From: Macrostomum lignano
Taxonomy: Eukaryota
NCBI GenBank assembly: GCA_002269645.1
Contig: NIVC01002605.1
Location: 62,001-126,000, forward strand
DNA length: 64,000 bases
Direction: 5' to 3'
Shown here piece after piece: positions 1-64,000 of this stretch (position 1 is the stretch's first letter; each line of letters opens with the position of its first letter). The notes beneath the pieces were generated by a model, which did no database searches, was not told where the DNA came from, and worked only from the letters and a program-made list of their open reading frames with translations. The translations under genes and the position numbers were made by a program.

Positions 1-1477
1 CCGTATACTGTTAGCAGTAGCGGGTACAGACGATATATGCTACTGAAAATAAAGATAGCAAGTAGTATAGATTTATTTATTGATTTTCCAAGTTGCAAAA
101 AAGCAATAAATTGAAAGAAAAAATATGCAGTTTAATATTCTCCAGATAAAAAATAGCACATCAATAATGTGCAATATATGTAACGCAGTTCTGAAAATAC
201 AATAAAGAAGAAGCAAGTCCAATATAAACTATAAAGTCGGTGTACTTTGTACTATAACAATAATACGCTCGTACATAAGCTATAAAGTACATCGTACAGA
301 GAGTTAAATATGTCAAAGCAGCAGGAAATGGCAAGGACCACTGTAGCATAACAGGACGTAAAGCACTGATCGTGCAATTTTTGGAGGCCAATTTCCTGGA
401 AAAAACCATTTAACGTCACAAAATCAATAATTGCCTTTGATCTGGAGCAGTGAAGATTGCCATTCTTCTAATTTAGCATCCACATGTTACTCTTGCGTTT
501 TATATAGTGAAAGTTTCATTTTTATATCGTTATCGTTTAATTTCATAATTTTTGTGCATCTCCGCATCCAGGAAATTGGTCTCCGAAAGAGTCCTTGAGT
601 TTCACTTCCCTGTTATGCTACAAGGTCCTCGGGCAAAGGTAGGCATTGAATTTATAATGACAAACTGGGGTTGATTAAAATTTATATAAGTCCCACAAAT
701 TAGGGCTATATAAAACAAGAGTTTCGGATTTTCTAAATCATCAAACCAGAAACAGCCGCCAACCAATGTAATAATTAATAAATAAGTGTAATTAGTTAAG
801 CAAAGAATTGGTAAAATAGCACTCCATATAAAAATACTATTTTTTCTCAGATTATCATAAAGCAGAGCAAATTAAAAAATTGGTAGATAACTACAAACAG
901 TAAAAACTCTGCGATACACATTAACGGAAATGTCAAACAAGAGCTGAGGAAAAAAAACAGCAAAATTTCCAAGAGCGACACGCGTTGATAAAAATGTATA
1001 AAACAAAACCGATTGAAACTCATTATAAACAATCTTAATCAATTGAAGCAATTAATTTTAATTCCGGCTTATTGAAAAAAGCACAAACAAGTAGCAAAAA
1101 ATTTTGCATTCCAAAATAATAAAGCCGTACGGTCGAGTTTTGTAGGAAAAGTTAAAAAAGCCCGTCAGCAAAAGAAAACAAGGCAAAACGAATTTATCGT
1201 AAAATGTTTTTTTGGTGTACTTGATGTTAAGTAGTTCTCGCAGATCCAGTCGCAGCTGTAGCCGTTTTGTTTAAGTTTTCTTATTAAACTTCGCTGCCAA
1301 CGGACCAAGTGATCTGTAGCGCGGCAAGACAGAATTGCAAGAATTTAATGCATTACTTGGCAAATTCTGATTTACAGAACACAAAGCAGCACACTGCCTG
1401 GGAAAGCAACAGAAAAAGCCAACCAATTTCTAAGCGCAGAAAAATCTTATTATATTTTGCTAAGTGTGGTAAACTGA

Positions 1478-1700
1478 GGAGGCTGGCGATGGGCCCAGCA
1501 ACTGAGGATCTGGGAGGGTGGCTCATTAACTGAGGATCTGGGAGGGTGGCTCATTAACTGAGGATCTGGGAGGCTGGCCCAGCAACTGAGGATCAGGGAG
1601 GCTGGCCCAGCAACTGAGGATCTGGGAGGCTGGCTCAGCAACTGAGGATCTGGGAAGCTGGCCCAGCAACTGAGGATCTGGGAGGCTGGCTCAGCAACTG
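1478..1700. repeat. Minisatellite, ~28-29 bp unit (ctgaggatctgggaggctggcccagcaa), ~8 copies
   Basis: Direct tandem copies visible; lies downstream of the probable donor at 1880 of the phosphatase gene. Confidence 0.9.
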
Positions 1701-1880
1701 GGCCTCAGGAGGGCAGCCGTCTACACTGAAATATCTAGGCTCTGAGCCAGAATTCAGTACAAATAATTCCGCCGATAGCAGTGAATAATTCAAGCCAGAA
1801 CCAGGCCCTATAAACCAGATGCGGCACAGCAGACAGACTGGCGACCCAGTTCGAGGATGACTAAGAAATTTATAATTTAC

Positions 1881-2745
1881 CTTGAACGTCGCGCTCTGCC
1901 CCATCACAGCCATGCGATCGCTGCTAAAGTACAGCACCCTGTAGGAGCCGGTTCGACGACTGCCTGGCGCCACCTTTGTCAAGTCGAAGACGGCATCAAC
2001 GCCGAACCCAGTCGACTCCGTGTCGGCCGTTGGCACCCGCATCTCCTGGACGCTGGCGGCTGTGGAATCGTCAGCAACTAGGCGCAAAGAGTCGGCCGCA
2101 CTGGGCGAGAAGGCCTGCTTGCAGCTGTGGTGCACAGTATAGGTCACCCGCAGGCGGCCGGGCCCGCGGTACTCGAAATCGGCCGCGATGGTCACCGGCG
2201 ATCGCTGCCTCTCGGCAAAGATTTTCACCGGGTCGCTGTAGCCCACTGGGCAGTTCTTCTTGACACTGAAGTACACCAGCCGGTACAGCCCAGTCTGCAG
2301 GCTTGACGGCAAGTCCAACGTGGCGTCGACGCCGAAGTCCGTGTCCTCCGTATCCGTAGACGGCGCGTACACCCTGGACAACGCTGAGGCGAAGTCCGGC
2401 AGCGAGTCCTCGAACAGGCCCAGCCAGTCCCAGCTGTCCGGCTGGAACCGCTGCTTGCACTTGTGGTTGATCCGGTAGCGCATCTGCAGCTTACAGTTCT
2501 CCTTATGGTGCACGCGATACACCGGATCCGTCTCCATGACAACCGGCATACGCGGCGCCTTGTCGAATACTTTCAGCTGGTACAGCGAACACACTGGCCG
2601 ATGGTCGGAGGTTTTGTACTGCGGCAGATGGCGATACCACTGCTGATCGATGCTGAGCACCAGGTTCTCAAAGTTGTCCTCGTTTATTAGGTGCAGAATC
2701 CGGTCTGTCCAGGCTGGCTTGCGCTGCTTGGACGAGGTGTCGTAC
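1881..2745 (-). CDS. INPP5K: Inositol polyphosphate 5-phosphatase exon 5: end of catalytic domain plus two SKICH domains
   Basis: Encodes YDTSSKQRKPAWTDRIL and SDHRPV catalytic motifs, then PDSWDWLGLF (SKICH) and a second SKICH-like repeat; acceptor ttcag at 2746; probable donor AAG|GTAAAT at 1880; terminal exon not resolved. Confidence 0.85.
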
Positions 2746-2805
2746 CTGAAATCGTGTGGAGCCTTTGGTTAGAATTTGAAGCCTGTGCCTAGAATAGGAA
2801 ATAAA

Positions 2806-2942
2806 CCCAATTCTGTCAGGTGGGATAGGAAATCAACAACCAAATTCTGTCAGGTGGGATAGAAAATCAACAACCCTATTCTGTCAGGTGGCATAGGAAA
2901 TCAACAACCAAATTCTGTCAGGTGGCATAGGAAATCAAAAAC
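2806..2942. repeat. Intronic minisatellite, ~37 bp (aattctgtcaggtgggataggaaatcaacaacc) x4
   Basis: Tandem copies inside intron 2746-2979. Confidence 0.9.
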
Positions 2943-2979
2943 CCACTTGGGATGCAGCAAACGTAAATGGAACCCTTAC

Positions 2980-3365
2980 CTGTCCGTATTCTTATCGAAT
3001 TTGTATGTTGGCGGAAAGTTTATCTGTCCCTCGTGGAAGCGAGCAAATATCAGGCCAGCATCCTTGCTAACCATAAGCTGGTCGTGCTTCATCAATTCTG
3101 CGTAGCTCTTCTGCTCAACCTTTCTCAATACGAGGTCATGGTCCAAGTCGTTGATGCGAAAGTTCAGATCGCCAATCCAGAACACAAAGTCGTGATCAAG
3201 CAGCTTCTCAACGTCGGTATCCTTGAATTTCTGATTGTCAATGATGTCCATGAAGTCTTCAATTCGTTCGTGATTCTCCGTGATGTGTGCGGTGAAATGC
3301 GCGTTCACAATGATGAAGTTTACACCATACAGATCCATGCGGATGCTGACGCCGCCTTTGTTGCC
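2980..3365 (-). CDS. INPP5K: Inositol 5-phosphatase exon 4
   Basis: GNKGGVSIRM, NAHFTAH, VFWIGDLNFRI, FPPTYKFD are hallmark IPPc motifs; ttccag acceptor and gtaagg donor. Confidence 0.95.
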
Positions 3366-3384
3366 CTGGAATGGCGGTGCGTTT

Positions 3385-3890
3385 TGGAGTTCGGGGGAGG
3401 CAAGAGTCAGGAGAGGGGCAAGAGTCCGGGGGAGGGGCAAGAGTCCGGGGGAGAGGCAAGATTCCGGGGGAGGGGCAAGAGTCCGGGAGAGGGGCAAGAG
3501 TCCGGGGGAGAGGCAAGAGTCCGGGGCAGGGGCAAGAGTCCGGGGGAGGGGCAAGATTCCGGGGGAGGGGCAAGAGTCCGGGGGAGAGGCAAGAGTCCGG
3601 GGGAGGGGCAAGAGTCCGGGAGAGGGGCAAGAGTCCGGGGGAGAGGCAAGAGTCCGGGGCAGGGGCAAGATTCCGGGGGAGAGGCAAGATTCCGGGGGAG
3701 GGGCAAGAGTCCGGGGGAGAGGCAAGAGTCCGGGGCAGGGGCAAGATTCCGGGGGAGGGGCAAGATTCCGGGGGAGGGGCAAGATTCCGGGGGAGGGGCA
3801 AGATTCCGGGGGAGGGGCAAGATTCCGGGGGAGAGGCAAGAGTCCGGGAGAGGGGCAAGAGTCCGGGGGAGGCAGGAGTCCGAAGGGGGC
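3385..3890. repeat. Intronic G-rich minisatellite, 19 bp (ggggcaagagtccggggga), ~26 copies
   Basis: Tandem copies fill most of intron 3366-4026; source of several spurious ORFs. Confidence 0.95.
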
Positions 3891-4026
3891 AGCTGACCGC
3901 AATATTTTAGAGATAAATCAGCAGTGCATGGAATTTTTCAGACACCTTGACCACCATTTTCACTGGGGGGGGGGGCAGCTCCTTTCCTACATGAGACCTT
4001 CAACATGCGCCACCAAGCTAGCTCAC

Positions 4027-4219
4027 CAGGACTCCGCCGTAACCAGACCTAGTGACCTCGGACTCGATGTTCTGCACAGCGACCAGGTGTTTACGCATCA
4101 CAAACACGAACAGGTGAATGGCCCACAAGGAGCGCTGTTTCACCAGAACGTAGCCTCGTGGCAACAGAACCCGGCGAAATGAGTCCAGCCAATCGGTCTC
4201 TTTCTTGGCTTCTTGCAGT
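4027..4219 (-). CDS. INPP5K: Inositol 5-phosphatase exon 3
   Basis: (G)LQEAKKETDW...TRSGYGGVL; ctgcag acceptor, gtgagc donor; phases match neighbouring exons. Confidence 0.93.
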
Positions 4220-4288
4220 CTGCAGATCAAGGGAAATGAAAGAAAACAATTATAAATTATTTGGGCGTGGCTGATAATCTAGTTAGAC

Positions 4289-4480
4289 CAGGGGTTAGTA
4301 AACTTTTTTACCTTAAAGGCCAGATAAAGAGATGAGAGGAGAAATGGGATGAAATATGGGTTGAAAAATGAGAGATGAGAGAAGAGAGAAGTGAGGATAG
4401 ATGAAATAAGAGCCGAGAAGAGACAAAAGCCTTGAGCAGGCCAGATGGGGAGGCTTTGTGGGCCGGAGTTTTCTGACCTG
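4289..4480. mobile_element. hAT-type MITE (192 bp) in phosphatase intron
   Basis: Starts caggggttagtaaact, ends agttttctgacctg (imperfect TIR); perfect 8-bp TSD agttagac at 4281-4288 and 4481-4488. Confidence 0.8.
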
Positions 4481-4593
4481 AGTTAGACTAATAGGGGATT
4501 TTTATAAATTGGAAAAGTGGTAAAATTTAAAGAACCACATAAGCTTTTTCTTGTAGACCAAATATAAAAGTACACATTTCTAAGAAAACTCAC

Positions 4594-4701
4594 CCAATGG
4601 CCACCACATCTGGTTGGGCATCTGTGTGCTGATTCAGCAGCTCTTGGAGATTGTCATTAGGTGGACCTTTGTCACCAACATTCCACGTGACCAGGTACAA
4701 G
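4594..4701 (-). CDS. INPP5K: Inositol 5-phosphatase exon 2
   Basis: LYLVTWNV...PDVVAIG N-terminal IPPc motif; ccttag acceptor, gtgagt donor. Confidence 0.93.
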
Positions 4702-6923
4702 CTAAGGATAGAGAAAAGGGCATGGAATAAGTGGTGGAATTTCAATTTAAGATAAATTAGAAAGAAACATTGTTTATAATATAACAATGAAAATGATAGA
4801 CTAAAAATTATTCAATATCTACTAATGCCTTGGGTACTAAACTAATAGATTGAAAGTCTCATTCTTAAAATATTTCAAGCTAGTGTTCTGCTATAATTAT
4901 AGCTATAGCTACAGAATTCTAGGGCAACAATGGTCAAGTCAAGACCCATAGGAGGAATCACTAAAATGCTATAACTTGACAGGGTTAGGGTTTGATTATT
5001 CATAGGAGATTCATAGAAAAGATTCATAGTTGCTAAGATATCAAGGCATGGGAGAATTACTGAAATGCTGTGGCTTATTATGGGGGTTGCTTTGAACCAA
5101 ATCTCATAGAGTAGCTGATGTGGGGCAGTGTACATCTGCCTCCCTCTCTCTCTCCCTTGCCCACTTGGTCCGGCGCCATCACTGCCCCGTACAAATATGT
5201 ATAGCCAACCACTCACTTCAATAATAGATTTATTACGCAATTAGTCATAGCCAAATATAAGGCAGCCCTGCTAAGTGCAAGTGGCCCTTAAGTTATTCTT
5301 CATGCCTGCCTAGCACCATATTGCGGCATTAACTTTTCTACAGCTGATATCTTAGGTTCCATAGTTCAGAAGAGGGCATGTATGCCGGAAATTTCCGGGG
5401 TACAGTCAAGAAATTTGGCGTACATGTTGGCATACAAATAGTAATTTTCTAAGGCTTTTGGCGTACATGTTTAACCATGTTTAATAATTTGGTGTGTAAC
5501 ATGCACCAAAAAATAAAAAATTCGTAACCTAGTGAAATCAATAACAGTTACAAAGTCGTTCATTATGCATTTACTGTAAAACTTCACGATTGATGCAGAA
5601 CTAACTTCCGTGTTTTTTGCTTGTGGTGAAGTTGTAATTTTAACAAAAAATGCACAAATTTTACTTAAATTTTATAAATAAACTGTTGTACATATAAAAC
5701 TGTCACTTTTCAATAGTTCTTACTGATAAATAAAAAAGTTACTTTCCGTTTTCAACATTGACAATTTAAAATTAAATATCGATATCACTAGTCCAGTAAA
5801 GTATCAAAATTGACAAGTGTCAATTAGTCAATATAACAGGCTTAGACGTTTAGTTCATACAAGCAATCAAGCATTTTTTCATTTTTAAATTTGATTTCAT
5901 AGCTGAATTCGAACAATGCCAGGAACTGGAAGAAAGCGACCTAGAGCAGATAGAAGTAGCAGTAGCAGCACTAGCTCTAGCAGTAGTAGTTGCAGCAGCA
6001 GCAGTGAGTGTGATTGCGACGGTGATGGAAATGACAATTATGACCCCAAGTAATATATTTACATAGAAGACAAATTTAAAAACTGCACTGTAAACGACAA
6101 CGTCACAAAGATATATGGCGTACATCGGCGTACACAAAAAAATTGGTAGTTTTTTTTCCATGGTACATACAGAGTGTTCCGAACTATGGCTTAGGTTAGA
6201 TTTTAAACTAGTTACTTTTTATAAGCTTTGACAAATTTTCATGACTAGGCTAAATTAAATAGAACTAGAAGCATATCATTATGCTTGGTCAAAGTGAAAT
6301 TATATTATTTTGTATCATTATTGAAATAATTAAGAAAAATGGTCAGTTATCCTGAAGATTCCCACGTTTAATTATAACCCCCACCCCCCCACCACCCTTG
6401 AATAGAGGGCGAAATAATTCCGGAAAATAATTAAACGCAGGAATCTTCAGGATTGCCAAATGGTCAATTGTAACAAAAATAAATTTTTGACATTTTAGTT
6501 TTTAAAAAAAGTATTATATTGTTTTTCAAATCGAAAAAATAATTAATGTATTAATATTTAGCCAATATAGCTAGTCTTAAAGGATAGGGGCGAATCTTTT
6601 ATTATTTTGATATGTTAATTTATAATTAAAAATATGTTAGTGTATGTATAAATTAAGACTAATTTTAAGCATATATATAGGCCTACTCTATATTTGACTT
6701 AGACTATAGACTTCATTTTAGTAAAACTAAGAATGTACAACTTTAAAAAATGCATTCTAATGAATAGAAACAATTATTAAAGCGACAAAAATCGAGGCAC
6801 AAATTACCACAGCATAAAAAAAGCAACCTAGTTCTGCTAGTGCACCATGCCATAGTGGTGGTCAAGTCACTAGTCAGTAGACAATTTTATCATTACAATA
6901 TAGAAAAAAATTATACTACTCAC

Positions 6924-6943
6924 CTTACACATCTATTTGCCAT
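6924..6943 (-). CDS. INPP5K: Inositol 5-phosphatase probable first coding exon (MANRCVS)
   Basis: ATG GCA AAT AGA TGT GTA AG|GTGAGT; phase 2 matches exon 2, giving MANRCVSLYLVTWNV, similar in length to the INPP5K N-terminus. Confidence 0.7.
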
Positions 6944-7087
6944 GCTTATTTTTTATAAACTAACTTAGCCTCAAAGCAATGTTTATCACACCCTGGACCC
7001 AATCCACGGTGTTTTATCACCAAGAGCGACGATGGCAGGCAGCCAGCAGGCCTAAAAGTTTTCAGCTTTATTTCCTGGGTTATTTTC

Positions 7088-8470
7088 ACGTATGAAACAT
7101 TCGCCGACACTTATTCAGACACTTCTACAGACACTTTATTTTCTGTCGTACGGTTAGGAACAAGCATTAAATTTGTCTAGGACACTTCCTAATTCATATT
7201 TAATGAAATAAAGCAGTCCATGCATAGTTTTAATTTTGCAATTTTGTTTTTGTGCACTCGTTCCAGACTTTCAAATTATGGCTTTTATCGCGTAGTGTGC
7301 GTGCATGCATCGTGTACAACGATTAGCTGCAGCGTGCTAAATAGTTCAATTAGGTATTAAAAGCGTACAAGGTATTTGTACAATAGTATTTGTACATTTT
7401 AGTTGAAGTTAAAAGTTCAAGCTTTTAGTGAATCATTGGAAAATAAAACTATCCGTTTTAAATCGTGCAACATATTGTTTTGTCTCGGACATTTGTGACA
7501 CTGTCACTTAGGGTTGCAAGGTTTTTTAAAAGAGAAACTGTTGCTTTTCCAATGCTGAAGTATTTGTGTTGTATGGATCAGGGTTTTTCGTCAAAATTTG
7601 GATGCATGTATACATCTAAACATATAAAAATGATCAAGGTTGAAGATTACCCTATGGTATAACTGTTTTCTCCATTTTACTATTTCAAAGTGCCCACGTG
7701 AAGTTAGATTTAGCATGCCAGCCTTAAAAAATAAAAAAATCTACATAGTGTAGAATTGTATACTCTTTTATTTAAGACTATATTATATTCCCAATATATT
7801 TGCTTAGATAAATCGAAAAGTATTTACTTTACTTGAAAAAAATAATGTTCACTACAAATATTTCAATGTAGAAACCAGGAAACATAAACCTATCAAGTGT
7901 TATATAGAAATGAAGGATAAAGATATGGATAGAATATAATAAAGCCATTGTGGGCATTAAATATAAAACAAAAGAATCACTTAAGGCAAAATTTGAAAAA
8001 AGTGAATTTTTGGCATGCTCCAAGAAAAGAGGCTTATAATTTGAAATATTTTTGCTTTTGTTTGACAAAAAATATGTATAGATTTATACTTTTGGGCAAG
8101 GTTTATTTTCTCTTAAAATTCTAATTGTAAATTTGCCAGTAAGCTTAAAAATTGTTGTAAGTTGAAGCTCAAATAAAATTAGTCTTAACTCCAATCTGAC
8201 TTTCCAAAGTAAATCCCTAAATTATTTGTTACAATTGCTTTAAAAACTTGCCATTTCATTTATTCATTAATCAAAATTTTGTTCTAGAAACTGATACCTA
8301 TAGAAGGTTCTTAGTTTTTAAGAAATCTGGTAACTAGTGTCAGAGAAATATGTTTATGTAGGTTTTATATATATATATATATATCAACCTTATATATAAA
8401 AAAGGTTGCACACTGAGATTTAAATACAGCTTCTAACATGTGTGTCCAGAGGTGAGATTGTGGCCAACTG
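7088..8470 (+). repeat. Left terminal inverted repeat, unique part (~1.4 kb)
   Basis: Mirror of 19225-20604; identical mirrored ORFs 7465-7662/20030-20227 and 7829-8068/19624-19863; by eye differs only by a (TA)n length change and rare substitutions. Confidence 0.97.
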
Positions 8471-11290
8471 CACACCAATAGCATACCAACTCTATACCAA
8501 ATCCATACTGACATGCCAACTGTATACCAACTGTATACCAACTGTATACAAACACCATATCAACTCCATACCAACTGCATACCAACCCCATACCAATATG
8601 CCAACTGCATACCAACTCCATACCAATATGCCAACTGCATACCAACTCCATACCAACATGCCAACTGCATACCAACTACATACCAACATGCCAACTGCAT
8701 ACCAACACCATACCAACTCCATACCAACTGCATACCAACTGCATACCAACACCATACCAACTACATACCAACATGCCAACTGCATACCAACACCATACCA
8801 ACTGCATACCAACTCCATACCAACTATACTCCAACATGCCAACTGTATACCTACACCATACCAACTGTATGCCAACTGCATACCAACTCCATACCAACAT
8901 GCCAACTGCATACCAACTCCATACCAACATGCCAACTGCATACCAACTACATACCAACATGCCAACTGCATACCAACACCATACCAACTCCATACCAACT
9001 GCATACCAACTACATACCAACATGCCAACTGCATACCAACACCATACCAACTCCATACCAACTGCATACCAACTCCATACCAACTATACTCCAACATGCC
9101 AACTGTATACCTACACCATACCAACTGTATGCCAACTGCATACCAACTCCATACCAACATGCCAACTGCATACCAACTCCATACCAACTGCATACCAACT
9201 CCATACCAACATGCCAACTGCATACCAACTCCATACCAACTGCATACCAACTACATACCAACATGCCAACTGCATACCAACACCATACCAACTCCATACC
9301 AACTACATACCAACATGCCAACTGCATACCAACACCATACCAACTGCATACCAACTCCATACCAACATGCCAACTGCATACCAACTACATACCAACATGC
9401 CAACTGCATACCAACACCATACCAACTCCATACCAACTCCATACCAACTGCATACCAACTGCATACCAACTCCATACCAACATGCCAACTGCATACCAAC
9501 ACCATACCAACTCCATACCAACTGCATACCAACTCCATACCAACTATACTCCAACATGCCAACTGTATACCTACACCATACCAACTGTATGCCAACTGCA
9601 TACCAACTCCATACCAACATGCCAACTGCATACCAACACCATACCAACTGCATACCAACTCCATACCAACATGCCAACTGCATACCAACTACATACCAAC
9701 ATGCCAACTGCATACCAACACCATACCAACTCCATACCAACTGCATACCAACTGCATACCAACACCATACCAACTACATACCAACATGCCAACTGCATAC
9801 CAACACCATACCAACTGCATACCAACTCCATACCAACTATACTCCAACATGCCAACTGTATACCTACACCATACCAACTGTATGCCAACTGCATACCAAC
9901 TCCATACCAACATGCCAACTGCATACCAACTCCATACCAACATGCCAACTGCATACCAACTACATACCAACATGCCAACTGCATACCAACACCATACCAA
10001 CTCCATACCAACTGCATACCAACTACATACCAACATGCCAACTGCATACCAACACCATACCAACTCCATACCAACTGCATACCAACTCCATACCAACTAT
10101 ACTCCAACATGCCAACTGTATACCTACACCATACCAACTGTATGCCAACTGCATACCAACTCCATACCAACATGCCAACTGCATACCAACTCCATACCAA
10201 CTGCATACCAACTCCATACCAACATGCCAACTGCATACCAACTCCATACCAACTGCATACCAACTACATACCAACATGCCAACTGCATACCAACACCATA
10301 CCAACTCCATACCAACTACATACCAACATGCCAACTGCATACCAACACCATACCAACTGCATACCAACTCCATACCAACATGCCAACTGCATACCAACTA
10401 CATACCAACATGCCAACTGCATACCAACACCATACCAACTCCATACCAACTCCATACCAACTGCATACCAACTGCATACCAACTCCATACCAACATGCCA
10501 ACTGCATACCAACACCATACCAACTCCATACCAACTGCATACCAACTCCATACCAACTATACTCCAACATGCCAACTGTATACCTACACCATACCAACTG
10601 TATGCCAACTGCATACCAACTCCATACCAACATGCCAACTGCATACCAACACCATACCAACTGCATACCAACTCCATACCAACATGCCAACTGCATACCA
10701 ACTACATACCAACATGCCAACTGCATACCAACACCATACCAACTCCATACCAACTGCATACCAACTCCATACCAACTACATACCAACATGCCAACTGCAT
10801 ACCAACACCATACCAACTCCATACCAACTGCATACCAACTCCATACCAACTATACTCCAACATGCCAACTGTATACCTACACCATACCAACTGTATGCCA
10901 ACTGCATACCAACTCCATACCAACATGCCAACTGCATACCAACTACATACCAACATGCCAACTGCATACCAACACCATACCAACTCCATACCAACTGCAT
11001 ACCAACTGCATACCAACTCCATACCAACTACATACCAACATGCCAACTGCACACCAACACCATACCAACTCCATACCAACTGCATACCAACTGCATACCA
11101 ACTCCATACCAACTATATTCCAACATGCCAACTGTATACCTACACCATACCAACTGTATGCCAACTGCATACCAACTCCATACCAACATGCCAACTGCAT
11201 ACCAACTCCATACCAACTGCATACCAACTCCATACCAACATGCCAACTGCATACCAACTCCATACCAACATACTAACTACATACCAACAT
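8470..11290 (+). repeat. Modular satellite in left arm (cataccaact[c/g/a], cataccaacac, catgccaactg units) with ~1013-bp higher-order duplication
   Basis: Direct inspection; identical spurious ORFs recur at +1013 (8676/9689, 9010/10023, 9111/10124, 9251/10264, 9303/10316). Confidence 0.97.
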
Positions 11291-11366
11291 GACAACTTAT
11301 ATTATGCCACACTAAACGAAAACATGGCAAATTCATACCATTGTTTCATGTTTCAGGCTTCTTTGC

Positions 11367-13277
11367 ATGGCAGCGAAGAAAAGTGTGAACGACACTTCTG
11401 AAGCCATTAGCGGTGACCATTCAGGTGCTGCTGGTGCACAAGTTTTTTCTGCTGGAGGTTTTTTTGTGGAATCATGCATATCAACTAATCTCTTCGTGAA
11501 TCACTTTGATACAAGAACTTGTAAACTTAAGCCTTCTTGGTTGGATCAAGTCATTTATCCACTGTTAAGACAGCATGGTGAGTATTGTCAGTTCTCAGTT
11601 AATAAGGTTAGACTGCGTGCATTTAAGCGCCATAGGAAGGACTGCAGTTTTCTTTGGATGCGCCTAGTCTGTGCCGAAGGCTCTGGTTGCAGTATGGCAT
11701 TCGTCGTCACCTTAAACAAGGCGCCGACTGATGGGCAGTCCTCTACACTGACGCTACGAAGAATCTCAGAGCACTCGGGGCATGATGTTCCATCAAGTTG
11801 TTCCTCTTATCGCTATCTGTGGCAACGAGGTTCACAAGAGTGCCGTAACTTTGTTTTATCTCAGGCCACCAACCCTGCTGCCAAGCCAACGCAGATCTAT
11901 GTGAAAGCAATCGAGCTGTTTGGTAGCGAAGCATGCTCTCTATCTGCTGTCCGTACAACTGTTAGTCGGACAAAAGCTGCCGACGACAAGTCTCCAGACG
12001 ACATAAGAGATTTAAGACTCCAAATGAAAGACTGGAAGTTGACTATAAACGAGGATGGAGTCATTAGCGGCTATATCCAAAAGATTGACGTTGCACCAGT
12101 TAGTGTGATTCTCCATACCTCCATGCAGTTGGATTTGCTTCGCGACGTGCTGAAAGGCAATCAGCTTGCTCCTCTCCACTTAGACGCCACCGGCGGAATT
12201 GTGCGACAGACCCAGAACGTGCCGAGCACTGTACTTCTGTGCAGTGCTGTTGTTGCAACCCCGGATATAAAGAGAACAGCTTTATCAGAAAGCATCATGG
12301 AGGTCACGCGCTCGGAAAATGTGTCCAGTTGGCTAATGCATTTTTTAGCAGATTTCGCTCGTCACTGCAACATAGGACTGTGGGAACTACCCAAGAAAGG
12401 TCCGCAAATCTACGTGTCTGACTTTAGCTGGGTTTTCATTCATGGTATTCTCCGAGCCGCATGCACGACCTGTGTTACAGACTACCTGCGTGTACAGTAC
12501 AATCGACTTCGGAGTGCTGATCTGAAGCCACCTGAATCTCCTGTTGTGTTTATCTGTAGCTCGCATTTGCTGCGCGCTGTTGCCAGGACTTTGAAGTCAC
12601 CAGATAAAATCGATAAGGTTACTTATCGCGAGTTCATGCTCTCTTTTGCACTATTAGTGACGTCGAAAACTTTGCGTTGCGCCCAAGCTGTTTGGAAGGC
12701 AATGGTCGAGGTGTTTACCTCCAGGCGGGTAAATCCTGCCACTTTGAAGGCTTTACAAATTCTACATGGTAGGTTCGACTTCAGTTCGTTGGAGATTCCT
12801 GATGAAAACCAAGTGGCTGAAGATTCTGCTAATGTCTCAAATGCAGTGCAAGAAGACGTCGCATTGGCTGAATTGGAGACTGGACTACGAGCCTCATCAC
12901 CTTTTGCGAAGTACTTCAACGATTTGACAAGCGAAGTGACAGCAAGCGATGGCAATGGCGTGCTGAACAATCTTTTCTACCCTCAGGCTGTTCAGGTTGT
13001 ATTGCGAAAGTGGATGCCACTGTTTCCTCTTTGGAGTGTGGCAGTGTTTGGAGGAAATCGTAGCGCACACGTGACCAACGCCGCTGTTGAATCATGGTTC
13101 AGCTGGTGCAAAAGCGAAGCACTGCCTTCTCCAAGTTCTCGGCTCAGGTTACCAAGATTTGTCCGTGCGCAACTAACAACCGTAAAACTGCAACTGAAGC
13201 GGTTGCAGCACGAGCAACATCCAATTCGCCCCCAAAGCGTGCTAGAGGACGCAAATGTGGCTTTGATGCTCCGTTAA
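11367..13277 (+). CDS. MULE (Mutator/NOF-like) DDE transposase
   Basis: 636-aa ORF; N-terminal C..C..HxxH zinc-finger-like region (CAEGSGC...EHSGH); LHLDATGG (D), YVSDFSW (D), ICSSH (CxxH), TNAAVESWF (E). Confidence 0.88.
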   Translation: MAAKKSVNDTSEAISGDHSGAAGAQVFSAGGFFVESCISTNLFVNHFDTRTCKLKPSWLDQVIYPLLRQHGEYCQFSVNKVRLRAFKRHRKDCSFLWMRLVCAEGSGCSMAFVVTLNKAPTDGQSSTLTLRRISEHSGHDVPSSCSSYRYLWQRGSQECRNFVLSQATNPAAKPTQIYVKAIELFGSEACSLSAVRTTVSRTKAADDKSPDDIRDLRLQMKDWKLTINEDGVISGYIQKIDVAPVSVILHTSMQLDLLRDVLKGNQLAPLHLDATGGIVRQTQNVPSTVLLCSAVVATPDIKRTALSESIMEVTRSENVSSWLMHFLADFARHCNIGLWELPKKGPQIYVSDFSWVFIHGILRAACTTCVTDYLRVQYNRLRSADLKPPESPVVFICSSHLLRAVARTLKSPDKIDKVTYREFMLSFALLVTSKTLRCAQAVWKAMVEVFTSRRVNPATLKALQILHGRFDFSSLEIPDENQVAEDSANVSNAVQEDVALAELETGLRASSPFAKYFNDLTSEVTASDGNGVLNNLFYPQAVQVVLRKWMPLFPLWSVAVFGGNRSAHVTNAAVESWFSWCKSEALPSPSSRLRLPRFVRAQLTTVKLQLKRLQHEQHPIRPQSVLEDANVALMLR

Positions 13278-13369
13278 ACCCACCTGGAGATCCCTGGAAA
13301 AGGTCAGGAGCCTCAAAAAGACGAAGAACCAGCTTCATTCAATCGGCATTATCAATTCCGCCAGCCGTT

Positions 13370-13780
13370 GCACCCACGACCTGTACTCTAGCTGCGCCTG
13401 CTGCAAGTGGGTCTCGCTTGGGCAGCCAGCCCGTCATTGTCCAGGTTCGGCCTGCTATTGCACCCACGACCTGTACTCTAGCTGCGCCTGCTGCAAGTGG
13501 GTCTCGCTGGGCAGCCAGCCCGTCATTGTCCAGGTTCGGCCTGCTATTGCACCCACGACCTGTACACTAGCTGCGCCTGCTGCAAGTGGGTCTCGCTGGG
13601 GCAGCCAGCCCGTCATTGTCCAGGTTCGGCCTGCTATTGCACCCACGACCTGTACACTAGCTGCGCCTGCTGCAAGTGGGTCTCGCTGGGGCAGCCAGCC
13701 CGTCATTGTCCAGGTTCGGCCTGCTATTGCACCCACGACCTGTACACTAGCTGCGCCTGCTGCAAGTGGGTCTCGCTCGG
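13370..13780 (+). repeat. 90-bp coding-type repeat (APTTCTLAAPAASGSRLGSQPVIVQVRPAI), ~4.5 copies, one copy 89 bp
   Basis: Unit starts at 13370, 13460, 13549, 13639, 13729. Confidence 0.9.
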
Positions 13781-14378
13781 GCATTTCACCTGCACCAACA
13801 GCACAGAATACCACCTGTCACAGCCTACCAGATGAGCAAATTGTGAGTGATGAAATTGCATTTTTTCAGTTTAGAAATACCTTCAGTCAACCCTTGTATT
13901 GGTTTACGTATTGTGTATGCGCCGTACACTCACTCCGCCACAATTTGCGTCTCCCACTAGATCTGTCGTAGTAATGTATGTGCCATGTCTCAGCAACTTG
14001 TGGGTAAGGTGCAACCTTATCAATCAACTCTCTTTGTAGGCCTCCTCCGTCTCGACTGGCACAGGTATTTATATTGCACAATCCAACATGTTCCGTATGA
14101 TGCACGTCTCTGTTACGTGATTGTTCTCTGATTAGAGATCTAAAGTTTATGATTCTATCATTTTTTTGCTTTTCGTGTCACCGATTATGCCCTTTTAAGT
14201 TTTACTAATTTCCATGAATTAGCATTCAACATGTTGCTTTCCATAAGTATTTGTACTTTTAAGTTTCGTTTCTTTTGCTTACGTCGAGGCGCCATTTTTT
14301 GTTGTTAAATGGATGTGACTGGGCTGTTCACTGGGACATTTTGATGGTAAATTCGTTCCTAACCGCCAATTTTATTAG

Positions 14379-14710
14379 GACGCGCCGACACTGCAGTGTC
14401 ATTTCCTGCACTATCGCCACGGTCGCCAGAGGGGCTACCGAATCCGACGGGCACGTATTGTGCTTTCAATGCCGCCAGTCAATGCTTGGTTGCAACATTA
14501 ACGAGCGCACTATCGTGTGATGCAGATTCACCACTTGCATTGTTCCTTAACTGCCTAATGACAGGCAAAGACGTTCTGTTGCTGCATTCAGCCGCGTTTC
14601 AGTGGTGCAGTAAAGCATTTCATATGGATCCTATGGCACAAAACTGTGCCTTAGAGTTTCTGACCGGAATGCTGTTTCTTTCTGAGCTCAAACTGCGATT
14701 CAGCTGCGAG
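14379..14710 (+). CDS. Transposon-borne ubiquitin-specific protease (peptidase C19), Cys-box exon
   Basis: GLPNPTGTYCAFNAASQCL matches the USP Cys box; ttattag acceptor, GAG|GTAAGG donor. Confidence 0.82.
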
Positions 14711-14931
14711 GTAAGGGTGAACGGTTTATTAAGTTTATGACTATTTAAATGCGTTTTAGTAAAGTGATTTAAGCCTGCATCCTGAATCTAAATTTATTTG
14801 TAAGTTACCTTCGAAGACAGTATATACTTTGCTGGAAGGCAAAGAATACCTTTCAATCGCGCTTCCACTGTGTGTTGGTCTTCACAGTTGCACCATGAGT
14901 ACTGTTCCTATCCATCTTTTTTATTTCGTAG

Positions 14932-15459
14932 ATTTCTACAACTTTGAGTTGTTCCGCCTGTTTCAAAGTGACACGACTGCTACCTAGAGACACGGCAACT
15001 ATTCTACGTTTATCAATTCCTGATCACGACGACTCGCTTGATTTCCCGGCACTCATTAGACAGTCACTGTTTTCTACTCAAGACCACACCGACATCCGTT
15101 GTCCGACTTGCGACGTCGGGGGGTGCAGCTATGCACAAACACTTGCAACAACGTCGGAGCACATATGCATGGGAATTAGCCGAGTCTCTGTCAAGCGCAG
15201 AAAGGGACAAACTGTACTATTCGAGAAGAACACTAAAGTTGTACCCATCGAGATGAAGCTTACTTTGAGTGGCAGAAGCTACAAGCTTCGTGCAGCCATC
15301 GTTCACATTGGTAGTCGCGTGAATAGTGGTCACTATATTGCATACGTATTCTGTGGCCGCACTAGCTACTGTGTCAGTGATTTGACTGTACGAAAAGTAT
15401 CTTTGTCAGCGGCATTCAATGACGTGAAGCGAAACTGCTGCGCTCTTTTTTACGGCTAA
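14932..15459 (+). CDS. Transposon-borne USP, His-box exon
   Basis: In phase with previous exon (ttcgtag acceptor); CSAC and CPTC zinc pairs; YKLRAAIVHIGSRVNSGHYIAYV His box and CVSD Asp motif. Confidence 0.85.
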   Translation: MSTTLSCSACFKVTRLLPRDTATILRLSIPDHDDSLDFPALIRQSLFSTQDHTDIRCPTCDVGGCSYAQTLATTSEHICMGISRVSVKRRKGQTVLFEKNTKVVPIEMKLTLSGRSYKLRAAIVHIGSRVNSGHYIAYVFCGRTSYCVSDLTVRKVSLSAAFNDVKRNCCALFYG

Positions 15460-16301
15460 CGTGCTGGTGATCTCCGTGTTATTAACATAATGTGGACGGT
15501 TTACTTATTTTCTTGAGTTTATTCGTGTTTGTAATGGTCTCATGCCGTTGAAAGTATAAATTCATAACTGATGATCGTGCTGTGTAATGTATTTATAACA
15601 AAAACTTTTAACTGTGTTGAAAAGGTCTACATATATACATGTACGGATTTGCATTTTATAGTTTACCGCCATTTTAATTCTCTATTTTTCTGTATGCGCT
15701 AAAAGCTGGGACTAAACGCCGTTAGTAAACCGTTTAGACAACGTGAGTTCTAAAACTTATAGTGTCAACTATATACTCTTTTCTTGCAGCTAAATACTCT
15801 CCATTTGAGTATAATCGTAATTGTTTTTGGCCTGTGAAACCTGTACACCTGTCACTTATCACTTAGGCCAATAAATGTCACAAAAGAAAAAATTGTTCAA
15901 CGAAATACGTGCCATGAAACATTCCTTTGCTTTATTTATCCGAAAGAATTTATTTCAACACAAGGACTGACAACTAATACGGGTAAAGGAAATGAAACTG
16001 TTCAAATATAAGTATAAACTACAATTAATCGTTCAAGGAAGTATAGATTAAAAACCACATAAGATACTTGTCTCATAGTTACTACTACGCTGAAGTCATT
16101 CAACTACATACTTTGTTGCAATGAAAATTGTTGCATGGTACAATAGATAAGCCAATAAGCTATACGAACGGTATGACTTTGTTTAATGCTCGAATACCAG
16201 CGTTCTTATTTTCGTGCAAAAGAAGCTGGCAAACTCGCATAACGAACTCGCAAACTGAACAGACACGCATCCGATATTCCGTCACGCATCATCCTAGTCT
16301 G

Positions 16302-17441
16302 TTACTCATGCCTCGTTCGCGAGCGCAATGACATCGCTGGTTGGACCGACCTTAAAGATCTCTGGGGCCTCTGCGATCTCCGACGCATTGGTTTTAGTGG
16401 TCCAAGAGCGGGACACTCGTACTGTTGGGACTGCCGCTGTTCATCCAGCTCGAGCTGCCGCTGCTCCTCTGGCAGTGCGAGTTGCCGTTGGCCGTCCTGT
16501 ATCTGCGGATGCCGCTGTTCATCCAGCTCGAGCTGCCGCGGCTCCTCCTGCAGTGCGAGTTGCCGTTGGCCGTCCTGTATCTGCGGATGCCGCTGTTCAT
16601 CCAGCTCGAGCTGCCGCGGCTCCTCCTGCAGTGCGAGTTGCCGTTGGCCGTCCTGTATCTGCGGATGCCGCTGTTCATCCAGCTCGAGCTGCCGCGGCTC
16701 CTCCTGCAGTGCGAGTTGCCGTTGGCCGTCCTGTATCTGCGGATGCCGCTGTTCATCCAGCTCGAGCTGCCGCGGCTCCTGCAGTGCGAGTTGCCGTTGG
16801 CCGTCCTGTATCTGCGGATGCCGCTGTTCATCCAGCTCGAGATGCCGCTGCTCGTCTTGCAGCGCGTGCTGCCGCTGCTCCTCATCAGTTGGGCGTGATC
16901 GCCGCTGCATGAAACGCCGACGGTGCACAGTCGATTGTAGCTGACTGAAGCCGCGCGAGACAACGAGCAGAGAACGAAGAACAGACACATCACATGAAGA
17001 AATAAGGAGCCGAAAGCTCTGCAAAACTTGCTTCCGCAGTCGCTTTGAACTTTGAAAATGGTGACCCGGAACCTCTCGACGTAGGACAACTGACTGCGTC
17101 AGATGTGGCTTAGTTACACGCTGCAGCCAAGCAATGCCATTACCACGGTGGTCTTTGTTTCCACAACCATATACACCGTGCAAAAATGCAACCTTGCTAG
17201 GATCGGTTATTAATTGGACAACAGACACTCGATCACGTCCGCACCTACGAAATCCGTCTCGCACACGGATATTAGAATGATTAAATGAACGTGTGCAAAC
17301 GCAAAGCCTCTGGCAAACCGACTGAATCGATAGTTCATCGCTGTTGTTGAACGTCACAATGACAGGAAGAGAAGGGCATGGTAGGACCGCACCTACACAA
17401 GGCAGAACAGCATCCGGTGGGCCTTGTAATAACTGGTCCAT
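16302..17441 (-). CDS. Uncharacterised transposon ORF (379 aa) with 26-aa Gln/Glu-rich repeats
   Basis: ~178 stop-free non-repetitive codons precede a 78-bp repeat (QLELDEQRHPQIQDGQRQLALQEEPR); no recognised domain. Confidence 0.5.
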   Translation of the reverse strand: MDQLLQGPPDAVLPCVGAVLPCPSLPVIVTFNNSDELSIQSVCQRLCVCTRSFNHSNIRVRDGFRRCGRDRVSVVQLITDPSKVAFLHGVYGCGNKDHRGNGIAWLQRVTKPHLTQSVVLRREVPGHHFQSSKRLRKQVLQSFRLLISSCDVSVLRSLLVVSRGFSQLQSTVHRRRFMQRRSRPTDEEQRQHALQDEQRHLELDEQRHPQIQDGQRQLALQEPRQLELDEQRHPQIQDGQRQLALQEEPRQLELDEQRHPQIQDGQRQLALQEEPRQLELDEQRHPQIQDGQRQLALQEEPRQLELDEQRHPQIQDGQRQLALPEEQRQLELDEQRQSQQYECPALGPLKPMRRRSQRPQRSLRSVQPAMSLRSRTRHE

Positions 17442-17568
17442 GAATATGGAAGAGTGCGATTTTAGTCATCAAAAGAGTCAGGAAAGATGGCAACATGGCA
17501 GAAGTATCCCAAGAGTTGTACAAAAAGAGAACCTAAAAGTTCCTACGAGTCTCGCAATTTAACATTCT

Positions 17569-19225
17569 TGGTATGGAGTTGGTATGGAGTTGGCATGCAG
17601 TTGGCATGTTGGTATGGAGTTGGTATGCAGTTGGTATGCAGTTGGTATGCAGTTGGTATGCAGTTGGCATACAGTTGGTATGGAGTTGGTATGCAGTTGG
17701 TATGCAGTTGGTATGCAGTTGGTATGCAGTTGGCATACAGTTGGTATGGTGTTGGTATACAGTTGGCATGTTGGAATATAGTTGGTATGGAGTTGGTATG
17801 CAGTTGGTATGCAGTTGGTATGCAGTTGGTATGGAGTTGGTATGCAGTTGGCATGTTGGTATGGAGTTGGTATGCAGTTGGTATGCAGTTGGTATGGTGT
17901 TGGTATGCAGTTGGCATGTTGGTATGGAGTTGGTATGGAGTTGGTATGCAGTTGGTATGGAGTTGGTATGCAGTTGGCATGTTGGTATGGAGTTGGTATG
18001 CAGTTGGCATGCAGTTGGTATGGTGTTGGTATGCAGTTGGCATGTTGGTATGTAGTTGGTATGCAGTTGGTATGGAGTTGGTATGGTGTTGGTATGCAGT
18101 TGGCATGTTGGTATGTAGTTGGTATGCAGTTGGCATGTTGGTATGGAGTTGGTATGCAGTTGGCATGTTGGTATGGAGTTGGTATGCAGTTGGCATACAG
18201 TTGGTATGGTGTAGGTATACAGTTGGCATGTTGGAGTATAGTTGGTATGGAGTTGGTATGCAGTTGGTATGGAGTTGGTATGGTGTTGGTATGCAGTTGG
18301 CATGTTGGTATGTAGTTGGTATGGAGTTGGTATGCAGTTGGTATGCAGTTGGTATGGAGTTGGTATGGTGTTGGTATGCAGTTGGCATGTTGGTATGTAG
18401 TTGGTATGCAGTTGGCATGTTGGCATGTTGACATGCCAACTGCATACCAACTACATACCCATGTATGTAGTACCAGTTGGTATCCATGTTGGTATGGAGT
18501 TGGTATGCAGTTGGTATGCAGTTGGTATGGTGTTGGTATGCAGTTGGCATGTTGGTATGGAGTTGGTATGGAGTTGGTATGCAGTTGGTATGGAGTTGGT
18601 ATGCAGTTGGCATGTTGGTATGGAGTTGGTATGCAGTTGGCATGCAGTTGGTATGGTGTTGGTATGCAGTTGGCATGTTGGTATGTAGTTGGTATGCAGT
18701 TGGTATGGAGTTGGTATGGTGTTGGTATGCAGTTGGCATGTTGGTATGTAGTTGGTATGCAGTTGGCATGTTGGTATGGAGTTGGTATGCAGTTGGCATG
18801 TTGGTATGGAGTTGGTATGCAGTTGGCATACAGTTGGTATGGTGTAGGTATACAGTTGGCATGTTGGAGTATAGTTGGTATGGAGTTGGTATGCAGTTGG
18901 TATGGAGTTGGTATGGTGTTGGTATGCAGTTGGCATGTTGGTATGTAGTTGGTATGGAGTTGGTATGCAGTTGGTATGCAGTTGGTATGGAGTTGGTATG
19001 GTGTTGGTATGCAGTTGGCATGTTGGTATGTAGTTGGTATGCAGTTGGCATGTTGGTATGGAGTTGGTATGCAGTTGGCATATTGGTATGGAGTTGGTAT
19101 GCAGTTGGCATATTGGTATGGGGTTGGTATGCAGTTGGTATGGAGTTGATATGGTGTTTGTATACAGTTGGTATACAGTTGGCATGTCAGTATGGATTTG
19201 GTATAGAGTTGGTATGCTATTGGTG
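17569..19225 (-). repeat. Modular satellite in right arm (inverted relative to 8470-11290, shorter)
   Basis: Reverse complement of the same units (gttggtatg..). Confidence 0.97.
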
Positions 19226-20604
19226 TGCAGTTGGCCACAATCTCACCTCTGGACACACATGTTAGAAGCTGTATTTAAATCTCAGTGTGCAACCTTTTTT
19301 ATATATAAGGTTGATATATATATATAAAACCTACATAAACATATTTCTCTGACACTAGTTACCAGATTTCTTAAAAACTAAAAACCTTCTATAGGTATCA
19401 GTTTCTAGAACAAAATTTTGATTAATGAATAAATGAAATGGCAAGTTTTTAAAGCAATTGTAACAAATAATTTAGGGATTTACTTTGGAAAGTCAGATTG
19501 GAGTTAAGACTAATTTTATTTGAGCTTCAACTTACAACAATTTTTAAGCTTACTGGCAAATTTACAATTAGAATTTTAAGAGAAAATAAACCTTGCCCAA
19601 AAGTATAAATCTATACATATTTTTTGTCAAACAAAAGCAAAAATATTTCAAATTATAAGCCTCTTTTCTTGGAGCATGCCAAAAATTCACTTTTTTCAAA
19701 TTTTGCCTTAAGTGATTCTTTTGTTTTATATTTAATGCCCACAATGGCTTTATTATATTCTATCCATATCTTTATCCTTCATTTCTATATAACACTTGAT
19801 AGGTTTATGTTTCCTGGTTTCTACATTGAAATATTTGTAGTGAACATTATTTTTTTCAAGTAAAGTAAATACTTTTCGATTTATCTAAGCAAATATATTG
19901 GGAATATAATATAGTCTTAAATAAAAGAGTATACAATTCTACACTATGTAGATTTTTTTATTTTTTAAGGCTGGCATGCTAAATCTAACTTCACGTGGGC
20001 ACTTTGAAATAGTAAAATGGAGAAAACAGTTATACCATAGGGTAATCTTCAACCTTGATCATTTTTATATGTTTAGATGTATACATGCATCCAAATTTTG
20101 ACGAAAAACCCTGATCCATACAACACAAATACTTCAGCATTGGAAAAGCAACAGTTTCTCTTTTAAAAAACCTTGCAACCCTAAGTGACAGTGTCACAAA
20201 TGTCCGAGACAAAACAATATGTTGCACGATTTAAAACGGATAGTTTTATTTTCCAATGATTCACTAAAAGCTTGAACTTTTAACTTCAACTAAAATGTAC
20301 AAATACTATTGTACAAATACCTTGTACGCTTTTAATACCTAATTGAACTATTTAGCACGCTGCAGCTAATCGTTGTACACGATGCATGCACGCACACTAC
20401 GCGATAAAAGCCATAATTTGAAAGTCTGGAACGAGTGCACAAAAACAAAATTGCAAAATTAAAACTATGCATGGACTGCTTTATTTCATTAAATATGAAT
20501 TAGGAAGTGTCCTAGACAAATTTAATGCTTGTTCCTAACCGTACGACAGAAAATAAAGTGTCTGTAGAAGTGTCTGAATAAGTGTCGGCGAATGTTTCAT
20601 ACGT
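19225..20604 (-). repeat. Right terminal inverted repeat, unique part
   Basis: Reverse complement of 7088-8470. Confidence 0.97.
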
Positions 20605-21536
20605 TTATTTTCTGTTTAAAATTAGCATAGCTCGATAATCAAGAAAGAAAACAGGAAGAGTTGAATAATTAATTGGTAATATAAGATTACACTTTTATAG
20701 AATATGGCTAAATAATTACTTTTAAACTAGATATCAGTTTGTTTTAACGAATAAAAACATTCAGAATCGCGTTTAAATGCTGTTTTAATTTTACTCGCAG
20801 ATTTGCGAGACTGTTTTTGGCTTTGGCTTTGAATTTTTTATAAGACTCATTACAAAAAGGCGCGGCCAGACTATGCATTGCTTGTAGATGCAATGTGTCA
20901 CGTGTAAATTACTGGTAAACTGGTCAACGAACTAAAAATGGCGAGATTTATAGTATATACAATATACATGGTGCACTATTAAAACTTTCGGTTTTTATTA
21001 TTTTGAATGCTTACACGAGCGCGCACTTAGTACATCGAGGAAGAAGCCCTACGGTAATAAAACATTGATAGCTTTGCACCGGTTAATCGGATATTGTTCT
21101 TTCGTTTTAAGAGCTGATATGACTCCATTTATCCCAAAGTAGCCATCTTGGTATAAACGACAGTGAAATAAAAATTAATCGACAAGACAGACAGAATCAA
21201 TCGCAGATGTAATCCAGAAAATACAATTGGAATAACCGCTGTTCGGGGTTATATTTTTCATTCCAATACCGAACAGGAATACAATCATCTAGAGGCAGAG
21301 TTCAAGCACCAACAGTACCACCTTAGAGAAGCTGTGCATCTAACCAGAAGCCAGGCATTTGAAATTAATTTTCACTTTAATAAATGCCAGAGATACAAAG
21401 ATTAGATCAGTCACAAAAATCACGGATCAATTTGAGAGCAAAATGCCAAGAGTTGTTACGAAGTGCAATAAAAAATCACCAAAAACCCCAGTCAATAGTT
21501 TGTTTTTTAAAGTAAATTGCAAGAATACCATAGTTT

Positions 21537-21914
21537 TCAAAATGCGGCATTAACAACTTCAAACCATTGTCGCAAGGCCTCGCTAAGCACGCTGGGCAAT
21601 TGAGCAATATCCCTAACCACCAGGTAGAATGGGAACGGGAACAGGTCCAGGTAGGGCACCAAGGTTACCCGTCTGGCGCCCTGAGCTTCGCGTACAAACT
21701 GCTGCGATCGAATGTCGTACACCGAGGCCCGGCCAGCCGGACTGTCCAGAATGACGCAGACGGGGAAAATCCGGGCCTCCCTGGCCAGCCGGAGGCAGCG
21801 CTCCACGCCGGGGTGCATGTGGTCAGAGAAGGTGCCGTCAGTCAGCACTAGCAGGAGTTGGGCGGCGCTGCTAGTGCGAGACTCGGCCAGCAGCTGGGTG
21901 GCCAGCGGCAGCAG
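21537..21914 (-). CDS. MDN1: Midasin terminal exon (MIDAS C-terminus)
   Basis: QLLLVLTDG...PYLDLFPFPFYLVVRDIAQLPSVLSEALRQWFE; stop TGA at 21537; ttgcag acceptor. Confidence 0.96.
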   Translation of the reverse strand: MLPLATQLLAESRTSSAAQLLLVLTDGTFSDHMHPGVERCLRLAREARIFPVCVILDSPAGRASVYDIRSQQFVREAQGARRVTLVPYLDLFPFPFYLVVRDIAQLPSVLSEALRQWFEVVNAAF

Positions 21915-22029
21915 CTGCAATGGCGGGGGAGAACCGAACGCACATGTGCACAGTATTAACTTGAGAGGCTGCGGAACTAACAAAGGATAGGGGATTAGCG
22001 CCGATTCTAGGGGTCAGTGGGGCTAGGGA

Positions 22030-23250
22030 GAGGGTAGCGCCGTCCCATTGACGCGTCGAGCAACAGGGTTGAGGGGAAGGGAGGGTGCCGCCATCCCATT
22101 AAAGCATCGAGCAACAGTAAAGGGGAAGGGAGGGTGCTGCCATCCCATTAAAGCATCGAGCAACAGTAAAGGGGAAGGGAGGGTGCTGCCATCCCATTAA
22201 AGCATCGAGCAACAGTAAAGGGGAAGGGAGGGTGCTGCCATCCCATTAAAGCATCGAGCAACAGGGTGGAGGGGAAGGGGAGGGTGCTGCCATCCTATTA
22301 AAGCATCAAGCAACAGGTTGGAGGGGAAGGGGAGGGTGCTGCCATCCCATTAAAGCATCAAGCAACAGGGTGGAGGGGAAGGGGAGGGTGCTGCCATCCC
22401 ATTAAAGCATCGAGCAACAGTAAAGGGGAAGGGAGGGTGCTGCCATCCTATTAAAGCATCAAGCAACAGTAAAGGGGAAGGGAGGGTGCTGCCATCCCAT
22501 TAAAGCATCGAGCAACAGTAAAGGGGAAGTGAGGGTGCTGCCATCCCATTAAAGCATCGAGCAACAGTAAAGGGGAAGGGGAGGGTGCTGCCATCCCATT
22601 AAAGCATCGAGCAACAGTAAAGGGGAAGGGAGGGTGCTGCCATCCCATTAAAGCATCGAGCAACAGGGTGGAGGGGAAGGGGAGGGTGCTGCCATCCTAT
22701 TAAAGCATCAAGCAACAGGTTGGAGGGGAAGGGAGGGTGCTGCCATTCTATTAAAGCATCAAGCAACAGGGTGGAGGGGAAGGGGAGGGTGCTGCCATCC
22801 TATTAAAGCATCGAGTAACAGGGTGGAGGGGAAGGGGAGGGTGCTGCCATCCCATTAAAGCATCGAGCAACAGTAAAGGGGAAGGGAGGGTGCTGCCATC
22901 CCATTAAAGCATCGAGCAACAGTAAAGGGGAAGTGAGGGTGCTGCCATCCCATTAAAGCATCGAGCAACAGTAAAGGGGAAGTGAGGGTGCTGCCATCCC
23001 ATTAAAGCATCGAGCAACAGTAAAGGGGAAGTGAGGGTGCTGCCATCCCATTAAAGCATCGAGCAACAGTAAAGGGGAAGTGAGGGTGCTGCCATCCCAT
23101 TAAAGCATCGAGCAACAGGGTGGAGGGGAGGGGAGGGTAGCGCCATCCCATAAAAAAATCGAGCAAATCGAGCAATTAAAGCATCAACGCATGGGAGCAT
23201 CCAGCAACATGGAGAAGGGTAGCGCCATCCCATTAAAGCATCGACGATGG
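22030..23250. repeat. Intronic minisatellite, ~48-50 bp (ggtgctgccatcccattaaagcatcgagcaacagtaaaggggaaggga)
   Basis: ~23 tandem copies. Confidence 0.95.
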
Positions 23251-23263
23251 ACAATGTACAAAC

Positions 23264-23509
23264 CTGCATCAGTTTGGTGTCAGCCTGCTGGAAGGTGAGC
23301 TTGGCCGCCACGCCGGCAGCCGCCTCGGCGGTGAAAGGCTGATCCAGCGGATGGAGCAGCTCGGCCGGCTGGGCGCCGAATTTACAAACGGCCAGCTGGC
23401 CGGACTCGATGGTGTTCAGTGCGCCAGACAGCACGGCTAGCGAGTCCACAGTGAACTGGTCAGCTCGGTTGGCCAGCATCGACTGGCTGTCGTCTATGGC
23501 CAAAAGCAC
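23264..23509 (-). CDS. MDN1: Midasin exon (MIDAS DxSxS motif)
   Basis: VLLAIDDSQSM...GQLAVCKFG...FQQADTKLMQ; phase 0/0. Confidence 0.96.
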
Positions 23510-24166
23510 CTTGACGTTGAAAAAGACAGACGGCAAATATCGACAGGTGACAAGTGGAGAAATTTCAATACACACTCGTAGTTAAAACGGAACTATTATA
23601 AATTATAACTTTTACGACCTAGAATGTAGGGATGCAGCGGAAATTAACGTCAAAATATCCGGGATCGATTTTGTGTGCGATCAAATAAATTTAGAAATCG
23701 GTCTGGGAGTTTCCAGATGAAAGCGGTACCCAGGCCAAGAAGCGTCCCAGGGTCAATTGCGTCGCCCCAGAGTCGCTGCAACTAACACAGGTAAAATAGG
23801 AAAAGGTGACTCTGGACGACTCTAAAACTCATCTAAGAGTCGTCTTAAGAGTCAATTTGAGGCGTTTTATTGCCTGCGACTTTGATCGAAACGACTCTGG
23901 GGCCGTAGAGCTCTACTAGTCGTATTTGAGGCGTGCTGCAGTCGTTAAAAAGTCGTTAAAAAGTCAAAAGAGCTGCCCCAGAGTCGCTAGAGTCACTAGT
24001 GAGTTGTCTAACTAGTTACTTTTTAGCCATTCTTGACTGCCCCCGATTTGATAGACACAACTTGACCAATATCTAAGACCTATCTAAGACCTAGCCTGCA
24101 ATTCAACCCACATCAAATATCCGCTAGTTTGGCCTACAACAAGAAAAAACCAATTCAAAAGCCGAC

Positions 24167-27100
24167 CTGATACTCCCGCTTGCTGGGCTTGCACCTGCGC
24201 AGCCAAATTCGATCTTTGCGCATCTGGCTGGCCACGTAGGGCACCAGTTTGCGCATGTTGAGCCGACGGCCGCTTCTATAATCGCCCTGCAGCCTGGCCG
24301 CTCTAGTCGGCTGCAGCACCGCGCGCAGCTGCTCGGCCAGCTGGCGGCTCAGCGACTCCGTCCGGCGTTGACACTCTGCCCAGGCTGTCAGGGCGGCAGT
24401 CGCAGGCGGCCCAGTCGTTGACAACGCCATCTGCACCGGCGGCTGCGTTTGCAGCATCGACGGCGTGGCCTCCTCTTGGCGATGTCCTCCGGACAGTTTG
24501 TCGACGATCGCCGAGGTGAAGAAGGCCGGCCCGCGCTCCGCCTGCGCCGTGGCCAGCAGATCTTCTGGCCGGCTGGCCGTCGGCGGCTCCGGCGTGCCCG
24601 GCGGCGACTCCTCGGCCAGATCGCCGTCCGGCCGGAGCTCCGAGCGTCGGTTTCGCTGTTGAAGCGGCTTCTGCTTGGACTGCTCAGCTGGCTGATCATC
24701 TGCATCGGGTTCCAGCCTCTCTAGCTGCTCTTTGTCCTTAGCTGTCGTGTCTTCGTCCTGCTGATCGTCATCAGAGCCCAGACGAGCCCGATTGTGGTCC
24801 CGACCGGCGCTGTCCAGAGCTTCAGCGTCTTCGGTCGGCTGTTCGGCCTCGTCATCTCGCGGCGCCAAGTGCTGGTACGTGTCCGCCTCGGTGCCTTCGT
24901 GATCCTCATCATCGGCATTGTCGTCTTCCTTACCGGCCTCCACCAAATTGGCTCGCCGTTTCGACTTTGAATCGTCGGCATCAGCCCGATCGACGTTGGT
25001 TCGCCGATGCTGCGCCTCCTCGGCCTCTGGACGTCGTCGTCGACGACTTTGTCGCTGCTGCTGCTGCTGCTGACGGTTAGCGCCGTCTTGGCTGTCCGGT
25101 TGGCGCCGGCGCCAGCTCTGACTGTCCGGCTGGTTGTCGTCGTCGTCTCCAGAGTCTGGCGCGGTGTCGTTTGCCGTCGTCGACTGCTGGCAACCGGTGG
25201 CGTTTGAAGAATCCAACGACCGCTGCTGCTGCTGCTGCTGCTGACTGTGCGACGCTGCTGACTGTTGTTGCTGCTGCTGCGAGCTGGCGCCTTGGCCGCT
25301 GCCTCCGTTCGCTCCTGTGGCATTGGCTTCTCCATCAGCCTCTTCTGTAACCTGCTGCTGCTGTTGCTGAGTGTCAGCGTCCGTAGAGTCTGGCAGCCAA
25401 GCGTCTTCTTGTTCCTGCCGCTGCTGATCAGCCTCGGACTCCGCATCATCATCTGCGTCCATTGGCTCCGCTTTGGCGTCACCCTGCTGCTCATCTTCAT
25501 CCTGGCCATCGTTGTCAGCTTCCTTCTCATCGTTGCCGCGCTCGTTGTCGTTGTTGTTGTCGCCGTCGCCATCATCGCCCTCAATTTGGCCTTCGGGCAT
25601 TTCAAATAGCGGCGCCTCCTCTTCGGCCGCCGCCGCCGCGGACTCGTCCGGCAAAGCGGCAGCGCCGTCTTCGTCCATCGGCTCCTCTGCTTCATCATCC
25701 TTCTCAGCTTCCTTCTCGCCTTTCTTCTTTGCCGGCTTTTTCTTCCTGTCTTCTTCCTCATTGGCGGCATCGCCCGGCTTGGATTGCTGCTGCTCGTTCT
25801 CGTCGACTCCCACCGCGGAGGCCTCCTGCTCCTCGGCCGCCACCCCAGGCCCGCGCTCCTCCCGCTTCTTTTTCTCCTCCTCGTCGGCCCCGCCCTCCTT
25901 GTCGTCCTCGCCTTTCTCGTCATCCTCTTTGCCCCAGAAATTCCTGTCGATGTCGTCGGCCTCGGCGTCTCCTAAATCGGCCATCTGCCGGTCCAGGTCC
26001 TCCTCCGCCTGGTTGTCCTCATCTTCGCCATCCCGCTGATTGTCTTCATCCTTCGTCTTGTCCTTGTCGTCAAACATGGGCGCATTGAAATCGTCGGACA
26101 TCTCGACACCGTCCGGCTGCTCCTGGATGTCCTTCTGTTGATCCTCATTGTCGCCTTCTTTGTCGCCTTTCAAGCCTTCTAGCTGATCCTCGGATTCAAT
26201 CTGTTCGCTGACATCTGTGGCGCCTTCGCCTTCGCCGAGACCGCCGCCGGCGACGTCTTTGAATTGGCGACCATTGGCGCTGTCGGCGGCCGCTGAGCTG
26301 TCGTCCTCTTCGGCGAATGGCGGCGGACGGCAATAGCCGTTGGCTAGGAGGTCGTGGAACACCGAATTGAGCACAGACCAGAGCTGGGCCAGGTGGCGCA
26401 GGGCCGCCAGCCCGGACGCCAGGTAAGGCGCGTACAGATGCTGCAGGAAAGCTATCAGTGGCTCAGAAGCAGCCTTAGCGGCGTTGAAATCTTCAGTTGG
26501 CGAGCAGTCGATCAGGTCTACAAGGCGATCGGCCGCTGCTAGCAGAGACGGCACAGTGAGAGTGCGGTCCAGGCTGAATAAAACCGTCAGCGGGGCAGCG
26601 ACAGACAGCTGGCGGTCAGCAGTGTCCGAGTCTTCATTACAGCCTTGGTCAGCCTTGGCCAAGGCCTGGGAGCAGGACAGCACGGATTTAACCAGCGCCT
26701 CGGCGCATTCAACCATCGAAGCTGAGCTGGTTGAACAGCAGCTGGGTGACTGTTCCGCAACTGAGCCGTTCTCGACTTCGCCAGAGGCCGCCTCGATGGC
26801 GTCAGCTATGCTGTTGAACGGATTCACCAGCACCTGGCCGTCCGCTGGGCGGCGGTGCAGCTCGGCCAGCTGGCGGAGAGCGCCAGGCAGCCAGCCGGCG
26901 AGGCTGTTGTCAGGCGGAGGCCGCAGCAGCTCGGCAGCCGCTGACGGCCTGGCGTAGGCGGGACAGTCGCTGCCGTCGCCTTGGCATCCCGCCGTCCCCG
27001 CCGCCGGCTGCAGCCCGGAGAAGTACTCGGCCCACTGGCTGGCCGTCGAGTTGCAGGCGGCTTCGAGACGACAAAGCGACAAGCGTCGGCGCGGAGTGAC

Positions 27101-27329
27101 CGGCGCAGCGGCGGCGGTCTCGGCAGCGGCGGCCAGCCGGACGAAGCTGGCCGCGTGCCTGGACAGCAGGCGGCAGAGATCGGCTAGCAGGCGTTGTAGA
27201 TGAAGCGAGAAGCCGTCGCAGCGCTCGATGCCGTCCAGTCCGAGCTCCTTGGTGCAGGCGCCGCCAGTCAGCGTTGAAGTCATAGCCAGGCGCCTGTGCA
27301 TTCCGCGCAGCAGATGCTGGCCAGCGTGG
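24167..27329 (-). CDS. MDN1: Midasin exon (end of linker, Asp/Glu-rich region, start of MIDAS)
   Basis: LLANGYCRPP, GGGLGEGEGATDVSEQIESEDQ, acidic tract, LQPTRAARLQGDYRSGRRLNMRKLVPYVAS...KPSKREYQ. Confidence 0.97.
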
Positions 27330-27379
27330 CTGCAATTTTAATAAACAATAGTAGCTTCAATTATCTGACTGGAGCCAAA

Positions 27380-27590
27380 AAATACACAAGCTCGAAACTT
27401 GACAAGCTCGAAACTCTACAAGCTCGAAATTTGACAAGCTCGAAATTTGACAAGCTCGAAACTCAACAAGTTCGAAACTTGACAAGCTCAAAACTCAACA
27501 AGCTCGAAATTTGACAAGCTCGAAACTCAACAAGCTCGAAATTAGACAAGCTCGAAACTTGACAAGTTTGGAAATTGACAAGCTCTAGAA
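27380..27590. repeat. Intronic minisatellite, 16 bp (caagctcgaaacttga)
   Basis: ~12 tandem copies. Confidence 0.9.
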
Positions 27591-27678
27591 GTCTCTCCGG
27601 TGGACTCATTTCGACAATATAAAATCTCGAGCTTGTGGGGCCGCCTTCCCTTTTAGATTCCAGTTCACTGGAGCTCAC

Positions 27679-27872
27679 CAATCGCGCTGATGAAATGAGG
27701 CAAAGCTGAACAGCAGGCAGCGGTGCTCATCCAGACTGCTCAAAGCAGCCAGCCGGCCTTTGCGATAGGAGAGGCCGGCCTGTTGCAGTGTCTTGAACAG
27801 GTCAGACAGGGCCTTGCGCTTCAGACGCTGGATTTGGCTGGCCTGACGCTCGTAGCGCTCTCTGCTGTCGGT
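27679..27872 (-). CDS. MDN1: Midasin exon (linker)
   Basis: QRLKRKALSDLFKTLQQAGLSYRKG conserved midasin motif; phase 0/2. Confidence 0.9.
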
Positions 27873-28029
27873 CTGAGGATTAGCGAGCCAGATAACTAGC
27901 CAATTAACCTGCCCAGACTCGCAGATCGAAAAACTAACTGCTAGTTTACGTTGACATTGTTCGAAATAAACTCGGTTAAGCAACCCATAGTAACCTGAAT
28001 CCCACACCTCATTACCTAACCCTACACCA

Positions 28030-28570
28030 CTCACTTGATAATCCCACACCCACTAACTGATAATCCCAAACCCACAAATCCAACATCCCATCACCTGATA
28101 GTCCCAAACCCACAAATCCAACATCCCATCACCTGATAATCCCACACCCACAAATCCAACATCCCATCACCTGATAATCCCACACCCACTAACTGATAAT
28201 CCCAAACCCACAAATCCAACATCCCATCACCTGATAATCCCAAACCCACAAATCCAACATCCCATCACCTGATAATCCCACACCCACTAACTGATAATCC
28301 CACACCTATCACCTGATAATAACACGCCTCACTACCTGATAATCCCACACCTATCACCTGATAATAACACGCCTCACCACCTGATAATCCCACACCTATC
28401 ACCTGATAATAACACGCCTCACCACCTGATAATCCCACACCTATCACCTGATAATAACACGCCTCACCACCTGATAATCCCACACCCACTAATTCCACAT
28501 CCCATCACCTGATAATCCCACACCCACTAACTGATAATCCCACACCCACCAGCGGATAATCCCACAAGAT
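28030..28570. repeat. Intronic minisatellite (ctgataatcccacacc-based, variable 20-40 bp)
   Basis: Tandem copies visible. Confidence 0.9.
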
Positions 28571-28676
28571 TAGAAAATTCCTCAATCACATTAAAAACTC
28601 ACCCATACTGAAGTCCCACAATGAGCAGCATAAAATCCTGAAACAGCCACCAACTCCCTCACTCCCCTCTACTAAC

Positions 28677-29144
28677 CTGCTCCGGTGCCATATCCCGAAG
28701 CTGCCGACTAGATTCAACAATGCGCTGGCAAAGTTCGGCCACGCCGCTCACGGATGACGTCACCGCTGCGGCAGCTTCCGACGCAGCCGAAGTCGGCGCC
28801 AACCGACGAATTCGTTCGGCCAGTTGCGGACTGCGTGGCAAAAATTCCGCTTCAAATTTCGCTAGCTCGCTAGATACTACTACAGTAGTAGGCTTGGCAA
28901 GTTCCGCTGTCAGTTGGGTTGCAAAATGGGCCACTTCGTCGCCTTCGCTCAAGTCGACGTCGCTATTTGTACTTTTATGATTAGCCGACTCCGGCAGGCT
29001 GAAACAGCCGGCTGACAGGGCGGACTCGCGCAGCAGCTCCTCCAGCTGTTTGACAGCCTTTAGCACCGCCCGATGCGACCGATCCACTGAGGCCCGCACC
29101 GACCAGAAGTTCATGTCGCTCCATTTTACTATTTTAATAAAATC
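28677..29144 (-). CDS. MDN1: Midasin exon (linker)
   Basis: DFIKIVKWSDMNFWSVRASVDRSHR parallels EFVKISKWND-FW of other midasins; ttgtag acceptor. Confidence 0.9.
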
Positions 29145-29229
29145 CTACAATCCATGTTTTTAAGAGGTACAATTTAATTCAACAATTTAAAATTATGCAG
29201 AATAAAAAATAAAAAGCGCGGAGAGATAG

Positions 29230-29312
29230 AAAGATATTAGGAGAGATAGAGCCGCAGTAAGAGGGAGATAGGAGAGGTAGACCCAAACACAGAGAGATAG
29301 GATAGGAAGATC

Positions 29313-29383
<71 letters not shown>

Positions 29384-29860
29384 ACAGAGAGAGGGGAAGA
29401 TAGGAGAGGTAATTCCACACATAGAGAGGGAGATAGGAGAGGTAGATCCACACATAGAGAGGGAGATAGGAGAGGTAGATCCACACATAGAGAGGGAGAT
29501 AGGAGAGGTAGATCCACACACACACAGAGGGAGATAGGAGAGGTAGATCCACATGCAGAGAGAGAGAGGGAGATAGGAGAGGTAGATCCACATGCAGAGA
29601 GAGAGGGAGATAGGAGAGGTAGATCCACATGCAGAGAGAGAGAGGGAGATAGGAGAGGTAGATCCACATGCAGAGAGAGAGGGAGATAGGAGAGGTAGAT
29701 CCACATGCAGAGAGAGAGGGAGATAGGAGAGGTAGATTCACATGCAGAGAGAGAGGGAGATAGGAGAGGTAGATCCACATGCAGAGAGAGAGAGAGGGAG
29801 ATAGGAGAGGTAGATCCACATGCAGAGAGAGAGAGGGAGATAGGAGAGGTAGATTCACAG
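29230..29860. repeat. Intronic minisatellite ~37 bp (gagagagggagataggagaggtagatccacatgca) plus (CA)n(GA)n microsatellite
   Basis: Tandem copies; compound microsatellite at ~29315-29380. Confidence 0.93.
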
Positions 29861-29894
29861 AAGAGATCCGCACAAAAGCCGAACAAAAACTCGC

Positions 29895-30243
29895 CTTAAG
29901 CTGAGACTCGACCCCGGCCCGCCGCTCTCTAGCCGCCGCGGCCACGGCCGGCAGATACTGGGCATAGTAGGCGCGCGCATTGGCCAACACGGAGCGGCAC
30001 TGGTCGTCAAGAAGCCAATCATCAGACAGCCGCTCCAGCAGGCCCACGCAGTCCAGTCTGGCTGAGAAGTCGCCCAGACTGGCTCGGTCAAGGAACTGGC
30101 AAAGCGACTGGCACAGCTGGCTGGCGTTGCACTTCTGAGCTGGCTGAGTACAGTCGTTGAGTATGCCGGCTAGGGGCAGGAGCCAGCGAGCGGCTGACTG
30201 GCGGAAGCGCCACTGGCAATGGTCTAGACAGGCCTTCCAGCTG
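29895..30243 (-). CDS. MDN1: Midasin exon (linker), followed by a GC-AG intron
   Basis: SWKACLDH...ASLGDFSARL...LANARAYYAQY...ESQLK; donor AAG|GCGAGT. Confidence 0.88.
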
Positions 30244-30329
30244 CTGCAAGATTCCAGTTTGCGGCTTGAATTATTGTAGGCGAACTGGCGAATAATATCC
30301 CCCCGCACTGAATCGATGAATCCGTTAAG

Positions 30330-31170
30330 TAAGCCTACGAATCTACCGACTAAACCAAATTAATCTGCCAACACAAGCCCGGAATCTACCGAAAAAAACT
30401 AAATTAATCTGCCAACACAAGCCAGAATCTACCGACTAAACTACACTGAATCTGCCAACACAAGCCCGGAATCTACCGACTAAACTACACTGAATCTGCA
30501 AGTGTAAACGCACACAACCTGCAAAGAAAGTCCCGAATCTACAACTAAACCAAAAAACTGCCAACTAAATCCTGAATCTACCAAAGAAACCCCGAATCTA
30601 TCAAATAAACCCCGAATCCACCAAATAAACCCCGAATCCACCAAATAAACCCCGAATCTATCAAATAAAACCCCTAATCCACCAAATAAACCCCGAATCC
30701 ACCAAAATAAAACCCCGAATCCACCAAATAAACCCCGAATCCACCAAATAAACCCCGAATCTATCAAATAAAACCCCTAATCCACCAAATAAACCCCGAA
30801 TCCACCAAAATAAACCCCGAATCTATCAAATAAACCCCGAATCCACCAAATAAACCCCGAATCTATCAAATAAAACCCCTATTCCACTAAATAAACCCCG
30901 AATCCACCAAAATAAACCCCGAATCCACCAAATAAACCCCGAATCCACCAAATAAACCCTGAATCTATCAAATAAACCCCGAATCCACCAAATAAACCCT
31001 GAATCTATCAAATAAACCCCGAATCCACCAAATAAACCCCGAATCCACCAAATAAACCCCGAATCCACCAAATAAACCCCGAATCTATAAAATAAACCTC
31101 GAATCCACCAAATAAACCCTGAATCTACCAAATAAACCCCGAATCTACCAACTAAACCCCGAATCTACCA
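30330..31170. repeat. Intronic minisatellite, ~20 bp (aataaaccccgaatccacca)
   Basis: Tandem copies. Confidence 0.93.
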
Positions 31171-31241
31171 ACGAAACTGTCTCATCTACCATCTAATGAC
31201 GACACGAGACCCGAATCCAACTATCCCCACAACGAACTCAC

Positions 31242-31432
31242 TTGAGCTCCATCCGTCGCCATTCGATGATAACGCCGGACAGCTGGCGCAGCTCCGTCAT
31301 TAGCGACACCTCGTGCGACGCCACCGCCTCCCAGCGCTGCAGTTCGGCCAGGACCAAATCCACTCCCGTGACGAACTTCATTAGCGGATCGCGAACGTTG
31401 AACGACATGACGCGTCCGGCCAGCTTCCTTAG
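31242..31432 (-). CDS. MDN1: Midasin exon (linker)
   Basis: PLMKFVTGVDLVLAELQRWEAVASHEVSL...WRRMEL; phase 0/2. Confidence 0.92.
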
Positions 31433-31658
31433 CTGGAATTCATAGCAAAAAAATGGAATATTGAGGCATTTTATTGGATTGGAGACACATGACTGAACTT
31501 TGGTACCGTAGTGTAGATTCGGGGTTTAGTTGGTAGATTCGGTGTTTTAGTTGGTAGATTCGGGAATTAAGTTGGTAGATTCTAAGGTAGTTGCTACCAT
31601 AATACAACGGGCATGCACATGCACAAATATTACGAAACAAAGCACAACACAAGCCAAC

Positions 31659-31912
31659 CTGCACAAGCGTAGCATTCTCCGGCCACTGTCCGAGCAGTTC
31701 GCCCAGTCGAATAGACAGGCGCGCCAAGGGCGCCAGACAAGCGGCGGCCGCGTCAGGCGCCGGATCTCGATAGACGTCGAGCGGCGCAGCCAGCAGACAG
31801 TCGGGATAGTCGGCGGACGCTGCAGATTCGGCGGCGGAGGAGGCGGCCGAGGCGATGAGGCTGGTCAGAGCCCGTAGGTGGCTGGCCAGCAGTTTGGGGT
31901 CGGCATCCGGGT
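31659..31912 (-). CDS. MDN1: Midasin exon (linker)
   Basis: DVYRDPAP...LLGQWPENATLVQ parallels DFY-HPN...WPEHP-L of other midasins; phase 1/0. Confidence 0.88.
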
Positions 31913-31949
31913 CTGCGGGAGAGGAAATCGTGTGGGAGTCGCGGGGCCT

Positions 31950-33606
31950 CTAACACTCACCAGTGAGTCACACACCCTCACCAGTGAGTCACACACCCTC
32001 ACCAGTGAGTCACACACTCACCAGTGAGTCACACACCCTCACCCGTGAGTCACACACCCTCACCAGTGAGTCACACACCCTCACCAGTGAGTCACACACT
32101 CACCAGTGAGTCACACACCCTCACCCGTGAGTCACACACCCTCACCAGTGAGTCACACACCCTCACCCGTGAGTCACACACCCTCACCAGTGAGTCACAC
32201 ACCCTCACCCGTGAGTTACACACCCTCACCAGTGAGTCACACACCCTCACCCGTGAGTCACACACCCTCACCAGTGAGTCACACAACCTCACCCGTGAGT
32301 CACACACCCTCACCAGTGAGTCACACCCTCACCAGTGAGTCACACACCCTCACCCGTGAGTCACACACCCTCACCCGTGAGTCACACACCCTCACCCGTG
32401 AGTCACACACCCTCACCCGTGAGTCACACACCCTCACCCGTGAGTCACACACCCTCACCCGTGAGTCACACACCCTCACCCGTGAGTCACACACCCTCAC
32501 CAGTGAGTCACACAACCTCACCCGTGAGTCACACACCCTCACCCGTGAGTCACACACCCTCACCAGTGAGGCACACACCCTCACCAGTGAGTCACACACC
32601 CTCACCAGTGAGTCACACACTCACCAGTGAGTCACACACCCTCACCAGTGAGTCACACACCCTCACCAGTGAGTCACACACCCTCACCAGTGAGTCACAC
32701 ACCCTCACCAGTGAGTCACACACTCACCAGTGAGTCACACACCCTCACCCGTGAGTCACACACCCTCACCAGTGAGTCACACACCCTCACCCGTGAGTCA
32801 CACACCCTCACCAGTGAGTCACACACCCTCACCCGTGAGTTACACACCCTCACCAGTGAGTCACACACCCTCACCCGTGAGTCACACACCCTCACCCGTG
32901 AGTCACACACCCTCACCCGTGAGTCACACACCCTTACCAGAGAGTCACATACCCTCACCAGTGAGTCACACAACCTCACCCGTGAGTCCCACACCCTCAC
33001 CAGTGAGTCACACCCTCACCAGTGAGTCACACACCCTCACCCGTGAGTCACACACCCTCACCAGTGAGTCACACACCCTCACCCGTGAGTCACACACCCT
33101 TATCCGTGAGTCACACATCCTCACAGTGAGTCACATACTCTCACCACTGAGTCACATACTCTCACCAGAGAGTCACATACCCTCACCAGTGAGTCACACA
33201 ACCTCACCACTGAGTCACATACTCTCACCAGAGAGTCACATACCCTCACCAGTGAGTCACACAACCTCACCAGTGAGTCACACATCCTCACCAGTGAGTC
33301 ACACACCCTCACCCGTGAGTCACACACCCTCACCAGTGAGTCACACATCCTCACCAGTGAGTCACATACTCTCACCAGAGAGTCACATACCCTCACCAGT
33401 GAGTCACACAACCTCACCCGTGAGTCACACATCCTCACCAGTGAGTCACATACTCTCACCAGAGAGTCACATACCCTCACCAGTGAGTCACACAACCTCA
33501 CCCGTGAGTCACACATCCTCACCAGTGAGTCACATACTCTCACCAGGGAGTCACATACCCTCACCAGTGCGTCACACACCCTCACCAGTAAGTCACACAC
33601 CCTCAC
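31950..33606. repeat. Intronic minisatellite, 21 bp (gtgagtcacacaccctcacc[a/c]), ~78 copies
   Basis: Fills intron 31913-33606 and includes the splice donor itself. Confidence 0.96.
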
Positions 33607-33995
33607 CCGATTCACGCACTATCCCATTCAGCTGGTCGTAGCACACCCAATCATCGGAGCACTTACCCAAGAAGCGGCCGTCTCGAGCAGCATCAGAGCA
33701 CAGGTCGCCAGCCAGTCGGTAGCAACAGTCGGCCAGCCGGGCAGTCAGCTGTCCGTCACGATCACCGTCGGCAGCACGCTGCAGGGCGCACATCAGCAGC
33801 AGCCGGTCTCGATCCGAGAATTCCTCACTATCCTTCTTGGCCTCGTTAGCGCTTTTTGCTTTTTCATCATCTGAAGTCATCGTCATCGTGGAGGTCAGCA
33901 GGTCGGCGTAGCAGTCGTTGAAGTCAGGGAATGCTAGGCGCAGATCGGCTTCGAACTGCTCCTCGGTGGTGCGCGTCTCTAGGCGCGAGTGCTCC
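33607..33995 (-). CDS. MDN1: Midasin exon (linker)
   Basis: EHSRLET...EADLRLAFPDFNDCYADL; phase 2/1. Confidence 0.88.
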
Positions 33996-34019
33996 CTAAG
34001 TAGGTAGGGTAGTTCAGCG

Positions 34020-35620
34020 TGTCTAACAGGTGACCCAGAGTGTCTAACAGTTGACCCGGTATGTCTAACAGGTGACATGACCCGGTATGTCTAACAGGTG
34101 ACATGACCCGGTATGTCTAACAGGTGAAACGACCTGTAGGTCTAACAGGTGACATGACCTGTATGTCTAACAGGTGACATGACCTGTATCTCTAACAGGT
34201 GACATGACCTGTATGTCTAACAGGTGAAACGACCTGTATGTCTAACAGGTGAAACGACCTGTATCTCTAACAGGTGACATGACCTGTATGTCTAACAGGT
34301 GAAACGACCTGTATGTCTAACAGGTGACATGACCTGTATGTCTAACAGGTGAAACGACCTGTATCTCTAACAGGTGACATGACCTGTATCTCTAACAGGT
34401 GACATGACCTGTATGTCTAACAGGTGACATGACCTGTATGTCTAACAGGTGAAACGACCTGTATCTCTAACAGGTGACATGACCTGTATCTCTAACAGGT
34501 GACATGACCTGTATGTCTAACAGGTGACATGACCTGTATGTCTAACAGGTGAAATAACCTGTGTCTAACAGGTGAAACGACCTGTATGTCTAACAGGTGA
34601 CATGACCTGTATGTCTAACAGGTGACATGACCTGTATCTCTAACAGGTGACATGAACTGTATGTCTAACAGGTGAAACGACCTGTATGTCTAACAGGTGA
34701 CATGACCTGTATGTCTAACAGGTGACATGACCTGTATGTCTAACAGGTGACATGACCTGTATGTCTAACAGGTGACATGACCTGTATCTCTAACAGGTGA
34801 CATGAACTGTATGTCTAACAGGTGAAACGACCTGTATGTCTAACAGGTGACATGACCTGTATGTCTAACAGGTGACATGACCTGTATGTCTAACAGGTGA
34901 CATGACCTGTATGTCTAACAGGTGACATGACCTGTATGTTTAACAGTTGACCCCGCATGTCTAACAGTTGACCCCGCATGTCTAACAGGTGAAATGACCT
35001 GTATGTCTAACAGGTGACATGACCTGTATCTCTAACAGGTGACATGACCTGTATGTCTAACAGGTGAAACGACCTGTATGTCTAACAGGTGACATGACCT
35101 GTATCTCTAACAGGTGACATGACCTGTATGTCTAACAGGTGACATGACCTGTATGTCTAACAGGTGACATGACCTGTATGTCTAACAGTTGACATGACCT
35201 GTATGTCTAACAGGTGACATGACCTGTATGTCTAACAGTTGACCCCGCATGTCTAACAGTTGACCCCGCATGTCTAACAGTTGACCCCGCATGTCTAACA
35301 GTTGACCCCGCATGTCTAACAGTTGACCCCGCATGTCTAACAGTTGACCCCGCATGTCTAACAGTTGACCCCGCATGTCTAACAGTTGACCCCGCATGTC
35401 TAACAGTTGACCCCGCATGTCTAACAGTTGACCCCGCATGTCTAACAGTTGACCCCGCATGTCTAACAGGTGAAATGACCTGTATGTCTAACAGGTGACA
35501 TGACCTGTATCTCTAACAGGTGACATGACCTGTATGTCTAACAGGTGAAACGACCTGTATGTCTAACAGGTGACATGACATGTATCTCTAACAGGTGACA
35601 TGACCTGTATGTCTAACAGG
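34020..35620. repeat. Intronic minisatellite, 25 bp (gtatgtctaacaggtgacatgacct) with a 21-bp variant block (atgtctaacagttgaccccgc)
   Basis: Tandem copies fill the intron. Confidence 0.96.
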
Positions 35621-35628
35621 CGCCTTAC

Positions 35629-35921
35629 TTGTAGGTGTACAAGCTCTCTTCCTGAGCTTCGCGTTCCAGACGTCGACGCTGCCAGTCGGTGAACGCCGGC
35701 AGAAGATCGTCGCGTAGGACTCGGCCAGCGCCGGCCAGGCGGGCAGAGGGATCTGGCTCAGCAGTGGCCAGCAGGCCGAGGCGCAGCAGGGCTGGCAGGA
35801 GCTGGCGCTTGCTGCCGCTGCCGCAGGCGCCGGTCGCCAAGAGGCGCTCGAGACTGCGCGCGGCGTCTAGGCTGGTAGGCGGGAACGCGCCGCACAGGTG
35901 ACTCACCTGGCTGGTTACGGA
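35629..35921 (-). CDS. MDN1: Midasin exon (linker)
   Basis: AFTDWQRRRLEREAQEESLYTYK; phase 0/2. Confidence 0.88.
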
Positions 35922-35984
35922 CTGAAGAGATGCGGGCAAGGGATATGATCGGAATGAATATGCGCGACAATCTAAAATCTCATT

Positions 35985-36580
35985 GCTTGAAATCCCAATC
36001 TTGCATCCTGAAATCCCAATCCCACATTCTGAAATCACCCAATCTCACATTCTGAAATCCCAATCCCACATTCTGAAATCACCCAATCTCACATTCTGAA
36101 ATCCCAATCCCACATTCTGAAATCCCAACCCCACATTCTGAAATCCCAATCCCACATTTTAATAGCTCAATCCCACATTCAGAAATCCCAATCCCACATT
36201 CTGAAATCTTAATCCCACATTTTAATAGCTCAATCCCACATTCAGAAATCCCAATCCCACATTCAGAAATCCCAATCCCACATTCTGAAATCTTAATCCC
36301 ACATTTTAATAGCTCAATCCCACATTCAGAAATCCCAATCCCACATTCAGAAATCCCAATCCCACATTCTGAAATCTTAATCCCACATTTTAATAGCTCA
36401 ATCCCACATTCAGAAATCCCAATCCCACATTCAGAAATCCCAATCCCACATTCTGAAATCTTAATCCCACATTTTAATAGCTCAATCCCACATTCAGAAA
36501 TACCAATTATACATTCTGAAATCCTAATCCCACATTCAGAAATCCAAATCTCACATTCTGAGATCCCAATTCCCATAATG
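35985..36580 (+). repeat. Intronic minisatellite, 21 bp (ctgaaatcccaatcccacatt)
   Basis: Tandem copies; exact reverse complement of the unit at 37810-38270. Confidence 0.95.
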
Positions 36581-36618
36581 TTGCAATCCCAAATAGGAAA
36601 TAATTAACCAGAGCCAAC

Positions 36619-36912
36619 CTGGAACTGTGGCAAGAGTTTGCGCAGCCGCGCCAGTCGCAATTCCATGGCTCTGCGAGCCAGCGCCAGGCCCAGCAGGAAA
36701 CTGTAAGACAGATCCACTAAAGCGGGATACGCGGTCAGCAGTCGATTAGCAAAAGCGTCCGTCACAGCCGCCCAGTTGTCCAGTTGGTGGACAACAGCAG
36801 AGTAGCACTGCTCGCTGATGCTGTCAATGCAATCATCGCCGTTGGCGAAACCGGCAAGACTCGCTAGAAGGTCACGGCGACAGTAATTCGTGGCGAATTG
36901 GGTGATTTCAGT
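36619..36912 (-). CDS. MDN1: Midasin exon (linker)
   Basis: Open frame TEITQFATNYC...NWAAVTDAFANRLLTAYPALVD...; tttcag acceptor; 294 nt, phase 0/0. Confidence 0.82.
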
Positions 36913-36999
36913 CTGAAAAATGTATGGTTTTAATTCGTCTACTGTGAGTAGCGTGTTAAGACAATTATCTGCTGAACAGGACTAAAGTGCGATTATTGT

Positions 37000-37285
37000 G
37001 GAGGACTGAGGGGCGATTCTTGTGGAGGACTGAGGGGCGATTCTTGTGGAGGACTGAGGGGCGATTCTTGTGGAGGACTGAGGGGCGATTCTTGTGGAGG
37101 ACTGAGGGGCGATTCTTGTGGAGGACTGAGGGGCGATTCTTGTGGAGGACTGAGGGGCGATTCTTGTGGAGGACTGAGGGGCGATTCTTGTGGAGGACTG
37201 AGGGGCGATTCTTGTGGAGGACTGAGGGCGATTCTTGTGGAGGACTGAGGGGCGATTCTTGTGGAGGACTGAGGGGCGATTCTAG
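37000..37285. repeat. Intronic minisatellite, 24 bp (gattcttgtggaggactgaggggc), ~11 copies
   Basis: Near-perfect tandem copies. Confidence 0.95.
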
Positions 37286-37319
37286 AGGATCAAGAGGCTA
37301 GAGAACAGTCTTTACCAAC

Positions 37320-37781
37320 CTGCAGCCTCTCGTACTCGGCCTGCTGCCTGTGCGGCGACGCCTCCGGCCGATGCGACAGATCCTTGCGGCAGCTGGCCAG
37401 CGAGCTCAGCATGGTGCCAACGTGGTCAGCCAGCTGGCGCCACCATGGCGGCTCAAACTCGTTCTCCGTCTCCGAGTCGACATTGAAATTCGCTTTAGAA
37501 TCGTCTTCGCCGTCGCCGTAGCCACAGGCGTGCCGGCGATACAGTCGGCGTAGGCGCAGCCTGGCAGACGATTCAGCGGCCTCCCTGGCCAGCTGGGAGG
37601 CCAGCGTGGCCAGCTGCAGCTGCGGGTCCAGCGGGCTGCCGGGCCGGGCCAGGCCCAGCAACAGGCTGGCCAGGTCAAAGGTCAACCGGTGCGGATCTGG
37701 TAGGCATTGCTGCCGCTGAGGCTGCTGCTGCTCAGAGTCGGCGGTAAGCGTTAGAAGGCTGTTATCTGGGCCGATTATTTC
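37320..37781 (-). CDS. MDN1: Midasin exon (linker)
   Basis: GLARPGSPLDPQLQ...; cccgcag acceptor; 462 nt, phase 0/0. Confidence 0.85.
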
Positions 37782-37809
37782 CTGCGGGAATGAGCGGTTT
37801 TGTTGTAGA

Positions 37810-38270
37810 ATATGGGATTTCTGAATGTGGGATTAGGATTTCTGAATGTGGGATTAGGATTTCTGAATGTGGGATTAGGATTTCTGAATGTGGGATTAGG
37901 ATTTCTGAATGTGGGATTGGGATTTCTGAATGTGGGATGGGATTTCTAAATGTGGGATTGGGATTTCTGAATGTGGGATTAGGATTTCAGAATGTGGGAT
38001 TGGGATTTCAGAATGTGGGATTGGGATTTCAGAATGTGGGATTGGGATTTCAGAATGTGGGATTGGGATTTCAGAATGTGGGATTGGGATTTCAGAATGT
38101 GGGATTGGGATTTCAGAATGGGGGATTGGGATTTCAGAATGTGGGATTGGGATTTCAGAATGTGGGATTGGGATTACCGAATGGGGGATCGGGATTTCAG
38201 AATGAGGGACTGGGATTTGAAAATGACGGGTTGGGATAGCAGAATGGGGGCTTAGGATTTAAGAAGGTGG
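37810..38270 (-). repeat. Intronic minisatellite, 21 bp (aatgtgggattgggatttcag), inverted copy of 35985-36580
   Basis: Exact reverse-complement unit. Confidence 0.95.
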
Positions 38271-38304
38271 GATCAGAAATTCTCAGGTGGCAGGAAATTC
38301 TCAC

Positions 38305-38772
38305 CAGAAGTTCGGCGGGCACTTTAGCGCCGGATCCGCCGCCGTCACCTATCCAGTGCGGACGGTAGCAGCCTATCAGCTGTCCGGCAAGCAGCCGCAG
38401 CCCGTCAAGCATTGAAAGCTCGGATTGAGTCGGCATCACAGAGGACGAACTCTGGTCGAGTACGGCGCCAGCTGAAGCAGTCAGGTAACCGGCCAGCCAG
38501 CTCAGCTGATTTCGCCGATCGTCCACCCGGGCCAGAGGACAGTTGACTCGCCGGTCACCATGGTAACAAAGCAGCATAGCGGACAGAGATTGGTTGGCCC
38601 GGCTAAACCCGGGGCCGAAGTCGGACACATCGCCGCAGGGCTCCATGCAGATGTCGCCGTCATTGTCGACCGACGCATCGGCGTAGTCGCAGCGGATCAG
38701 CGCGGACTGCCAGGACCAATCGTTGATGTGCTGGCCGAGCAGCAGCCGGTCTATGATGAAATCCCGGCACGA
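38305..38772 (-). CDS. MDN1: Midasin exon (linker)
   Basis: Open GC-rich frame with ccgacag acceptor and gtgaga donor; phase 0/0. Confidence 0.8.
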
Positions 38773-38939
38773 CTGTCGGAGAGGTCATAGTTGAACATAA
38801 TAATGGTCATTGGTTCAGTAAGATCAATATGGCTCAAAGTCATGCTGGTATAAAAACAGTACCGGTATATGATAAGTGGTAAATGTATAAGACATGTACA
38901 TGTACATGACATAGTACATGTATAAGATCGCACTGAGAA

Positions 38940-39410
38940 TTTTACAAGATCACATACAGGTAAAATATCACACACAGGTACAAGATTACACACAGGTACA
39001 AGATCACACACAGGTACAAGATCACAAACAGGTACAAGATCACAAACAGGTACAAGATCACACACAGGTACAAGATCACACACAGGTACAAGATCACACA
39101 CAGGTACAAGATCACACACAGGTACAAGATCACACACAGACCTACAAGATCACACACAGGTACAAGATCACAAACAGGTACAAGATCACACACAGGTACA
39201 AGATCACAAACAGGTACAAGATCACACACAGGTACAAGATCACACACAGGTACAAGATCACACACAGGTACAAGATCACACACAGGTACAAGATCACACA
39301 CAGACCTACAAGATCACACACAGGTACAAGATCACAAACAGGTACAAGATCACACACAGGTACAAGATCACACACAGACCTACAAGATCACACACGGGTA
39401 CAAAATCAAA
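38940..39410. repeat. Intronic minisatellite, 18 bp (caggtacaagatcacaca)
   Basis: ~25 tandem copies. Confidence 0.95.
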
Positions 39411-39444
39411 CTTGGCCCAAGACTCAAACAGTCAGTACTCTCAC

Positions 39445-40125
39445 ATCAAAGTGTTCGGACGGCCGGCCGGGCTGGCCGAAGCCGCGCATCGCCAGAGCGG
39501 CCGGCAGCAGCAGCAGCAGCCGGTCGGCCTGACAATCGATTTGACGAAATCGCGCTCGAATCGGCAGCAGTCGGAGTAGCTCGCGAGCAGTAGCAGCCGG
39601 CGACGCCGAGTCGCGTTGATCATCGTCGGCTGCGGACGCGGACAACAGCGCCAGTTGATCGTCGCCAGAATCAACAGCGGCGTCGGCATCGAGCAGGTCG
39701 GATTTCTCGGCCAGCCGTAGGAGCAGCGGCCCGGCGGCGAGGCCAACCGCGCGCCTGCTGGGCAGCCGGATGCAGCGGACCAGCTCGCCGACGCGCAAAG
39801 CCCGACAGAGGCGACGCCAGTCGAGCGGGCCAGTCAGCACAGGAGGATTCAACAGGCTGTACACCTGCTCCCAAGGCGGCCCGACGGCTGAGACAGCTGA
39901 TTGAGTCAGACACGACGATGACAGGCAAGCGTTGATTCGGTGCTCAACGTCGACAAGATGTCGGCGATAAGCCGACGACGACGTCGACGAGCCATCGCCG
40001 CAGCCGGGAAGAATGGAGGGCAATATGCGGCTGCGCAAGCTGGCCAAAGCCTGGACTACGCAGCGCTCGCATTGGCTGGCGCCGGACACCGGCTGGCTGT
40101 ACAGCAGGTGCAGAGTGCGCTTCAG
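39445..40125 (-). CDS. MDN1: Midasin exon (linker)
   Basis: Open frame, ccccgcag acceptor, gtgaga donor; phase 0/0. Confidence 0.8.
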
Positions 40126-40367
40126 CTGCGGGGATTAGCGACGGGTTGTTATGACCTCTTTGGCCTGTGTGAACCCGCAGACAGACATATGGGGCAAACA
40201 CCGGGGGTCAAGCTGTCCACAGTAGGGTCAATAATTAGGGGTCAGGTTACGCCGCCGGTGAAACAATCGGGGTCATGTGCTTGGAGGGAGAAAACTGGTA
40301 AAAGGCAAACGTTTGAATAAACACTAATAAAAGATAAGCTACTTATAGTAGCAGTGAAGAAAGGAAC

Positions 40368-40904
40368 CTCAAAAACAGCAGCTGGCAGGCTGCTAATAGG
40401 CCCAATTAGGTCGGAGTCGTCGACGCCGGCAGTCAGCAGGTCGCGCAGGCCGCCCAGCAAGGCATCAGCGGCGGTCATCGCCGGTTCAAGAGCCGCTCGT
40501 TCGCGTCGGGTCAGCCGCTGCCGTTTGCCATCGACAAGACGGGCCTTCAACGACATCACGGAAGCCGCTGTCAGAGCAGATTCGGACTTTGAAGCGTCTG
40601 CCTGGTTCGTCGTCATGACCAGACGAGCCTCCGCCTCCGCCAGAGTCAGCAGAGCCCGCATGCCCAACTGGTGTCGATCGAGAGCGGCAAAACAGGCGCT
40701 TGTCGCTGATTGGTCGTCGGCGTTGGCGTGGGCGTCGGCCAGCACGAATGGCAGCACGCGGACATCGACTGGATCGGCAAGGTCAACCAGATCGTGTCGG
40801 CGACAGTAGGCGGCGATGGAGTGTACGGCCGGAGTTGAAGACATCAGCCGGGTGATGTCGGCGGCTGGGAACACGCCGGAGACAATCTGGTTGTCGGCGA
40901 AGGC
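40368..40904 (-). CDS. MDN1: Midasin exon (linker)
   Basis: Open frame AFADNQIVSG...DLADPVDVRVLP; phase 0/0; lower boundary less certain. Confidence 0.75.
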
Positions 40905-41185
40905 CTTCAAATAATGATTGGAAAAGAAAAATGTGAAGGCAGGTTAAAAACGAATAGTCTAATATATAGATGCGGAGTTAATTCAGAGCAGCCTGTGTAC
41001 TAACCTGTGTACTAACCGCTGCCAAATCTGCTTACCTTTCAGTGGGTTAGACACCCTAAACTGGTTCTCATCAAACAATCTTTCTTTAAAAAAATTTCAA
41101 ATAAACAATACCAAATGACGCTTAGCGTTCTACTTACAACATAAATACAAGCATTTTAGATAGGCTTTCGATTGCGCCGACTCAC

Positions 41186-42244
41186 CTTAGCCAGCGCGTT
41201 GAGTCTCTGCGGCAGGTCCCGAGCCGAAGACCATTCTAAATAGAGTTCAGCCGTTGCTAAGCAACCAGAATCGGTTGGCAGAAGCCACAACGGCCCGGCC
41301 AGACTGAGGATTAGGCGGAGGCCGGCGTCGGCCAGGCAGGCGGTTGGGTCGGCCAGCAGCTCGGACAGTCGAATTGGCGGCGTCGGCGGTGGCGAGATGA
41401 CCGGACCAGTTGGTAGAGCCGACAGACTGCAACCGGCATCGACAATGGCGTCGATGGCGGCGCGCACCGCCCGAGCAGCGGCGTCGGAGAGTTGTCGATC
41501 GGCGTAGACGCCTTCCAGCACCAGACGAAGCAGCCGGTCGGCGGCCGCAGGGGCTTCTTCGCTGACAACGTCAGGAGCAAACAGTTTCCGACGCTTTGGC
41601 TTTCGACGAGTTTTCGACTTTACCGATGCGTCGACAGCGTCGGCGGCCCGTAGCAGCAGGCGACAAGCCGACAGCAGATCGGTGAGCGGCGGCGTCGGCG
41701 TTAAACTGCAGTGCAAGCGTAGCGCCAATTTTGTGGCCGAGCTCTGTCCGAGCCCGGACACCAGGTCGGCCGCTCCGTCCGGCGGCAGGGGATCGATCCA
41801 AATCTCGGCGCAGCGATTTCGCATGGCGCGCGACAGTTCGCCGAATTTCGGATCAGACGCCAGGAACAGGCGGAACTCCGGGTGCGGTGACACTTCGTCG
41901 CCGTCGCCGTCTATGTCGCCGCCGCGTTCGGTGAGGTACAGCCGACCGTCCGGCTCCAGCAGGGAGTTCAGCCGGTCCAGCACGGCAACTCCGCAGTGAT
42001 TTGCCGAGTCCAACAGCAGCCAGTCGCCTTCGCGAACAGCCCGAACTAATTGACTGTCGCGCCAGCGAAATCTGACAGAGGCGGCGCCGTTTGATGAAGC
42101 CGCCGTCGAGTCGGTCGACAGGCGGAGCTCGCGCCATTGTCGTGCGACAGTGTTCAGCCGGCCGCGCAACTCATCGGGACAGTGAGCCTCCAGCGCGGTC
42201 AGGAGCTCGCCGAGTAGTCTGGTCTGCTCAGATTCGTTAGCGAC
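41186..42244 (-). CDS. MDN1: Midasin exon (AAA D6, second half)
   Basis: FRWRDSQLVRAVREGDWLLLDSANHCGVAVLDRLNSLLEPDG...HPEFRLFL...ELSRAMRNR. Confidence 0.95.
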
Positions 42245-42379
42245 CTACAGGAGTGTAGGATAAGAATTGGCGAGCGCTGTTACTGTGGAGGCCATCCTGT
42301 TTGACTTAATGAGCTCGTAAAAAACGAGAACAAAAGTGAATTGGAAGTTTTGTGAAATCAGTTTTAAAGGCTTAGCAGA

Positions 42380-42389
42380 CAGACAAGAG

Positions 42390-42443
<54 letters not shown>

Positions 42444-42520
42444 AAAACAGACAAGAGGACAGACAGACAGAAACTAAGACAGACAGACACATAGACAGAC
42501 AGACAGGACAGACGGACAGA
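42380..42520. repeat. (GACA)n microsatellite
   Basis: Direct. Confidence 0.9.
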
Positions 42521-42542
42521 CAAACAATGTATCGCAGCTCAC

Positions 42543-43259
42543 CTGCTCAGTCTCAGCGTCTCCAAGCGCTTTGCGCGCCAACATCAGCGCTGTCTTGCCA
42601 GCAGAGTTGCGCGATTTACTCAACAACCGCGCCGCATCGCGCGCCAACGAGCGAGCCCGGCGCGCCAGCTGGCGCCCCTCCCTGCCCGGCTCGGTCTGCT
42701 CGTAGCCGCCAACCAGATCACCAGTGTCCATGCCGGCGCTAAGAGGCATGACGCGGAGCCGCCTGCCGCACAGGCCGGCCAGCAGGCGCACCAGTCGGGT
42801 TTTGCCGGCCGCCTCCGGCCCGATAAGCGAGGCCGGCCAGCCGAACCTGACGCAGTGCAGCAGCGACTCCAGGGCGCCAAGCTGGTGCCGAAGCAGGTAG
42901 GCTTCGTCGTTAGTTGTATCGCTGATTCTACTGACACTGTGTTGCCTAGCAACCCGTGCGGCGCCAACGGTCACGTGAGTATTAGTAACGTGAAGCATAG
43001 TCGGCCAAGGATAAACAGGATTAGCGGATTCGTCTGGGAAAACTTCCGTGTAGAGATCGGCCACTCGGCGGCGATCTTCTCGACAGCGCATCCGGCCGGA
43101 GTACACCAGGCGGAGGAACAGGCCCGGCTGGCAGCGTCGCCTACCCCCGTCGCCATGGAGACGTAGGGCTTCGCACCAGCGGAATACGTCGCGCAAATTG
43201 AATTCCCATGGCGAGCCGGCGAGGCCGAACGAACGGTCGACGGATACGCGCTGTTGAAG
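42543..43259 (-). CDS. MDN1: Midasin exon (D5 end, AAA D6 Walker A)
   Basis: GSPWEFNLRDVFRWC...LIGPEAAGKTRLV...DLVGGYEQ; joins exon 54980-55617 in phase across an 11.7-kb intron. Confidence 0.95.
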
Positions 43260-43344
43260 CTGCTCAAGAATGGAGTTGGTTGCTCTTAGTGTGTAAGTGC
43301 TTTACCTACTCATTTTACACAAGCAATATTCCCGCCTGGCCCAA

Positions 43345-43800
43345 ACACCCGGTTTTTGTCCGGATTTGGTCCGGAATTGTCCGGTTTTAGCGGTTTTTCC
43401 GGATCAAGCGAAATTTCATCCGGATTTTATCCGGTTGTACAGTCCGGATCAAAATTCGGAGGATCCTCCGGACCAAAACCGGATAAAAAGTTTTTTGCAA
43501 ACGTCTTTCGTCCGGTTTTTCACCCGGAAATTTATCCGGTCGATTTTCTAACAAAAATTGGACTAAACCCGGAGCATAATCCGGATGACCTCCGGACGAG
43601 AGTAGTTTTTTCGTCCGGAAATTGATCCGGTATTTCTTCCACTCGTTTCTCCACTGTTCGAGACGGATCTAACCGGATCAAATACCGGATTAAATCCCGC
43701 TGGGACGCAACGCCGACATTTTGCAAGCTGTTGGTTCGATTTCGGACCGAAATTAACACGAAATTTACTTTTGGTCCGACTTTTAACCCTTTAGGACACG
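43345..43800. repeat. Left subterminal repeat array ([a/t]tccgg[a/t] motifs)
   Basis: Dense tccgga/tccggt/ccggat motifs in both orientations. Confidence 0.85.
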
Positions 43801-44214
43801 ATTTTTGTCGTCCAGAAAGTCGTCTTGCTGTCTGAGATTTTCTGTACCGATTTTTGCACGACTGAAACCCGATTTTCAAACCTTTCATGAACAGCTGCAG
43901 TACGCCCTTCGCAAGTACCCGTATAAAACGGAATGGACACAAAAATGGCCGGCTGTAACCTGTTTTGTAACCGTCATGGTCACCTATTACCATATTTTGG
44001 GACTGTTTTGTTCTGCGTCACATTATTACCCTTCACAGTGACCACATTTAGACCATTTTGTTCAGGACCACAATGCTACCGTTCCGTAAATATCGTACAG
44101 TATTTCAGATGTAAGGTATGCTTTTTTACGAAGTGAGTAAGGAATATTATACATCAATTTCGTATTCCAGTTTATCACTACTCAATTTCGACAACCCCAC
44201 TCCTCAAAGCAGGC

Positions 44215-45225
44215 TGTCGCACAGGAGGCGGCGGCGCTTCTTCATTGGAGCTTCTTCAGTTGTATGGTCAAGTATAGCTTTCAATTTCGAAACGGCGTTG
44301 CCAAGGCGGCGGTGGCGGCTGCCGCACAGGTGGCGGCTGCCGCACAGGAGGCGGCGGCGCTTCTTCATTGGAGCTTCTTCAGTTGTATTGTCAAGTATAG
44401 CTTTCAATTTCGAAACGGCGTTGCCAAGGCGGCGGTGGCGGCTGCCGCACAGGTGGCGGCTGCCGCACAGGTGGCGGCTGCCGCACAGGTGGCGGCTGCC
44501 GCACAGGAGGCGGCGGCGCTTCTTCATTGGAGCTTCTTCAGTTGTATTGTCAAGTATAGCTTTCAATTTCGAAACGGCGTTGCCAAGGCGGCGGTGGCGG
44601 CTGCCGCACAGGTGGCGGCTGCCGCACAGGTGGCGGCTGCCGCACAGGTGGCGGCTGCCGCACAGGTGGCGGCTGCCGCACAGGTGGCGGCTGCCGCACA
44701 GGTGGCGGCTGCCGCACAGGTGGCGGCTGCCGCACAGGAGGCGGCGGCGCTTCTTCATTGGAGCTTCTTCAGTTGTATGGTCAAGTATAGCTTTCAATTT
44801 CGAAACGGCGTTGCCAAGGCGGCGGTGGCGGCTGCCGCACAGGTGGCGGCTGCCGCACAGGAGGCGGCGGCGCTTCTTCATTGGAGCTTCTTCAGTTGTA
44901 TTGTCAAGTATAGCTTTCAATTTCGAAACGGCGTTGCCAAGGCGGCGGTGGCGGCTGCCGCACAGGTGGCGGCTGCCGCACAGGAGGCGGCGGCGCTTCT
45001 TCATTGGAGCTTCTTCAGTTGTATTGTCAAGTATAGCTTTCAATTTCGAAACGGCGTTGCCAAGGCGGCGGTGGCGGCTGCCGCACAGGTGGCGGCTGCC
45101 GCACAGGTGGCGGCTGCCGCACAGGAGGCGGCGGCGCTTCTTCATTGGAGCTTCTTCAGTTGTATTGTCAAGTATAGCTTTCAATTTCGAAACGGCGTTG
45201 CCAAGGCGGCGGTGGCGGTGGCTGT
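44215..45225. repeat. Higher-order repeat: ~105-bp module plus variable 18-bp subunit (caggtggcggctgccgca)
   Basis: Seven modules; subunit runs of about 2,4,8,2,2,3; open frames on both strands. Confidence 0.93.
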
Positions 45226-45937
45226 CTCACAGCTGTCAAACAGGTAACCGTTTGAATTTTTTATAATGACTTATAACAAGTTTATTCATTCAACTGTACG
45301 GACTAGTTTCCTGTTACTACTTTTGAGCCTGAACAAAATGGTCACAGTTTACGGGTAACAATGTGACCCTGAACAGAACGTTCACAAAGCATGGTTACAG
45401 TTAACAGTAACATGTGACCCTATTGTCACGAATAAGAATTGTCACATTAAGCGGTCAGCAGCGTTACGGACACAAGTGAAACGGTCACAGACCCTTTTTG
45501 TCTTTTTGTCACCATGATGCGTTTTATGCGGTCATCATGGTTAACTTCGGTTAACTTTTTTGCAGTATTATATTATGTAGTACGTGTGCTGTATTATTAG
45601 TTTTAAAATACATCAGTAAAGACAGTTGTGATTGTGCACTATTCCGTTGACTTTAATTATTTATGTGGATTTATCAAACATACATGTAGGTGTAATTGTA
45701 GGAATGTTAAAACTTATGGCAGAAATTGTTGCTGAAAGTTATTATAAAAACTCCATCTCGATGGGGTGCTTTCGTAGAAATCAGGTGCTAGAAAAATCGT
45801 ACTCAAAGCGATTTAAAGTCGTGTATATACGAATTTATATGCTTAGGCATTAGTATATTTTTGCGTAGTACACTTCAACAACCACAAAAATTAAATGCAT
45901 AAATGCTAAAACCTGAATTTCCAGCCCATTCGGTGAT

Positions 45938-46172
45938 ATGGATGACGAGGAGAAATCAAAACAGGCGCGTCGCATTTACATGCGTCGGTACATGCTGAAG
46001 CGCAGAGCTGAGGCACGGGAGCAATCTCAATCAGCCCCCCTAACTGTCGCTTCCTCAAGCGGCAACTGTTCAACTGGCCTAGGAGCTGCTATCACTAGTG
46101 CGCCAAATGCAGTCCAAGGAGCTGCTAGCGATAGTGTGTCAACTGCCCAAGGAGTAGCTTGCGAGAAAGATG
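45938..46172 (+). CDS. CMC/EnSpm transposase, probable exon 1
   Basis: MDDEEKSKQARRIYMRRYMLKRR; phase-1 donor GATG|GTAGGC compatible with downstream exons. Confidence 0.6.
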
Positions 46173-46392
46173 GTAGGCTCTTAATTCTGTACTTGGGTAA
46201 TCTGCAGTTACTACACATTCAAGCTCATAATTATGCACGTTTGTTAGTATAGGTATAGTTGGAAAGTACACCCTATAGTCTATAGGTGTATACTGTATTT
46301 TTAGTTATGAAAGCTATAGGTCATTAGGAATTTGGATGACCATTGGAAATTTAACTTCGAAATTTGACGCTTATGTACCGCCTTCGATTCAG

Positions 46393-46470
46393 AGGACAAT
46401 ACTAGCGACAGCGACAGCTCCGTCGCTGGCTCCGATGTCTCTGAAGCGATGGACATCGCCGGAGATTCAG
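46393..46470 (+). CDS. CMC/EnSpm transposase, possible exon 2 (acidic, 78 nt)
   Basis: ttcag acceptor, CAG|GTGGAC donor, phase 1/1, reads EDNTSDSDSSVAGSDVSEAMDIAGDS. Confidence 0.5.
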
Positions 46471-46648
46471 GTGGACCTCTTCCAAGTACTCCTAGTACTT
46501 ACTCAGGTGACTCAGATAAGCAATTCAGTACATTGGAGTGCATTCAGATTTGTACGTATGCATGTAGCTATGGACAGCAAACAATGGACCACGCGGCTTG
46601 ATTTTGACAAAACAGCTATCGATAACTGCTATCAATTTCAATTTTTAG

Positions 46649-48984
46649 GTTCTGACGACGACAACATGCCGGATCCAGGAGAGCTTGAGCCTGAGCCTGA
46701 GCCTGAGCCCGACCCAAAGTTGCTCCAGCCATGGCACGAAGCGTTGCCTCCAACACTTGGTGAAGCGCTGTTGGAACTCGAGTCATTTGCTCAGGACGTC
46801 AAACTGTCCCGTGAAAGTGTTACACGGCTTCTAACGCTCTTTCATCGTCTGGCACCGGGTAATAGGCTGCCACGGACTGGGCGAGCGGCGCGCAACGCGC
46901 TCAAGTCTGTGCAGATGTCTACTGGCACGTCTAAATGTTGGACAGTGTGCAATGTCTGCTATAGGAATAGCCCTGGCCGAACGGAAGACAACAATGAAGC
47001 ATGTAGTCACTGCCAGTCACCTAAAGTGGCAAACTTTTGGGTCTTCGATGTTAAAAACCAGCTCGAGACCTTTGTGTCGGCCCGCAGGTTGCTAGATCTT
47101 ATCGTGTTCCCTGCAGACAAGCACGTGCCAAATGATGTGCTCCACGAGGCCAACAGTGAACTCTATCGGGACTATACAACGAGTATTGTGCCTGAAGATC
47201 GGAGTGACTTGGCCATAATGTTGTCCTTTGACGGCTTCGCTCTGTACTCGACGAGTCCCGTTGAAGTATGTCCTATCTATTTCTGCTTCCTAGAACTTCC
47301 TGAGCGGTACAAGCTCCGGTTTGTTGTGAAGGTGGGCGTCTGGGTCAGCAACCGGATCGTCAGAAAGGTGCACCCAGCTGCATTTTTACCAATCGTAATT
47401 GACGTTATTAACGAATTGCGATTCAACGGCATTGCTTTTGTGGATCGCCAAGGCATGCACCGCCGTTTGCGTCTACACGTCCTAATCGGCATGTTTGACG
47501 CACCTGCAAGAGCCGATGCGTTGGGACTCAAAAGGTTTTCGGCCGTGTTTGGGTGCGACAAGTGCTACTTGGAGACATCTCTGCACCCCTCGGGTCATGG
47601 CCGTGTGTACGGGCAAGCAGTCACCGCTGCAATGCAGAGGAACGCCAGAAAAAAGGGGTGTCTGCAGACGGTCGTCCGCACGATGACCGACACCGCCTCT
47701 ATTGTAAGCAGACTGCCAGTGCGTGTCGGGGTCGGATGGCACCCCCGAATAAACATTCTGGGTGTCCGTGCTCAGTCGCCACTGGCTCAACTATGCGGCT
47801 TTGATATCATGCGCGGCACTCCATCCTGTTATCTACACCAACTGTGCTCTGGCTTGGTAAAAAACATTCTCTTCCAACTCTTCCTAGACCGGCCAGACAA
47901 GCCCGACCGTGGCATAACCAACTGTCCGGACCTCAGCTCTCAGGCCACAATTGACAATGTGCAACTTGAGTTGCAGAAACTTCGGCTACCCAGTTGTGTT
48001 CAACGCCACACTATTCGTCCTCTAAGGGATTTGCGACACTTGCGCGGCCATGAGCTGGAGATCTGGTTGTTTGCCATTGTGCCGCTAGTATTGGAAGACT
48101 TTCTTCCCGCTGATCACTACCAGCAACTAATGGTGCTTTCATCGGCCTGTTTCTGGTTGACGCTGGAGGGCGCGCCTCTTAGTGAGCTGCGGCACGTCGA
48201 CATCTCGCTGCGGCAATTCCATGAGCATTTAGACCAGCTTTATTCCCTCAGAGCGTTGACATACAACGCACATCATGTATGCAGGCACATGGTCACTTCT
48301 GCTAAGTTGGCTGGGCCCGTACATAAACTATCTGCAGGTATATTCGAATCCATGCACACACGCCTGCGTGACCAGCTCCATGGAACGCGTCGGAACGATG
48401 TGGAGTTAGTAGGCGTTGTTGAGCGCGAGTTTGCCCAACTCCAAGCGCGAGTTCGACTGCAAGATGCCGTCCCAGGTGGCATGCCTGTACCGCATCCGGA
48501 TCGTCCGCGCACTGAATTGCTGAAGATTGACGGAGTTGTGCTTCGACGCCCTGTTGGTATGTTCGACGGCTGGCGCTCAGCGGTCCTGGCATCGGGAGCC
48601 ACAGTCGAGGTGTTCGTCCCGCCGGAAGCGAACAGAAAAGTGATTTCTAGTTTCGTAGCCATTACTGATGCATGTTCAAGTACGTCCTTCATTTTTGCTC
48701 GCGTCGCCGAACTTCATGCGCATGACAACAATGTGAGGGCGACGGTACACGTTCTACCAGTGCAGGAGCTCATTGATCCCCTACAAGCTTTGGCGGCTGT
48801 GCTCCCGACGTCTGAGAACCGCGGTTGTCGCTTCGCGCATGTTCGGCGACTCCTATCGGATCCGCTTGGTGATCCTGGAGACTGGCCGATCCTGGCTGTG
48901 CCGCTTTCTCGAGTCGTAGGCATGTGCGTTGTATATGACCAAAAGATCGCCTTGTTGCCGCACCCACAGTTTGGATTCAGCTGA
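46649..48984 (+). CDS. CMC/EnSpm (Transposase_21/DUF4218-like) transposase, main exon
   Basis: CNVC..CSHC zinc motif; IMLSFDG (D), GMFDAPARA (D), GCDKC, YLHQLCSGLVK, LRGHELEIW, YNAHHV, SAGIFES (E); uninterrupted ORF. Confidence 0.92.
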
Positions 48985-49715
48985 ATGAAATAACTCCTCT
49001 GTGAAGTATATGCACTTTATGTACCTTGTAATGCGAAGTATATAAACTACAATTATAATTGTATTACAATTTACAACTGTATTACAATTACATTACAATT
49101 ATACTTTAGTAACTACAATTCGTAACACAGCTACTGCTGCTACTACTACTAGCACATATCCTAGTAGCTTTGAACTACCTAGAACTACCTTTCAACTACC
49201 AGCTAGTATAGTAGAGTAATAGTCAGTACTATAGTCACTACTAACTTATTGCTAGTAGTAGTAATAATAGGAGCGTAGGGCACGGCGTATTGTGTTTGTG
49301 GTAGACCAAGCCTCTCGGTGTTTATTGAATCGAAAAATCGAATACAGTGTAACCAGTTATACATTGCGCCAGTCAGGAAACTGTTATCTGCAACGTTTAC
49401 CACTGTTTGTCTCTCGTTTACATTTATCGCAGCAGGTATATGTACGTTCTTTAAATAATTATACAAGACTCCGTGAAACAAATTTGAGAATGTAGTGCTT
49501 CATTAGTGATTACTGTCTCCGTTCTTGTTTGATCAAACGAAGCTGAAAATGCAGTTTTCACCCGTGAAATTTACCCGTTCGACGGTTGACTGACTACTTG
49601 ACTGACTTACTGACTGACTGGCTAACTGACTTACATATAATACTAGTTTATAAATACAATCTCAACTGCATACCTCACATTCAACACAAAACTTCACTTG
49701 CAGCTAACAACGCGC

Positions 49716-50531
49716 ATGGACTGGAGTAGACTATTGGATGACGAGCTACGTAAGCAACGCATTAATTGGCTGGGTTCGGACGCTAGCCACGACTCTGATG
49801 ACTTTGCTACGCCGGATGCAGAAGACCTCCGTGATGATGGCGCGCCAGATAGCCAGGATCCTGATGACTACGACACGCCAGATATGGAAGACCTCCGTGA
49901 TGATGGCGCGCCAGATAGCCAGGATCCTGATGACTACGACACGCCAGATATGGAAGACCTCCGTGATGATGGCGCGCCAGATAGCCAGGATCCTGATGAC
50001 TACGACACGCCAGATATGGAAGACCTCCGTGATGATGGCGCGCCAGATAGCCAGGATCCTGATGACTACGACACGCCAGATATGGAAGACCTCCGTGATG
50101 GTGCTGGTGCCGCGGATTCGTTCCCGGACGAAGTGGCCACTGTTCCTGAGCAGTTCAGTCCCCAAGTTGCCAGCACCGCTGCCGCGCACAGAGTGCCTTC
50201 TAAGCGTGCTAAGTACACCCTAGAAGATTACAACACGCTGCCGGATGCCGCTCCCGCCATGTACGGCAGCAGGAAACGGGAGGATCGGTTGCGGCTACCG
50301 GCACAGACTTGTACTGAGTGCGAGGGTTGGTACAACCAACTATCCCCGCAGTCCCGTGCGGCTCGGTTGCAGGCCAATGGGCGGCACCGGCATCGGCGCA
50401 TTATTCAGGCGCCAAATTTTTTTGCGATCGCAATGCCCCCCTCCCCACCAGAGGCTCCAATTGAATGCATGAAAGTGGGTAAACGTAGGCGGCGACCGCT
50501 TCGCGATTTGCGAAGCAACCCTTCAGTGTAA
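49716..50531 (+). CDS. Transposon-borne CtIP/Sae2(RBBP8)-like protein with 22-aa acidic repeats
   Basis: RKREDRLRLPAQTCTECEGWY...LQANGRHRHRRIIQAPNFFAIAMP aligns by eye with the CtIP C-terminal domain ([21 protein letters not shown]...[23 protein letters not shown]); four 66-bp repeats at ~49820-50095. Confidence 0.8.
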   Translation: MDWSRLLDDELRKQRINWLGSDASHDSDDFATPDAEDLRDDGAPDSQDPDDYDTPDMEDLRDDGAPDSQDPDDYDTPDMEDLRDDGAPDSQDPDDYDTPDMEDLRDDGAPDSQDPDDYDTPDMEDLRDGAGAADSFPDEVATVPEQFSPQVASTAAAHRVPSKRAKYTLEDYNTLPDAAPAMYGSRKREDRLRLPAQTCTECEGWYNQLSPQSRAARLQANGRHRHRRIIQAPNFFAIAMPPSPPEAPIECMKVGKRRRRPLRDLRSNPSV

Positions 50532-51371
50532 TGATACACAAGCACAAAGTTCATAATCTGTGTAGCGGCCGTTATATCGGAGTCACGGACAACAGAAGTA
50601 GTAGGACGCTACATTGCAAGGCTGGAGGCCGAGTTTCCAAGGATGCTGTTGTAAAATTGTCATTTTACCATCTCATCCGTGTATTTATATTCGACAGTCC
50701 CCCTCCAGCCTTGCAGTGTAGCATCCTACTACTTCTAATATCCGCGATAACCGTCTTCATTACTTCATAGAAGCGTATTAATAGTTTCTCTAATCATCTA
50801 TTTAACGTTACACTAAAGCTAGACGTTGCTTTGCAAATCCCATAAGACGTCAGATAAGAGGCTATGATCGATTCTGTCTTGAAACTTAGATGCGAAGCGA
50901 TGATGAAGCTATGAAGAAGCGAAGATGAAGCGAAGCATTGCTATTTGTTGTGTGTAGAATGATAACTACTTACCGGAACATCTTTTGACAAAGTTATCAT
51001 TAAAAGTTTTTACGAATGACAGCTGCCATATGCATGTCATGTCATGTCATGACAGTTTTGATGGAATTCGAAGAGTGTCTTCAATTTTTTCTTTAAAAGC
51101 TCATTTTCTGTAGTATGCTTGAACTCAGAATTTATTCTCTTTGAGTACGTCTTATCCATTGTTCAAGTACCCGCGCTATTCCGCTATTCACTTCTGCGCT
51201 TCGTCGCCCTCCTAGAATCACCTCTTAGAATCGCCCTCCTAGAATCACCTCTTAGAATCGCCCTCCTACTTCGTACTGTCACCGTTATAGTAATTGGGAA
51301 CGTATCCTCACCCCCACAGCCTTGGACGGCGACATCAACAGCAATCAGAACAGCAACAGAAATCAACAGCA

Positions 51372-52146
51372 ATGGCGACGAAAAGAAAAAAAGGAGAAGG
51401 AAAACCGGACGATAACAATAACGTCGATGCCGAAAACCAACCATCCGTTGTCCCTAAGGGAAGTTCGTCGAAAGTAGTCGGAAGCGCGGACGATCAGCAT
51501 CAAGTGGCGACGAAAAGGAAAAAAGGAGAAGGAAAACCGGACGATAACAATAACGTCGATGCCGAAAACCAACCATCCGTTGTCCCTAAGGGAAGTTCGT
51601 CGAAAGTAGTCGGAAGCGCGGACGACCAGCATCAAGTGGCGACGAAAAGGAAAAAAGGAGAAGGAAAACCGGACGATAACAATAACGTCGATGCCGAAAA
51701 CCAACCATCCGTTGTCCCTAAGGGAAGTTCGTCGAAAGTAGTCGGAAGCGCGGACGACCAGGAACAAATGACCTCGTTTAAGTCTGAAGTTACGGCTCGG
51801 TATTACGTTTTTCAATATTCGGAACATGACAACCGTACGGAGTCAGTTTGCACTGATGCAACTTGCACGAATTGCGCAATTATTGTTAGCCTTTGCAAGA
51901 CAACACCATTGCCACTAAATGTCGGCTCCGTAGTCGCAATCGTAACCGCTAAAACTAACAGACTCCGAGCTAAACGCTACACGGGGACCCTAATAAAGGG
52001 TCCCTTTGATAGCAAAGGGGAGGTGGCTGCCGCGGCCAGGCTGACGAACGTGTACGCACCGCCGGCAGAGCTGCCGCGAACATGCTCATCTTGCCGTGGA
52101 CTGTCACTTGAACTACAACGAGAAAAGAGTTTATCTGACACTCTAC
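51372..52146 (+). CDS. Transposon BEN-domain protein, exon 1 (three 44-aa repeats plus globular region)
   Basis: Open frame; 132-bp repeats; CTAC|GTAAGT phase-1 donor matches the next acceptor; true start may be further upstream. Confidence 0.7.
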
Positions 52147-52292
52147 GTAAGTGCTGTTTTTAGCCGCTTAATGTACTTAAGTTTGTCCCTAAAACTTTCA
52201 ATACGATGTACTTATTATTCTCAAATTACACAATTCAAATGAGGCGATTGCAACACGCCCTGCAACCATGTACATGTACATACCTATCGCAG

Positions 52293-53278
52293 GTTCCGAA
52301 CTCCGTGCTTCACAAGCCAAGCAGCAGAAGTTCGAAGATGAAATTCGCGAGCTGGGCCTAAAAATTACGGCCGGTCGTAAAACTGAAGCTTCATTGCTGA
52401 AACAGTTGGACCAAGAACACGGACGGTTTGTCTGTCTTCAGCGCAATGTTTCGACAGCCAACGCTCTAATAACGCGTGCGTCCAGCTGCTTGACTGGACT
52501 TGTCCAGGCACAATCAGCAGCTTCGGCTGATGCAGATCTGTCTGACCAATCACTGTCTGACGTGGCCGAAGGCGATGACGGCCGAGAATTTTGTGCGGAC
52601 TCGACTCTATCCGCAAAAGAGACACGAGCGCTGGTTTCAGCATGCGGATCTACGCCCGACACGCAACCGGGATCATCTATCTCAAGTCGTGTACCACTGT
52701 CAGAGAAGCAGCCTTTTTTACTTGTGACCGTTGGCCATAGGTCCGACCTAGACAGTCGGCACGAGGAGTATAAGGTAACGATGAGACACCCGGTAGACAT
52801 AGACGACGAGGACCACAAAAAAATTGAGGATAAGCGACGCTCAGCGCGATTAACGCTGATGAGGGCTCTATTCAGAAGCATATTCACGGACGAGGAACTA
52901 GCCTCGTCCAGTCTGTCCGGCCGACGGATTGCAGGCTACAGGTCAGGAGCTGCAAACCCTGGAAAATTGGCCGCAGCCAAAATGTGGCTGGCGAATGCAT
53001 CTGTCGTTTACACTCCAGCCGAACTCCACCGAGCGTTCACCCGTTGCGGTGAAACAGCTCGCGAGAAGCTGGGGTACCCGAAGCGTGTCAGAACCAAGCC
53101 GGGTGCCACCAAACCGGGAACCACCATGCCGGCTGCCACCAAGCCGGGTACCAACAAGCCGTCCACCACCCAGCCGTCCACCACACAGCCGTCCGACTCT
53201 GGCGTACTCGGACATGTTGTCGACATATCGGAGCTGGACGGGAGTGACGACATGCTGAACCTAATAGTTCGCAATTAG
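52293..53278 (+). CDS. Transposon BEN-domain protein, exon 2 (coiled coil plus BEN domain)
   Basis: atcgcag acceptor; coiled-coil heptads; LMRALFRSIFTDEELASSSLSGRR...KLAAAKMWL...ELHRAFTRC is BEN-like. Confidence 0.78.
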
Positions 53279-53929
53279 TAACAGAAGAATTTTAAGTTCG
53301 ACTGTTATGAAACTTCTGTCCGTTTTGGCTGAAATAGGTTGGAGCAAGTTTTCATAGGAATGCAGCAGTGTTACTCAGTAAAATAATTGCCATCACTGCA
53401 ATCGATGACCCTCTGCCAACGAGAGGGCAAACTTTGGATGCCAGCTGGCATCCAACACAGCTTCATTATCCTCTGCATAGAAAAGTATAAAAACGGACAG
53501 AACTTTCCTAACAACCCAATAACTAAAAAATAAAATTTTGTGGTCCCCTTTGGTGTCCGAGGTAGAGCCCTTAATCTGTAGTTAGTCTATATGGTGCTTA
53601 ATATATTTCTTAATCTGTGGTGGAGCCCCCAATGTCTACTGTTATAGCGATCCATGGTGGTTTGTCCTGTGACGGAGGGTGACAGTAAGGAATGTGATCG
53701 AGTAGAGGGGAGGTGGGAGATTAGAGGGATGGTGACAGTAGAGAGACTGAGAGAGTAGAGGGTGAGATGGTTTAGGTGCTTGAGAGAGTAGACGATGGTG
53801 ACATTGTAGGTGGTGACGTGAGAGGGAACTGGCACTGGCCCTCTGTAAATCACTGATGTCTATTTGAATTTGAAAAAAATATACGGAATGTATTGATGGA
53901 GTGCAAGGAATGGAAGTATTTCGCCAGGC

Positions 53930-54385
53930 GTGAATTTTTAAGCCGGAATAACTGCTCCAGACTGTGTTACGTGTTTCCCATTTTTTCTTCTCTTAGTAAT
54001 CAAATTTATGCTGCCAAATCTATCTCCGCGTCAATCGAGATCCGGCTTTTTATCCGGAAATTCACCCGGCGTTTCATCCACTAAGGAACCCAGTCGCGTT
54101 GGTCCGGTTTTTATCCGGAAATTCACCCGGTATTTCATCCTGCACTGCTGATCCGGATTTGATCCGGTTTGTCGTCCGCATTTACATCCGCTAAAAACCG
54201 GAGGGAAACCGGAGATTCTTCCGGATAAACCCCCGGATGTAGACCCGGATGAAAGTACTCAAAATTCACACTCTCATCCGGAATGTTAACAATTTCTCCG
54301 GCTTTCGTCCGGTATTTTAAATGGGAATTTTATATTACGAGCCGGATGAAAATTCGGAATTGTGCCCGGAGAAATTGCCGGATGA
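53930..54385. repeat. Right subterminal repeat array (tccgg motifs)
   Basis: Dense atccgg/ccggat motifs next to the right TIR. Confidence 0.85.
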
Positions 54386-54429
54386 TTGGGCCAGGCGGGT
54401 TGGGAGCCACGGAAGGAACTCACAACAGA

Positions 54430-54900
54430 TCGACCCACTTAAGGACCACTTTAGCTTGACCCACTCATCAAGGACCACTTTAGCTTGACCCACTCATCAA
54501 GGACCACTTTAGCTTGACCCACTCATCAAGGACCACTATAGCTTGACCCACTCATCAAGGACCACTATAGCTTGACCCACTCATCAAGGACCACTATAGC
54601 TTGACCCACTCATCAAGGACCACTATAGCTTGACCCAGTAATCAAAGACAACTATAGCTTTTTGATCCACTTAAGGACCACTTTAGCTTGACCACTCATC
54701 AATGACTTGACCACTCAAGGACTAAGTCAAGGACTAAGTAGGTCAAGCTAAAGTGGTCCTTGAGTGAGTCAAAAAGCTATAGTTGTTTTTGATAGCTTGA
54801 CCACTCAAGGGCCATTATAGCTTGAGCTTACGCATCAATCAAGGACTACTATAGCTTGACCCAATCAAGGACCAGTAAAGCTTGACTCCACTTAAAAACT
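54430..54900. repeat. Intronic minisatellite, ~30 bp (cttgacccactcatcaaggaccact[t/a]tag) with an internal inverted copy
   Basis: ~7 good copies, then degenerate and inverted copies. Confidence 0.85.
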
Positions 54901-54979
54901 CGCTTAAGGACAACTAGCTAGACTGACTAAATTCAGAAGCAGAAGGATAAAGCACAAAAACTGAGTCAACTCAGCTCAC

Positions 54980-55617
54980 CAAACAGTTGAATCGAATCAT
55001 GCTCTCTAATGTGTCAGACGGCAGCGGCAGTTCGGCGTAGACAGCGCCCGCCACGGTCAGCTGATCGGCCGGGGTCAGCGGGGTCAGGTGCACCTGTACA
55101 AACCGATTGACAAAGGAGCGCGGCAGGCACTTCCTACCGCCGCCCTCCCTAGCCGGATTCTGGCAGGCAAAGATGCGAGTCCGGCCCGACTGTACAGTAA
55201 ATGCCCGATTCAATTCCGGAACGAATATTTCTCCGCGGTGATCTAGGCAAGAGTTCAGGCCTTCCAGCACCGATTGGCTGGCCAGGTTCATCTCGTCTAG
55301 CACAACCCAATGGCCCAGCTGCAGAGCTCGCAGCAGCGGCCCGCTATGCCAGGCAAACCCTAATTCACCCTCTTTCGGCAAGTCGCTGCCAAACAGGTCG
55401 GCAACGTCGGTGTGCTCGGACAGGTTGATTCGAACGAGTCGATGGCCGCTAGCCTTGGCCAGAGCGGCCACTAGGCTGGTCTTGCCGACTCCGGGCGAGC
55501 CTTCCAGCAGCACAGGCCGGCTGCCGGGCAGTTGAAGGGCTCGCAATAGTCGACGACAATTGGCGTTGGGGGTGGGCGCCGACAGGCTGAAGTCCGGCGT
55601 CGGCTGGGGATTCTGGC
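54980..55617 (-). CDS. MDN1: Midasin exon (AAA D5)
   Basis: PVLLEGSPGVGKTSL...HWVVLDEMNLASQSVLEGLNSCLDHRG...NPAREGGGRKCLPRSFVNRF. Confidence 0.97.
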
Positions 55618-55639
55618 CTGCGCATGAGGATAACATTTT

Positions 55640-58560
55640 CGTTCGATTTTGATGCGATTCTGAGGTGATTTTGATGCGATTCTGGGGTGATTTTGATGTG
55701 ATTCTGAGGTGATTTTGATGCGATTCTGAGGTGATTTTGATGTGATTCTGAGGTGATTTTGATGCGATTCTGAGGTGATTTTGATGTGATTCTGAGGTGA
55801 TTTTGATGCGATTCTGAGGTGATTTTGATGTGATTCTGAGGTGATTTTGATGCGAATCTGAGGTGATTTTGATGTGATTCTGAGGTGATTTTGATGTGAT
55901 TCTGAGGTGATTTTGATGTGATTCTGAGGTGATTTTGATGCGATTCTGAGGTGATTTTGATGTGATTCTGAGGTGATTTTGATGTGATTCTGAGGTGATT
56001 TTGATGCGATTCTGAGGTGATTTTGATGCGATTCTGAGGTGATTTTGATGTAATTCTGGAGTGATTTTGATGTGATTCTGGGGTGATTTTGATGTGACTC
56101 TGGGGTGATTTTGATGTGATTCTGGAGTGATTTTGATGTGACTCTGGGGTGATTTTATCCGATTTTGGGGTGATTTTTATGTGATTTTGAGGTGGTTTTG
56201 ATGTGATTCTGGGGTGATTTTGATGTGACTCTGGGGTGATTTTGATGTAATTCTGGAGTGATTTCGATGTAATTCTGAAGTTATTTTGATGTGACTCTGG
56301 GGTGATTTTGATGTGATTCTGGAGTGATTTTGATGTGACTCTGGGGTGATTTTATCCGATTTTGGGGTGATTTTTATGTGATTTTGAGGTGGTTTTGATG
56401 TGATTCTGGGTGATTTTGATGTGACTCTGGGGTGATTTTGATGTAATTCTGGAGTGATTTTGATGTAATTCTGGAGTGATTTCGATGTAATTCTGGAGTG
56501 ATTTTGATGTGACTCCGGGGTGATTTTGATGTGATTCTGGAGTGATTTTGATGCGATTCTGAGGTGACTTTGAGGTGATTCTGGGGTGATTTTGATGCGA
56601 TTCTGAGGTGATTCTGAGGTGATTCTGGGGTGATTTTGATGTGATTCTGGAGTGATTTTGATGTGATTCTGGAGTGATTTTGATGCGATTCTGGGGTGAT
56701 TTTGATGTAATTCTGGAGTGATTTTGATGTGATTCTGGGGTGATTTTGATGTGACTCTGGGGTGATTTTATCCGATTTTGGGGTGATTTTTATGTGATTT
56801 TGAGGTGGTTTTGATGTGATTCTGGGGTGATTTTGATGTGACTCTGGGGTGATTTTGATGTAATTCTGGAGTGATTTTGATGTAATTCTGGAGTGATTTC
56901 GATGTAATTCTGAAGTTATTTTGATGTGACTCCGGGGTGATTTTGATGTGATTCTGGAGTGATTTTGATGCGATTCTGAGGTGACTTTGAGGTGATTCTG
57001 AGGTGATTCTGGGGTGATTTTGATGTGATTCTGGAGTGATTTTGATGTGATTCTGGAGTGATTTTGATGCGATTCTGGAGTGATTTTGATGTGACTCTGG
57101 GGTGATTTTGATGTGATTCTGGAGTGATTTTGATGTGACTCTGGGGTGATTTTATCCGATTTTGGGGTGATTTTTATGTGATTTTGAGGTGGTTTTGATG
57201 TGACTCTGGGGTGATTTTGATGTAACTCTGGGGTGATTTTGATGTAATTCTGGAGTGATTTCGATGTAATTCTGAAGTTATTTTGATGTGACTCTGGGGT
57301 GATTTTGATGTGATTCTGGAGTGATTTTGATGTGACTCTGGGGTGATTTTATCCGATTTTGGGGTGATTTTTATGTGATTTTGAGGTGGTTTTGATGTGA
57401 TTCTGGGGTGATTTTGATGTGACTCTGGGGTGATTTTGATGTAATTCTGGAGTGATTTTGATGTAATTCTGGAGTGATTTCGATGTAATTCTGAAGTTAT
57501 TTTGATGTGACTCCGGGGTGATTTTGATGTGATTCTGGAGTGATTTTGATGCGATTCTGAGGTGACTTTGAGGTGATTCTGGGGTGATTTTGATGCGATT
57601 CTGAGGTGATTCTGAGGTGATTCTGGGGTGATTTTGATGTGATCCTGGAGTGATTTTGATGTGATTCTGGAGTGATTTTGATGTGATTCTGGAGTGATTT
57701 TGATGCGATTCTGGGGTGATTTTGATGTAATTCTGGAGTGATTTTGATGTGATTCTGGGGTGATTTTGATGTGACTCTGGGGTGATTTTATCCGATTTTG
57801 GGGTGATTTTTATGTGATTTTGAGGTGGTTTTGATGTAATTCTGGGGTGATTTTGATGTGACTCTGGGGTGATTTTGATGTAATTCTGGAGTCATTTCGA
57901 TGTAATTCTGAATTTATTTTGATGTGACTCTGGGATGATTTTGATGTGATTCTGGGGTGATTTTGATGTGACTCTGGGGTGATTTTATCCGATTTTGGGG
58001 TGATTTTTATGTGATTTTGAGGTGGTTTTGATGTGATTCTGGGGTGATTTTGATGTGACTCTGGGGTGATTTTGATGTAATTCTGGAGTGATTTTGATGT
58101 AATTCTGGAGTGATTTCGATGTAATTCTGAAGTTATTTTGATGTGACTCCGGGGTGATTTTGATGTGATTCTGGAGTGATTTTGATGCGATTCTGGAGTG
58201 ATTTTGATGTGACTCTGGGGTGATTTTGATGTGATTCTGGAGTGATTTTGATGTGACTCTGGGGTGATTTTATCCGATTTTGGGGTGATTTTTATGTGAT
58301 TTTGAGGTGGTTTTGATGTGACTCTGGGGTGATTTTGATGTAATTCTGGAGTGATTTTGATGTAATTCTGGAGTGATTTCGATGTAATTCTGAAGTTATT
58401 TTGATGTGACTCTGGGGTGGTTTTGATGTGATTCTGGAGTGATTTTGATGCGATTCTGGAGTGATTTTGATGTGACTCTGGGGTGATTTTGATGTGATTC
58501 TGGAGTGATTTTGATGCGATTCTGTAGTGATTTTGATGTAATTCTGGATTGATTTCGATG
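55640..58560. repeat. Intronic satellite, 22 bp (gtgattttgatgtgattctggg) with higher-order blocks
   Basis: ~2.9 kb of tandem copies. Confidence 0.97.
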
Positions 58561-58644
58561 TGATCCTGGGTTGAGGTGGGTGGGGTGTCCCGGGTGATAC
58601 TCGAATCACAGTGCAAGTGCCATCTGTGGTACGCATTCTCTCAC

Positions 58645-58857
58645 CCATATCAATAAAAAATGGCTCAATGCCAAACTGCCGCTCCTCAACAGAGACAGTC
58701 AGTGGCAGCACGGAGCCAGGCTTGGCTGACTCAACAAACGGTCGGACAATTTTAGCCTCAAACGATTTGGCAGTGTACAGGCCGGCAGAGAGGCAGCAGG
58801 AGCGGAGCTGGGCGACCGCCTCAGAGAGCAGCCTGGTGGTCACTGACTGGTCAGCGG
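58645..58857 (-). CDS. MDN1: Midasin exon (D4-D5 connector)
   Basis: ...RQFGIEPFFIDM (FGI-PFFI is typical of midasin); phase 1/1. Confidence 0.85.
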
Positions 58858-59059
58858 CTGGCAGGTTTAATAGAAATATAATGATTAGGGCGGCTATAGG
58901 ATGTAAGTAGACATCCTTTTACAGAACCTCTAAACCTTTCAAGTTCATATCTTCTATACATAGCGACTTTTCAAAGCTAGCATATTCTTCACTTTATTGC
59001 AAGTACGCCATTTTAAAAAGCACAATACACCTGCATTAAAAGTGAAGTGTCATTTCTAT

Positions 59060-60050
59060 AGCGAAAAGTGCCATTTTCTAAGTAGATAGTGCCATTTTTA
59101 AAGTGGAAATCGTCACTTTCTAAGTGGAAAGCGCCATTTCCAAAGTGAAAATGCCATTTTCAAAGCAGAAAGCGCCATTTCCAAAGTAAAAAGTGCCATT
59201 TTCAAAGCAGAAAGCGCCATTTTCAAAGTGAAAAGCGCCATTTTCAAAGTGAAAAGCGCCATTTCCAAAGTGAAAAGCGCCATTTCCAACGTGAAAAGTG
59301 CCATTTTCAAAGCAGAAAGCGACATTTCCTAAGTAAAAAGTGCCATTTTCAAAGCAGAAGCGCAATTTCCAACGTGAAAAGTGCCATTTCCAAAGCAGAA
59401 AGCGCCATTTTCAAAGAGAAAAGTGCCATTTTCAAAGCAGAAAGCGACATTTCCTAAGTAAAAAGTGCCATTTTCAAAGCAGAAAGCGCCATTTCCTAAG
59501 TGAAAGTGCCATTTCCAAAGCAGAAAGCGCCATTTTCAACGAGAAAAGTGCCATTTTTAAAGCAGAAAGCGCCATTTCCTAAGTAAAAAGTGCCATTTTC
59601 AAAGCAGAAAGCTCCATTTCCAAAGTGAAAATGCCATTTTCAAAGCAGAAGCGCAATTTCCAACGTGAAAAGTGTTATTTTCAAAGCAGAAAGCGCCATT
59701 TCCAAAGTGAAAATGCCATTTTCAAAGCAGAAGCGCAATTTCCAACGTGAAAAGTGCCATTTTCAAAGCAGAAGCGCAATTTCCAACGTGAAAAGTGTTA
59801 TTTTCAAAGCAGAAAGCTCCATTTCCAAAGTGAAAATGCCATTTTCAAAGCAGAAGCGCAATTTCCAACGTGAAAAGTGTTATTTTCAAAGCAGAAAGCG
59901 CCATTTCCAAAGTGAAAATGCCATTTTCAAAGCAGAAGCGCAATTTCCAACGTGAAAAGTGCCATTTTCAAAGCAGAAGCGCAATTTCCAACGTGAAAAG
60001 TGTTATTTTCAAAGCAGAAAGCGCCATTTCCAAAGTGAAAATGCCATTTC
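59060..60050. repeat. Intronic minisatellite, ~21-22 bp (gccattttcaaagcagaaagc)
   Basis: Tandem copies. Confidence 0.95.
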
Positions 60051-60088
60051 AAACTGTAAAGTGCTGATTCACATACGACAACACTCAC

Positions 60089-60679
60089 CGTCCCCAAGCG
60101 GATCCAGGCAGGTCATCTGGTAGCCGTGCAGGAAGGCCAGCTCAGCTGGCAGCCGGTCAGCTTGCCGACGCTGCCTAACGAAGGCCACCCAGACCAGGGC
60201 GGTGCGGGCGCTCACAGTCAGCCGGCCATCGTCTGTTGGCGCCGCCTTGGCCGCTTCGGTCAGCAGGTCGGCCATAGGCTTGGCCAGATGGGCCAACTGT
60301 TGGCCAAGATTTCTGGCTACAATCGGCAGCAGAGAGGCCGGCTGAGGACACCAGATCTCCGTGAACCGGTTGCGCAAAGCCGGTGATAGTTCCTTTTTGC
60401 CGAAATCGCCGCCAGGGTTCATTGTGGCCACTAGGCGAAATTCTGGCAAAGCTTTCAATACTTCGACTGTGTTGCCGCCGTCGCCGGTGCGAGAGCGCTC
60501 GGCCAGCACCAGCTCGCGCTCCGGCTCCAGCACGCTGTTCAGTCGCTCCAGCACCGAGTCGTCAGCTAAGGAGATCTCGTCAACTAGAAGGTCGGCGCCG
60601 CGGCGCATCGCCTGGACTAGGACTCCGTCGACCCATTCAAACATTGGAATGACCGGCTGCGATTGTTGCTCCTCCGAGG
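60089..60679 (-). CDS. MDN1: Midasin exon (AAA D4, second half)
   Basis: FEWVDGVLVQAM...DEISLADDSVLERLNSVLEPER...NPGGDFGKKELSPALRNRFTEIW. Confidence 0.97.
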
Positions 60680-60975
60680 CTGAAATTTATTATAGTAGAG
60701 TAATTTTACTTCCAAAAACTATGCATGCTACTTACAACGAACCTAAGTAGTGTAACTAGTGCGTGTGCAGTAAAATCAAATGCGAAGCATAAATTTAGGT
60801 TAAACTCGTCTATCTTATCTCATATCAGCATACAATTTCAGAGACGAAATGAGGGGGATAGAGGGGGGTAGAGGGGAGAGAGACGGGATGAGAGATCGAA
60901 GAGAGGGGATAGATAACTGAGAAGAGACCTTGAGCGACCCCCCGACATTGGACCCATTTCATAATGAACACTCAC

Positions 60976-61467
60976 CGTCAATCCGCCGCTCCCTGACAGG
61001 CCTCAGGCTGCCAAGAAAGTCAGCAGCCTCAGTATTCATGTGACAATTCAGTGTCAGCAGATCCTGGCGCCGCATTTCAGCCAGAGCTTGGCACACCGTA
61101 GTCTTGCCAACGCCTGTCGGTCCGATCAGCAGAGCCGGCTCGCCGAATTTCTGACAGTTGCCAAGCAGCACGCACAGCCGGCGCAATTCGCGAGTCCAGG
61201 CCAGCTGTTGATGAGAAGCTTCATCATCACCAGCATCAGCATCATTAGCCAGAGCAGTGCGACAGTCTGTTAAAATCTGCTTACTAACTGGCGATGTTTT
61301 ATCGTGCAAATCGAACAGTTCCGACTCGGATAGGCGACGTCGGAATACCGACTCCAGCACCGACTGAACGTCGGCAGCGTCGGTTGGATCGCGGGCCCGA
61401 CCGGCTAGGAGCAGGTAGCCCTGCTCAGCTAGGAACTGGTCCCAGTCGAACAGGGTCTGCTTTGAGT
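60976..61467 (-). CDS. MDN1: Midasin exon (D3 end, AAA D4 Walker A)
   Basis: QGYLLLAGRAR...GEPALLIGPTGVGKTT...NCHMNTEAADFLGSLRP. Confidence 0.96.
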
Positions 61468-62063
61468 CTGCGAGTGAAGTAATGTTAATTTTGCTTTGAA
61501 GACCACATATTATAACGGGTGTCTAGTCAGGGACAGTGGCAGACGGTTGCAACTAACACAGATAAAACTACAAGATGACACGGTACAAGTAGGCAAAAAT
61601 TCATTAAAAAGTCGCCCAATCAATCTTTTTAAAACGTTTTATCGTTTGTAACTCTGAAACGACTCTGGAGACGTACGTAGAGTCGCGCTTCTGCGTCAAT
61701 TTCATGAATCAGAATCGTATTTCGCATTTATAACAAACTCTATTTAGTCTACTTGACTTAGTAGACAGTTAAGCGCTAACAAAACGACTCTTGGACGAAT
61801 TTTTTGCAACTCTCTTCTCTGTCGCATTACAACCGATTTGAGTTGTTAAAAAGTCACAAGAGTCACTAGAGAGTTGTAATTGCAATGACTTTAGCGATTC
61901 TTGTCATGGTAACGTTTTCAACTGGGTGATTTAGCTGTTTAGTCTGTACCCTGTCTCTGTATAATTTATTAATTATTTTATTTATAGAATAGTCCCAAAC
62001 AGACTACTGACGAGTAGAAAAACACGATATTGGAGGAAAAGTTCACAAAAAAAGAATCCAAAC

Positions 62064-62526
62064 CTGGCAAAGTAAACAGCCGATGCCGCTCAGCCCATCG
62101 GAACAGATCCCTGAGCGTGACAAATCCGTCCTTGCCCTGGAATATCCCCGTCCGCTTGCGCCTCGCCTGCAGCTGGTGCATTGCTTCTACTAGTTTAGCG
62201 CAACGCGACAACGGCAAGTCGCAACGCCGCTGCAGTATGAGCTCCAGCTCCGGCCTGGGTATCGGTTGAAAATGCAGCTCAACAAATCGATTGCGCAGAG
62301 CTCTGGACAGTCGTTTCCGACCGCCGTACAGGCCGGGCGGATTCTGAGTAGCAAACAGCATGAAGTGAGGATGAGCTCGGATTGTGTCCTGAGTCTCAGC
62401 TACGAATAGCTCACGATTGTCGTCTAGAACTCGATTGAGAGCTTCGAGCACGTCGCTGGCCGCCAGGTTCAGTTCGTCTAGCACTATCCAGGAGCCGCGG
62501 CGCATCGCTTGCACGAGCGGGCCCTC
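62064..62526 (-). CDS. MDN1: Midasin exon (AAA D3); gene continues beyond the window
   Basis: WIVLDELNLAASDVLEALNRVLDDNREL...TQNPPGLYGGRKRLSRALRNRF...TLRDLFRWAER. Confidence 0.97.
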
Positions 62527-62619
62527 CTGCAGGTGGAGGCCAAGGACTAGTTAGCAGAGGATAATTATCCTTAAGAGGATAGTTATAACTGGCAATATCT
62601 GTTGCTAGGGTGGTTTAGC

Positions 62620-63890
62620 AAAGGCATCCTAATGGCCTAATTTGATAGGGGTAGTTTAGCAAAGCCATCCTAAGGGCCTAATTTAATAGGGGTAGTTTAG
62701 CAAAGCCATCCTAATGGCCTAATTCGATAGGGGTAGTTTAGCAACAGCATCCTAATGGCCTAATTTGATAGGGGTAGTTTAGCAACAGCATCCTAATGGC
62801 CTAATTTGATAGGGGTAGTTTAGCAACAGCATCCTAATGGCCTAATTTGATAGGGGTAGTTTAGCAACAGCATCCTAATGGCCTAATTTGATAGGGGTAG
62901 TTTAGCAAAGCCATCCTAATGGCCTAATTTGATAGGGGTAGTTTAGCAACAGCATCCTAATGGCCTAATTTGATAGGGGTAGTTTAGCAACAGCATCCTA
63001 ATGGCCTAATTTAATAGGGGTAGTTTAGCAAAGCCATCCTAATGGCCTAATTCGATAGGGGTAGTTTAGCAACAGCATCCTAATGGCCTAATTTGATAGG
63101 GGTAGTTTAGCAACAGCATCCTAATGGCCTAATTTGATAGGGGTAGCTTAGCAACAGCATCCTAATGGCCTAATTTGATAGGGGTAGTTTAGCAACAGCA
63201 TCCTAATGGCCTAATTTGAGAGGGGTAGTTTAGCAACAGCATCCTAATGGCCTAATTTGATAGGGGTAGTTTAGCAACAGCATCCTAATGGCCTAATTTG
63301 ATAGGGGTAGTTTAGCAACAGCATCCTAATGGCCTAATTTGAGAGGGGTAGTTTAGCAAAGCCATCCTAATGGGCTAATTTGATAGAGGTAGTTTAGCAA
63401 CAGCATCCTAATGGCCTAATTTGATAGGGGTAGTTTAGCAACAGCATCCTAATGTCCTAATTTGATGGGGTAGTTTAGTAACAGCATTCTAATGGCCTAA
63501 TTTGATAGGGGTAGTTTAGTAACAGCATCCTAATGTCTAATTTGATGGGGTAGTTTAGTAACAGCATCCTAATGGTCTTATTTGATGGGGTAGTTTAGCA
63601 ACAGCATCCTAATGGGCTAATTTGATAGGGGTAGTTTAGCAACAGCATCCTAATGTCCTAATTTGATGGGGTAGTTTAGTAACAGCATTCTAATGGCCTA
63701 ATTTGATAGGGGTAGTTTAGTAACAGCATCCTAATGGCCTAATTTGATGGGGTAGTTTAGTAACAGCATCCTAATGGTCTTATTTGATGGGGTAGTTTAG
63801 CAACAGCATCCTAATGGCCTAATTTGATGGGGTAGTTTAGCAACAGCATCCTAATGGTCTAGTTTGATGGGGTAGTTTAGCAACAGCATC
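62620..63890. repeat. Intronic minisatellite, 41 bp (atcctaatggcctaatttgataggggtagtttagcaacagc)
   Basis: ~31 tandem copies. Confidence 0.96.
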
Positions 63891-64000
63891 CTAATAGCTC
63901 AATAGTCACACTGAATGTGATATCCTTAGCTATCACATACCAATAGCCAGACAGAGTAGGGCATCTTAAAACTTCCACATTCGAATAGCCACAGAGACCA

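What the first reader, a model, noticed from the sequence alone, without database searches (positions are those of the whole stretch)
49716..50531. A DNA transposon carrying its own mini-CtIP/Sae2 (DNA end-resection, hairpin-processing cofactor)
Seen: between the transposase and BEN genes, inside the TIRs, a 271-aa ORF ends in RKREDRLRL-xxx-TCTEC-xx-WY...RHR...PNFF-x-I-x-MP. This is collinear with the conserved CtIP/Ctp1/Sae2 C-terminal domain (CxxC, RHR, P-x-F-W-x-x-x-F-P), and the ORF has a short N-terminal amphipathic helix (MDWSRLLDDELR). Known: CtIP/Sae2 activates MRE11-RAD50 to resect blocked and hairpin-capped breaks and favours homologous recombination. CACTA-type excision is thought to leave hairpin-capped donor ends. 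Inference: the element may steer repair of its own excision break, for example by restoring the donor copy from the sister chromatid so that copy number rises, or by blocking resection. I know of no described transposon-borne CtIP homolog.
Basis: partly seen in the sequence, partly recalled or inferred. Interest (0 to 1): 0.92.

Follow-up and report, generated by a model that had tools for sequence, protein, structure and literature searches.

The report
Transposon-borne mini-CtIP gene in a flatworm
An 11-kb cut-and-paste DNA transposon in a Macrostomum flatworm genome carries an intact, long-conserved copy of the business end of CtIP/Sae2, the host protein that switches on MRE11 nuclease at broken DNA ends, which suggests the element influences how its own breaks are repaired.

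Summary
Window 49716-50531 (+) is an intact 271-codon ORF. Its last ~105 residues are a complete CtIP/Sae2/Ctp1 C-terminal domain, with RKREDR, CxxC, RHR, PNFF..MPP and KRRRRPL in the family order.

Pfam SAE2 alone is sub-threshold (15.4 bits against a cutoff of 19.8). An exhaustive HMMER search of 1.84 billion proteins settles homology. The best hit is Macrostomum lignano Mlig004387 (E=1.4e-24), followed by SAE2-domain proteins at 6.5e-11 and 4e-4.

Mlig004387 is the host's own CtIP. It has an N-terminal coiled coil, is multi-exon, and lies at two syntenic loci between ordinary genes. The window ORF is therefore a paralogue (56% identity), not the host gene.

Synonymous sites are saturated (pS 0.72) while dN is only 0.45. 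The ORF's branch (dN 0.25) is about as slow as the host's (0.19), so it has been under purifying selection.

The ORF lies inside a TIR-bounded, Mirage-like (CMC) element (43331-54399) inserted antisense in a midasin intron. A second element copy exists elsewhere in M. lignano.

The ORF lacks the tetramerisation coiled coil. In its place is a perfect 4.2x acidic repeat.

Function (activating or blocking MRN at element-made breaks) is inferred. Conservation of the ORF across element copies could not be tested.

The parts
43331..43352 (+). Left terminal inverted repeat (CCCGCCTGGCCCAAACACCCGG)
   Evidence: It pairs with 54378-54399: 22 nt, 91% complementary (I12). The terminal 14-mer occurs exactly twice in the window, at these two sites in inverted orientation. 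Both flanks carry TT, a possible 2-bp target-site duplication.
43353..43700 (.). Left subterminal region dense in TCCGG/CCGGA motifs (probable transposase-binding repeats)
   Evidence: There are 17 and 13 motifs in the 500-bp bins at 43001-44000, against a window mean of 1.3. Sequence read.
44212..45218 (.). Internal tandem array (123-bp units holding 18-bp sub-repeats), flanked by a 23-nt inverted repeat (44051-44073 / 45321-45343)
   Evidence: tandem array, I14 (flanking inverted repeat).
45938..46252 (+). 104-aa ORF with a basic N-terminus, possibly a 5' exon of the transposase gene
   Evidence: No Pfam match. Its role was not established.
46336..48984 (+). Transposase ORF, 882 aa, Mirage-like (CMC superfamily)
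   Evidence: Pfam DUF1258 E=8e-7 (29.3 bits, below the cutoff of 33.1) and DUF4218 E=0.005. DUF1258 corresponds to the Mirage transposases and is close to CACTA Transposase_21 (PMC3985635). 81-89% identical to pieces of a M. lignano gene model at another locus.
49649..49654 (+). TATAAA, 67 nt upstream of the mini-CtIP ATG. An AG acceptor-like site (ttcacttgcag) ends at 49703.
   Evidence: These are sequence motifs only. No expression data were available.
49716..50531 (+). Mini-CtIP ORF, 271 aa, single exon
49716..49772 (+). Short N-terminal helix (MDWSRLLDDELRKQRINWL)
   Evidence: AF2 single-sequence model gives helix 3-19, pLDDT ~73. It aligns weakly with the end of the coiled coil of the small CtIP P0004 (pairwise E=0.002 without composition correction).
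49821..50100 (+). Perfect 66-bp tandem repeat x4.2, encoding 22-aa acidic units (EDLRDDGAPDSQDPDDYDTPDM), each with one SQ and one TP
   Evidence: 100% matches. (44% acidic; SQ at aa 46, 68, 90, 112; TP at aa 32, 54, 76, 98, 120).
50202..50501 (+). CtIP/Sae2/Ctp1 C-terminal domain (KYTLEDYN ... RKREDR ... CTEC ... RHR ... PNFFAIAMPP ... KRRRRPL)
   Evidence: With the family alignment, AF2 gives pLDDT 83-94 over the CxxC-to-RHR core.
51294..52163 (+). ORF of 289 aa (first ATG at 51372) with a 132-bp repeat x2.9, lysine-rich, function unknown
   Evidence: Only sub-threshold Pfam matches.
52268..53278 (+). ORF of 336 aa, coiled-coil-like N-terminus, very weak BEN-domain match. It is linked to the transposase in a second M. 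lignano locus.
   Evidence: BEN E=0.17, the only hit. P0001 aa 654-810 maps here.
54030..54377 (.). Right subterminal region dense in TCCGG/CCGGA motifs
   Evidence: 22 motifs in the bin 54001-54500. Sequence read.
54378..54399 (-). Right terminal inverted repeat
   Evidence: (I12).
54971..55636 (-). Host midasin (MDN1) exon on the right flank. With the exon at 42477-43196 (-), it shows the element sits antisense in a midasin intron.
   Evidence: AAA_5 E=2.4e-19. Midasin AAA lid plus AAA_5 in 42477-43196, and further midasin exons at 41159-42169 and 60072-60644.

Best explanation
An ~11.07-kb Mirage-like (CMC superfamily) cut-and-paste transposon lies at window 43331-54399, in a Macrostomum flatworm genome, antisense in an intron of the host midasin gene. 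It carries five same-strand ORFs.

One of them (49716-50531) is an old paralogue of the host's own CtIP gene. It keeps the whole C-terminal CtIP/Sae2/Ctp1 domain, which in CtIP, Sae2 and Ctp1 turns on the MRE11 endonuclease of MRE11-RAD50-NBS1. It has lost the N-terminal coiled coil that tetramerises CtIP and bridges DNA. In its place are a 17-residue helix and four perfect acidic 22-aa repeats rich in SQ and TP sites.

Shown here: the homology, the position inside the element, the existence of a separate host gene, and long-term purifying selection on the ORF.

Inferred mechanism: the element expresses this mini-CtIP together with its transposase. The mini-CtIP docks on host MRE11-RAD50(-NBS1) through the conserved C-terminal module and changes how the element's own double-strand breaks are processed.

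My preferred version is that it acts as a local MRN activator. It would promote clipping of transposase-blocked or hairpin-capped donor ends and resection, so that the emptied donor site is repaired from the sister chromatid or homologue and the element copy is restored, giving a net gain in copy number.

The nearly equally plausible opposite version is that, being unable to tetramerise, it competes with host CtIP. That would damp resection and protect the excised element ends or favour end joining.
For: Homology
- phmmer hits at E=1.4e-24, 6.5e-11 and 4e-4 to CtIP-family proteins in a library of 1.84e9 proteins.
- Pfam SAE2 is above threshold in the hits P0004 and P0006.
- 15 of 16 profile hits carry PF08573.
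- Five collinear motif blocks are present, including the extreme C-terminal RRRxP[LF].

Separate host gene
-.

Placement relative to the host gene
- The ORF is sister to the M. lignano host CtIP in an NJ tree.
- It shares lineage-specific features with the host gene: KYTL-DYN-LP, QAPNFFAI-MPP, CMK-GKRR-RPLR.

Selection
- pS 0.72 (saturated) and pN 0.34, so dN/dS is about 0.19.
- The dN branch is 0.25 for the ORF and 0.19 for the host.
- The relative-rate test gives 12 vs 7 changes, not significant.
- 11 of 12 family-invariant residues are kept, against 39 of 83 variable positions that match the host.

Inside a mobile element
- Perfect 14-bp termini occur only at the two ends.
- Subterminal motif clusters sit at both ends.
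- The transposase is Mirage-like.
- The transposase and ORF 52268 are linked again at a different M. lignano locus.
- Midasin exons lie on both flanks.

Literature
- The C-terminal region of CtIP is the part required to promote MRN (PMC7261161).
Against: - Only one copy of the ORF could be examined. The related M. lignano gene model (P0001) skips from the transposase N-terminus to ORF 52268 and holds no CtIP-like segment. The ORF is therefore not shown to be a standard part of the family.
- No annotated protein in 15 billion resembles it more closely than the host gene does.
- There is no expression evidence.
- The residue aligned with the key CDK site (human T847) is Ala. This is also true of the host gene.
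- The human C-terminal fragment alone (790-897) did not support single-strand annealing in cells (PMC7261161). This argues against a stand-alone activator and favours the competitor version.
- The purifying selection could partly date from a time before capture.
- The hairpin chemistry of CMC transposases is not established.
Confidence: 0.55

Rival explanations
1. Dominant-negative or decoy version. The mini-CtIP binds MRN through its C-terminal domain. Because it lacks the tetramerisation domain, it blocks host CtIP. That would suppress resection and shield the excised transposon ends, or push the donor break into end joining.
For: - No coiled coil: AF2 predicts only a 17-residue helix, and no N-terminal CtIP-type match was found.
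- The human CtIP C-terminal fragment alone gave no SSA, and oligomerisation is reported as essential (PMC7261161).
- The C-terminal domain is conserved.
Against: - From my own knowledge, not tested here: monomeric C-terminal fragments of Sae2 and a C-terminal Ctp1 peptide have been reported to stimulate the MRX/MRN endonuclease in vitro.
- The acidic SQ/TP repeats might supply another recruitment mode.
- There are no direct data either way.
Confidence: 0.25
2. Passenger capture. The ORF is a transduplicated piece of a CtIP gene, of the kind DNA transposons often pick up. It would have no role in transposition. Any effect would be incidental, for example small RNAs against the host CtIP.
For: - Only the part matching the last host exon is clearly homologous (host aa 362-463, all within exon L001 12467-13069).
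- The N-terminal half is a very young perfect tandem repeat.
- The ORF was not seen in the second element copy.
- Own knowledge: capture of host gene fragments by CACTA and Mutator elements is common.
Against: - A neutral passenger would not stay open and keep 11 of 12 invariant residues while synonymous sites saturate.
- Its dN branch is no longer than the host's.
- At 57% nucleotide identity to the host gene, RNA-level regulation of the host gene is implausible.
Confidence: 0.12
3. Not an element gene at all. It would be a stand-alone host paralogue, or an assembly chimera, that merely lies between transposon-derived sequences.
For: Only one locus was examined. The exact genome assembly of the window is not in the searchable collections.
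Against: - The ORF lies between the transposase and ORF 52268, which travel together at another locus.
- It is on the same strand as all the element ORFs and inside a matched TIR pair with symmetrical subterminal repeats.
- The whole unit interrupts a midasin intron on the opposite strand.
Confidence: 0.06

Closest known systems
CtIP/RBBP8 - Sae2 - Ctp1 - COM1 family (Pfam PF08573 SAE2 C-terminal domain); nearest member Macrostomum lignano Mlig004387 (PAA54340.1 / PAA88737.1)
   Same: The complete C-terminal domain is present, with the same order of motifs: R[KR][KR][DE][ED]R, CxxC, RHR, P-x-x-F-[WF]...P, and RRRxP[LF]. It is 56% identical to the host protein over ~100 aa and 31-38% identical to other family members.
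   Different: - There is no N-terminal tetramerisation coiled coil and no long internal region.
- The N-terminal half is a perfect acidic 22-aa repeat.
- The gene is a single exon encoded inside a transposon rather than at the host locus.
- Pfam SAE2 scores below its gathering threshold.
- The FW motif reads FF, and the T847-equivalent residue is Ala. Both are also true of the Macrostomum host gene.
CMC (CACTA / Mirage / Chapaev) DNA transposons, Mirage group (Pfam DUF1258)
   Same: - An 882-aa transposase whose best Pfam matches are DUF1258 and DUF4218 (PMC3985635).
- TIRs, subterminal repeat arrays, several same-strand ORFs and internal tandem arrays.
- A likely 2-bp target-site duplication (own knowledge: Mirage makes 2-bp duplications).
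   Different: - The termini are CCCGCC..., not CACTA.
- The Pfam matches are sub-threshold.
- The element carries a CtIP-derived gene, for which I found no precedent in the searched literature.
Host-gene capture by DNA transposons (own knowledge: Pack-MULEs, CACTA transduplicates, RPA-like genes in Helitrons)
   Same: A host-derived coding segment sits between the ends of a DNA transposon. As with the Helitron RPA-like genes, the captured gene belongs to DNA metabolism.
   Different: Most transduplicates are short-lived fragments. This one shows long-term purifying selection. It also retains a whole functional module of a double-strand-break repair regulator.

Membership tests
CtIP/Sae2/Ctp1 (PF08573 SAE2 C-terminal domain) | Match to the curated Pfam SAE2 model at or above its gathering score | tested here: not met
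   SAE2 is the only family hit, but it scores 15.4 bits (E=0.04) against a cutoff of 19.8, and covers only profile positions 7-39 of 110. The full-length ORF gives no hit. The undoubted host homologue P0002 also fails the cutoff (14.3 bits), so the model is insensitive for this lineage.
CtIP/Sae2/Ctp1 (PF08573 SAE2 C-terminal domain) | Statistically significant sequence homology to bona fide family members | tested here: met
   - E=6.5e-11 to P0004 (SAE2 37.6 bits plus an N-terminal coiled coil).
- E=4e-4 to the hagfish CtIP fragment P0006 (SAE2 49.1 bits).
- E=1.4e-24 to the M. lignano homologue, all in a library of 1.84e9 proteins.
- The profile search returned 15 of 16 hits carrying PF08573.
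CtIP/Sae2/Ctp1 (PF08573 SAE2 C-terminal domain) | Conserved CxxC, RHR and P-x-x-F-W motifs in collinear order | tested here: met
   CTEC at aa 199-202, RHR at aa 223-225, and PNFF..MPP at aa 233-242. The W is replaced by F, as in the Macrostomum host gene.
CtIP/Sae2/Ctp1 (PF08573 SAE2 C-terminal domain) | CDK phosphorylation site equivalent to human T847 / yeast S267 | tested here: inconclusive
   The aligned residue is Ala (QAPNFF) in both the ORF and the host protein. An S-P site follows at aa 243 (PPSPP; the host has PPTP). Phosphorylation cannot be tested here.
CtIP/Sae2/Ctp1 (PF08573 SAE2 C-terminal domain) | N-terminal coiled-coil oligomerisation (tetramerisation) domain | tested here: not met
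   Only a helix at residues 3-19 is predicted. tblastn with the N-termini of P0008 and P0004 finds nothing in the element. The host P0008 and the small CtIP P0004 do have the coiled coil.
CtIP/Sae2/Ctp1 (PF08573 SAE2 C-terminal domain) | Stimulates the MRE11 endonuclease within MRN/MRX | not testable with these tools
   This needs biochemistry.
CMC superfamily DNA transposon (Mirage group) | DDE transposase related to DUF1258 / Transposase_21 | tested here: inconclusive
   DUF1258 E=8e-7, 29.3 bits (cutoff 33.1); DUF4218 E=0.005. These are the only matches and both are CMC-associated, but both are sub-threshold. The catalytic residues were not mapped.
CMC superfamily DNA transposon (Mirage group) | Terminal inverted repeats with subterminal repeats | tested here: met
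   The termini match 14/14 (20/22 over the full TIR), and the 14-mer is found only at 43331 (+) and 54399 (-). TCCGG clusters sit at both ends.
CMC superfamily DNA transposon (Mirage group) | CACTA terminal sequence (CACTA branch only) | tested here: not met
   The termini read CCCGCCTGG. The element should not be called CACTA-type.
CMC superfamily DNA transposon (Mirage group) | 2-3 bp target-site duplication | tested here: inconclusive
   TT lies on both flanks. A 2-bp match has a 1 in 16 chance expectation, and no empty site was available.
CMC superfamily DNA transposon (Mirage group) | Multiple dispersed copies | tested here: inconclusive
   One further copy is inferred from the M. lignano gene model P0001. 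Its element-derived parts map to the window while its flanks do not.

The most novel reading that the evidence does not exclude
A cut-and-paste transposon has recruited, and kept for a long time, a stripped-down CtIP that plugs into the host MRE11-RAD50-NBS1 machine. This would let the element decide the repair pathway of its own excision break, with homologous repair restoring the donor copy so that a 'cut-and-paste' element in effect replicates. That would be a new class of transposon accessory gene: a mimic of a repair-pathway-choice factor. It would also be a natural minimal CtIP.
Probability: 0.3. Interest if true: 0.9.

Novelty: new variant of a known kind. Interest (0 to 1): 0.74.

Why it matters
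How cut-and-paste transposons raise their copy number depends on how the donor break is repaired. Until now that choice has been treated as the host's.

An element-encoded, selectively maintained CtIP module would be direct evidence that a eukaryotic DNA transposon manipulates the resection step that commits a break to homologous recombination.

It would also supply a naturally minimised CtIP: about 105 aa of conserved domain plus a phospho-acidic repeat. That is useful for dissecting what the C-terminal domain does without tetramerisation, and possibly as a tool to bias repair in genome editing.

Macrostomum lignano is an established laboratory model (own knowledge: RNAi and transgenesis are available), so the idea can be tested.

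Tried and rejected
- Pfam on the full ORF gave no SAE2 hit. Only the isolated core gives a sub-threshold hit.
- PDB sequence searches with the ORF and with the family profile found nothing relevant, and Foldseek against PDB gave 0 hits. No solved structure of this domain seems to exist, so a structural test is not possible. AF2 gives only moderate confidence.
- The word-index protein search with the C-terminus found nothing. This reflects its limited sensitivity, since the exhaustive search then found the relatives.
- The attempts to find further element copies or element-borne CtIP genes all failed:
  - No paralogue within the window.
  - The exact ORF and transposase sequences are not in the 15-billion-protein collection.
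  - The P0001 contig is not on record.
- Literature searches for a transposon-borne CtIP/Sae2 and for hairpin formation by CACTA/CMC transposases found no relevant paper.
- The TCCGG motif cluster at 3390-3880 looked like a third element end but is an unrelated minisatellite.
- I rejected 'sole host CtIP mis-assembled into the element' and 'recent capture of the host exon': nucleotide identity is 57% and synonymous sites are saturated.
- The species could not be fixed beyond Macrostomum.
Full report
**1. The observation**

Window 49716-50531 (+) is an open reading frame of 271 codons, from ATG to TAA. The mechanical ORF list starts it at a TTG six codons upstream.

It has three parts:
- Residues 1-19 (MDWSRLLDDELRKQRINWL) are predicted as a lone helix. 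Single-sequence AF2 gives pLDDT ~73, with everything else disordered.
- Residues ~36-128 come from a perfect 66-bp tandem repeat, 4.2 copies with 100% matches, at 49821-50100. It encodes an acidic 22-aa unit, EDLRDDGAPDSQDPDDYDTPDM. The region is 44% Asp/Glu, and each unit has one SQ and one TP.
- Residues ~163-262 hold, in order, KYTLEDYN, RKREDRLRL, CTEC, GRHRHR, APNFFAIAMPP and KRRRRPL.

**2. Is it a CtIP/Sae2 domain?**

The curated Pfam model alone does not decide this.
- With the whole ORF there is no SAE2 hit.
- With the 70-aa core, SAE2 (PF08573) is the only family reported, but at 15.4 bits and E=0.04, below the gathering score of 19.8.
I treated that only as a lead.

The decisive test was an exhaustive phmmer search of the last 126 residues against 1.84 billion representative proteins. 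It gave six hits at E<=0.001.
- Two are repeat or composition artefacts (P0003, P0005).
- P0002: E=1.4e-24, 55% identity.
- P0004: E=6.5e-11. This 315-aa protein from a metagenome has an N-terminal coiled coil and a Pfam SAE2 domain at 37.6 bits.
- P0006: E=4e-4. This hagfish CtIP fragment has SAE2 at 49.1 bits, and UniRef names it 'DNA endonuclease activator Ctp1 C-terminal domain-containing protein'.
- P0007: a 92-aa fragment.

A profile built from these five sequences then retrieved 16 proteins, 15 of them annotated PF08573, with E down to 5.5e-25.

The alignment is collinear from the RKKDER block to the extreme C-terminal RRRxP[LF] block. Homology to the CtIP/Sae2/Ctp1 C-terminal domain is therefore established.

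No solved structure of this domain exists to compare with. With the family alignment, AF2 predicts a small folded core from the CxxC to the RHR motif at pLDDT 83-94.

**3. The host has its own CtIP, and this ORF is not it**

P0002 is Macrostomum lignano PAA54340.1 (BOX15_Mlig004387g2). Its cluster mate P0008 (PAA88737.1, g1, 481 aa, partial) adds an N-terminal coiled coil.

Both lie in the M. lignano assembly GCA_002269645.1, at two syntenic loci between an acetyl-CoA synthetase gene and an EMP24/GP25L gene. Both are multi-exon, with the whole SAE2 domain in the last exon. That is an ordinary host CtIP.

The window ORF is its closest relative among all proteins searched and its sister in a neighbour-joining tree. 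The two share lineage-specific features: KYTL-DYN-LP, QAPNFFAI-MPP and CMK-GKRR-RPLR. They are nevertheless only 56% identical in protein and 57% in DNA.

By contrast, the transposase next to the ORF is 81-89% identical to M. lignano sequence. The ORF is therefore a diverged paralogue of the macrostomid CtIP, not its orthologue. It is also not a recent copy of the host exon.

The window most likely comes from M. lignano or a close relative. I could not fix the species.

**4. It has been kept by selection**

- Against the host gene, Nei-Gojobori counts over 110 codons give pS=0.72 (saturated, dS about 2.3) and pN=0.34 (dN=0.45). That makes dN/dS about 0.19.
- With P0004 as outgroup, the nonsynonymous branch leading to the window ORF is 0.25 and that leading to the host gene is 0.19.
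- A Tajima-type count gives 12 versus 7 lineage-specific changes, which is not significant.
- A lineage evolving neutrally for a time that saturates synonymous sites would have accumulated far more than 0.25 replacements per site, and would also carry stop codons and frameshifts. It has none.
- It keeps 11 of the 12 positions invariant in the rest of the family. The single change is D to E. At variable positions it matches the host at only 39 of 83. That contrast overstates the case somewhat, because invariant positions can only change in this lineage.

Together these show purifying selection on the domain over most of the time since the split. What they cannot show is where the gene resided during that time.

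**5. It is inside a transposon**

- The 14-mer CCCGCCTGGCCCAA occurs exactly twice in the 64 kb, at 43331 (+) and at 54399 (-). Over the full arms the match is 20/22.
- Just inside both ends are dense arrays of TCCGG/CCGGA motifs, 13-22 per 500 bp against a window mean of 1.3.
- Both flanks read TT, a possible 2-bp duplication.
- Between the ends all five long ORFs are on the + strand: a 104-aa ORF, an 882-aa ORF, the mini-CtIP, a 289-aa repeat-bearing ORF, and a 336-aa ORF.
- The only Pfam matches of the 882-aa ORF are DUF1258 (E=8e-7) and DUF4218 (E=0.005). DUF1258 corresponds to the Mirage transposases and groups with the CACTA Transposase_21 family (PMC3985635). This is a Mirage-like CMC element, but its termini are not CACTA.
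- The 336-aa ORF has only a very weak BEN match (E=0.17).
- The M. lignano gene model P0001 joins a piece of this transposase (81-89% identity) to a piece of the 336-aa ORF, while its own flanks do not map to the window. The two therefore travel together at a second locus, and the mini-CtIP lies between them here.
- The whole 11.07-kb unit interrupts the host midasin gene, which runs on the minus strand. Midasin exons lie at 54971-55636 on one side and at 42477-43196 and 41159-42169 on the other.

**6. What could not be shown**

I could not see any other copy of the mini-CtIP.
- P0001 holds no CtIP-like segment. It may be a deleted copy, or the gene model may splice across that region.
- The exact proteins are not in the 15-billion collection.
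- Two metagenome scans found nothing.

Whether the ORF is a regular gene of this transposon family or private to a sub-lineage is therefore open.

There are no expression data. There is only a TATAAA 67 nt upstream of the ATG and an acceptor-like AG at 49703.

**7. Mechanism**

Established knowledge, as summarised in PMC7261161:
- The C-terminal region of CtIP/Sae2 is the part required to promote the MRE11 endonuclease within MRN/MRX.
- The N-terminal domain mediates tetramerisation and is needed in cells.
- The human C-terminal fragment 790-897 alone gave no single-strand annealing.

The element's protein has the first module and lacks the second. I therefore infer that it binds the host MRE11-RAD50(-NBS1) complex and modulates processing of the breaks the transposase makes.

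- My preferred version (about 0.3 on its own) is local activation. MRN would clip blocked or capped donor ends and begin resection, so the gap is repaired from the sister or homologue and the element is restored.
- The opposite version (about 0.25) is a decoy that blocks host CtIP.
- A functionless passenger (about 0.12) fits poorly with the selection evidence.
From my own knowledge, hairpin intermediates are demonstrated for hAT and Transib/RAG transposases, not for CMC.

**8. Novelty**

Three literature searches found no report of a transposon-encoded CtIP/Sae2 homologue.

Capture of host genes by DNA transposons is known. A long-maintained, truncated double-strand-break resection cofactor inside a Mirage-like element is not. 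I file it as a new variant of a known kind. It is a true homologue of the CtIP C-terminal domain, but not a canonical CtIP, because the defining N-terminal oligomerisation domain is absent.

**9. Verdict**

The interpretation 'a DNA transposon carrying its own mini-CtIP' is supported. The function is inferred only. Interest is high, tempered by the single copy and the lack of expression or copy-level data.

Noticed in passing
window 41159-60644 (minus strand), probably much of 24-61 kb: The host gene around the element is midasin (MDN1). AAA_5, midasin-lid and MDN1_4th domains are found in exons at 60072-60644, 54971-55636, 42477-43196 and 41159-42169. The 11-kb element fills most of one intron, in antisense orientation.
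   Followed up: partly
L002 (Logan SRR31628425, 910-bp contig), 6-470 and 518-901: An FHA-like ORF (Pfam FHA E=0.001) lies directly upstream of a SAE2-like ORF (P0007). The reading frame has a TGA exactly where the family has the W of the FW motif, and then continues to a KRRRIPL tail. This could be a pseudogene, a sequencing error, or a TGA=Trp or read-through organism. The organism is unknown.
   Followed up: partly
window 50583-50640 / 50690-50747: A 58-nt inverted repeat (81% complementary, 49-nt spacer) begins 52 nt after the mini-CtIP stop codon. It may be a small MITE or a 3' hairpin.
   Followed up: no
window 44051-45343: A 1-kb tandem array (123-bp units with 18-bp GGTGGCGGCTGCCGCACA sub-repeats) is bracketed by a 23-nt inverted repeat (44051-44073 / 45321-45343). 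It may be a nested insertion inside the element's left arm. It creates long spurious ORFs in several frames.
   Followed up: no
window 51294-52163: This element ORF has a near-perfect 132-bp repeat x2.9, encoding KRKKGEGKPDDNNNVDAENQPSVVPKGSSSKVVGSADDQ units. It has no credible family match. Like the mini-CtIP, it carries a very young in-frame tandem expansion.
   Followed up: partly
window 54441-54886: A 29-bp tandem repeat (about 9 copies), with an inverted copy at 54737-54793, lies immediately outside the right end of the element.
   Followed up: no
window 3390-3880: A 20-bp minisatellite (GGGGCAAGAGTCCGGGGGAG-like) produces a TCCGG motif cluster and long ORFs on both strands. It is unrelated to the element ends.
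   Followed up: yes
window 8001-12000 and 56001-58000: These regions have extreme GC skew (-0.61/-0.48 and +0.64) and long overlapping ORFs in several frames (8442-11401). They are probably strand-asymmetric satellite or low-complexity DNA.
   Followed up: no
window 1638-2660 (-): A 341-aa ORF with a SKICH domain (E=4e-12), presumably an exon of another host gene.
   Followed up: no
window 49716-49900 vs P0004 aa 41-90: The mini-CtIP N-terminus and first repeat align weakly and collinearly with the end of the coiled coil and a PD[DE]YD[TV]P motif of the small metagenomic CtIP P0004. The pairwise E is 0.002 without composition correction. This hints that the whole ORF, not only the C-terminal domain, descends from a small CtIP.
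   Followed up: partly
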